Shown: positions 1-62,046, counted from the first letter of the stretch. The stretch is 62,046 nt of DNA from Gnetum montanum (GCA_015680685.1 MNCI01003167.1:2498-64543), one strand, 5' to 3'. Notes: a model not told the origin generated them from the letters alone. Translations and numbers: made by a program.

Positions 1-1788
1 AGTATTTTCAAAGAAGAAAGAAGATCATATCGATCATCTTTAGCAAGTTTTCGACAATTTCCGTGACTTTGGTATTTCATTAAATCCTAAGAAGTGTATC
101 TTCGGGGTTAAATCTGGAAGTCTATTACGCCATGTGATATGTCAAGAAGGGATTGCCATAGACAATTCTTGAATTCAAGTAGTACAAAATATTGAGCACC
201 CCTCTAGTAAGAAATCTATTAGATCATTCTTTGGGAAGATAAAATTTGTGAAGAAGTTCATCCCCGGGTTTATTGAAATTACCAAGCCTTTGATGCATAT
301 GCTTAAAAAGGACGTCCAAATAGAGAAAACACCAGAGTCAGAGAAAGCGTTATTAGAAATCAAAAAGGCTATACAAGAGGCTCCATATTTGGTAAATCCT
401 AGACTTAAAGAAGATTTTTGGTTATACTCTTTTGCTTCAAATGATTCTATTGCTGCCGTTGTTACACAAAAGGATAGTGAAGGTCAAGATGAACCAATTG
501 GATTCTTTGGGTATCAAATGAAAGGTTCAGAGTTAAATTACTCAGACTTAGAGAAGCAAGCTTTTGCAGTCATCAAGGCACTTCAACATTTTAAATATTA
601 TTTGGAGAGTTCATTAGTACACATTATGCTAATTGAACCTGCAGTCAAGCGGTTTCTATCCCAAAATAAGATTGGATTGAAAAGAGGAAAATGGCTTATA
701 AAGTTGCAAAGTTTTAGATTTTCATTAGAAATATGTAAGAAAATTAAGGGAATGGGACTAGCCAAGTTAATGACTAAAGAAAGTGAAGTTTACACACTTG
801 ACACCCATGAAGAGAATTGGTAATGATAATATTCTCAAATTTCTTACTACAAGGAAAATCCTAAATAATTTAACTGCAAGTCAAAAAAGAGCTTTCTTCA
901 AGAGAGTACGAAGATTTGTTGTTAAAGATGGTATAATATATTAAAAGGATTTTCGGGGAGTTCTATTGGAATGTGTTCATAATGATCAAAATAGTTTCAT
1001 TTTGGAATAATTCCATGATCATTTGAATTTATTTTATGAATCCCCTAAGTCAACTATGCAACATATACTTCGATATGGATATTACTGGCCTTCCATGTAT
1101 CAAGACATTAGTTCGAAGATTCAAAAATGCTATAAATGTCAAGTTCATGTGTCCAAGATTAAAAGGGCTAGAGCCCCTTTAAAACCAGTAGTTGCGGATA
1201 GACCATTTCAGCAATGGGGTTTGGATTTTATTGGTACNNNNNNNNNNNNNNNNNNNNNNNNNNNNNNNNNNNNNNNNNNNNNNNNNNNNNNNNNNNNNNN
1301 NNNNNNNNNNNNNNNNNNNNNNNNNNNNNNNNNNNNNNNNNNNNNNNNNNNNNNNNNNNNNNNNNNNNNNNNNNNNNNNNNNNNNNNNNNNNNNNNNNNN
1401 NNNNNNNNNNNNNNNNNNNNNNNNNNNNNNNNNNNNNNNNNNNNNNNNNNNNNNNNNNNNNNNNNNNNNNNNNGATAAAGATAGAAGTTTCATGACTTTA
1501 CTTATTAAAAGGGAAGCTGAAGTAGATAAAGCAAGGGATAATTTGTTACAGAATACCTCTCAAGTTAAAAGATGGTTTGATAGGAAATCTTTGAGAAGAA
1601 CTTTCAAGATAGGAGACCTTGTCCTGTTATGGAATATGAAGAAACCAAATAAGTTTACATCAACATGGATTGGTCCCTTTCAAATTTCAAAGAAATTATT
1701 AGAGGATACCTACAAATTAGCAACCTTGGATAGCATGGAATTACAGTTTCCATATAATATTTTGCATATAAAACATTATTTGGGATAA
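1..1788 (+). pseudogene. pol: Ty3/gypsy pol 3' part (RT C-terminus, RNase H, integrase) of element Z; interrupted by stops and an N gap
   Basis: LNPKKCIFGV (RT); NYSDLEKQAFAVIKALQHFKYYL (RNase H); GYYWPSMYQD...CYKCQ and PFQQWGLDFIG (integrase); FKIGDLVLL...WIGPF (GPY/F tail). RH runs directly into IN with no aRH domain. Confidence 0.95.
1238..1473. other. Assembly gap (N run) inside integrase
   Basis: Run of Ns. Confidence 1.
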
Positions 1789-2148
1789 TTGCATACAAAT
1801 TAAAGATGTTATGACACGAAAATAATATATGTATATAGTATTATGTAAATATTACTAGTAGTTATGATTTACTTATATTTGAAATATTATCTTTCCTTCA
1901 AATGAGACAAGAGGAAGCATGCAAGTGAAACAAGTGGAATTCTACAAAGTTGGCAAGTGGAGAGGGTGACTGATCCACCACTTGGTGAGGATTATGAAAA
2001 ATGGTTTGAATGCCTAAAAATGAGGAAGCTTGGTTAGAGACACATGGATGGAAGTTAAACATTTAGGCACCTATAAAAGGAGGGTTAGATTGTTTAAGAT
2101 TTCATCATCTTTTATGTCAACTTTGGTAGTGAAGATTAGAGAGAGCTA

Positions 2149-2490
2149 ATGGAGTTTAAGAGAGCAATGAGAATGCCTTTTATTCCAGATGTGATGGGAT
2201 GTTGCCCTGAGCATGTATTGAAGGCCTATCTAAAGGCTAAATCTTGTGGAGCTCCAAAGGAATGCCCTTTTATGGCTTGGCTATTCGATGAATTTTCTTT
2301 TCTCACTTGGGGTTTGGATATTGAGTCCAATGTTTGGGGGCAATATCAAGATTGCTCCAAAGATGAAGAAAAAGAAGAAGAGCCACCAACTCATGGAAAA
2401 TCATCATGGGGATGGGGAGAAGCTTTGGCCACTGAAGAAGAAAATGAAGGAGTCAATGAAGAAGAACAACAGAACTCCTCCCAAAAATAA
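2149..2490 (+). CDS. Extra ORF between pol and 3' LTR of element Z; unknown product with Cys-containing N-half and acidic tail
   Basis: 113-aa ATG-initiated ORF; CTATAAAAG TATA-like box at 2071-2079 upstream. Confidence 0.5.
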   Translation: MEFKRAMRMPFIPDVMGCCPEHVLKAYLKAKSCGAPKECPFMAWLFDEFSFLTWGLDIESNVWGQYQDCSKDEEKEEEPPTHGKSSWGWGEALATEEENEGVNEEEQQNSSQK

Positions 2491-2845
2491 AGTGAAGAAA
2501 AGCTTGGAGAAAAAACTTCATCAGATCAAGGTGAGAGCTCCATTAAACAAGAAGCCAACAAGACCACCTACATCACATCGGAGATCTTGTATGAAGAGGT
2601 GAAGGAGATGAGGATTTCCACTAGGGTAACCCTCACAATTCAGTTTCCACCCAAGGATAGTATATGAGAGACTTGATAATGTATAGTTGTACAGTTTGAT
2701 TTTCTTTTAGGAATGAGGTTTTTTGTCCCATCTCACCTTATGTTAAATGGGAATTTTCCTCAAAAAAGATTTCTATTTAGTTGTATAAATTCAATAAAAT
2801 TTCAGTATGCTCCAGTTTAAAATGAGGTTTATTTAAACTCTTTTT

Positions 2846-2857
2846 GGGGGGCAGAGA
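2846..2857 (+). promoter_or_regulatory. Polypurine tract of element Z
   Basis: GGGGGGCAGAGA directly abutting the LTR start TGTTGG. Confidence 0.85.
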
Positions 2858-5781
2858 TGTTGGCACATTTTCAGCCACTACATGGAGCAGGAGTTTCAAT
2901 TTACTTAAGAAGAATAAAAATGAAATGGGTGCTGGAATTCGGATAAGTTTCATGGAGATAAAACACATATTTAATTTAACCCTACATTAGGCAAAGAATG
3001 TAATATCTCAGCATATTACATTTAACCAAACTTAGACTGGTTCAGTAACGGTGGTAGACATAGAACATACAGGGCCTGGTCACATAAATATATCAAGCAT
3101 GAAATGATGTTGGTCCTGCTTTTACAGAAGCCAAGAACAGGGAAAATGGGTTCTGTGTTAAGAAGAAACAGTTACTGAATACTTGCAGAAACAGGGTTAA
3201 ACACAAAAAAGAAAAACGCAGTATCAATGGCAACAAAAACGCAGTGATGCTTGCTGCTAAAATTTACTAAGAAAATGCCAGAAATCACTCCATATTCTAT
3301 TTGGAATTTTGCCAAACACTTGCCACGGAGGGTTTCTTTGTTCTGTTTCCGCAGTAAGCTTAATTTCCTGGCCAAAGACTACAGAAAATGAATGAAGCAG
3401 GGTCAGAACGCAGCCGGTTGCTACGCCTACGCCTTTGCCTGCAACTCCGGACAGTTCCGAGCAAAAACTGCAAAACAAAAATACGAATGCGCCGGACTTG
3501 GACGCTGTCCACGAATAGGGGCAAGACACCATTGCCGAGGGTTCACAAATTCAAGTCATTTCACCATTAATATAACTGATACCGAGCTCTGCGAAAAAGC
3601 TGTTCCAACTGCAATCGTGTTTGTGGAGAGTTCAATAGATGACACACAGCCATGGCAGACGCGGAAGACATGGAGATGGCGGCAGCAAAGCAGCTGTAGT
3701 GTTTCGGTGACGTCAGCAACAAACCAACGGCAGCAATGACGACCTTTGGGCCAATCCGATGCAGAGCGGTGGCAGAGAAATAACGGACGGAGCAGTTCGA
3801 TGGAGAAGCAACACAAATCGCGGGAGGGAGCTGCGCACAGAAGGATCATCAAGCAATTCGGTTAACCGCGTTAGAAAACCTTACATTTGAAATATATTTA
3901 TTCTCCCATAAAGCTAACGTATTTGCTATCCCGTGAAGTGTTTTTTTTTAAAAAATGAAATGATGATGAATGAAACGTAGCCTCAAGGATAATTATTGAA
4001 TATAAATGTTGATATTTACCTACATATTTAAATTATATTAAAAAAAAACCAAAATCTTGAGGATATGTATGATGTAAACACTTATCAGTTGTAGATTTTA
4101 ATTGTTGTAACTTTCTCCTAGCTTGTTGAGAAATTTATCTTTTAATTGGTTAGTCAGGTTACTTGAGAGAAAAGTTAGGGGAGATATTTTTGGAGATACT
4201 TTTGAATATTTGGAAATTGCAACTTCCCTATATATCATTTAGAAGACTTAATATCTCATTTGGAAGAAGCAAAATCAAAGCGATAAATATGTATGGAGTA
4301 CTATAGCTTGTATTCATATATATATTTTTTGAGATTGCCAAGGCCACTTGTCAACTACCTTATCTCTTTTGTGGTGGCAACCACCCAAGATATTTTGTAA
4401 CTTAGCTAACTTGTTGGGCAAGTAACCGGTCAAGTTACTTGGGAGAGAAGTTAGGTAAGATATTTTAAAATTTGTAACTTCCCTACCTACCTTGGAATCC
4501 TATAAAAGGGCTTCAAGAGGGAAGGAAGGGAGAAATTGGAAGGACTTATCACATCACACTTGGGGTCTCATACATCACATTTTGAAGGCTACTAGTTAGC
4601 ACTTGGGCTCTTGGAAACACTTTGAGTCTTGGGAGAATAGCATTTGTAAAGCAGAAAGTGTGAACGATTGCTTGCAAGATGGCTCGCTAGAATAAAGATT
4701 TCAGCCTCTTTGTCATGGTCCTGTGAGTTATGCATTTCATTTTTTGTTTTGTTTAAATTGCTTAGCTAGTGGTTTAGATAGTATCATCCTTGGCAAGTAA
4801 TTTTGGGATTTTTAGATTGCTCTTATTGTTCTTGTTGCCCGATAGAAATTTCTGTTAAAATTTTGCCATAGAAGCGCTAGTGAATAAAAGCCTTAAGAGC
4901 ATTTTAGTAGTAAATTTCGTTATTGTGCAACGTTTGGGAACTGCTATTGGGTTGTTGGAAGAGAGCCTCTGTTTGTAGTCACGCCGTGGAACAATTTAGT
5001 AGTCGAGAGGGTTCAGAAAATCTTTGGTATTTTGATGGGACCAGAATAGCTTCTTTATCTTTAAAGTGATTTTCCGTGTTATTTCAATCAGAAATTGTCA
5101 AGTCTTTTAAAGGTTCTGTTTGAATGCAATCGTTGGCATCTATTGTCTAGTCAAAGTGGAGTCTCGTACGTGGTAGTTTACGCAGCGATTTTTGGTAGCA
5201 CAGTAGGATTGTCTTCAAGATATTGCTTGGTTGAGCCTTGGGATTTTGAACAATTCGTAGATATTGAATTTGGAATAGCTTTATTGTGAAGTGTTTACTC
5301 GTGTCATTTTACCTTGTTTAAATATTTGAGGTTCACACAAATCTGCTTTCTTTTCTTTTTGTCTATTTCCATTGAATCTTGCTCTATTTCTAGTTTTCTT
5401 ATGGAACTACCTCTCTCTCTGGGGAAAATTAGGAGTAGATTTGCGGAGTTGTGCTCAAATGTTTTTGCAAAATTTTACTTGTTACAAGGAGGTATTATAA
5501 GGACCGTGTAGACTAGGCAGTTGAACAAAACAGGAAACTTTCAACAATTCACAGTACTTGACAAAGTTGGCTGAATCTCTTAAAGTAAGTAATTTGTATT
5601 TTACACACACGTAATCGTTACATTTCTCACAACCGCACGCCGCAACAGCACACACACATACTCACATTAACTACTGAGTTATTTGGAGGTATCTGGGCCT
5701 TGGTGTTGCCAAAGACCAGCAGGCACCTAAATCCTATTCGAGGACACTCGTTGGCGGTCGCGTCCCAAACGGTCACCAACA
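2858..5781 (+). repeat. 3' LTR of element Z (~2.9 kb)
   Basis: Starts TGTTGG after the PPT and ends CCAACA (6-bp terminal inverted repeat); TATAAAA near 4501; homologous to 60189-62046. The right end is inferred from the TIR and a change in sequence character. Confidence 0.8.
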
Positions 5782-6804
5782 CTAACCTTGCACAAAAGTA
5801 GAAACTTGAAAAAGCCATAATCCCAATCCAAAAACCCCATGAAGTCATTTATTCCATGTGACTATGTTGGGGCCTACCATGACTACACTGGCCTAGTATA
5901 GTCATCAATGAGAACATGTTTTTCAACCTTCTAGGAGGTGGAAACAATATAAAACTTGTTAATCCTCAATACTAATCCTCTGTGCTAGTTGTCTAGACCA
6001 TTTAAAGCTTGAAAGTGACCATATGGACTTTGGAAAAGTGCCCATAAATGTTGATTATGATGGGGAGTGCATGACTACACTGGGCTAGCATAGTCACCAA
6101 TAGAACCCAATGTAGTCAAATAAAAAATGTCAATTTTACCTCAAAATAGTACTAGAATGATCCCCTCATGTGCCTAAACCCCCCTATAAACCTTGTAGCC
6201 TCATCCCATGCCCCACTAATGCCTAAAACCAGAAAATTCTAGCCCTGTTTAACAAATAATGATCAAGTTTTACCACATGTATTTCATTGTGATGGATTTA
6301 ACTTTACTTGATGGTGTTTTGACTTAGTTTTATCTTATTGTTCAATGGTAACCTTTATTACCATCAGATGACTTCTTCTAGCCTTTACATCATGGTAGTT
6401 TCATCATATTTATCTTTTTTTCTCTATTATGGCCTCTATTGTACCTCTTTTAGCCTTTGATTACTGTTAAGTGAAGGGGTTTGACCATCATTTGATACCA
6501 TTTAACCATCACTTTTCAAGACCTTAAACTAGCAAAACGTAACCTTAGTTAGCCATGCATGGTCTTTTTTATTGTATTTTTATGATGTTTCAACTTGTTT
6601 TGACCTTTATTTGCCTCTATTTAGCCTTTTTTCCATCTTATTTATCTTCATCCACATCCCATGACCTTGGTTGACCTTGTTTCCATTTTGTTTAACATTG
6701 GTATAGCATTTGTTTGCATATTTACTAAGGTATTTTACTCATTTTAACATTATTTACTTATTTCTATCTAGGTGTCACTTAGTGTTCTTATGGTTCACAT
6801 GCAG

Positions 6805-9800
6805 GGTTGAAGTATGGATACCTGGAAGTAAATGACCTTCGCATTGAATCTAACGAGGCCCTAAGATGATGTTGAATGGCGTATTGACCCTAACTACCTA
6901 GATCTTAAGATTGGAAGTCTTGTTAGCCACATACCCTTAATAGACAAACCTATTGAATGGCCTAAGAACTTAGTTAAAACCCTTGACCTTGAGGTTGGTG
7001 ACATTACTAAAGACTCTCTAGTTCAAGTTCCTATTGCAACACATAGTGATGTAGAGAAAATACTAAAACTAAGTTTCTCATTGGAACCTCAAAATGTGTG
7101 AGACATCACCAAGGCCATACAAGATAACATTAAGGCATTTGCCCAGTCATATGAAGATCTATTAGGTCTAGACCCATGCCTAGTATAACATAACATCATA
7201 CTTGATCCTAGCATTAGATGAAATAGGCAAAAGATTCATAAGATTAGACTTGGTTTGGCCTTAGTAGTTCATGATGAAATCACAAAACTATACTAAGCTA
7301 GTTTCATTAGAGGTGTTGATTATGTAGAATAGGCGTTCAACATAGTGGCAGTTCCAAAGAAACATAAAAGTATTTGCATTTTCATATATTTTCAAGACCT
7401 AAATAATGCAACCATCAAGGATGATTTTCCTTTTCTTAGTATTGAGTAACTTATCAATAGCATGGCTAAGCATGCCTAATTATCCTTAATGGATGGGTTC
7501 TTAGGATACAACCAAATTAGGATTAATTAAGAACATTAACTTAGTAAAACCTTCATGATCCTTTGGGGTACTTTTTGTTATACAATGATTCCATTTGGCT
7601 TAAAGAACACTAGGGCAACCTAACAAAGAGCTATGATATATATATTTAGTGATTATATGCTAGGTTTTCTTAAAAATTACATAGATGATGTAGTTGTTAA
7701 GTCCAAAGTAGCCAGTGATCATACACATGACCTCAACCTTGTCTTCAAACAATGTCTGAAATATGAGCTTAGGCTTAATCCCAAAAAGTGTCTTTGGCAT
7801 TAAAACTAGTAATATGCTTGGCTTTGTAGTATTTTAAGTAGGAACAAGGGTCAATTGTCATAAGGTTAAAACCATATCACAACGAGCAGTACCAACTAAT
7901 ATTAAGGATCCTTGAGGATTGCATGGCAAATAAAAATTTATCTAAAGGTTTATTTCTATGCTTACAGATAAGTTACAGCCCATGCAACACTTAGTTAAGA
8001 AAGGAGTTCACTATGAGTGGATGGTTCAATGCTAAGAAGCCTTTGAAAATCTTAATTAAGAGTTGGAACAACTATTGATAGTCTATTCTTTGTAAGAGGA
8101 TAAACCATTTTACATCTACCTTGCTATCTCTAACATGTCTATTGCCTCTCTACTCTATCAAAAATGAGATGATAGAGTGGAGTTACCCACATACTACTTA
8201 AGCCATGCATTATTTATCCATGAGACTCGATACACAAAAGTGGAGAAATATTTTCTAGCCCTAGTCTTCTCATTGAAGAAGTGGAGGCACTACCTCTTTA
8301 GGAGCTAGGTCAATGTCATTTGCAAGGATAATGTGCTTAAAGCCATAATGATCAACATTTATGAAAGTAGCCATATAGCCCATTGGAATGCCATAACCAT
8401 GGAGCTTGACCTTCATTATGTTTCCTAAGCCTCAACAAATGGTCAATCTATAGCCATACAATTCACTATCTCACCAGTAGAAGACCATATGACCATAGAT
8501 CCCAAATTTTCAAATGAACACATCAACATTTTCAGCAATGTACCTAAGGATTATGAGGTAGTCATGCCCTTTGATAGAGCTTCAACTGCCCATGGGGCTA
8601 GTGCTACTGCCATCATAACATTCTCATCTAATGAAATTCAACCCTTTTCTTACTAATTTAAGTCTCCATGTACCAACAATATAGCAACGTATGAGGGTGT
8701 GATGAGAGGGATGATGGTATTTCATGACCAAGGAATTAAATGCTTAATGATCAAAGGGGTTTCACACCTTTTGGTTAACCATGTAATTGATGTTTATGCA
8801 TGTAAAACCAAATATTTACAACCTTACTATGACCTAGGAAAGAAACTACTATAACAATTTATGGGCATCGATATCCAACATGTACCCTAAACTAAGAACA
8901 CTATAGTTGATGTCATTGTAATGCTAGCCCTTAGTGTGACACCAGATGTGTTTAGCAAGTTACCCACCTTGACTATGGACTATGCCATTTCCATCTCACA
9001 AAGCACTGAGGGTACCTTTGTAGTTGTAATTCATATTGTAACTGCAAATGAGTGGTATGATGATAAAAAATTTTATGCTATGCATGGGTTAACTTCACAA
9101 GGCTTGATTGCTACTAAAAAGGATACTATACATAATTGATGAAAAGGAAATGTCATAGTAGGAAATAACATATTATGTTGATGATCCTATGATGGAATAT
9201 TATTAGTGTGCTTGGGTAAAACCAAATCCTAAACACTGCTAGAGTAAGGTTCATGAGGGTGTGTGTGGGAAACATATATGACCTAGAGCCATGGTCGCCA
9301 AGGTTAGATGATTAGGCTATTACTAGTCCTATATGGAAAGAATTTGGCTATTGAAGGTCAAAGCATATGATATGTGCCAACAACATAGTAACCTTATACA
9401 TGTACTACCAACTAAGTTACACACCACATAGGTAACTTGGTCATTGCCATAGTGGGAGCTGGATATCATTGGACCTATAATGCCTAATTCTTCTATAGGG
9501 CATAGCTTTATCATCACTACAATCAAATACTTCACAAAATGGGTTGAAGCTATTCTCCTAAGAAGGATAACATCTAAACAAGTCTATAGATTTATACTTG
9601 ATAACATAGTAGATCGTTTTGGCATACCTATGACGATATTCAGAAACAATCGATCATAGTTTAGCAAGTAAGAAAGGAAAATGTTTTGTCACAACCTAGG
9701 CATTAAACAATCCTTCTTATTACCATATTACCCTCAAGCCAATGGACAAGATGAAGTAAGCAATAAGGCCATTATCAACTTACTCAAGAAGATGCTTAAC

Positions 9801-10293
9801 AATAATAAATGCAAGTGGCATGAATAGCTTGTCCATGTGCTTGGACTTATAGAACAACCTATTCAATCACAACCAATGTAATCCCAAATAGCCTGGTTTA
9901 TGATTTTGAAGTTATTTTACCTCTTGAATTATAGGTACCATCCCTCTGAGCAACCTTATCAAACTTCATCAGTAATGAACAAAATAAGAAGCTATGCATC
10001 ATGGACCTAGACTTGGTGGAGGAGTAATGGATGTAAATGCTTACCCACATCGAGCAACACCAAGAGAGGTAGAAACAACAACATGACCAGAACCTAAACA
10101 AGCGTAAGATCAGGAAGGTGACCTAGTCATCAAAGCTATCCATGAGCATGTAGATGAATTCATAGCCAACTGGAAAGGGCCTTTCTTAATCACTAAGGCC
10201 TATTATAACAGACCCTTCAAGATAGCAAACATGAAAGGAAATGACTTGGCCAATCCAATCAATCATTTCTATCTAAAGCCCTATTACATGTAG
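6805..10293 (+). pseudogene. pol: Degenerate Tat/Ogre-type pol of element A (RT-RH-aRH-IN)
   Basis: FQDLNNATIKDDFP, MDGFLGYNQI, PFGLKN, NYIDDVVVKS (RT); aRH FDRAS...CTNNIATYEG (~8570-8700); IN ELDIIGP, YFTKWVEA, YYPQANGQ, WKGPF. Many TAG/TAA stops. Preceded by a CATGCAG|G splice-acceptor-like site at 6804. Confidence 0.93.
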
Positions 10294-11279
10294 CTTGTGG
10301 AAACCAACAATAGATGTCAATAATAAATAATAGGTGAGCCTTCATAACCTATTTTTGCATAATAGATGAACTATGAAACTTTGTAACATTGGTAATCTTG
10401 GATAGCTTGATTTGTTGATTATCTTGTATGGCCTTATGCATTTTACTATAAAAACATAACTTCTTTATGTGGTTTTCTTATTCTCTTGGAGTTGTGCTTG
10501 CAAGATGTAGCCTGGATTCATGTAAGAGGTACAACTCATTATAGTAGAAAGTCACCATGTGACCTCAATGTGTAAGATCTAATGAGTGTATAATACCATA
10601 CCAAGAGTGTTTTTTTTTTGCATCATTTTCATTACCACTCCTTGAGCACAACCCCATAGCTTGATCATAACCTTCCTTACCCTTCATTTAATATTTATGA
10701 ATTATGACTATTTAACATCTCCTTCATCATGCTCCACCATCAAGTCCATTGAGTGTAGCACATCTCATTCAATGAGAAAACCAAATCAAATTCAACCTTG
10801 GTAACAAAGCCTAATGAAGGTTTCATCCTTAAAAAACGGTAAAAAAATTACCAATAATTTGAACAACTAATGAAGCCTAAAAGAACAAACCAATGCCTCT
10901 CAACATGAAAAGAAATAAGCCTAATAATGAAAGAAGCCTTGGAGTGAACTGTTGATTTCTCAAATGTATTCCTGAGTTACCAACACTTGAAAACATGAAG
11001 TGCAAAGTCCACATTGATTAAACAAAGTGTCATAGCCATGGATGTAGCCATGATGCCAACATTTAAAATTCATTATTAGCCCTCATAACAATTTTCCTAT
11101 AGCCAATGATAGCCCTTATCATAACCTCATTCCATCATTAGAAGCTCTCTTTGGCATGGTTTAACACTATTAGAGTAAGCACAAAGTGGGAAAGTTGGTG
11201 ATGGACCTATAGTGGTTTTTTTTATTCTTTTTTTATGCCTCTTAGGTTAATCCTTCAAATACTAACAAAGAGGGATCAA

Positions 11280-12848
11280 TGAAACAACACCAAAATTTCA
11301 TGTTGCAAACTATAACCTTCATTTCCCAACGTGAGACAAGCTTTCATTGTAAATGTAAGATTTGTAGTCCATGAGCTACAATCTTGCATACTTTAGCTTT
11401 TGGGGATGCAAATGTCTCAAAAGTTTTTATTGCCTCACTTTCCAAGGGAAAAAAGGTATCTCATGTCTATATTTCGGCTTAGGAAGGCTGAAAATGCCTT
11501 AGGAATAACCAAAAATAGCATTTTCATGGGATTTTATAGGGGTATAGCCTCTAGTGTACATGGAATTGATGGGATTTTCCATTTCCAATGTAGCATAGCC
11601 ATCATAAAACCCAATGAAGATGTAGTATTGAAACTATTTGGATTTTTCATTTTGGAATTGGTAGAATTTTCCATTTTAGAATTGGCAAAATTTTCCATTT
11701 TGAAATTGGTGTTACTTTCAAATTTCATTTTCATTTCTAGTTTTTCAATAGTGAATAGCATAGTCACCCCAATTCTTCAATAATTAAAACATGACTAGCA
11801 TAGATAACATTTTCTAGTGGTTTCGTCAATTTTACCTGTTTCAACATTTTTCTTAAATTCTAGCATTTTCTATACTTTCCATGTTTTCCACATTTTCCAT
11901 ATATTCCAAAATTTCCCAACAACTTTAGTGTAGTCTACCAAGAACAACGTAGTTGGGATGGTGTTAGCATAGTCACAAAAGTACATTTACTATTTATTGT
12001 AAATGGATGGATGCTAGTAACTACAGTGTATTCCAAAATTTCTATAAATGTTAACTATGCTAAAATGTGTAACCCTTACCAACTGCCAATTGACATTAGT
12101 CTATTAGTAATCAAGATAGTGATGTGTAGGCCCTAAAATAAGCAATTTCATCCCTATAAAAATCCAAGATAAACATCTTATTTCATTCTACAACCTTGAC
12201 AGAAAACATCAATAGCATTTGGCATTTTTGTAACCCAAAGAACCTTATGACCTTACAACCTCTTTTAGCAACATAATCTGGTAACTATGCTTGGCATAAT
12301 GAATTTCATGTAATACCATTACACCAAAGATGGAACACTCATTTATGGCCTTATTACTAATTCTAATGGAAACCAGTGTAGAGTTGCTAGAAATTAGAGT
12401 TGGAAAGCATCTGAATTGTGGAGTTCCAAGTGTAGGCCATAAGCTCCAAAAGACTTCAAACTCCTTGAAGAAAATTCTTGTGCACTTAACAGAAAATCTA
12501 TACTTCTTAAACATGTTACTTTATTTTCAAATTTTAATAAAACTATAGTTCATTTATTCTATAGATTTGAGTTTCATCTTTCTATTTCTATGTCTTTTTC
12601 CATTCTAGATCTACAGTTTCATTTACATTTTCATTTTCATTTTCATTTACATTTATGTTTATGTGGCCTTTTTACACTTTTGTAAGTCCTTATGTGATTA
12701 GCCACATCATCCAAGGTGCCTTAGATCTCATTTTCAAAGGCACTTGGGATCCAAAGCTAAANCGTGATTAGCCACATCATCCAAGGTGCCTTAGATCTCA
12801 TTTTCAAAGGCACTTGGGATCCAAAGCTAAAACTATTTTGACATTAGG
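11280..12848 (+). repeat. 3' LTR of element A (interrupted by element L; may resume at ~18355-18406)
   Basis: PPT AAAGAGGGATCAA then TGAAACA, like B's junction. Homologous in reverse complement to ~52620-52856 and ~44160-44900. TATA at ~12155. Confidence 0.75.
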
Positions 12849-13418
12849 TGTCACATCCCCATTTCCAAATGATGTTGCCTAATGAAGATGTTGTCTCTTC
12901 ATAACAAGTGTTATTATCATCTTAACAAGACCCAAAAGGGTAGTTGTGATTAAGACCCAAAAGGATGCATTGTAATAATGGACATGTCTCTTAAGGTAAC
13001 CTTTGGTGGTTTGACCTAAGGCATTTATACCTTGGGTTAGAGGTCATGCTAGCATGAAGTGGTAAAACCAATGTAGGCAAGTCATGGAAAGTTGGGTGAA
13101 GTGGAATAGAAAGTGGATTGGCCATCCCTTTCAGCTAGGTTATAGGCCTAACTATGGTGGTAGTGTTAGATTGCCTCTAAGAAATAGATGCCAAAGGAAA
13201 AGAACCTCAATGAACACTCATAGCACGATCTAGATACACTATTCCATATCAATAAAGAATTCTTTTCTTCCTCTTTCTACATTTTTTCTATTATTTTCTT
13301 TATACATAATGTCAAATATCACATATATTTTGCATATGGTATATTTTATTCATATGCATAATGTCTAATAAATTGTACATTTGATGTTTTCCATGATATC
13401 TAGGGATGGGATGCCACA
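12849..13418 (+). repeat. 5' LTR of element L
   Basis: TG...CA ends with inverted termini TGTCACATCCC/GGGATGCCACA; aligns with 17832 onward. Confidence 0.9.
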
Positions 13419-13420
13419 AT

Positions 13421-13432
13421 TAGTATTAGAGC
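13421..13432 (+). promoter_or_regulatory. Primer-binding site (tRNA-iMet type), degenerate
   Basis: TAGTATTAGAGC vs canonical TGGTATCAGAGC, 2 nt after the LTR end. Confidence 0.8.
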
Positions 13433-15431
13433 AAACCATGACCCAAGGGTCATTCAGGACCATGGGCCAACTACAACATGAACCTAGAAGCCACAACACA
13501 TGGAAATCTATTCATCATCAATAGATGTACCATATGCCTATAATGTATGTTAGAAGATACCTTTCCATTGATTTCATAAACAAAGGATTAGGCATCTATA
13601 TCTTAGCAACCAAAAAAATTATTTCATGGATATCATTAACTAACCAAGATTTGATCACACCTCATCAAGATTCATCAATTATAAGAGATGTTGGTAAGAC
13701 AATGATACACTAGTCCAAGTAACTCTTACCCATCTTAATACTATAAATAGTAATTGATTAAGATCATTGTTAAGTTTCTCCTAAAACGTTAGTAACCATG
13801 ACTTGAATTGATTTTTGGTTTTGTTGAAATTCACTATTCAAGTAATCTAGAAGATTTCAAGTTACCATAGGCCAGCCTAGAAATGTAAATTCAATAAAAT
13901 AGGCTACTTTGGTCCTTTTAATTTCTAAAAAATTAACTTTAATTTTTAAACCTAAAAGCATGTCCAATACATAGTTCTTTTCGACATAATTTCAATAGAA
14001 CAAGTTTTCTTTCAATAGAACTTATGGTTTGAGAGATATTGGTATTTAAAGTTTTTTGTTATACATGTATTCAAATATATATATGTGTGTATATTATTAT
14101 TTAAATAAAAAAATTAAGTAGGAGCATGTATGTTCAAACCTCAACCCCCTCACTTTTTAAAAATAAATAAAAAAATAAAAAAATAAAAAAAAATTTACAG
14201 ATCATGCAGCCTTGGAAGGACCGCAATGGCCCTATAGGGGTTGCGCTAGCCCTACAAGTGCCATGTAGGGCTGTGCTATGCTCAGCAAAAAAAAACCCCA
14301 CCTTTGCCTCTAGCTAACCACACCATTATTTTCACAACTACTACCACCTCTAGGGTTGCTAATCCATAGCTATTTCCACTTGTGCTTGCACCTATGGCAT
14401 GCTCTTTTACTAATCCACAACCAGTGCCACCTACACGTACCACCACTCTCCTATCATGCTATTTCCTACTATAGAACTATCCTACAACTACCATTCCTAA
14501 AACCTGCACCATTTCCCTACCTACCATTTTCATCACAAAATCCTCATCATATTCTTTTCATAGCCATCATTGACTACGTCATTGTTACCCATCGATGTTG
14601 TAGATCACTGCCTCCCATATCATCAAAAATTACCTTCCACACTACCACAAGCCACCTTTTGTGCCATTGAAAACTACCTCTCATGCCACCATAAACAACC
14701 TAATGTGCTACCAAAAACTACCTTTTCCATCGTCATAAGTTACCTCCCTCAGCACTAGAAATTGCCTCCTACACCGTAGATAATGACCTCATTTTGGGGC
14801 TATGCTAGACTTGTTTGGGGCCATGCAAACCATGTGGAGGGATGTGTGCACCCCAAGGAGGACCACACAAGCCATAGAGAGGTTGCATAGTCCTCAAGAA
14901 CGGTTGCACGAGCTCAAAAAAGTGCCATGTAGGCCCAAAAAAAGGGCAACGTAGGCCCTAGAAAAGGGTCATGGGAGCCTAATAATGTGCCATGCAAGCC
15001 TAATAATAGGCTGTGTAGGAACTAAATAATTATACACAATCCTAAGTATGGGGCATTAAAGCCCTAAAATGGGGCTGCATAGGCCTAGGGCACACCACCC
15101 AACATAATCCCTTTTTCACCAATTTCACCATCGTCACCATTGATGCACACCTTCATTTTCCACATTGCTTGTCTTATCTATGTTCTTTGCCCTGCTACCA
15201 TCCACTACTTAGAAATGTGGTAGCCACCAAGGCCACTACTAGCATGCCACTATGGCCATTGTTTCCATTGACACAAAAATGGCAAATTTTGCATCACCTA
15301 ATGAAAAAATTGAAATTTTCATTAATTGATGGAAAATTTAAAATTCTATCATCAAATGTTTAATTTAAATTAAAATTGTGCAAAAATGGTTTTCAAAATT
15401 TGAATTTCACACATCTGTAACAATAGAGACA

Positions 15432-15510
15432 AAAATTCCACAATTAAGCATGCTCACCCTACAGTAGAACTAGAATGGGTGACCTTTCGGGAAGTCTCAT
15501 GTTTCATGCC
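15432..15510 (+). pseudogene. 5S rRNA-derived segment (3' two-thirds, boxes A-IE-C, Pol III type 1 internal promoter)
   Basis: AAAATTCCACAATTAAGCATGCT...AGTAGAACTAGAATGGGTGACCTTTCGGGAAGTCTCATGTT is collinear with plant 5S AGAACTCCGCAGTTAAGCGTGCT...AGTAGTACTAGGATGGGTGACCTCCTGGGAAGTCCTCGTGTT. Confidence 0.85.
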
Positions 15511-16294
15511 AAAGGTGCTAGACACTAGAAACCATAACTTTTGATTTTGGAAGCATTTTTTGGCAAATTAAGAGTCATTTCCTATAGTTTTTGACCTTTT
15601 GGACACAATGGTAAAGTCATATCCATCCCAGGAAATGTGAAAAATTAGATTTTACTCCTTGCCTAATATAGTGCCTCAACATCCTTAAAAGTTTAATTTT
15701 TACATAACTCAAGCATATAATATTCATCTTCAACATATGAATAGTAATTTTCAACATTTTCCACCATTTTAAACTCAATGGTGAGGTTATATTTATTGAC
15801 TAAGCACCCAATAATTTGATGATATTATAAATTTAACCTTTTAGGCTTTAAGATTTAGTGCATAACCCTTATAGATAGTCGTAAGATCACTATGGCATGT
15901 CAGTAATTACACTACAGAAGTCAATGTTCTTAAGAGGGGTAGAAAAGGTCATTAAGAATTATATAATATACTTACATATTACTAAAATTATTTGATGTTA
16001 TTCAATATTATTGAAATTTGATAATGTAGTTAAATTAGTTGGAGAATTAGTTGTTGTATCAATATTAGTTGATTATTATTTAATGAATTAGTCAATGTAT
16101 TAGTTTAAGATCAGTTGATGTATTAGTTTGAGAATTAGTTGAGGAAACATAACAATCTTCAACCATCAAGAAAAGGGTATGTTAATCAATCCTACAATCA
16201 AAAAATAGGGCAAAACAACATGGAGACTCCAAATCTCATTTCGAGAAGAAGTATGATACTCATGAATAGAAATGATACAAACAAGAATCCAAGA

Positions 16295-17368
16295 ATGAAA
16301 ATAAAAGTTGCAACATACAAAATGCTAGTAGGATCCCTAGTGAGTGAGAAAAAATATCCGCTATGTCCATCATGGGCCTTAGATTAGCATGAATATTAAT
16401 ATCCACACATTTTAGCAAAATTACAAGATTTTGATGTTGATGTCTTATGCTTACAAGAAGTCTTGCCATGATAATTTCTATACCAATTCCAAACAAACAT
16501 GGAAAATATGGGATGTAGAGGTATTTACAAGCAAAAAGGTTCCTATGAGAGTTCTTCTTTTAAGCCATATAGATTAGCATGTTGTAGAAATCACAATATG
16601 GATGATTGTGCAATCTTTTGTAAAGAAGCGAAGTATAAATTGGTATAAATATTTGAATGAATTTTAGAAAATATGATTTTTGAAATTCCAAAACTTTAAG
16701 CAATGAAAAGAAAAGATTAGTCAAGATTTTGGAAAAATCACATAGCCTTGGCATTTATTTTAAAAATTTAGTTATTAAGAAGTGTATGCATATTTTGTTT
16801 CCCAACCAATATGTTTAGATGTTGGACTATGTCAAGGAGCATATTTGATTAAGAAAATACAAGAAAGTTTCACAAATAAGTTATTACTAAGTTATACTAA
16901 TTTAGCTCCATTTATTCTTTGTGGAGACTTCAATGAAAAATTTGGAAGTAGTGTTTATCAATTCTTAAAATATGGATCTATAAAGAAATCTTTGCAAGAT
17001 GAACCTGACTTGAAGAATATTTTTTCATCAACTTAGCATTTAATTCCATTAACTAGTGCATATTTTGCTTACTTTGAATTTTTAGTAGATAAATTAGACT
17101 CTATAATTCAAGAACAAATGATGTTGATGGATAACACTCATCAAGAACCACAATTTACCGATTACTCTATTATGATTAATAAGGATGGATCAACAACATT
17201 CTTCATTGAGACTTCGGATTATATTTGGTACAATGTTTAATTCTTTGAAGTTACCAAGTTACTAGAGTTGATTTCTAAAAATGAATTTTAGAAGAATCAA
17301 GATCATGACCATCCCAAGCAAGACCATCTGATCACCTACCACTTATGATAGAATTACAATTACTCTGA
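16295..17368 (+). pseudogene. CCR4: Intronless CCR4-family (EEP) deadenylase nuclease domain, decayed
   Basis: Motifs in correct order: KVATYKML...YPLCPSWAL; DFDVDVLCLQEV; GIYKQK; DDCAIF; DVGLCQ; PFILCGDFN; IPLTSAY; EPQFTDY; FIETSDYIWY; PSDHLPLMIEL-stop. Several stops and frameshifts. Confidence 0.9.
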
Positions 17369-17831
17369 TCAATTCATAAGGTTGATTAAGATCAAGAAGT
17401 ATCTCACTCTTACTTTTATTTGATGATCTTATTATTTTATTCATTGTTTATTTTATATTTCAATTAAATAAGTAAAATATCTATGATAATAGAAATTGGG
17501 GATAAATAATTTTCCCTACCTTTACTTAGGTAACTAGATCTAACTTGCACTTTGTGTGACCCTAGTTAGGACTGCTGATTAGTGGTTGATAAATCTTTAA
17601 TTCACCTTTTGTCATTATCTTAGAAAATGAAGTAAGTATCAAGAAATTAATATTTAATTTTACATATAATTTTACAATATCTTTTTTTGTAGAATAAGTA
17701 AGAAATAACATCAATTTTAAAGGAGAAATCAAATTATTAAAGCAAAATATCATGAAAGAAAGCATTGTAGATTTAAAAAGATAGATGACGTGGACTAATT
17801 CAAGAACAAATGAAATACAAGGTGGGTATAT

Positions 17832-18354
17832 TGTCACATTCCCATTCCCAAATGATATTTTTGTTGAATGAAGATGGTGTCTCTTCATAACAATTATTAT
17901 TATCATCTTAACAAGACCCAAAAGGGTAGTTGTGATAAGACTCAAAAGGGTGCATTGTAATAATGGACATGTCTTGTAAGGTAACCTTGGGGGTTTGATC
18001 TAATGGATTTATACATTGGGTTAGAGTGTTTACTAGCATGGAATGGTGAAACTAGTACAGGAAAGTCATAAGAAGTTAGGTGAGGTGGGACAGGAAGTGA
18101 ACTAGTCATCCCTCCTCACTGGGTTATAGGCCTAACTATGATGGCAATGTTGGATTGCCTCTAAGGGATAGATGCCAAAGGAAGAAAACCTCAATAAAAA
18201 CTCTTAGAGCATGATCCAAATACGTTATCCATATCAATAAAGCATTCTTTTCTTTATCTTTCTACATTTTTCCTATTATTTCCTTTATACATAATGTTGA
18301 ATATCACATATATTTTGCATTTGGTATATCTTCTAATATATCATATATTTGACA
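17832..18354 (+). repeat. 3' LTR of element L (right end eroded)
   Basis: Starts TGTCACATTCCC after AAGGTGGGTATAT; collinear with the 5' LTR to ~18335. Confidence 0.85.
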
Positions 18355-20631
18355 TTTGAGGATGGTATTTCATACTTGGAATATTTTAGTTTTCATTCTA
18401 GCAATCAAAATTTCTAGGTCCAACACTATTGAAATTGGAATATTGTATCAATACCTCATGACTATGCTAGCCAACATAGTTGAAGCTTGTCTTAGCATAG
18501 TTAGATCAAAACCTATGCTTTTCATGGTTGAAACAAGTCAAAATGCAATTAGCTTTAGGGTTTAATTTTTCTAGCTCTATCATCAATCCTTTTGATTATT
18601 TTGAGTGCTACTTTGATGATCAAGCACCTTGGAACATGGACTACACTAAGACTACATTGACCAACATAGTAATAAGCCTACCTCAACATGGTCACATGAA
18701 ATCTAATCTTTCCATGATCAAGACAAGGTAAAATCACAACTATGTAGTGTCAATTAGGGTTTTCAAATGTAAACACATCAATTTCATGAATTCTCAATCA
18801 TGACTATTTTGGGAGTACATTGTCTAACATAGTCATGGCCTTACTCAAGGTAGTCATGTGCAAAATCTAGCTTTTGGTGGATTTCTATGGCCAATTGACA
18901 TGTTTCTTAAGTTCTCAAGGTTATCGATTCTTCTAGCTAGGGTCCTAACTGAAGATGGATGATTTTAAAGGCCATTAAGGCTTTGAAATAATCATATCCT
19001 AATTTGACTATGTTGGCTAGCATAGTTTAGCCTAAACTTAGCATAGTCAGGATGGATCTAGTGTTTTCATCATCAAAAAAAAGTGAATTTGCAATTTGAT
19101 AAGGCTATACAAGGTCATGGATTTTCAAGTTAGGTTTTGGACTATTTTGATTGTCAAATCACCATTTGAATGAACCTTCAACCATGACTTGACTGAGACT
19201 TTGCTAGCTAGCATAGTTCAAGCTTAATCTATTATATTCATAATATGGAATTTAAATTTTGATATAATCCTATGATAGATTGACTATGTTTTCAAGTTCT
19301 AAGGCCACTGATGTCAAAAAATATGGTTTTAGGCATACAATTGTTAGTTTTGATAGTCAATTTGATGTCATAATGGTCAAACACCACTAGACTATGTTGG
19401 CCAGCATGGTCACAATGTGGATGTGGCATGTATGATGAGTATTGACTATTTCTAACTAAGATTGTAGGGTTTATAGATCTTTGAAGTCTGTGGTAGTGTG
19501 TTGGGGCTAGCCTAGTGTTTTTAGAAGGAAATTTAACAAGTTGGAATCCTAGTTTGGTGTTTTGGAAGTGTGACTATGTTGGGACTACATTAGCTAGTGT
19601 AGTCATAAGCTTCCTCAAAATAGCCACATAATGAAAATGGAATTTGGCTTCTTTCTACTTTGCAGTTTATCAATGCATGATTACCTAAGGTCCTAGAGTG
19701 AAGTTAATGTCAAAATGTGTCAATTTGAAAACCATTTTAGATCTTTAATGTTTATTTATTTTCCAACTACTAGTTACTACACTAGCTAATGTAGTTGAGA
19801 CTTGGCTTTAGCATATGCATGCAAAACAAAATTGAATTTTGATAAATTTTAACATGTTTCATGTAATTCTAGAGCTATCAGATCTCCTAGCTAGGGTTTG
19901 ATATATGAAGCTATCATTCTAGAGTTAACTGGCATCTTGGTTAATATTTGGAAACCTCTTCCTACTAGTGACTATGCTAGCTAGTGTAGTCAGGTTGCTT
20001 GTTAGCATAGTTGCCAAAATTAATAGGTTTTGGAATGCGTTGTTGCCTATGTCTTTGTTCATTTTCCATCAATGTTAACACTTGGTTTTCCATTGTGGGC
20101 ATAGGGGTTTATGGCATGGATGGACAATTGGAAGGTTGGTTTTAGAAATAATTATGATTTTGAAATTCACTTAAAGGCTTCTGGATAATTCAAACCTAGC
20201 ATAGTCACCCTAGGAAACTTGAAATCCAAGTGTATTAGGATTTCCATTAGCATTCTTCCTATGCATCTAGTGTGGCCTATCTTAAATTTAAATTTTTTGA
20301 TGCATCAGGTTCCCACTCACCCAGCATAGTCACACTTATGAATTTTGATCATTAAGTTCAATGACACTTGGAAGAGTGTTTTGAAAAACTAGGGTTTTCT
20401 AGGGAGGTGCATAAGTTTGGAAGTGTGTTTCAGAAAATAATTTTACACAAATCATTCTTTTATTACCACTCTCAAGTTCTAGTGCCTTAGATCAGAGCTT
20501 TTCACCTACTCTAGCACCTGCAACCCTCATCCTCAGTGTAGTTGAGCTTTTTCTACCTAAGAGGCTAGTGTAGTTACTTCAAAAGGCTCAAGAATTCCAA
20601 AACATCAAACTCTTTTACATTGGTTGCTACT

Positions 20632-23250
20632 ATGTTTAAGAGGAGAGCTACCATCAACAACAAGAATCCTACTTTAGAGGAGGCTAATGCTACTACCTAG
20701 ATCCTCTTTAATCTTTCATGCCCTATTATTATTAGGAGCTCTGACACCATGACTCCCAGGTACACAAGTTCTAACTCTTTTAAATGGAATTTTCCTTTGG
20801 AACCCAGGTGTTTTTGGTTGTAGTGTTGTGTGTGTTTGTTATTTTTTAATTCTTAAAAATATTGCTAATATCTAGGCTATTTCTATGGGTTTCTGGTATT
20901 TCTTGGATTGTTGGATTGGTGTTTGTTGAATGGAAAATTTATTTTTGTTGCTTTTGGGCACTTTGATGTGTTTTGGTTTAAAAAAGCAACATCAATTTTG
21001 GATTTTTTTTCTATTCAAATAGTTCATATTTTTTAGTTTTTATGACATAGGATTGTAGTATTATGTTTAATAATTGAGTATACCTTTGAACTATCTCATG
21101 CTAACTTAAAGTTAATTCATTATAAACTTTTCCATAAAGCAATGTATAGTGGGTTTTCAGTTTTGGCCATTTTTTACATGACAATTTCATGTTGTTTCAC
21201 TTCAAAAAAATCAAGAATTTTTTGGTTTTCTTGTTGTGGTTCGTATTTTATTGTTTAAGAATTTTGATGACTATAGATTCCTCAAATTTGGATGTATAGT
21301 TAAGTCTTGGTAACTTGTTTCCTAAGCTTGTGCAAAATGGGGATTTGCTATCATGGCCAAGTTTATATCAATTTGGCAATGTTTTTTGCAAAAACATATA
21401 AGAATGTTTATGGTTTCTAGTTTTAGGTGGTTAGCTTATGGTTTAACAATGACCATGAAATTAGTGAATTTGGTTATGTGGTTTATTTTTAATGAATTTT
21501 TTAGTCACCTACTCAAAGTGTAATCTTTTGGTTGCTATGTTTTACCCCTATGAAGAAGGGTAATGTTGGTACCCTAGAAAATTTTCCCATCTAATGTCCC
21601 ATTAGCTTGAGGCTACTATAAGGTGTTAGGAATGGTTTGGAAGTTGTTTTAGCCAACTTAATAGATTTTTACTTTTTTTTATGGATTGTCTAATCTGGCT
21701 ATTTTCCACAGTTTTGGTTTTGTTGTGAAGTTTACGATGGCATGTTGTTATGCTATTGGTTGGTGTTTTAAGTTTTTTTCTAATCTTGAAACCCCATCAT
21801 AGTAAGCCAGTTTTATTAAATTCTTATGCTCACATAATTTCTAGAATTAGAAAAAATTTTAGTTGTAATCTATCATTTTCATTTCGGTGTGAATTGTTCT
21901 ATACAGTTGCAATTTTGACCATGAAAATTGCAAACCTTGTTCTCTATACATGCCACATTGATGTTGATGTTGGTGTTGATTTATATGCTTAAAGGTTCAT
22001 GAAGTTGTTTATACATTATTTTTTAGTTGTAAATAGTCATTTTGAATTTTAGCAAATTTTAACTAGGCCTCCTAACATTTTTACTATGGCTAATTTCACC
22101 ATTAACTATGATGCTTAGTAAAATTGTGCAAACTTCAAGTTGGTTTTTGGATTGTTGTAGTTGGTACAAGATAGTTCTCATGCCTTTGATTTTTTACATA
22201 AGAAGCTTTTATACTTTTATGCATATCTTAGCATGAAAACTACCATCAGTCATTATTAGGCCACTTGGTTGTACATGGTATTTTAGGTGAAAGTATAAGT
22301 GTTGAAACTATGGTTTGGTTGTTTGGAATGGAATGGTAATGTTGACATTGATATTATAGATATTTTTGGCTATTTAAAGTTTTTTTGTATTTCTTTATTA
22401 CTGTTAATGATTGTAATGGTTATTATTGTGTGTGTAGGATCTTCCTAAAGACCATGCTACAGCTAATAGAGCTAGTGGGATTACTATGTTGCATCCATAC
22501 CTTGGGACCTAACACTCCACCTCCCATATAAGTTTGAAGTATGGCTCTTTATGGTTTAGGCCTAGGGCACGAGAGTTCTTTGCATTCCTACTATAGAACT
22601 TTAGCATGATGATATGGTCATACTTGTCAACCCACATAGCTATTGTTATTGTTGAGAGCTTATTACCTTAATTGTCTAGCTTAATCATCAAGTTTATAGA
22701 AGACAATCTTGAGACACATGTAGAGGGAAAGGTTGTTGATAGTACTCATAGAAGAAGAACTCGTAAGCTATCCAAGATTTTGGACATCCTGGAATTCAAC
22801 TTGTACAACACTAACCACAACTTACTACTTGGAAATTAGGCTCACATAATGTTCCAAAACCATCCTAATATTATTTACCATGTGGAAGGGTAAGCATGAT
22901 TTCAAGTTTTTATTTTTGTCTACTTTAGTTATTGGTTTTGCTAGGCTATTTGGTTTTATCACTTTCTTGCTTGGATTAGTGCACTTGCAGTATAGGGTGG
23001 ATGACAAGGGGTACATCAAGTAGGACGAGCTCCTACCCTTAGCCTAAAAAACATTTAAGGTTTTCACCAAGAGTGCCATGGTGAGGCTTGTGATGGTGGA
23101 ACAACTAAGAGGTGACCTAGGAAGATACATCACATAGTACTTCAAAGCCTACCAACATTGTGTAGCCAATGGCATAGCACATGGTTGGTGGAATAAATCA
23201 AATTTGGCCTGCATACCCATTGAAGGCTCCTTGTCACCCTCTAGTAATAA
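20632..23250 (+). pseudogene. Possible relic spliced gene, perhaps the antisense accessory gene of minus-strand element C
   Basis: Exon-like blocks separated by T-rich spacers, with donor CAG|GT (~20761/20807), acceptor TGTAG| (22437), donor GG|GTAAGC (22890) and acceptor TTGCAG| (22990). No intact ORF. Confidence 0.35.
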
Positions 23251-23632
23251 TGATAAGAGTTATTTTTTGTTTTTATTTTGGTTATTTATATCAACATTTT
23301 CATGGCTGCATGATTGTAGGCTACTTAGGCTTTGAATGTCTAAATGGTTTTATTAGCTAGATTTGGCTATAAATTTGGGTTTGATGTTATTATACTTGAT
23401 ATATTTTTGTCTTTACATTTTTATGTTTATGCTAAGTAGTCTTTTGTTGTATCTTATATGATGCCACCTCCTCCACCATCACACTTGTTATTTCAAGGTA
23501 CTTCAAGGAGACTTTTATCCTTAAGTATGAAAAGGTAAATTTGGCATAGTAGTGGTTGGCCAGTAGGATGCCCAAAAATGTCCAAGAAAACATTACTGAT
23601 TCAAGTATGATTGAACTATTCATGGTCCCTAG

Positions 23633-25488
23633 TGTAGCAACTAAAAACATCAATGGCTGGAAACACCGAGAGGTTGTTGGTCAGACAGTCTTAACCCTGG
23701 ATCCCTGCGAGGGTCATGCTAGATAAAATGCAAGCAGGGTGCCTTGAACGGTCTAGTTGATCAAATAGGGACTTAGTTAGTGTCACTAAATCTTATGTAA
23801 ATTTTTAATATGGAAGCGTGTAAAATAATAATTATTAAATGCAAGGAAGTGAAATCAATATAGAATGCAATGATAAGCAGGAAAATAAAGCGAAATAGAT
23901 TTAAGAAATGCACTGCTTCAAGATTATGGATTTACTTTGACAAGATGGATACAATCGGTTACACAACACTGGGAAGCACAGAGATCCCAAAAGTAACTAG
24001 GACGTTCAAAGCAAGCCAACTATGTGCTTCAATGTAGACTTAAGAGCCAATAATGCGAAATGCTACAAAGCCAACTTGTTAACTTTGTTAATAAATTGCT
24101 AACTATATTTGCCAACTATGGATTTTTTTTTGCCCACCCTTTGCTAAAATTTTCTAACCAACAATTTCTAAGGTTTACCAAACAAATTTTTCCAATTTTT
24201 GCCAACCAATTTCACAAAACCTAAAATTTTTGACAAACACTAGAATTGCCAATTTGGCAACCCTTTGAGCATTTCTTGTCAGGGTATTTATAGGGCTAGG
24301 ACGACGCAAGATGTGAGGACTAGATGACACATGTATTGGACCCAGAAGATGTTGACGTGTCCATACTACATGAACATGTAAAGTCGGTTGTGAACCTGTC
24401 ACACTGCAATTACGCTGTCGGAACTAAAGATGTTGGGATCATGTGTGCCAATGATACAAACAAGGAGTGAAGCATACTGATGTAGCACAACTTCCTACTA
24501 CACTATTCTACATTGTGGAGCATAGCATGTTGGCGAAGCATAGCTGCTTGCTATGTTGTGCTATGCTCAACTGCCTACTACATTGCGTTACGCTTTGGAG
24601 CATAGCATGTCGGCGCAGCGTAGCTACTTGCTACGTTGTGCTACACTATGTAGCATAGCAAAAAATTCAAAGAAGAAATTTATATTGGAGGTAATTGCAT
24701 GTGCTGGAAACCTTTGAAGTGTTTTGGTTGGTTCTACATGTTTACTATGCTATGCTACGCTACGTAGTGTAGCATAGCGTAGCAACTAGCTTTAACTGTG
24801 ATTTACGTTTGAGTTGTAAACGTTTGTTTGAAGATCATGCTAACAATCTGCAACCTTTGCTCTTTGTGACATGAATATTTTTAACTTGCTGATCCTACAT
24901 TTTGAGATGCCTTTTCTCATTCTTGCATCATCTCTATGCCATGCTATCCTATGCAACATAACATAGGGTAGCAGCCAACATAGCCTACTTTTTGCTTAAT
25001 CTGCCACTTTTCTAGTAAGGGGAACTTTGCTGAAGGAATTGAGGTTGAAAAAGAAAACTATTTTTGAAGGCCAGAATGCTTGCCGAGTGCAATTAGAATC
25101 ACTAGGTAAGTTGGGCCTTTCTATTTTGCCTTTCCTACACTATGCTACACTGCATAGTGTACCGTAGCATAGCACTTCATCTTGCAAAAGTTTGGTTGCC
25201 TGAGCAACTATCTTCTAAGGCTTGCTATGCTACATAGCGTAGCATAGTGTAGCAAACTTCTTGACTAGAAAACTTGCTGAACTGTTTTGTTAATCCTAAG
25301 CATTGTCGACAACCCTTAACATGCTTTCTAAGTGAATTGTCAACTAGTTAAATTTTCTAAATCGGAAAATCTAAACTCAGAGCATCCATTTGTTGCCAAA
25401 TGGTCATGAGGCTACACTTGTGGAAATGTTTGCCTCAGTTCTAGGACCCTAGTGAAGCAAGAATGCCTTGAAACTTTAGGGTGTTTCA
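23633..25488 (-). repeat. 3' LTR of element B
   Basis: Plus strand TGTAGCAAC...GGGTGTTTCA; homologous to 40957-42096; followed by CTGGCCCCTCTTTG (PPT on the minus strand, 25489-25502). Confidence 0.9.
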
Positions 25489-26845
25489 CTGGCCCCTCTT
25501 TGTCAATGTCTAGAGAATGGACTCGAGAGATGCCGACAAAGGATACGAAACACCACGAAAGGCAAAACGCTAATATCGCTCTTCAGTGATCAGCAATTTA
25601 TCACTTAGCTATGCTTGAGAGTGTTTGATTGGTTATGTAGGGAAAAGGGAATGCTTAAGCAGGGGGGAAGGAGGTTCAGAAAAATGGTAAAGATGAAACT
25701 TAGCAGAATCCCTTGTCAGAATGCTTGTGAGGGAGTTGTTTGCATGGTCATCTTTGCTTTTGCTGACCTTTGACCTCTTGTCAAAATGGTTAGAGAGGGT
25801 TACTATGAAAAAACCTATGTGCCATTTGTTTTAGATATGTTTTTTTTTTCTTTTTGTGAGGTTTTTCTCTTTTACACTTTTGCTTTTGCTATTTTTCCAT
25901 TTACATTTGCAAACAACCTTGTCGCATGATAGGCATTTCTTTCCCAGGATGAGTTGCCTATAGATGAGTCCCATGTAGCGAGTTGTGTTATGGAAATCAT
26001 GGACTTTGTAGTTGGGCATATCAGAGGGTATTACAGGCATCAAGAAAAGCTTGTAAAAGATATGAAAGAGTGGATTGCGAGTGTAAGGAATAAGGTAAAG
26101 GGGATTAAGGGGGAGGATAGGATATGCACTCCGAAGTAGCCAAGCTAATCAAGATGACCACCTTGTAACAATGTAGTGTCCTTCCACCATGGCACAATAC
26201 ACCTCTGACTGACGCCCCTCTGGTATGCACCGTATAAACAGAACAGAAAGCAAACCAAGAGAAACAACCATGACGCAAAACGAAGGCAAAGGTCTTGCTT
26301 GCTATGGATGCTATTGGAGATTTGGACATTGTTGCTGAGGCATGCGACGTCCAAACTAGGAAGGCCAACAACTGCCTTGGTAGCATTAGTGTGGAGGAGC
26401 TAGCATTGAGGAGGATAGGAGTTACCATTAATGAAGATGCTCAGAAATCCTTGCCCAATGCAAACATTATGTAATTTAGCTATGAGATGGGCTACCCAGT
26501 AGCTAAACATATTTTGGGCTCAGGCGATGATGGGGTCTAGAGGATAGCAACATTGTGATTGGGCCACAATACTGCTGGAACTCCAAAGGTAGGTGCTGAC
26601 CAGGGAAGCTACTACCAGGGCAATGAGCCATGGTGGTGGTAGCTCTGGAGAGTTAGCAAGATGTCATAAGACATCTCCAGAGGATCAACAAGATGCCAAG
26701 GGTAGTTGCATTGCATATGTTCCCAAGGTTGCTTTCTTATCATTGTGAACTACGTTTGGGAACTGTAATATCCCACCCCATGTTGGCAGTATGCATGCTT
26801 GCTTGTTTGATGATTATGGATGCATGTTGGGGATGTGCCGAAAAC

Positions 26846-27370
26846 CTAGTTTAAGGTTCTAGTAGACCATCTGATGTGCTAGTTTAAGGTCTTAGCAAAC
26901 CATGGTGTGCTAGTTTAAGATCACAAACCACAGTGCTAGTTTAATGTCGTAGAAAATGGTGGATTAGCCAGTTTAACATCGTAGTGGATGGTGGTTCTAC
27001 TAGTTTAATATCATAGTATATGGTGGATAGGCTAGTTTGAAGTTGTATTAGACCATCTATGCTAGTTTAACATCGTAGCAGATGTGCTTTGCCAGTTTTA
27101 CATCATAGCAAATGGTCTGTGATAGTTTTACATCGTAGCAGATGATCTATGCCAGTTTATAGTCATAGCAGATTGTCTGTGCTAGTTTATAGTTGTAGTG
27201 GACTGTCTGTTCCAGTTTATAGTCATAGAAGACTATTTGTGCTAGTTTATAGTCGTGCTAGACTATCTTTGCCAGTTTTACGTCATAGTAGACGTGTGCT
27301 CACCTTTGCCAATTTTATGTCGTAGTAGACGTTGGTGAAGATTTACCAGTTTTATGCCATAGCAAACGTC
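26846..27370. repeat. ~30-bp tandem array directly 3' of B pol
   Basis: GCYAGTTT-type cores recur at 27061, 27091, 27121, 27151, 27181, 27211, 27241, 27271, with less regular units on both flanks. Confidence 0.9.
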
Positions 27371-27389
27371 CACTTATCTTCTTCATGCA

Positions 27390-30300
27390 TCAGATGTTGT
27401 ACGACTTGAGATATGAGTGATTCACCAGATTTTCAAACTTGTTGCTATCCATGTCTACCAGCTTGAAGGCCCCGTTTCCAAAGGCTTTTATGACCATGTA
27501 TGGACCTTCCAGGTTTACTGAGAATTTGTTCATATGCTCACAGATAGCCTTGAGAATGAGGTCTCCCTTTTGTATTGTCCATTGATGAAAATTTTCATGA
27601 TGTTTCTATCACTGCTTGTTTTCATAATGCTCTATGCAACCTAGTGTCTGTGCATGCTCCTCCTCTATTGAGTCAAGGTCGATGATCCTTGACTCGTTGT
27701 TCTAAGCTTCGCTCACAACATTCGATAGGATCATCCAGAGTGATGGCACCTACAACTCAAGAGGTAACACCGCTTCAGATCCATAAACAATACTATAAGG
27801 TGTCTTACCTGTTGTAGTCCTGGATGTCATCCTGTAAACCCATAGTACATAGAGGATTTGCTCATGCAATCGCCTCTGTCTATTGTGAAGAATTTTCTTC
27901 AACAAGTTGATGATGGACTTATTTGTAGCCTCTGCTTGTTCATTCACTTGTAGGTAATATGCCAAGGAGAATGATTGTTTGATGCCAAGTTTGCTGGAAA
28001 AGGTTCGAGTTTCTGCATTACTAAACTATGGTCCATTGTTGGTCACAATAGTCATGGGGAGCCCAAACCTTGTCATGTTGTTTTCCAAGATGAAGTGAAA
28101 AATCTGTTGAGATATAGTCTCCCTCAGGGGGATAGCCTCTACACACTTAGTAAAATACTCAGTGGCAGTGATGATGAGGTTATGCCCTATAGAAGACTTA
28201 CGCGTGATAGGTCCTATGATGTCTAGTCCCCATAGATTGAAAGGCCACGTGATCTATGTCAGATGTAATTCTGTAGGTGAAACATGTATGATATTTGCAT
28301 ATCTTTGGCACGTATCGCAAGTCTTGAATTTGGCTAGACAATCACGCTCCATGTGAGGCCAATAGTACCCTAAGCGTATGATTTTTGCAACCACGGCTCT
28401 ACATGCTATTTTTCCACCACATAGTCCCTCGTGTACTTCATTAATCACCTTCTGCGCTTGCTCCTCATTTACGCATGCTAGCAATATCTCATCATAGGAG
28501 CATTTACATAGGGCATTGCCTCCCATAATCACATATTTTTGAGCACGCTTATGGATTGTATCTTTCTGGGCAGATGTCAATCCGCTTGGGGATTCGCCAT
28601 GTTGCAGGTAGGTTTTAATATTGGTGTACCACTCCTGGGTGTCCGTAGCACTAACAGATGGTACGTGTACCACCTAAGTGATAGGCTTTGTACACTCAGT
28701 AATCAAAGCTGGAAATTTTTTGAATAGATGTGATGACATGTTTAATGCTAGGGTGACCAAGGAATCTGCTACGGTGTTTTCATTGCACGACACATGTTGT
28801 ACGTCCTTTGTTACAAACTATTTCAGTAGGCTTTTCGCTAAGTCTCAATAGGGCTATAGGTGTATAGCATTTCAGGTGTAGACCTTGGTGATTTTATTCA
28901 CAACTAGTTGTGAATCTCCGTGAATCACCAAGTGTTGTATGCTTAATGCTTGGGATGCTAAGAGGCCCCTGAGCAACCATTCGTACTCTACCACATTGTT
29001 TATACAAGGAAACAAAAAATGATAAGTAAAAGGTTACATTTACCTAGAGGGGAATGTAATGACAGCAGTTACACTATCCTCTCATGTGGTTGAGGTGCCG
29101 TCGAAATGCAAATTAGCTTCAAGATGTGACTGGATGACATTGATAGTGCTAACATGCTAATATGGGAATTCAAGATCTATGATCGCCTCGTCATTGATGG
29201 GTGAAGTCGTAAGTTACGTTGCTATAGCATAACCTTTCATCAATGATTGACTCACATAATGCAAATCAAATTTTGTTGTTATTGCTTTCCACTGGGCTAT
29301 CCTACCACTTTCATATAGGTTTTTTGTGATAGCCCAGAGTATATTACTCTTGCAAATAATGTTAATCTTGCTATGAAATAGGTAGTGTCTCCACTTCTTC
29401 AATGCAAACACTAAGACAAGATAATTTCTCTTCACCTCATTGTATTTCACCTCATACACTATTAGTGCATGACTTAGGTAGTACACTAGTATCTCAAAAC
29501 CATCATTCTATTTCTGACATAACAGTGCTGCGATAGATATGTCTAAGGTGGCAAGGTTGATGAAGAAAGGCTTATCCCTCTATGGTGGGTAGAAAGTTGG
29601 GAGATGGAAAAGCTCTTTCTTTAGATCATCAAAATCTTCTTGGCATTGTGTTTTCTATTCAAAGTTAATCCCTTTCTTTAGTAGATGTTGCATGGGGTGT
29701 AACTTGTCAATCAACTTTGCTATAAACCTTTTGATGAACTATACTCTAGCTTGTAACCTGCACAATTCCTTAAGATTTGTAGCTGGTGCCAGGTTAACAA
29801 TGGCCATGACTTTGTCAAGGTCCACTCATATTCTAGCCTCCAATACTACAAACCCTAACATGCATCTGGTTCTTACCCTAAAGACACACTTTTTTAGATT
29901 AAGGTGTAAATTGTGCATCTTGCAATGCTTGAGGACTACACCTAGATCATTGGGATGATCAGTGGCTTCTTTAGATTTCACCACTATGTCATCCACATAA
30001 TTGTTGAGCATTTCTAAGATGTAGTCGCTAAAGATGTAAGTCATGACTTGCTGGTAGGTTGCTCCAACATTCTTGAGCCCAAAAGGCATCATAGTGTAGC
30101 AAAAGGTAGCCCATGGGGTCATGAAGGCTGTTGTTAACTGATGCTCTAGGTTGATGCAAATTTGGTTATAGCTGGAGAAACCATCCATAAAGGATAATAG
30201 AGCATAACCAGCCGTAGTTTCAATGAGTTGATTGATACTCAGAAGTGGAAAATTTTCTTTGATCATTGCCTTGTTCAAATCCCAGAAGTCTATACAGATT

Positions 30301-30871
30301 TGTATTCCTCCCATTTTCTTAGAAACTAAAATGATGTTAGATATCCATTGTGAGTAATCAACTACCTAGATGAAACCAGCTTGATATAGCTTGGTGATTT
30401 CATCCCATACGACCAGTGCGATCTCTAGTTTAACCTTGTGAGCCTTTTGCTTAAATGCTTTCATGCATGAGTCTAAGATGATATTGTGCTATATCAGGCT
30501 TGAATATAAACCTAGAATGTCACTGTATGACCATGCAAAGACTTCAATTTTATCTTGCAGAATTTTGGCTACATCTTTGTGCATCTGTGAATCTAGGAGG
30601 GTACTAAGTTTCAACATTTTTATCTCTCCCCTAAATGTGGTCATAGGAATTTCGATGAGAGGGTCCTTAGGTACATCCCCAACCTCTAAACCTAGTGCTT
30701 GGACCAGATGCTCAGGCCAATTTGAGGATGCTTCTAAGGATGCTACGGTGCTAACTATGGGTGATTCCTAGTCTATTAGCTCTGGTTTCAGTTGTCTTGC
30801 AAGTTCACTGTGTCGACCTATTAAAGCTAAAGGTGAAGAGAGATCATGATGGATTTTCATTCTTACTCAAC
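27390..30871 (-). pseudogene. pol: Element B RT-RH-aRH-IN, degenerate
   Basis: CIDFWDLNKA, FMDGFSSYNQI, MPFGLKN, NYVDDIVVKS; YYLSHAL...KKWRHYL; aRH FDGTS/NNVVEYE; HEGLCGG...GYYWP...CDTCQ; TPYSIVYGSEAVLPLE. Confidence 0.95.
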
Positions 30872-33141
30872 CTGTAAAAATGAGATGAAAGTCTATTCAA
30901 GAGATACCTATTTGTACTAGCTGTGCATAGTGAAAATTTGCAAAGTAGAAATGAAATGTGAGCAATAGAAATAAGTAGAAAGTATGATAGAAAGCTTAAT
31001 ATTTTCCATTTTAAGGTCGTGGTAGATAGCCTGGATGTAAAAATGCCAAACTACTAGTAGAAAATGAAAAAAAAACTACTAGTTTAATGTCTTTGTGAAC
31101 TTCCAAAAGGTTGGAGATTTAGATTAAGGTCATTGTGGACCACCAGAATGTGAAATTTTGAAGGTGCTAGATTAAGGTCTTTGCGGACTACTAACGAGAT
31201 ACTTTTGTGAAGGTAAACAACTAGTTTGAAGTGTTTCAAGGCTTTTTTCTCGAGCCAACCTACCTTAATGCGAACAGTGCTGCTACACCGTGGCGGGCAT
31301 GCTACGCTGTACAGAACACCCCACATTAATCAGGGAGAGAGAATGATAAGTTTCCTTTTCACCATTGTGGTTATAAATAGGGGTTAACCCTTGGTAATCT
31401 TGTCATTTTTTTTGTAATAGGGCAGAGCCCACATTCGGATTGTAGAGTGATTCTGCCAATAGGAAGCAAGGTGATTCGATGTAGAAACAAAGAAAGAGTT
31501 AGCAAATGAGACGATGGATCCTAGGAAAGAACACAAACACTTAGAACTCACCAAGGTCGATGAAGTGAAACAAACCCTAGGACATGTGTCATAGGCACAT
31601 GTTGTGATGTGAGAGGAGACACCATTGGCCCATTAGGCTGCTATGCTTCCTCTATTTTCTTATACCTCTATAATTGTTTTTGCTTTCCTTGTTTTTGTTT
31701 CTGCAATGTTTGTTCTGCAATCTCTATTTCCTGTCATCATGTTGTCATTATTTTGCCCCTTACATCATCACTATTGCTTTTTCGGCCATGATGGATGAAC
31801 GAACACTACGCTAAGGTTGCATGTAATGTTGCCTAGACCACCATCGTTGCGGTTGTCATTTCCGCAAAGGCTTGGACGATTTGAGCCACTTGGCATGCAA
31901 ATAATGTAGCATACGACCCTCAGGAGGGTTTGGCCATGTGCATGATGTCATAGCATAACACGTATTCTATCATGGCGTGATGCTAATTGCTTTGTCAGAT
32001 AGATTTGTTGAACGGATACAGTGTATTAAATTCTTCTTTGTTTAAATATTTATCTTTAGTTTTGTTGTTGCTATGCTAAGATAATTCTGCTATGCTATCG
32101 CCTTCATATTTTTTGCTATGCTATACGCATGAAGAGAATTGTTCTATGCTATCTACTAAATGATAACTTTGTGACGGTATATTTGAACTCCACTCGAACA
32201 TGCTGTTAACATTTTCTATTGTGTTATGGAGGGTAGCACTAAGGACAATCTTGATTATTCTAGAAATCATAGGGGTCTTATGCTATGTAAGCGAAGTAGT
32301 GGCCAATCTCCCTCCACCCCATGCATATGTGGGGTAGCAGGTAGTCTGGTTCCAAGAATTAGTGCAGGACGTTCTGCAATTTCTCCTCCAATGCTACAAT
32401 GTGATTGTTTGAGCACACTTGGTAGAGGAGGTAGCGTCTGTCATAACAAAAACCCTGTTGCCTAGGGAAAATTGGGGTATTCTAAGATTTTTGAAAAATG
32501 GAGCAATTAGAAGTGGGCAAGGAGAAGGATCCAATCAGTGCCCAAGGAATTTGAGGCATTTGGCTTGGATCTAGGAGATGCCTGAGTATAATTACTACAC
32601 TTTGTTTATTGCATGTCACATGGGAACATGCTTCCATAGCCCACCAAGAACCATTTACTGTGTCGATGGGTGAGTTTTGTAGACATGTTCCACTACGTTG
32701 TGCAATGTTTTCTACACTAGGCAAATGTTAATAATGTGTTTTTGTTACTAGGTTTTTCATCAATGAGAATGGGCTTCATGGCAATACAGATGTATTAGCC
32801 TTAGCATAGATGGCACTGCGGGAGTTTTCTTCTGCTAAGAATATGCACGCAGGTGTGATAGGCCAATGAGGAGGTGAGTACAAAACTTACCCAACCTGGT
32901 ATTCCAAGCTCTACGATAGATGTAAGGAGTCTAGTTGGTTGGATGGGGGATGGGTACCATTTAAACTGATCATCGTTGAAAATTTCTTGGTTTCTCTTCC
33001 ACCATTTCCGTCACTGTTTAGTCCTGGTAAGTTGAATAGTAAATTACTACATATTCAAATGTTGTTTCTATTTTTTTTTGTTTCTTATGCCTTGTCTAAC
33101 TTGTTTTTTTCTTTTTTATGTTTTCATGCAAACTTCTATAG

Positions 33142-36100
33142 CAGTGAAGAAGTCCCAGGAGGTGACGGTGATCACCTTTGGTCATCAGGAGGCCAACATC
33201 TACTTCAAGTATGGGGAGGTAGATGAGAGCCAATGCTAGTTATGCAACATGACCTTAGAATCCCTAATCAAGAACCTTCAGGATGCTGGGCTCATGGATT
33301 TGTTCCTGGCCATGAACTTGAGCATCCCTTCCACTGAGATGCTCGCCCTAATTGACTCCTTTTTTAAGAAGGCAGATCACTTCTGCACACGTGTACATGA
33401 TGTGCAAGTGATCCTTGAAAACAATGACGAGCTATTCATGGACCTTTTCGGTGTCCCTGTTGATGGTCTCCCTGTAGGGTCAAAGACCAAGAAAGAGGTG
33501 AACCATCAAAGGGACATTGAGGAGTGGCTAGGGGTTGCAAAAGGGCGAAAGGTGATCCTCATGGATAAGGTTAAGCTGAAAGCTACCAAAGATGCTTACC
33601 TCGTCTTCTGTGCCCATGCATTTCGCAAGCTACTTTCCCAAGGGAAGATTATTGGGATTTAGTAAGCTTGGGTGATGTGGGAGTTCATGGAAGAGGGGGC
33701 TCACTACAACTGGGCTAGGCACCTCTGCAAAGGCTTGTAAGCTAAAATGGTCATGCTTCATAAGAAGCATGAGTCTCATTTCAACATGCACAACGCCTTT
33801 TATATAGCCTTCTTACAGTGTTTCGTGGAGTTCTTGGTAGTCCGTGGGAATGGACTCTATCTTATGCGAGATTGTAACCAGATTTCCAAACCGTGGATTT
33901 GCCAAATCCTCTAGACCACCCAAGCCCAAGATCCCCCAAAAGCTATTTGGGAGTCATTTTCCATGAAAACTAAGGATCAGGTAGCCCACAACTTCTGTGG
34001 CCAAGAAAGTGTGGGAGAGGCACCCCCTACTACTATAGGTAGCTATCGTAGGGGAAACGTCTCATTGTCGAGATGGTGGCCACTATGTTGTGGCAAAAGA
34101 GGTCTCATCTAGCCAAGGAGCCACCCCATATGGATGAGGAAGGAGGGCCATCACTACAATTTAAGCTATGCAAGATATAACCTCCCATCAGTAAATGCTC
34201 TTCTCTATGTTTTTTTCTTCCCCTTTTGATTAAATGCTTGCTACTCTATGCTATGCTAGGTAGCGTAGCATAACGTAGCACCTATTTCAACCTAACGTGG
34301 TTTAAGCTATAATGTGAATATGTTTTTGCTACTAGTGGAAGAAGAATAAGAAGAAGAAGAAGAAGGTGATGAAGAGGTGTCAGCCCCTAAGATGGGGATC
34401 GCAAATAAAAATTCATGGGGCCTAGTCATAGAGGAAAGGGCCCTGGTCAACAGGGAAGGAGCTCTTGCCATTAAGGAAGAGGCTCCTGTAAATGGGGAAA
34501 ACCCTCCTACTAAAGAAGAGGAAATTTTTGGAGATGAAGAGGACCCTCCTATGGAAGAGAAGGATGCTGGTGCCTTAAAAGGAAAGGCCCCAGCAAATAA
34601 AGAGGAAGCCCGCATCAACCGGGAAGGGACTTCTATTGGAGATCCCTTTGGTGAATGTAGTTCAGCATCGGGGGAGCAAACAAATGCTAAGGTTGCTATC
34701 ATAGTTTTGAGCTAGAGAGGAGGGGAATTGCAATTAGATGATAGTGAATTTGACAATATATTTGACAATATGTCGATGGGATATCCCCTAGTTATCACCC
34801 TTGAGGTTTTACTAGGTGGGAGCCCTTACACTGTCATTTGTCTTACTCACAACCTTATTGCAGTCCATCTCAGTCATTACTGATGCATTTGGTTGCATGA
34901 TAGACACAACTATCAATGCTACAAGACCTCCCCTAATTCACCTAGAACCATGGGTTGAGACCCCTGACAAGCTTACGTTCATGCTGGGGGTCGTCGACAA
35001 CATGATCGGCTATCTTAGACAGGTCGATCCTGAAGTGGGTAAGTAAAAACACTATGCTAGGCTATTTGAGGTTGCTACGCTAGACTTCTTGAGTTGCTAA
35101 ATTTGCTATGATAATGTAACTAATGTGCTCTTTATGTGGTTATAACCTCTTGACTCAAGTGGGACCCAAAACAAGCATTGAAAGTTGACAACGTGCCTAC
35201 ATTCCTGCCTGGAGTGGCCAAGGTACCTCATCACATATACAACGAGGCTAGCAAATGCTCTTTACACTTGGAATGCTGCTTTTGGGAGTGTAGGGACATC
35301 AATGAAGACCTCTAGCAATGGGTCCAGAGGAATGAGAAAGAGAAGGTTGAACTAAGCACCGAGGTGGGAGATCTCTGATCCAAGAATGAGTTCCTTCTGG
35401 CTTGTGATACCAATGATGGAAATTGGCACACAGCTATCATAGATTATGCTAGATATTTCAAAATCTTGTGGTACAACAACGAGGCTACTAGGGAGATAAA
35501 AGAATAGTGGATGTAGATGAACTTGTTGGCTCAGAAGAACTATGATTGGAAAAACTATAGTGCTAGAGTTTACGAGTGGGGATAGTCCTAGAAGAACCAT
35601 AAACATATGTATAAATTGGAATGTGCCACCTACTACAAACAATACCAGGATTCTTTAGTAAAGGTGTTTACCCATGAAGCATTACTGAATTCCATTGGTG
35701 CTTCTAAAGCTTACAACAATTTCATGGAGCAGGTGATGGTCATTGAATCTCCTAAACAAGAAGTGGATCTTCCAATAGGTGTGACCGCTATCGCCTCTTT
35801 CTCTCCGAGATGGACAAGATGGATGACCATTGAAAAGGAGAAAGCTGCTATAAATGTTGAACCAAGTGATAGGTACTAGGTAGATATCACAGAGGAGGAG
35901 GTCTGGCATCACCTCGGGATCGGTTTGGATCGCATACCACTCGAGCCAGATGCGGGGCCATCTTGAGTTAGTCACTTTATACTATGCAAAGGCTTATGCT
36001 CTATTCTAGCTTTCATGTGTTGCTCTAGCTGATTACTTCACTTTTTGCAATGCAGATTCATGATGAAGGCATAGGGCCCATAGAGGGAAAAAATGAAGAG

Positions 36101-36196
36101 GCAGAAGAGGGAAATGCAGAGGAAGGTGATGTAGAAGGAAACAATGTGGAAGGAAATGGTACAGGTGAAGATGATGTAGGCAAATATGGCTTATGA
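33142..36196 (+). pseudogene. Antisense multi-exon accessory gene within B's PR-RT spacer: plant retroelement extra-ORF-like domain, then acidic/low-complexity regions
   Basis: ORF pieces 33249-33662 (continuing to HYNWARHL), 34377-34715, 34816-35046, 35607-35879 and an acidic last exon. Short intron-like spacers at 33027-33141/44, 34191-34335, 35039-~35140 and 35967-36055. Confidence 0.6.
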
Positions 36197-36365
36197 CATC
36201 ATGGGTTTTTGATTTTTTGTATTTATTTTTGTTTGCAAAATTGTTGCAAACATTATTTGATGGAAAGGTGGTTTGAATGAAAAGGAGAATTTTGGAAAAG
36301 AAATTAGTTTTATGGTAGCTTATGCGTTATCTATGTGATCGATTTTATGTTTTTGTCTTTACTAT

Positions 36366-36500
36366 TTTAGTTTTAGGCCATTTCAAGCCATCGCTAGTTT
36401 TAGGACATTACAGGCCCCTGCTAGTTTTAGGCCATTTAGGGTTGTTTCTAGTTTTATGCCATTTTGGGCCATCGCTAGTTTTAGGCCATTTTGGGCTATC
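36366..36500. repeat. 27-bp tandem array (5 units, CTAGTTTTAGGCCATT core)
   Basis: TAGTTTT at 36368, 36395, 36422, 36449, 36476. Confidence 0.9.
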
Positions 36501-36613
36501 GGACATGATGTAAACAGAAGAAATATTGCCAATTTTACGCCTTAGTGGGCCATGGAGAAGTTTAACATAAATAGAAGATATGTTAATGGTTTAAAGGAAG
36601 TAAGTTTGTGTAC

Positions 36614-39600
36614 CTAGCATATATGGATAGATGTGAGGTGAATAAGCGATAACTGTACAATGGGTGTTGATAGGGCAAGAGGAAATAGGGCTACTATGCT
36701 ATGCGTAACTGCTTCCTAATCCATCGTGGATTGGGCAAGGTGTAAGATCGACATGCTTTGCTACAGCCTTTGTCTACATCATTGTACTCTTCTTGGAAGG
36801 ACAACTCAACCCACATATTTTTGTTTTTTGAACCAGCATGTTGAGCCAACTCTCTTGCTAAATGGTTAGTATCTACAAAGATGGGTGCTTCATTCTTAGA
36901 GGTTATGACCTCTGAGCCTTGTTCCATATCTATGTTGTTGATAGCTTGTGTTGCTACCTCATTGCCATGGATTACCACCTCCCTACCTACATAAGGTAGA
37001 TGGATCCCATGATGAATGGACGAAGAGATAGCCCTAATTTGCACTAACCATGACCTCCCCAAGATCAGGTTAAACCTTGGCATCTCTTTGACCACGATGA
37101 ATGCTACGTTTATGGGGAACTAGTCCCCTACCACGATGTCAATGTGGACCATGCCTTTCAGCATGACCCATGCCCCATTGAATGACTTTAAGCATGACGT
37201 TATTGTGGGTCTAATTTGGTCGACCAAACCTAGCTTATCCACAATAGGGAAAGGGATGATGTTTGTAGTGGCCCCATCCTCAACATGTACCCTTCGGATC
37301 TTATGTTGGCCAACCCGAATTATGATGAATAGTGGTGTTGTAGTCACCTGACCCTTTTTAGGGTCTTCCCTAATGGAATCATCATAGAAAGTCAATTGGC
37401 ATGGTTGGGGTTCTACAAGCATAGAAGGAAGCATGACTGAGTAGATCACTTTCTCTTCCATTGGCATGTGCTCGTCAACCGGAATTACCATTAACATGCG
37501 GACCAAAGCCTCATGATGTACGGAAAATGTCATGATCATGTCATACAGGCTCAATGTAGTATTTTTCTAATTCAGAGCTTGCTTGACCTAAGTGAGAGTG
37601 CTCAAAAGGTCTTGGCCACCTTCCTTTTTATTGCTTTTCTCCTCTTCCATAAGTCCTAGGAGATGAATTTCCCGAGGAAAGATAGTTTTAGGTCTGGGTT
37701 CAAATCCTTTTGGGCAAGGTGGCAAAGACTATGCATGCGTAGAAATGTTATCTTTTAGCAATGAGGATGTAGATGCAAGGGGCAAGGACATAGGCTTGGA
37801 AGTACCTAGAGCAGTACTTTCCCTTGACGTCTCACCCGTGAAGCTCACTTCTCATTTCATAGGATGAGAAGGTTGTGAAGCTATCTTATGTGGGGTAGGG
37901 ATTGTTAAATGGATTGGCCCCCTAATAATGAATGGTGCTAATGGTGTTAGTATATGCAGTGGTGTGGTTTTTCTTACAGGTGGTGTAGGCGCAAATGCCC
38001 AGGGAATAGGTGGTGTAGGGATGGATGACTAGGGAGAGACTCTCAAGAAAAATGGTTGTTGCAGGGTTAGATTAGCCGCTAGTGGTACTAGTGCACTATG
38101 CTGAGTCACATGGACCACAAATGGCTGCTAGGGTGGTCTAGGATTACTATCAACATTGATGGTGTTGATAATGTAAAAGGCATTGTTGGTGTTAAGAGGA
38201 TCTATGTAAACGTGAAAGGATTGATTCTCGGGACTTACTGGGTTGCTTTCATCTAGCATCAGTTTCCCATGATCAATCATTCTTTGGATATCATCTTTTA
38301 ATGCCATGCAGTAATCTGTGTCGTGACCAGACTATTGATGGTAGTCACAAAATCGCTCCAACCTAAAACCCTTAGGAACTGGGGGCTCATTGGACAAAGC
38401 CAAAGAGGGGTTCCTAAGGAGTTCATAGTACCGCTGATGTTTCTTGGCTCCCTCCTCCAACATCTTCATGTGTTGGATGTACCCTGCTGCTAGTAATTGC
38501 TTCAGAAGATATGAAGGCTTGATAGGCAACGAGGTATACTTTGAGCGATATTTATGCTCAAAATTTGGTTTAGGTGGTACAGATGCTTTAGGTGTGGATA
38601 TGGAAGGTTGAGGTGCATTGCCCTATTTGGGCATAGGGTTAGTTGTAGGTGTGGCCAGTTTCTTGTTATTCTTGTTACTATTGTTGGGTTTGTCCTAGTT
38701 CGCCACAGTGGCCACTATGGCTGTTGCAGCCTTACCCTTGTCTTTTTCCTTCTTCATGAAGGTATTTTTATATGTAATGTAGGCTGGGACTTACTTGCCT
38801 CAACCACATCCTGTATCCTCTTATTCTAGGCAAAAGCCTGACTAAGAGTGCATGGAGCGAGATTGTATAGCTTGGACTTGATAAAGTCGTTCACCACACC
38901 CTTAAAGATAGCAAGAAAATGGGCCTCCGCGATGGGTTTATGAATCTCATTAAGGGTAGCACTCGAGCATTGTATAAATTTCTAGACTGGTTCCAATGGA
39001 TCTTGTTTCATGCTCATCAACTAATCCAGCGTGACTTCTGGTCTCAAGTTATACTTAAAACACATCACGAACTAGGTCAAGAGCTCCTCTCGAGTTGATA
39101 TGGAGGAGCGTAGAAGGGCACGATACTAGTTTAGGGCTTTTTTGGTCAGATACGTGGCAAAGACACGAATGATTATATGCAGTCATTATTGTAAAAGAAG
39201 GGACTCAGACCTGAACATAACAAGATGTGTGTTGGAATCACCCTCCTCATTGTATTTTGTGAAATGGGTGAGTGGCATCCTAGGGGATAAAGTTAGTGCG
39301 TGGACTGCTGGGTTGATGGGATCATCCTGGTAGAAGTCCATGACTTGTACCGTATCAGAACCGATAGCCTTGAGGCTTTTTATTTCCTTTGTAAGGGTCT
39401 GGATAAGTTGGAATGCTTGATCTAAACTCAAAGATGATGTGGATGATTGGGGAACTACCAGGGCAGCTCCTATCTGTGCTTTGGCAGGGGCAGCGACATG
39501 ACCCATAGGCAGTGTCGTTGGGATTGCCCCTATGAACGGTGATGCTTGCACTATCGACCACTCAGTAGGTGGTGCTATTGGAGCAGTAGTCGAGGGTTGT

Positions 39601-40169
39601 GCTATGGGGTAGGCCATTTTCATGGCCAGTGGGATAGACCCGAGTCCTATGCTAGGTTGTACCATTTGCGGGACTTGGTAGGTTTGTTGTCTAGTGTAAT
39701 GGAACATCTGCGATGATTACAAAATAGGAGGATAAGTGAATGGGGTCCACCATGTGGATGGGCTTGGACCCACCGTTAATGGTGGGGCAGGTGTAAATGC
39801 AGGAATGGACCAAGAGACTGCATGCAACTATGAGGTAGGTACAGTTTAAATGTGGGGCAGGGTAGCTATGATTAGTGCATGATGAGATACAAGAATGGAT
39901 TGGAGAATAGTTGGTAGAGGAGTAGTGGCTGAGAATGAAACAGGGAAGTAGGTGCATTGATAAGCTAAGGGCATGGCATGACTACCTGTTGCCGATGGAA
40001 TTGTGGATTGTGATGGTGCAGACGTGATCCTAAATGGAGTAGTGATAGACAATGGGTTTGTCTAGAAGGATGGGGTAGGAGGGATGGTGGCAGGGTTGCT
40101 TTGACCCCCTCCCCCCTGCATAGGATTAGGAATCCAGTTCTTTCTACTAGTCCTGTAAAGCCTTGTCAT
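36614..40169 (-). pseudogene. gag: Element B gag-protease, degenerate
   Basis: Pro-rich N-terminus; FTKYNEEGDSNTHL (retrotrans gag); FCDYHQ*SGHDTDYC zinc knuckle; IRRVHVEDGATTNIIP and FNLILGRSW (protease). Confidence 0.9.
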
Positions 40170-40933
40170 GATGAGACACTATGTCCTACGGCTCCCTAGA
40201 CGTAGTCACCTAAATCAGATAATCTATAAGCCATTGATGTGTTTGTGTCAAAGGGATGGAAACGCTAGGAGTGGGAATAAATTCCTTCCCGTTACAATAA
40301 GTGAACTCGAAGCTATGTTTGTCTTTGAGTTCTTGCACATATAATGGTAGGTTTTCATACACCTTAGCATAGAGAAAGTTATATCACTTGTGTTATTGGG
40401 TCAAGCCCTTAGGTTCCTGGTTTTGAATCCTGAGGGACCGACATGGCCACAACACTAGGTTGGGCAGTTGTTCGGCACCTGCAATGCCTTGAACAATGAG
40501 GGGAATCTCAATGTTATAGGTGGTATAAAAAATGCTTGGGGAAATCATTGTCATAAAGCTAAAAGGATTTGCAAACAAGGAAAAAAAGGAGATCGAAAGG
40601 TGATCAAAGGCTTTTTGTCTTACAGGATTCCGAAGGAACCATCAGAGTGACCAATCTACACCACACGATGCATAAACAACTACAAAAGTGTGTCACGTTT
40701 ACACTAGTGCATGATAGGATACAGAATGCATGTAAAACTATCATGAAACAAGGGGGTAAAATGGTGATTGGAGGCTTTATGTCCTGCAAGATTCCGAAGG
40801 AATTGTCGATGTGACCAATCTACACCACACGATGCGTAAAAAATCAAAAAAGGATGCCATGTTCATGCTAGTGCGTGTCAGGGTGTAAAAATCTTATAGG
40901 ACTACTATATAACATGAAAATGGCACTAAAAGG

Positions 40934-40950
40934 CCCTCCTTCTAGTGCAA
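40934..40950 (-). promoter_or_regulatory. PBS of element B, complementary to tRNA-Asn 3' end
   Basis: Plus strand CCCTCCTTCTAGTGCAA vs plant tRNA-Asn 3' end CCCTCCTTCTAGCGCCA; 6 nt from the LTR. Confidence 0.8.
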
Positions 40951-40956
40951 GAAAAC

Positions 40957-42096
40957 TATGGTAACTGAAAACGTTGATAGCTGGAAACACTGAGAGGTTG
41001 TTAGTTGGATAGTCTTAACCCTAGATCCATGCAAGGGCAATGCTAGATAAAATGGAAGTGGGGTGCCTTCAACGGTCTGTTTGATCAGACAAGGACTTAG
41101 TCGGTGTCACTAAACCTTATGGAAACATTTAATATGGAAACAATGCTTATAGTGTAAAATAAAAATTTATAAATGAAAGGAAGCAAAAATGATATAAAAT
41201 GCAATGATAAGCAGGAAAATAAAGCGAACTAGAGTTAAGAAATGCATCACTTGAAGATTATAGCTTTACTTTATCAAGATGGATACAATCGATTGCGCAA
41301 CACTAGGAAGCACAGAGATTCCAAAAGTAACCTGGACATTCAAAGCAAGCCAACTGTGTGCTTGAACATGGACTTAAAAGCCAATAATGCAAAATGCTAC
41401 AAAGATAACTTGTCGACTTTGTTAACAAATTGCTAACTATATTTGCCAACTGGGGATTTTTTTTTCCCACCCTTTGCAAAAATTTGCTAACCAACAATTG
41501 CTAAATTTTACCAACCAAATTTTGCCAATATTTGCCAACCAAATAGCCAAAAGCTAAAATTTTTTCCAAACAACAAAATTGCCAATTTGCCAACCCTTCA
41601 AGGATTTCTCATTAGGGTATTTATAGGGCCAGGAGGATGCGAGAAGTGAGGCCTAGATTACATGTGTCCTGGACCCACAAGATGTTGATGTGTCCGTAGT
41701 GCATGGCCATGCAAAGCTGGTCGTGAACCTGTCACACTGCAATTACACTATTATAATTAGAGATGATAGGATTAGGTGTGCCAACGATGAAGACAAGGAG
41801 TGAAGCATACTGTTGTAGCGTAGCTGCCTGGTAAGCTATGCTACACTATGGAGGATAGCATGTTGGCATAGCATAGCTACTTGCTACACTCAACTACCTG
41901 CTATGCTACGTTACACTGTGGAGCATAGCATGTTGGTGTAAAGTAGCTGCTTTCTTTTTTGTGCTATGCTATGTAGCGTAGCATATCCTAGCCACTAGTT
42001 TGAAGAAGAAATTTTCATTGGAGTTAATTGCATATGCTAAAAGCCTTTGAAGTATTTTGGTTGGTTCTACATGTTTTCTATGCTATGCTATGCTAT
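40957..42096 (-). repeat. 5' LTR of element B, truncated
   Basis: Collinear with 23633-~24762; similarity ends in a TGCTA microrepeat. Confidence 0.88.
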
Positions 42097-42109
42097 AGAT
42101 GCTTTAGGT

Positions 42110-43220
42110 GTGGAAATGATATAGATCCTCTTGGTAGCGCACAATACTAGTCCAAGGCTTTTATCATTAGAGATAGAGGAAAACTTCTCATGATGGTATG
42201 TGGCTAGGGTTGTAGTAATAGGCATTTAGAATGGAAGATTATGAGAGGGACATTCAAGTTACCTTCACTGTTGTACTTGGTGAATTGTGAAATGGGGATG
42301 ATTGATAGAAGAGTTATTAGCAAGATAGCAAGACTAATGGGATCATCTTTGTAGAAGTCCATTATCTTCACTATTTGTCTTATGGAAGCTTTAAGCTTCC
42401 ATGGTTCTTCCATAAAGTTCTGAATCATCTAGAATTCTTGATCTAGTCCTTAAGGAATTCTTGTAGGCTATGATTCTTGTACGAATGGTTGTGATATCAA
42501 CTAAGAGGCCTATGATCTTATGATGGCTTGTGGTATGGAAGGGAGAGGCTGGGTCGTGGTGGTCATAGAAGAGCTAAACAAGGAGAAGGATGTTTATGAT
42601 AAATCTTGAGACACAAAGGGGACAAAAAATATTTTTGTTCTTTGGATTGCTTATGATCCCATCATGGGGCCTACTAGTATAGAAAAGAGATAGGTAGTGG
42701 TGAAAACCATCAATCAAGACCATATATACTACCACTAGGTGGGAAAGGGCATGGATGAAAATAGGAAGATCATTTGAGGCACAAACTATGCCTAATGGAT
42801 CACTATAATAGGGACCATACCAAACATGATTAGGTATAAAGGTGATGATGGTTGAGATACATATCCTATAGAAGAGACAAGTGAGACTATATTGATCATG
42901 GTGGTTTGAAGGGTGGATTGTTGGAATAGGCCTCCAATGAAGGTTTTTGGTTTGAGCCCTATCTTGAACTCATCGTGTTCTTTATGTTGGATTTTCAAGA
43001 TCGATTTCCCATCTTGCTCATCCATCTTAACTAATTAAGAGATAATGTGGGTTTGAACATCATTTAAGTGTATTTTATCATAGGAAGAGGATATGTATTC
43101 ATTCCCATTATTATGGATTAGCTTGTACTCATGCTTGGCTTTCATCTTTATGTGAGGAAGGAGTAATCCAGCTTGGATTTTTACAAAAATATTGTTGTAG
43201 TGCTCTTCATGGAGCATAGA
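42110..43220 (-). pseudogene. gag: gag fragment of related element C
   Basis: MDFYKDDPI...FTKYNSEGNLNVPLIIFHSKCLLLQ is homologous to B gag MDFYQDDPI...FTKYNEEGDSNTHLVMFRSESLLLQ. Confidence 0.8.
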
Positions 43221-44136
43221 GAATTTTCAATTTTTCCCTCATAGCCTAAGAAATTGTCTATACTTGGCTATAGTAGGGTCTCTAGGATCATAGATCCTTC
43301 ATATTTTCTAGATGTCATTTTGGTCATGTTGATGGGTAAAATAGTGGACTTACAAAAAGACATTGTCAAAAATGTTGATTTTAAAATTTTACTATTTTTA
43401 ATAAAATTTTGTATGAGTTTTGATTTCTTAATGTTGTAGTTGACTATAAATGAAAAGTAAAGTTGAAAGTGTTACTATAGTGTTAACGGTGCACACCACC
43501 TTTGGAAAGGTAGTGTTGAGATTTTGTAGTTGGTAATACCAACTATGTTGGTTTTCCAAGTGTGTTTACACTAGAGGATATGCAGTAGGACATAGTATTT
43601 TCTAGCCAACTACACTATAGTAGTTGGTGGAAAATGGGTTTTCACTTTGAAAAACCAAACTACAAAATTTCAAGCCAACAAGTGTATGCTAGTTTTAGAA
43701 AATGGAATGTGCAAAACTTTTTATTTTCCAAGGACTACACTAGAGTCCTAGTGATGGCTATGCTATCTTTTTGGCTACCAAATTTCATAATAGATATATT
43801 GGGTTTTAAAATGGCCTAAGCTAGATTCTAGCTATCTAGTGTAGGTTTCAAAAAAGGCAAAAATTAGGTGTTTCTATTGGCTACACTAGGTTTCATAGAA
43901 TCCAAAAACTACCATGAAATTGTAGTGAAAATTGAAATACCCTACCGCAACTACATTGGTTATTGTGAGTAGGAACTAGGATGCCAACATTGGGCTTTGG
44001 CTATCAAAAATTTCAGTTTCAATGTTTGGAAGGAAAAAAACCTAGTTTTGAAAAATGGCTAAAAATGTTTTGCAAAAGGTTTGCACAAGTTTCAAAAATA
44101 TTGAAAACAATTTTTGGCTAGAAATTTGGACAAAGG

Positions 44137-44153
44137 CGCTCCTTCTAACACTA
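44137..44153 (-). promoter_or_regulatory. Degenerate tRNA-Asn PBS of element C
   Basis: CGCTCCTTCTAACACTA, 13/17 match to CCCTCCTTCTAGCGCCA, next to LTR-homologous sequence. Confidence 0.65.
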
Positions 44154-45128
44154 GAAAGCTATTGCAATTGGAAAATTTGGTCACTAGAAAATTAACGATC
44201 CCAAGATGTGAGAGTTTTAACCATGAATCCAAAGGGCCTCTAAAAATAAGATTGAAGGTACCCTGGATGGTCTTGTTGATCACCCAAGAACTTACAAAGT
44301 GTGAAATGGAAATGAAAATAGAAATATAATTATAGATTAAAAAAAACATATAATAGAATTAATCTTGAAAATAAATTTGCACTACAACTGAAGTGAAACT
44401 TTATTAAATAGAATTATCAAGTTCACGAAGTATAGATGGGTTCTTATAACACAAGAAGCTAGATGGAATGAAGGTTGAAGCCTATTGGAGATGGCAAGAT
44501 GTGTTCTGTAGTTAATATCCATAGTCTAAGAACCTTCCAATTTTAATTCCTTGCAACTCCTTGGTTGTTTTCATTTTGGTCTGCAACATTGGCTATGGAT
44601 GGTGGTAAAATTGGTACAAGATTTTATTCCAATGATGTTCCACCAAGGATCTCTAATTCTAAACTTAAACACCAAATGGAATTCAAGCTCTCAAGGTTGC
44701 AAAAGGTTATATATTACTTGGTTATAAAAATCTTAAAAAATTTCTATAAAATTACTGGAACTTCTAAACATTAGAAACCTAAATATGGCATTCATGCTTG
44801 GATTTTATATGCTTTAGCTTGTTGATTTCATGCTAAAAATTACTTTCATAATTGCTAATGGATCAACATTGGTTGCAAGTCTAATGGTTATAATTTCCAA
44901 CATAGTTGATCATTTTTTGAAAGTTTTTCTACAACCAAGACACCAAAACCCATATGCATACTAAAAATAGTAAAATAACTTTTGTGACTAGACTATCCTT
45001 CACCTTGACTATAATAGCCTTGAATACGACATTGGCTATTGTTGAAATTTGCTAAAAGCATGGTAACTACACTGAATAAACTACATCTACTGGAGATCCA
45101 TGTTGACTATGTTGGTCATGGTACCACC

Positions 45129-46069
45129 TGATGAGTGGCTAGATATCCCTACGCCCAACCATACGAATCATGAGTGTTCACGCATGACTCAGTTGAAATC
45201 CATAGATTGTAAGCACTTAGCATACACCAGACTTATAACCAATGAAACCTTGGGTTAGAATGGTCATTGTTATCCTAATCTCACTTGTGAAGCTTTGTTT
45301 ACATTGGTTAAGTGAGACTAAGGCTAATGATTTTTATATCCTTTTAATTATCTTTTTGGTGACTAATAATTTTGGAAAATAAGGATAGAATATTAATTAA
45401 TCTAAAATTATCTTAATCTAAATCTTAACTATTCCTAACATAAGTATCTGGTCCCATCTTCCGAGCATGTTCTGAGCATCTCCTAACACCTCTAGATTAC
45501 TAGACGTTAAGCATCACTAGGCTTACCAAGCATTTGGATTACGTTCAAGATGGTCTTACTTATGGCCTTAATGAACTATGAATAAATAATGGCAATTAGA
45601 TTTATAATAACGAAAACATAAGTAATTTATAACGATAACATAAGTAATTTATAACGATAACATAAGTAAGTGACAAGTAACTAATAACACATAAACATAT
45701 TAAACTATTAAATGCATGAAATAACTATGTCCAAATACTGCAAGGATTACTTGAATAGTTTATATTTATTGCCATCATGCCAATGGGCTTAGAGACATCA
45801 ACGCTCGAATAAAGATCCAATCAGTTTTCTTACACCTGCTGTGGGCACATGGAAAATATTCTATCTCTTGCAAAAGAACTGCAAGAGCTTCGCTACTACT
45901 ACTCAAAAGATGCCTAAATGAGGTAGACGGCCCTCATATTTATAGATCAGGGAATGGTGGATGCGTAAACAGGGCCACGTTGATGCATGGCGGCTACATC
46001 GATGGGCCCGCGTTGATGCAGCCACGTATATGCAGCCCAGTCAATGCATTGACTTATGACACTTCATCA
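45129..46069 (-). mobile_element. Solo LTR (941 bp)
   Basis: TGATGA...TCATCA termini; perfect 5-bp TSD CCACC on both sides (45124-45128, 46070-46074); minus-strand TATA at ~45938. Confidence 0.9.
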
Positions 46070-46291
46070 CCACCATTGAAAAGTTATCATTACTACACTT
46101 GCCACTACTAGGAAGATGGAAAACCCAACAATATCAATGTTGGTCTCATAGCTACACTATGTTGTGTGGTGACTATGTTGGGTGTTGTTACTAGAATGTG
46201 AAAATGCAACACCATTTATGCTAGGTGATAGATAGCTTAGGAATAGTTGAGATTGTACCTCTACAAAAATCCATGAAAATGCCAAATTTGT

Positions 46292-49200
46292 TGTGGACCT
46301 TTTCATATGTTAAAACATTAGGTAAAATGGAGTACAAGGTTGTTTGTATGGTTTTTTTATTTAAAAGAGTAAGGGAAAAGGATTTAAGGACTCACAAGAA
46401 AATTTAGAATCACAAGGGATCACAAGGACTCAAGGAGGCATGGATGAATATGAAGATTTTATGCAAAATACGTCTATTTTTGTTGAGGATGATTTCTTGA
46501 TATTTTAGCATGTTTTGAAGGGTTTCCAACTCATTTTGATGAGTCGAGGAGGTTATAAGGTCTATGGGGACTTGTTTGGAGGCATCCATAAGCTCTCAAC
46601 ATCAAAACAAGTAGTTCCATTTATGGCCCCTACAAAAGAGACATCTTTCCAATACCAAAGATGTCTTTCCAGAAGGTAGCGGAGGTGAAGATGTCCTTAC
46701 AAAACAACAAATGTCTTTCATCAAATGAAGACATTTTTCATCAAACCAAGTCATCTTACCATAGTTTAGGTCAATTATATAAAGGCATCTTTTACTAGAT
46801 GAAGACATCTTCCAAAAATAGAGGCTAGCTACAGAAAGACATCTCAACCATGAAGAAGGTGTCTTCCACAACCATTAGATAGTCATTGCACAAGTTCCAA
46901 AATAAATTTGTGAACATAGTAGCTATAAGAAGACTTCATTCTCATTGGGAAATGAGAAAGAAAAGTATACTATTAATTGTAATCATCTAGCAATCATTGT
47001 TGTTCTTTATTACATTATCTTTTGTATTATTATAAGTGGTCAAAGTGTGTTGTGCTTCATATTTAGTGTAGTAATTAGTTAACAAGTATAGTAGTACCTA
47101 GGCAAAGCATACACCTTGTAGTAAACATCCATGGAAACCTTACTAGGATGGGAATTCATAGAAAGGAAGTGCCATTGTCCTAAAATACACCTACTACTAT
47201 TCATATACACATGTTGGGATGGGAGGATACTTTCTAGAAACCTATAGGAAAAGGAGGTAGCAAGTGGGCCAATAGCACCAAGAGATAGTCTCACATCAAA
47301 CTACCACCTAAAATAAAGACATCAACATAAGAACATATGTTGGCCTAAGCCCTTGCCACTTGAGAGTTAACATTCATCAATAGAGCACCAGAACATTAGC
47401 TGCATACTTCTTTCAATATGATATACCTATGAAAGCTATCTAGAAATTGTAAGAACACTATGTAGATACCTATGGAATTGTTATTTAAAGTATAAGGATC
47501 AATAAAATTAGTTTCATTCTCTTCTCATAATTTTTATTCTCTCTTATTATCCTACAGGACTGATGTGCTTCTTGTTGGAAGCCATCTTGCTTGAGCTTGT
47601 CTGGAGCCTATGGGATTGAATGTTGGTGTAGCAACTCAACACTCTAAACTAGAGCTCAATTTGTAAAGGTAGTGGGATCCTTGAAACCACATTCTAAGCT
47701 TGTCAAGACCATTTGGGGTTGAGTGGTTGGTTTAATGTCACAACAATCCATAATGGAGCTTAGAGATTGTACAAGGTGTGCTGTCCTTCAAACCATCATT
47801 GAGCTTGTTGGGACCTTGTAGGGTTGAGGGTTGTTCCAACAATGAAAGTATTCTTATTAGAGCTTAATATTTTTAAAGGTTATGGTTTCCTCTAGATTAC
47901 ATTTTTAAGGAACAAAGTCTGGAGGTGTGTAAGCAATCTACCCTCTGAGTGTGGACTACCCAAGTTGGCGAACCATGTTAAAATTGGTTGTTTTCTTTGT
48001 GTTGGAGAATTTTTGTTTTGGAGAACTTATCAATTTCTCCCTCCTTATAAGCTCAAAAATCATCAATTTGTATTAGATCTTGGTACTCTTGTAGTCTACA
48101 TCAATCTTCAAGAGTGAACATGGAAGGGGCAATCAACATCGAACACATCTAGAGAAAGAGACAAATGTGCTTCATCAATTAGTATGCTAAATTCATCTAT
48201 TGAATTTGCTATGAAGGTAAGTCTCTCATTTCCTTATTTACATTAAGAAATAAAGAAGACTATTCTTATAAAGTTGAAAAAACTTATGATTATCTAAATG
48301 ATGTTTCCTTTGAAGAAAGGTATGGAATACCTTTCCTTGTAGTTCTTTCTTTCCAAAATTTGTGCATTGATATAAAAGATGTTTTATATGATAAAGAAAT
48401 AAAAAACTAAAGTTCTTAATGATGAATGTTTTTATCTCAAGAAAGAGAACTTAGATCTTAATGCTAAGATTCAAAAACTAACCAGTGTAATTCAGCATAT
48501 GAGTAAGAGCTTTAATCAACAAAACCCCAATCAATTTAAAGGTAAGGAAAGAGGTAAAACTTTTTCAAGTTCTAATTTTGATTCATCTTCAATAGAATGC
48601 TTAATATGTGGTGGAAGAGGCCATGTGACCTCTGAATGTTGTAGTAATGATAGGTTATAGCAAAAGGAAAAAGATAATAAAGTAATTAGAAAGACCAACT
48701 TCTACTCAAGTTGGGATGATGGAGAGTAGAGTAAGGAAGAGGTGATGGACAATGCAAAGGATTCACACATCATCTATATGGCTCTCACTGATGATGATGC
48801 TAACACCTCAAATGATGAAATTAATAAGGATGAGAGGTTTAGTTTATTATGTAATGAACTTTTAAATTTTCAAAATATTCTTACAAATTTGAATAAGAAA
48901 GTAAAAAATAAGATCAATAAATTTCTTTATCGAATACAATAATTTTAGATCTTACTAAGGAAATCTTAGATCTCAAGGATGAGAATAAAGAGCTAACCAA
49001 GTCATATAAGAAAATGAAATAAGATCTTACATATGTAAAGCTTGAGAATGAAAGGTTGGTTAAAGAGAAAGAATTCCTTTGAATGGTTCTTGAACAAGGA
49101 AGTGGACTTGGATGCTATTTCCAGGTATAAGAACCTATACAACATTCATCCCATCTAAAGGAATCTCTAAGGAGTAAGGGTACTACATTAAAAGAAGCTC

Positions 49201-52200
49201 TTATCCATCAAAAGAATCCTCAAATGTTGATCATTATAATAACTTTTTCTACAAAAGGAGGATTAGATGTTATTATTGTAATAAGTTTTGGCATAATCAA
49301 TGGGAGTCAAATTTAAATTTTTACGATATGAATACTTGGTCATATCACAAGACTCCTTGGTCTTATCAAAATGCATTAAGAAAAAAATTTGTGTAAGCAA
49401 AAAAATATTGGACAACTCAAAAGAATGAAAAAGCTTGAAAATTTTGCAGAATCAAGATGAAGGAACATAAAAATGAGAACACACTATCTGTCCAATTTAT
49501 GAAAGGAAGCCAATCCTTGAAAATTAAAGAAGTTTGTGCAAGAAGAGAAACTTTGAAAGAGAAATCTTATTCTCTAGTACTCTAAGAACCTTAATTCTCA
49601 ATTACAAGTAAGGTAATATTTTATTTCCTTTCTTGCTAAATATCATATCAGTATTTAATTTAGAAATACTAAATTGTGTTGATGTGTGCTTTCTTCATTT
49701 CAAGCTATGGGATGTTAGCTTTAGTATTCTACATATGTTAATATAAGTGGTTACAATGGAAGATATTTAATATTGTTATAATATTTTAAATTATGGTATC
49801 TTTTGTGTATGTATAAGCATAATGTGATTACTCTTATAATTGAATTAAATTTTGTGGTACTTATGAACTTTTAAAATATTTTATTGAAAAATCATCTTTT
49901 GATATATTAATTTCAAGTGATTTAAAATCCTTGTATAAATTTCATGAATTGATAAACCTTTTCCTTTGAGATATGGATTTTTTCTAAAATCATAAAGTCA
50001 AATTAATTTTGTAAGATTCTTTTCTTTATGATAATTGAAGAAATTAAATTAGTGCCTTCAATGCTATTCATGAATCTTCTAAGAAAAGTATCATTGAAAA
50101 AGGAATTATTATGAAGTACTCTTAATAGAAGACTTTAGTCTCCATACTTGATCTTAATGCTAATTTGCAGGGATAGTACTTTGATGAGAAAATAATAAGT
50201 TGATCCAAAAGCATCTACAGGGAGCATTCAAATCTACGCATATGTAGGGGAGCTTGTACCTAATCCAAGAGGCCACCAATGTAGGGGGAGTGTTCTCAGG
50301 ATTTTAGCAAAAGACACTCAAGTAGCAAAACTTCATATTTCAACTCACCGTTAGCAAAAATTGAGCAAGGAAGAGCATATTCATTTGGTAATGTTGTAAA
50401 GGAGGATATTTATTAACTCCTTATCTAAAGATGAACCTTTATGGTAAAATATACTAATGTTTATATGTTATATAAACTTACTTGTGAGCTCTATTTATTG
50501 TTTGGCCTTTTGTATGTTGAGAATATATATTTTAAAGTACCTAAGGCCCTTATTACAAATATGAATTGAGATGTACTAGAATAGGTGTTCATGATACCTT
50601 TTGGTAAGATATGAGGTATATCCATATGCTATTTTTCTAGCCTTTAACATAATTATCATATATTATTTTATGAGTTTTCTTTTGGATAAAAAGTTGATTG
50701 GTTGTTTTTTATCTTTTGATATATTCAACATGATTAGATGTGTTACTTTGTCTCAAAATTTAAATATGCATGTTTTAAAATCTCTTGTCATGAACTTGCT
50801 ATCAGATTGTTGATATTTTAAAAAGAATGTTGGATGATTCTAGAATCATGGTAGATAGGTTACTGAAAGGCTTGGATTAGTTGTGCTTCTTGTTGTGAAT
50901 AGATAAAGGACTACACTTGATAAAAACTAATTTTACTTCATCAACCCTATGAAATTAATGAGATGTGTACTCTTTAATTGGTTCTCTTCAAAAATGATTT
51001 TATGTCATGCACATCTATATCATAAAACACTTTTATTGGTGCTTAGATTGTTTTGGGTGTTTTTCATATAGGGGGAGATATTTGTGTGATAATGGTTATG
51101 CACGTTATGCAATGGCTTTCCAAAACTATATATTTTTGTTCTAAAATGATGTATCCTTAAGATATAGGTTTATATGCATTTTCTTAATTTTTGGACATTA
51201 CCAAAAAGGGGAGATTGCGGACATTTTGATATGTCAAAATGTTGAGGAAAATGGAGTACAAGGATGTTTGTGTGGTTGTATTTATAAGGGTAAGAGTAAA
51301 GGACTCAAGGACTGACAAGTAAATTCAATATCACAAGGACTCAAGGGAGCATGAAAGAATAAAAATATTTTAAGAAAAATATGTCTATTTTTGTTGAAGA
51401 TGCTTTCTGAATGTTTTTGCATGTTTTTTTTGGGGGTGGGTTGTTTGGCTAATTTTGATGATTCTAGAAGTTTATAAGGTCTATGGGGACTTATTTGGAG
51501 GTATCAAGAGGCTCCTAGCATCAAAAAGAGTAGTCTCATTTTTGGCCCCTACAAAAGAGACATCATTCCCATACCAAACACATCTTTCTAGAAGGTAGCA
51601 CAAGTGAAGACATCTCTACAAAATAGTAGACATATTTCATCAAAAAAAGATGTCTTTTACCAGATCAAGATGTCTTCCCAGAGTTGAGGCTAGTTATATA
51701 AAGATGTCTTTCACCAAATGAAGACAGCTTTGCAAAATAGAGGCTAGATGCAGAAATATGTCTTAGCCACAAAGGAGACATCTTCCATGACTATTAGATA
51801 TCCATTGCACAAGTTTTGAAATGAATTTGAAAACATAGTGGCTATAAGAAGACCTCATTGTTATTGGGAAATAATAAAGAAAAGTATACTCTCGATTGTA
51901 ATCATCTAGCAATAATTGTAATCATTATTCTTCTTCATTGTATTATATTTCATATTATTGTAAGTGGTCAAAGTGTATTATGCTTCAAAGTACAAGGATT
52001 ATGAAAATTATTTGCATCCTCTTCTTATAATTATTATTCTCTCTTGTTGTTCTATGGGGTTAATGTGCTTCTTACAAGAAGGCATCTTTCTTGATCTTGA
52101 TGGAATCCTATGGGATTAAGTGTTGGTGTAGTGTCACAATACTCTAAAGTATAGCTCTAGTTGTAAAGGTAGTGGGATCCTTAAAGCCACATTCTAAACT

Positions 52201-52600
52201 TTTCGAGACCTTGTAGGGTTGAGTGGTTGATGTGGTGTCACAACACTCCAGAGTGGAGCTTGAAGATTGTATAGGGTGTGTTGCCTTGCAAACCATCTTT
52301 GAGGTTGTTGGGACCTTGTGGGCTTGATAGTTGTCATAGCAACAAAACTCTCCTTAACAAAGCTCAAAGTTTGTAAAGGTTATGATTTCCTCTAAACCAT
52401 ATTTTCTAAGGAACAAATTTCAGAGATGTGTAAGAAATCTACCCTTTGAGTGTGGACTACCCAAATTGAGAAACCATGTTAAAATTGCTTGTGTTCTTTG
52501 TGTTGAAGAACTTTTGTTTTGAAGAAATTATTCATCCCTTCCCCTCCTTCCCCCTTCCCACCACCCCCATGCCTTGCCCACCCCCCCACCCCCCAAACAC
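46292..52600 (+). mobile_element. Element D: non-autonomous SIRE/Maximus-like Ty1/copia (gag only)
   Basis: LTRs 46292-48065 and 51216-~52600; degenerate iMet PBS 48068-48079; PPT AAAAAGGGGAGA plus extra GGGGAG copies (~50246, 50283, 51070); decayed gag with ECLICGGRGHVTSEC; no pol seen. Confidence 0.85.
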
Positions 52601-54411
52601 ACTCACTTTTAAATTCAATGATCCTTATCCCCAAGGTAGTTTAAGCCTTTCCAAGCCCACATATAGACATAATGGCACTTTTTCCACTTGAAAAGTGAGG
52701 TAGTAATAAATTGTAAGGTATGTTTTAGCCCCAAAAGTTAAAGTATGTAAGATTGTAGCTCATGAACTACTAATCTTACATTTACAATGAAAATTTGCCT
52801 CAAGTTCGCTAGTGAAGGTTACAAGTTGCAAAATGTATTTTCTAAGTGGTGATTCAATCAGCTTTATCATAAAATAAAGAAAAGGTTGCATTTCTTATGT
52901 TTTGTTATAAATAAAAATATATTTTTAAATGTTGCATGATGTTATAGTGGATCAAAAACTTATAAGTGAGGTTGAATAATTTTCCTAATTAAAATCACTA
53001 TAGCCATAAAATCAAAATCAACTTTTTAGTGTTTCCCCAACATGGATAGTACACACTTGGAGGGTAGATTCATTACACACATTTGGAATTTGTTGCTTTA
53101 AAAAAATATGGTTTGCAAGACACCATAACCTTTACACAATTTGACCTCTCCTACAGAGAGTTTCATCACTACAAAACCTCTCAACTGCGTAAGCTCCGAA
53201 CATGCTAAAAATATGGTTAAAAGGATCCTAAAACCTTTATAAATGTCATCTTCACTCTAGAGTATTTTTTCATAGCAAATCCACTTAACCATGTAAGGTC
53301 CCAATAAGCTCAACAAAGATGTCTTTCCACAAGAAGCACATCAACCCCATAAGGCTACAAGAAATAAAATAAAAGAATAACGAAAAAGTTTAATCGAATT
53401 CCCAATATTTTTCACTTTATCTTATAGTCTATGGAAAGTGCTTATAAAATTCCCAATATTTTCACTTTATCTTATAGCCTTAAAGTTTCCAAAAAATCCT
53501 TAAAATATATGCAATGAATATTAGACATCTTAATGAGAATGCTCCCAATGCAAGAGAGACATCTACAAAAAAATGTAGACATCTACAGATAGATGTCTAT
53601 CCTCAAAAGTAGAGATCTAGCGTTTTTCCTAGACATCTACTTTTTTGAAGTAATTCAAAATATGAAGCATTTCTTTGATCCTTGGGCTTCTCGGTTGTCT
53701 TTGAAACATCTTCATTTGGCTTGTAGACCTCATTTCCATCCATGCTTTCATCTAGTCCACTTACTCTTCGTTTTAACATCTCATCATGGATCTCATTTCT
53801 AAAGTCTCAAATCTTCATGTGAAGTTATTTTTCATGGTCTTGCAGAATTATCATTACACACATACATTCTACATTCTCTATTTTCTTTAAGGTTTTGACA
53901 TAACAAAAGGTTAACAATCATCCCTTTTTGGTGATGTATAAAACATAAGAAAATGGGTTAGTATATCTTATGGTATAAATTAAATGATAAACAATAGAAG
54001 CATTTAAGACTTATAAATTGTAATGGCAGTAGAGAGTATCACAAGAATAGGAATATAAAGGGTCAAGTCAAAGGTTTCAAATCACATGAATCCACAAGAA
54101 GGAAAAACATGAAAAATTAATGTCACCATAAGGTCTCCATGAACTATCCAAAGGTCAAACCTATCTTCATAATATATCATGATACAAAAAACATAACATA
54201 GCTATCCATACACATAAACATGATGTCCATATAATAAAAGATCAACAATAATAGAATCTACTCAACATCAAAAACAAAATAAAATATGATCACTCTCCAT
54301 ACAAATATGCAATCCATAACCATATACAAACATCCACAAATATGATGTCCATCCAGAAAAGCTCTTTCCCTTTTTTGGACATCATCCAAAAGGAGGGACC
54401 ATCAAAGGAAC

Positions 54412-56027
54412 CTATTCACTGATCTCAGTATCATCATCAGAAGTAACTTCTACATGAGAAGGCTTCTATGTCTCCTCATAATCATCATCATAGCTGGTGT
54501 GGACATTGATGCTAGAGATGTGCTTCTCATCATCATCATCTAATGATGGAATGTGTACAACAACTCTCTGGGAACATAGCTTTACCCAAAACTAGGATGA
54601 AGTTCATAGATGAGATGAAGCTTGCTAAGAAGATGAGGCACCACCCTTTATCTAATATGTGATAGGATCAACTAGTTTCCAATAAGATGAAGTCCCAAAT
54701 ATGCTCTCTATCACATGCTATTTGAATGTCCATGAAGCATTATCATGAGGGTGAGAACTGAGTCTAGGCTACATAGGATCAGAAAACTCCCATTCGACAC
54801 ATGCAAGTGATGCATCAAGCTCCTTAAAATTGAATACATTTCTCAAGTCATATCTTAAGATGGTCTAGCAACTATTGAGTGCCTAGCTAGAGTAAGAAAA
54901 TCCTCCATACTATTTGATATGGAAATAGTGGTGATCTCCTTGAATTGCTACCCATTTGGAGGACAAGGTACTCTAGCTGAATCCATTCTCTTACAAAAGT
55001 AAGAGAGATTCCTACCAATCATCCCAATAGTCTGAGTAAAATTCTTTAGAAACTTATTAAGAGTGGATCTCATTTTTCCTCTAGAAAATTTGGACCTTCT
55101 CAACTAAGGATAGGCCCATAGAGGTGATGCAAACTCCTTCTTCCTTGATTTCTAAGGTCTGGTGCTAGGTTTTGCAACTTTAGTATGGGTGGAGATTCTT
55201 TTTTCTAAATACTCAGCAAGGATCCTTTTACCTTTAAGCAAAGGCATATCAGGAATGGAAACTTCTCTTTGAACAATCAACAAACTAATGAGAAGAAGAT
55301 TCCCATAGACTCTCTCCTTGATGAAGATACCTAACATGTTTATGCAAAGTATATGGCCTAGGCCTAGTGGTTGACCAATGAGAAGGTAATAAAGAATAAA
55401 GGCTTGAGTTGGCAAAAAATATTTGTAACTTTCCCCTTTTACAATAATATTATACAATACAATTATAGAAAGGGTGGAAGTATCTGAAGCCATATGACTT
55501 CTAAGAACTTTCCTGCTATGTAAAGAAATTAAATGACTAAACAAAGCATCACAAAATTAATTGTGAAAAATAAGGATTACACCATTCATGAAAATATTAG
55601 ACATTGAATGAATCATAACCCTATGAACATCAAAATAAGAGATCCCAAGAATGGCTTTGAAAACTTGTGGAACGATCTCAATTAACATCCTGCCAATAGT
55701 GAATGTAAAGATACCAAGAGTAGCATTTGTATTTGTAATGTTACTATGAAACCTTTTGATGAGGATTTCAAGAACATAAAAGTTTATGAACATAAATGAC
55801 ATTCAATTCAACACTTCGAAAAATTCCATAATTTGCTTATGATGTCATTGTTAAATGTAAAGGAATCTCTTATAAAATTTAGTAACAAAACAAGTTACCT
55901 CAAATCTATGCTGAGATTTAGTGGAGAAAAATTGAGTATAAGTGTTTGCGTTACTTTATGATGCATACTATAACTTCTTTCTCTTTCTATAAGAGATAAT
56001 TAGATGTCACAATCTTTTGTAAGCCAT
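54412..56027 (-). pseudogene. env-position extra ORF of element E, decayed
   Basis: ATG at 56027, ORF pieces 55557-55802 and 55152-55544, acidic end SDDDTEISE-stop; TATATAAA at 56136-56143. Confidence 0.55.
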
Positions 56028-56399
56028 CAATATACAAGGAGATGCAAAAATTGTTGTTGTTGTGAAAGCCCTAGTCATCTACTCTTAGTTGTCTATGCTT
56101 GGATGTGGAAGAATGAGGAAAAATGAAGTGTTGGATTTATATAATCATGACCATCAAGAATTTTTTATGAAAATTTAAATGTATAACTTGAATAGTAGAT
56201 GTCTATTCCACATCTATACAAAACTTAGATAGATGTCTAACTCAATATGTAGACATTTATGGATAGATGTATATCTTTCTCTATAGACATTTAATGATAG
56301 ACATCTCTAGGTATATGTCTTATTAAGAAATATTTATGGAATAGCTACCATAGATTATAGTCTTAAAAGAAATTGTAATTTAAATGAAAAGTTACCTCT

Positions 56400-58258
56400 A
56401 CTTACCTTGCTTGCTAATGGAGATGAAGATGTCTATGGGGCTTGAGAATGAGGTTCTTCTTTTGAAGTTCCTTCTTTCATATAAATTTGTTCTATTTCTA
56501 ATTTCTACCTCCCTTTCAAAAAAATTTTATGAAGGTTCTTTCACTTTCTTCCTTTCATTTAATTCCTTACAGTTTTTTGTTCTCCTTGCCCTTTTGATTT
56601 ATCCTCCATTTCTACATTTGGGTAAGACCAAGGAGTCTTATGATATGACAAGGTGTTCATGTGATAATATTTTAAATTTTAATTCCATTTCTTATGTCCA
56701 AATCTATTACAATAATAACATCTAATTCTTTTATTTTGTTTAAAGTGATCAATCCTTGAAATTCCTCTTTCTTTAGAAGTAGTACCAATTAACACTTCAA
56801 TCTTTTGAGTAGCCTCCTGTTCAAATGAATTTTGTATAGATGTTTCTTCTTGTTGATAGAATCCTAGTCCACTTTTATTTTGTCGACTTCTTCCTTTTTC
56901 CTAGAATGATGCAAAGGGATTCTTTTCCTTTGACTACTCTTTCATTCACAAGTTTGGTATCCTCTAGTTCTTTTTTCATTTGTTCATAAGACAAGGTTAT
57001 TTTTCTATGCTTAGCCCTTAGGTCTAAGTTTTCTTGTATGAGGTCTAAAAATTTAATGTTAAGTAGACATAGATATTTATCTTTTTCTTTTAAAGCCTTA
57101 TTTAGTTTTACATTGATATTCTGAAAGGATAATAATTTATTGCACAAAAGATCATACCTATCCTCATTAGTTTTAATTACATGGTTCTCATCTTCAATTG
57201 TGTAGATGTTATCATCTATAAGATCCATGAAGCTAAGATGTGGGTCCTTCATATTATCATCAACCTATTTCTCACTTTTTTCTCCATTTTCCTAGCTAGT
57301 GTAGAAGTTTTTCTTTATCCATTTAGCTACATTTTTATCTCTTGCTTTCAATCTACCAATGCTAGGACACTCAGAGGTCACATGGCCACTTCCACCACAT
57401 ACCAAATATTCTATGAAAAATTCATGAATATTTGAATTTTTAAAACCTTTACTTTTCTCTTTATCTTTGGATTGATTAGGATCTAGTTGATTAAAGCTTC
57501 TCCATTTCCTTGCAAGAATTATTTGAACTGTTCTTGATGTAAGAGCTATTTCATCTTCATTATGCATTTCTTGTTCAACTACCTCCTTTTCTTTTGATGT
57601 AGATTTTAGGGCAGTAAGCTTTTCTTTTATAGCTCCTTCACTTATGAGATCCATCTCATAAGCAACCAAAGCACTTTAAAGTTCCGCAAACTTTAGTATC
57701 AAAAAGTCTTTGATTTCTTCAAGTGACTTTTGGTCTAAACTCAAGCTATAGAGTTCTACCGATTTTTATGATTACATCACTTTCTAGTAAATCCATTCCC
57801 ATTACTCTAGTTGTAACAATAAGATCATTTTTCCTAGATAATTAGTCCTTACTCTTTTCTCCTTCCTTCATTTTAAGCTTGTTATATTTTCTTTGCAATA
57901 ATAAAAGTTTTGATTTTTTAATTATAGATGTTCCCTCATAAGTAGCCTCTAAGATTTCTCATATTTCCTTGATAGTTTTACATTAAGCTATTCTCTAAAA
58001 CTCATATTTATTCAATGCATAATATAAATAATTTTTGTTTTTTGAATCAAACATGAAGTTATCTTTCTCTTTAGAAGTCCATTTGCTCCATGGCTTAACT
58101 ACTTATGTGGTGTTGTCAATAGGTGATATGTAGCCTTCAACAATTAACACCCATAATTTGAATTTCATGGATTTGAAGAATCCCTACATCCTTGCCTTCT
58201 AGTATGCAAAGTCAAATCCATTGAACATTAGTGGCTTGGTGTAACACATCCCTTCCAG
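56400..58258 (-). pseudogene. gag: SIRE-type gag of element E, decayed
   Basis: KPLMFNGFDFAY*KARM N-terminus; zinc knuckle YLVCGGSGHVTSECP; coiled-coil-like C-region. Confidence 0.85.
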
Positions 58259-60188
58259 ACTTTACTCTTAAAATGTAAACCACAAACTTAAGAGTATTGA
58301 GCTCTAATACCACTTGTGGATTGAGAAGTTAGAAGGGGGATTGAATAAGTTCCCCATTTAAATTCTCTATAGCCACAAAATCAAACTCAACTTTTACATG
58401 ATTCCCAAACTTTGGTAGTTTACACTTAGAGGGTAGATTCCTTGCATACCTTGTTACTTTGTTGCTTCAAAAAATGTGATTTTCAAGGCACCATAACATA
58501 TATAATATTTGAGCTTCACTATGTAGAGATTCATCACTACAAAACCTCTCAACTCCACTAGGTCTCAATAAGCTCAAAATGTGGTTTAAAGAATCCCATA
58601 ACCTTTAAAAATGTGAGCTCCACTTTGGAGTGTGTTGTCCTCACAAAACCACTTAACCCCATAAGGTCCTAACGTGCTTAACAAAGATGTCTTCCCACAA
58701 GAAGCACATCAACCCCATAGGGCTACAAGAAAGAAAGAAAAAATTTACAATGTCCTTGTAGTGAGGCTCACAACATAAACAACATACAAATGATGAATCA
58801 ATGAAGAATAACCACACAAATCACTTAAGTATCCTTGGGTAAATTTTATTATGAATAGTACTTGAATAATTTCCAAAACTTTTACTTTGTCTTATAGCCT
58901 TGGAGTTTTCAAAAACTCCTCGAAATTTATTCAAAAACTATCAAATGACTAGTATATTTATCTACTTTGAAGTTTATATGTCTCACTGAGAATTCCCTTA
59001 ATGTAGGAGAGACATCTACAAGAAAGTGTAGATGTCTACCTATAGACATGTATAGATAGACATCTATTATTAGAGGTAGACATCTATTTTTTTTCCAAAT
59101 GTCAACTTTTTATAAGCACTTTGAAATATGAGGTATTTCTTTGATCCTTGGGCTTCTCGACAATCTTCAAAACATCTTTATTTGGCTTGTAGATCTTGTT
59201 TCCATTAATGCTCTCATCTAGTTCACTTAGTCTTTGTTTTGACATCTCATCGCGGATCTTGTTTCTAAAATATTAGATCTCCATGTGAAGTTCTTATTCA
59301 TGGTCTTGCAAAATTATCATTACACACAAAAAATCTGCATTCTTCATTTTCTTTATGGTTTTGACATATGAAAAGGTCAACAATTGCTACTATAGTATTA
59401 TGGATGCAATATTATTTAGCTTTACCTAATGCAACTTCCTAGTATTATGAATAAAATATTATTTAACATTGTAGGATGCAACCCCTAGAGTGTTATAAAC
59501 AAAATATTATTTAGTTTTATCGATCTATGATTGGTAATTGGTCTCTTAGTGAAAATTAGCCAAAATAAGTTTTGTGAAAAGAAAAATATCTAAATATGAA
59601 AAATAAAATATCTAGAAAGGTCAAAAGAAAAAGTGTTCATAAGTAAAAGAAAAAATACATAATAAAATTGTGTAACTCACATTATATTAAAGAATCAATT
59701 TAAAAAGAACTAATTACACTCTTTCTATTTCCATAAAGGATTCTAAAACTGGTAATTATTAGTACATCAAATTTAACACAATCACTATTGAAATCATCAA
59801 CTAATTTATAATAAGTTGAATAAAAATAAAAATTTAATTTTAAATGTTTATAACAACCACACGATGATTTAACATTGACTTACAATCATTATAACCAAAA
59901 CATGATATATCATTTACTAATTAATTAATAATGATTATAATAAATTGAAATTTAGTTGCAATCAATATGTGAAAAAAGAAAAGACCTTAGAAACATTGAT
60001 AACAATCTCGCTTACTAAGTGAGCCATGTGGTATTCCTACTCCATGACATGTACTTATTTTGGCTGAGAAGCCAACTACCTATCATAAATTGGTAATGCT
60101 AAATAATATTTTGTTCATAATGCTATACGGACAGCTTATTAGTAATGCTAAATAATATTCCATCCATAACACTAAAGGGAGAACTTAT

Positions 60189-62046
60189 TGTTGGCACATT
60201 TTCAGCCACTACATGCAGCAGGAGTTTCAGTTTGCTTAAGAAGAATAAAAATGAAATAGGTGTTTAAGATTCGGATGAGTTTTATGATGATAAACACATA
60301 TTTGATTTTTACCTTACATTGGGCAAAGAATGTGATATTTCAGCACATTACAAACTTAGATTGGCTCAGTAATGGTGGCAGATAGGGAATATACAGGGCC
60401 TGACCACAAATATATCAAGGATAAATAATATTCAAAAATGATGTGGTTCTTTTGGTAAACCAAGGATTTTCAAGAATGATAAAATTTTTCTGAATTATGA
60501 AAGCGAAAGAACAAAGGAAATGAACTCTGTGTTGAGAAGAAACAGTTACTGAATACTATCAGAAACAGGATTAAACACCAAGAGAAAAAATGTAGTATCA
60601 ATGGCAATAAAAACGTAGTGATGCTTGCTGCTAAAATGTTTCCAAGAAAATGCCAAAAATCCCTTCATATTCCACTTAAAATTTTGTCAAACACTTGCCG
60701 CGAAGGGTTTCTTTATTCTGTTTCTGCAATGAACTTAATCTCCTGGCCAAAGAGTACAGCGGATGAATGAAACAGGGTCAGAACGCAGCCGGTTGCTACG
60801 CCCACGCCTATGCCTGCAATCCGGGACGGTTACCAGCAAAAAACTACCAAATAAAATACGGATGTGCCAGACTTGGACGCTGCCCACGAATAGGGGCAAG
60901 ACACCATTGTAGGGGGTTCTCAAATTCAAGTTATTGCACCGTTGATATGAGTAACTGATGCCGAGCTCCGCGAAAAAGCTGTTCAAACTGCAATCGTGTT
61001 TTGGGGTTCAATAGATGACACAGCCATGGCAGACGCGGGAGACGCGGGGATGGCGGCAGCAAAGCAGCGGCAGGGTTTCGGCGACGTCAGCCACAAACCG
61101 ACAGCGGCAATCGTGACCTTGGGCCAATCCGACGCAGAGCGGTGGCAGGGAAAATAACGGACGGAGCAGTCCGGAGGAGGAAGCAACGCAAATCGCGGAA
61201 GGAAGGAGCGCGCACAGAGGAAGCAAAGTAACGCGGTTAACCGCGTTGGAAAACATTGACACTTGAAAAATATTTACCCTCCCCCAAAGATAGCGTATTT
61301 ACTGTTTCATAAAGTTAATTTTACAAATAATTATATTTCTAACAAATGAAACATAGCCGCAAAAATAATTATTGAAATGCTGGATACTTACCTAGGTATT
61401 TAAATTATATGCAAAGGCCAAATTCTTGTATCATGTATGATGTAAACACTTGTCAGTTGCAGATTTTCTCTTCATAACTATGTAACTTTCTCCTAGCTTG
61501 TTGGGAAAGTAATCTTCTAATTGGTTAGTCAGGTTACTTGAGAGGAAAGTTAGGAGAGATGTTATTGAAGATATTTTTGGATATTTGAAAATTGCAACTT
61601 CCTTATACATCATTCAGAAGACTTGACATCTCATTTGGAAGAAGTAAAATCAAAGGGATAAATATGTATGGAGTACTATAGCTTGTATCCCTATGTATTT
61701 TGTTTAGATTGTACTTTAATAACCAAGGCCACTTGTCAACTTCCTCATCTCTTTTTGTGGCTAAAAACCACCCAAAATTGTTGTAACTTACCTAACTTGT
61801 TGGGCAAGTAACCACCTAACTTGTTGGGTAAGTAATTTTCTAATTGGTTGGCTAAGTGACTTGGGAGAGAAGTTAGGTGAGATATTTTTAAATTTGTAAC
61901 TTCCCTACCTACCTTTGAACCCTATCAAAGGAAGAAGGGGGGGGGGGAAGCATAAAAAAGGGAACAACAAGGAACTTCACACATCACACTTGGAAGATTT
62001 GTAAAGAAGATTTCTTGGAAGATGGCTTGCTAGAATAAAGATTTCA
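60189..62046 (+). repeat. Second LTR of family Z (solo or 5' LTR; runs off the window)
   Basis: Starts TGTTGGCACATTTTCAGCC and is collinear with 2858-~4703; inserted after CTTAT in a short ~49-bp tandem repeat (~60090-60188). Confidence 0.9.

Follow-up and report, generated by a model that had tools for sequence, protein, structure and literature searches.

A probable LARD-type LTR element of Gnetum montanum with a broken CCR4/ANGEL-family nuclease domain and a 5S-derived fragment in its interior

A locus in Gnetum montanum raises the question of whether an LTR element has taken up a host nuclease and a 5S-derived promoter in place of gag and pol, and whether such cargo was ever of use to it. 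The window, i.e., the whole stretch of DNA analyzed, comprises 62,046 nt (GCA_015680685.1 MNCI01003167.1:2498-64543), and the element was measured in it as one copy. A preliminary description had placed a non-autonomous element with a CCR4 deadenylase and a 5S-derived Pol III promoter at positions 12849–18354. The start of this interval was confirmed, and its end was found to fall ∼20 nt inside the 3′ LTR. The element spans 12849–18374 (5,526 bp) with an interior of 4.4 kb and is thus LARD-sized (5.5 kb). Its features and flanks are as follows:

12844–12848, no strand assigned: left flank with the candidate TSD TTAGG, read from the sequence
12849–13418, + strand: 5′ LTR, 570 bp, TG...CA, opening with TGTCAC and closing with GCCACA (13418)
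13421–13432, + strand: decayed initiator-Met-type PBS, TAGTATTAGAGC, 2 nt past the end of the 5′ LTR
14300–15100, + strand: non-coding, C-rich block in which degenerate 22-nt units recur in tandem (TRF arrays 14670–14723 and 14916–14973)
15441–15510, + strand: 5′-truncated 5S rRNA-derived fragment, ∼5S positions 50–120, covering box A, IE and the box C region
15539–15561, + strand: T4, T4 and T6 runs, Pol III terminator-like, directly downstream of the 5S fragment
16064–16142, + strand: AT-rich 23-nt tandem repeat, 3.4 copies (TRF score 100), directly upstream of the nuclease domain
16244–17366, + strand: CCR4/ANGEL-family EEP nuclease domain, contiguous and pseudogenised, with 9 stops and at least 2 frameshifts
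17806–17831, + strand: polypurine-tract-like stretch adjoining the 3′ LTR, 69% purine over 26 nt
17832–18374, + strand: 3′ LTR, ∼543 bp, TG...TA, closing with TTTCATA, shortened close to its end by deletions of 17 and 12 nt
18375–18379, no strand assigned: right flank CTTGG, read from the sequence

The borders of the LTRs were set from a MAFFT alignment of the two repeats. Positions 12849–13347 and 17832–18332 form direct repeats in the same orientation with 84.2% identity over 505 bp (E = 4e-152), and the paired LTRs of ∼570 bp proposed earlier were thereby recovered. The TG...TA terminus of the 3′ LTR is one C-to-T transition away from TG...CA. The K2P distance between the two LTRs is 0.185, with 65 transitions and 21 transversions. 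No second match to either LTR or to the interior was found elsewhere within the window, and two metagenome scans using LTR patterns gave no match. The PBS agrees at 10 of 12 positions with TGGTATCAGAGC, the canonical plant initiator-Met PBS 12-mer, and lies two transitions apart from it. Matches of this grade are expected ∼4.4 times by chance in the whole window on both strands, and the chance of one on the right strand and no more than a few bases from the LTR end is ∼2e-4; the iMet PBS of the preliminary description is thus present in a decayed form. The PPT, which had also been proposed, corresponds to the purine-rich stretch directly before the 3′ LTR, which is correct in position and weak in purine content, with no long uninterrupted tract. 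Judged by their sequence, the putative cis signals for reverse transcription and integration, namely, the LTRs, the iMet-type PBS and the PPT, are in place.

The interior between these signals holds no recognizable gag or pol, as had been stated. Ten open interior pieces of at least 45 aa outside the CCR4-like frames showed no match in Pfam, and tblastn of the interior with 127 RT/RNase H/integrase queries also gave none, so that neither method yielded a signal for gag, PR, RT, RH or INT. Mobilisation in trans would have been required because gag and pol are absent. An exact look-up of eight ATG ORFs of the element in the sequence collection returned none. The block at 14300–15100 has a GC skew of −0.20, and its open frames of 118 and 105 aa had no match in Pfam. 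A hairpin or inverted repeat between the two 22-nt arrays was considered and ruled out, there being no reverse-strand match between the arrays.

The resemblance of the interior fragment to 5S rRNA is detectable in primary sequence only. The plant box C region 17-mer occurs a single time in the window, at 15469–15485 with 1 mismatch (0 expected). Positions 55–120 of Rfam RF00001 align to 15446–15510 with 10.4 bits (E = 7.5), a score that lies below the gathering score of 38 and arises only if the stretch begins at the fragment; in ordinary Rfam scans, whether of the whole window or of the 241 nt surrounding the fragment, 5S was absent from the matches. A 5S-derived segment in the interior, as described earlier, is supported. 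The claim that it serves as a Pol III promoter instead of gag/pol was not supported. There is one fragment only, inside the element and ∼2 kb beyond the 5′ LTR, and a transcript begun there would therefore be without R-U5-PBS. No 5S match was found inside either LTR at E up to 10. The first T4 run begins 29 nt and the T6 run 46 nt past the fragment, and 24 T-runs (of at least four T) precede the end of the nuclease domain. Because the runs begin within this 29–46 nt, Pol III would be unable to reach the nuclease. To judge from its predicted transcript, the 5S piece is able to drive neither the cargo nor a genomic RNA fit for replication.

A promoter-bearing 5S part in a non-autonomous LTR element is shared with Cassandra/Ajax ('TRIMp3'; PMC10886601; 10.1101/2023.07.14.548913). 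However, these elements are <1 kb and carry 5S in both LTRs, so that their Pol III transcript is terminally redundant, whereas the 5,526-bp Gnetum element has one internal piece and none in its LTRs. Less likely, the fragment is what is left of a Cassandra-type TRIM (solo LTR) or a 5S-derived SINE that was nested in the interior of the progenitor and had a former Pol III promoter of its own, unrelated to the carrier. Such an origin would agree with what has been retained, namely, the promoter-bearing part only, which runs from box A to the 3′ end and has T-runs behind it, an arrangement also seen in Cassandra, Ajax and SINE3 (PMC10886601). Around the fragment, however, neither a second repeat nor a TSD nor TG...CA borders can be seen.

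Protein searches of the nuclease region were made piece by piece, and four collinear pieces on the + strand gave weak but concordant CCR4-type matches. The piece at 16139–16384 matched CNOT6 177–221; that at 16400–16468 matched ANGEL2 86–106 as its sole match (E = 0.005), along with positions 22–39 of PF03372; and that at 16779–17033 matched ANGEL2 226–254 (E = 0.006), then PDE12 and yeast CCR4, along with positions 139–167 of PF03372. The PF03372 scores (16.0 and 14.5 bits) are below the cut-off of 24.5. Solved-structure searches with the pieces 16475–16645 and 17037–17237 showed no CCR4-family match. The motifs CPSWAL, LCLQEV, CGDFN and SDH are legible, SDH in a shifted frame, and the catalytic set can thus be read as E (LQEV), D/N (GDFN) and SDH, with Lys in place of the Asn of Y-N-x-L. 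These collinear motifs are those of the CCR4/ANGEL/nocturnin/PDE12 clade (PF03372), in which ANGEL2 and CNOT6 are the best solved relatives; unlike its members, the copy in the element is stop-riddled, frameshifted and strongly AT-drifted, and every Pfam match is below the curated threshold. Among 5.8 billion sequences, no predicted protein similar to the best nuclease piece was found within the length range searched, HMMER found no more than 5 weak matches among 1.84 billion representatives, and a protein-atlas look-up returned EEP clusters only, all sub-threshold. Two of the 5 HMMER matches, Aristolochia fimbriata proteins, were rejected as close relatives, as they consist of repeated partial EEP domains that scored by repetition and gave no tblastn alignment to the window.

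On this evidence, the domain can be placed at the level of the CCR4/ANGEL family and not at that of a subfamily (deadenylase versus phosphatase-type member). The preliminary description was correct in reporting a sense-oriented CCR4-family domain, which is moreover contiguous. The label 'deadenylase' says too much, as ANGEL2 is the closest match of solved structure and not all plant CCR4-family members are deadenylases (PMC12557515). The spacing from LCLQEV to CGDFN is 165 codons in the element as against 140 residues in ANGEL2, and ∼364 codons separate the equivalent of CNOT6 residue 177, at the N-terminal boundary of the domain, from SDH; as the motif spacing is near that of the solved relatives, there is no room for ordinary introns. 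No A-run that could be the poly(A) remnant at the 3′ end of a captured mRNA is present between 17367 and 17805.

The nuclease frame contains 9 stops in 313 codons, where 3.0 ± 1.7 would be expected of a frame that was still open on insertion and then decayed as fast as the LTRs (P = 0.003). This ∼3-fold excess was obtained by letting present-day codons stand in for ancestral codons and by assuming equal rates in LTR and cargo; at twice the rate, P is 0.11. The excess over the LTR clock suggests that the frame was probably already broken when the copy inserted. Within the domain, the observed/expected CpG ratio is 0.16 and the GC content is 29%; low CpG, low GC and the transition-rich changes of the LTRs together point to long methylated, neutral decay. 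An enzyme cargo in this copy is not supported, in view of the stops, the frameshifts, Lys at the position of the first metal-binding Asn and the stop excess. To judge from its destroyed nuclease frame, the cargo of the examined copy is inert.

These features are best accounted for by a decayed, non-autonomous, LARD-type LTR element of a seed plant with passive, inert cargo that was probably acquired by template switching of reverse transcriptase and moved in trans, a reading to which we assign a probability of roughly 0.6. The virus-like particle of the progenitor would have co-packaged host RNAs, onto which the reverse transcriptase would have switched template to give a chimaera. Two host-derived RNA copies in sense would have been acquired in this way, ∼3′ 60% of 5S rRNA and the intron-free CCR4/ANGEL-family nuclease domain; the remainder of the interior is non-coding filler with the 22- and 23-nt tandem arrays. 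The chimaera would then have been amplified, its copies being mobilised in trans by an autonomous element. Capture by template switching is inferred because the cargo is in sense and has no introns and because LTR elements are known to behave in this way. As to the seed-plant origin, the best RT relatives (Taxus, Camellia and others) had an identity of only 50–57%, and RNase H reached 41%, so that the placement goes no further than seed plant.

LARDs are large retrotransposon derivatives, e.g., barley LARD/Sukkula and rice Dasheng, which form multi-copy families presumed to be mobilised in trans. The Gnetum element shares with them the LTR pair, the PBS, a PPT-like stretch, an interior of several kb without gag/pol and presumed trans-mobilisation. 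Described LARD interiors, however, are anonymous and non-coding, whereas this one carries a host nuclease domain and a 5S fragment. Intron-free host sequence in sense between LTRs, with template switching or read-through as its source, is shared with gene-transducing LTR elements, such as maize Bs1, the rice and sorghum captures (PMC7264820) and LTR-mediated retrocopies (PMC5131818). Such elements are mostly single- or low-copy with other cargo, while the cargo here is of the CCR4 family. That plant LTR elements transduce host genes in the sense orientation is established (PMC7264820), as is template switching (PMC5131818).

It is unlikely that the window holds the dead descendant of active masters, the founder of which had an intact CCR4-family nuclease that helped the element, e.g., against deadenylation-dependent repression. 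Presence of the whole catalytic domain in sense with LQEV, GDFN and SDH legible is in favor of such masters. A motive also exists, as CCR4 deadenylation is a recently recognized brake on plant retrotransposons, i.e., the host activity restricts them, and it restrains transposition in Arabidopsis (bioRxiv 10.1101/2023.03.23.533991; PMC12501189). However, given the stop excess, the copy from which this one arose had probably lost its frame already; Lys stands at the first conserved Asn position; and the search of predicted proteins described above, over the length range covered, returned nothing similar. A specific form of counter-defence, in which the masters of an amplified family turned the captured CCR4-family domain, in the form of protein or decoy RNA, against deadenylation control, with 5S as a second captured module, is considered very unlikely.

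Equally improbable is that the locus is not one element but two solo or partial LTRs bracketing host DNA with a processed CCR4 pseudogene and 5S, or the product of recombination between two copies. The candidate TSD flanks TTAGG and CTTGG agree at only 3 of 5 positions, and old LTR elements are densely nested in the window, a setting where such chimaeras arise. Against this, the PBS adjoins the 5′ LTR and the purine tract the 3′ LTR, and each is on the strand expected; the two LTRs share one orientation; and no other LTR pair in the window is as similar as these two, at 84% identity.

The element would hardly act as a small-RNA source against the host CCR4 gene. Gene fragments captured by transposable elements can yield siRNAs with the donor gene as a second target (bioRxiv 10.1101/777037), but the captured domain, at 29% GC, is recognizable at the protein level only; at such divergence, 21–24-nt identity to a host gene, and with it present-day cross-targeting, is unlikely. 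Least credible is that the domain is the APE-type endonuclease of a nested LINE fragment, which would also belong to PF03372 and for which the sub-threshold Pfam matches leave some room, since the solved-structure matches are all of the CCR4 clade (ANGEL2, PDE12, yeast CCR4 and CNOT6) with no L1, TRAS or APE1, and no reverse transcriptase was found downstream of it.

Neither the capture of genes by LTR retrotransposons nor a pol-less LTR family is new in itself. The literature searched contained no report of CCR4-family cargo in LTR elements or of the combination of LTR, 5S and CCR4, in line with the earlier statement that no described element unites them. Taken alone, the examined copy appears from its sequence to be an ordinary dead element, and a function of the cargo is without support. 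Should the family prove abundant, it would offer a clean natural example of RNAs co-packaged in virus-like particles joining a mobile element and, though this is unlikely at present, a testable instance of a transposon that has taken up part of its own repressor. An abundant family would also mean that 'CCR4-like' and 'Exo_endo_phos' gene counts are inflated in annotations of the genome. Separately, it was observed that the captured segment is a complete nuclease domain and not a random fragment, which, if it was kept in many copies, could hint at a past function.

The paired LTRs reported in the preliminary description were found to be real, as comparison of the window with itself aligned positions 12849–13347 with 17832–18332 at 84.2% identity over 505 bp (E 4e-152). 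Both repeats open with TGTCAC; the 5' LTR terminates in GCCACA at 13418, and the 3' LTR terminates in TTTCATA at 18374, preceded by two small deletions. From these aligned starts and ends, the element, a decayed LTR element, extends over 12849–18374, the end of 18354 given earlier being about 20 nt short. Within the 62-kb window, no further match to the LTRs or to the 4.4-kb interior was found. The flanks TTAGG and CTTGG, identical at three of five positions, are a candidate target-site duplication. With 65 transitions and 21 transversions separating them, the LTRs have a Kimura distance of 0.185, equivalent to about 7, 13 or 42 million years depending on whether a rate of 1.3e-8, 7e-9 or 2.2e-9 substitutions/site/year applies. 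The features between the LTRs are as follows:

14300–15100, C-rich block of degenerate 22-nt tandem units
about 15441–15510, 5S rRNA-like fragment
16139–16384 (+), nuclease piece aligning with CNOT6 177–221, with a shared CPSWAL at its end
16400–16468 (+), nuclease piece with ANGEL2 86–106 as its sole match among solved structures, via DVLCLQEV (E 0.005); also matches Pfam PF03372 positions 22–39
16779–17033 (+), nuclease piece matching ANGEL2 226–254 via CGDFN (E 0.006), followed by PDE12 and yeast CCR4; also matches PF03372 positions 139–167
next (+), nuclease piece PSDHLPL, in a shifted frame

The sequence TAGTATTAGAGC starts two nt past the 5' LTR and differs by two transitions from the 12-mer that we take to be the canonical plant initiator-Met primer-binding site (PBS). 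About 4.4 PBS-like matches are expected window-wide on both strands, and the chance that one falls at this very position on this strand is ∼2e-4, in support of the iMet PBS proposed earlier. The 26 nt preceding the 3' LTR are 69% purine. Likewise, gag and pol left no recognisable trace: ten open interior pieces of at least 45 aa outside the CCR4-like frames showed no Pfam match, and a set of 127 queries for reverse transcriptase (RT), RNase H and integrase, among them pol fragments from the window itself, found no match in the element. Two stretches without stops in the C-rich block, of 118 and 105 codons (14314–14667 and 15046–15360, both +), consist of low-complexity, un-protein-like sequence with no Pfam match; these open frames owe their length to base composition and not to coding.

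The four nuclease pieces are individually weak, with all Pfam scores under the curated cut-off; they are collinear on the + strand and concordant in order, strand and spacing, and no LINE or APE nuclease was found among their matches. A sense-oriented nuclease domain of the CCR4 family is hence upheld. The label of CCR4 deadenylase is over-specific, as the nearest solved relative is ANGEL2 and the plant CCR4 family also includes an NADP(H) phosphatase (PMC12557515). The interval from LCLQEV to CGDFN spans 165 codons as against 140 residues in ANGEL2, and the whole domain comprises ∼364 codons; owing to this close spacing, the domain is considered contiguous and devoid of ordinary introns, suggesting that it was copied from RNA. 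Two Aristolochia fimbriata proteins retrieved by profile search (KAG9458295.1 and KAG9458298.1) are gene models three loci apart with tandemly repeated partial EEP-domain segments, and resemble arrays of a repeated nuclease-domain fragment that were mis-annotated.

The proposal of an enzyme cargo was not supported for this copy. The best frame path is interrupted by nine stops over 313 codons and changes frame at least twice, which sets it apart from an intact CCR4-family enzyme, and in the Y-N-x-L motif Lys takes the place of Asn. Decay was simulated from the present sense codons with the per-lineage LTR rate of 0.0925/site and the LTR-derived transition share, giving 3.0 ± 1.7 new stops (P = 0.003 for nine or more); doubling the decay rate gave a mean of 5.6 stops and P = 0.11. 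Taken at face value, the nuclease frame was already broken in the source copy of this insertion, and the element therefore moved without need for the protein. The GC content of 29% in the nuclease domain and the CpG observed/expected ratio of 0.16 in the element are usual for DNA that has long been methylated and decays neutrally.

The best-supported reading is that the element is a member of a LARD-type non-autonomous LTR family that carries template-switched host RNAs and was amplified in trans. The progenitor would have acquired host RNAs when reverse transcription switched templates, a route already known (PMC7264820, PMC5131818), and this would account for the sense orientation and the absence of introns; in the later amplification in trans, the cargo would have been carried along as neutral ballast. 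A search of the literature found no LTR family described as having cargo from the CCR4 family. Plant retrotransposons are held in check by CCR4 deadenylation (bioRxiv 10.1101/2023.03.23.533991; PMC12501189), and this keeps alive, with small probability, a counter-defence role for an element carrying a CCR4-family nuclease.

The 5S fragment is most readily understood as another passenger of such a non-autonomous element. A 17-mer which we take to represent the plant 5S box C region occurs once in the window, at 15469–15485 with one mismatch, where none is expected by chance. The Rfam 5S model did not report the fragment in normal scans; only if the searched stretch begins at the fragment do model positions 55–120 align with 15446–15510, and then at no more than 10.4 bits, where the gathering score is 38. 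By eye, the similarity can be followed slightly beyond this on the 5' side, by a few bases, to around position 45–50. The 5S-like segment described earlier thus stands at the level of primary sequence and fails at that of the Rfam model; judged by its sequence, it is a 5'-truncated, structure-broken 5S derivative, distinct from a 5S gene. It may have been taken straight from 5S rRNA, an abundant RNA, or may be what remains of a nested insertion of Cassandra or SINE type. The element itself differs from Cassandra and TRIMp3 in lacking both a 5S piece in the LTRs and miniature size. The key difference is that Cassandra and Ajax carry the 5S piece in both LTRs (PMC10886601), whereas here it is internal, ∼2 kb from the 5' LTR, and the LTRs contain none. 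The suggested Pol III promoter is not supported. An internal promoter of the 5S type would give a transcript beginning ∼50 nt upstream of box A, at a point ∼2 kb past the 5' LTR; being without R, U5 and PBS, this transcript could not be replicated LTR-style. In addition, T-runs (T4 and T6 beginning 29 and 46 nt past the fragment; 24 runs of at least four T before the end of the nuclease domain) would prevent Pol III from expressing the cargo.

In an index of sequencing runs, one organism contained ∼0.5–0.56 of the sampled words and six other species labels contained 0.06–0.44, all in DNA contigs, and no RNA record contained them. Either the locus or close copies of it are present in relatives. 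Metagenome scans, protein searches and exact look-ups returned no match to the element.

The window is a nest of LTR pairs even older than those of the element. Direct repeats of 1.7 kb at 2858–4509 and 60189–61931 lie 57 kb apart and are 79% alike; should they be the LTR pair of a single element, that element would enclose almost all of the window and the CCR4-bearing element with it. Three further old LTR-like direct repeat pairs (23639–24762/40963–42095, 46291–48046/51215–52549 and 52947–53918/58316–59384) are 73–81% alike. All of these have diverged more than the LTRs of the CCR4-bearing element, which is thus the most recent insertion of the nest. Matches to the iMet-type PBS with one mismatch each at 20738–20749 (−) and 58301–58312 (−) probably belong to other LTR elements. 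Ty3/gypsy pol remnants (RNase H, integrase and RT) lie at 248–1788 (+) and 29829–30314 (−); their best database relatives are only 41–57% identical, indicating that the repeats of this genome are poorly covered by public protein sets. Just 3' of the 3' LTR, a 44-nt unit with internal dyad symmetry occurs four times within 18460–19240, spaced by 353, 193 and 191 nt; the arrangement resembles a degenerate satellite or MITE-like array of ∼190 bp. Directly upstream of the element, 12694–12831 consists of two perfect 68-nt tandem copies separated by NC (an N at ∼12743); this duplication could be an assembly/scaffolding artefact or very recent.
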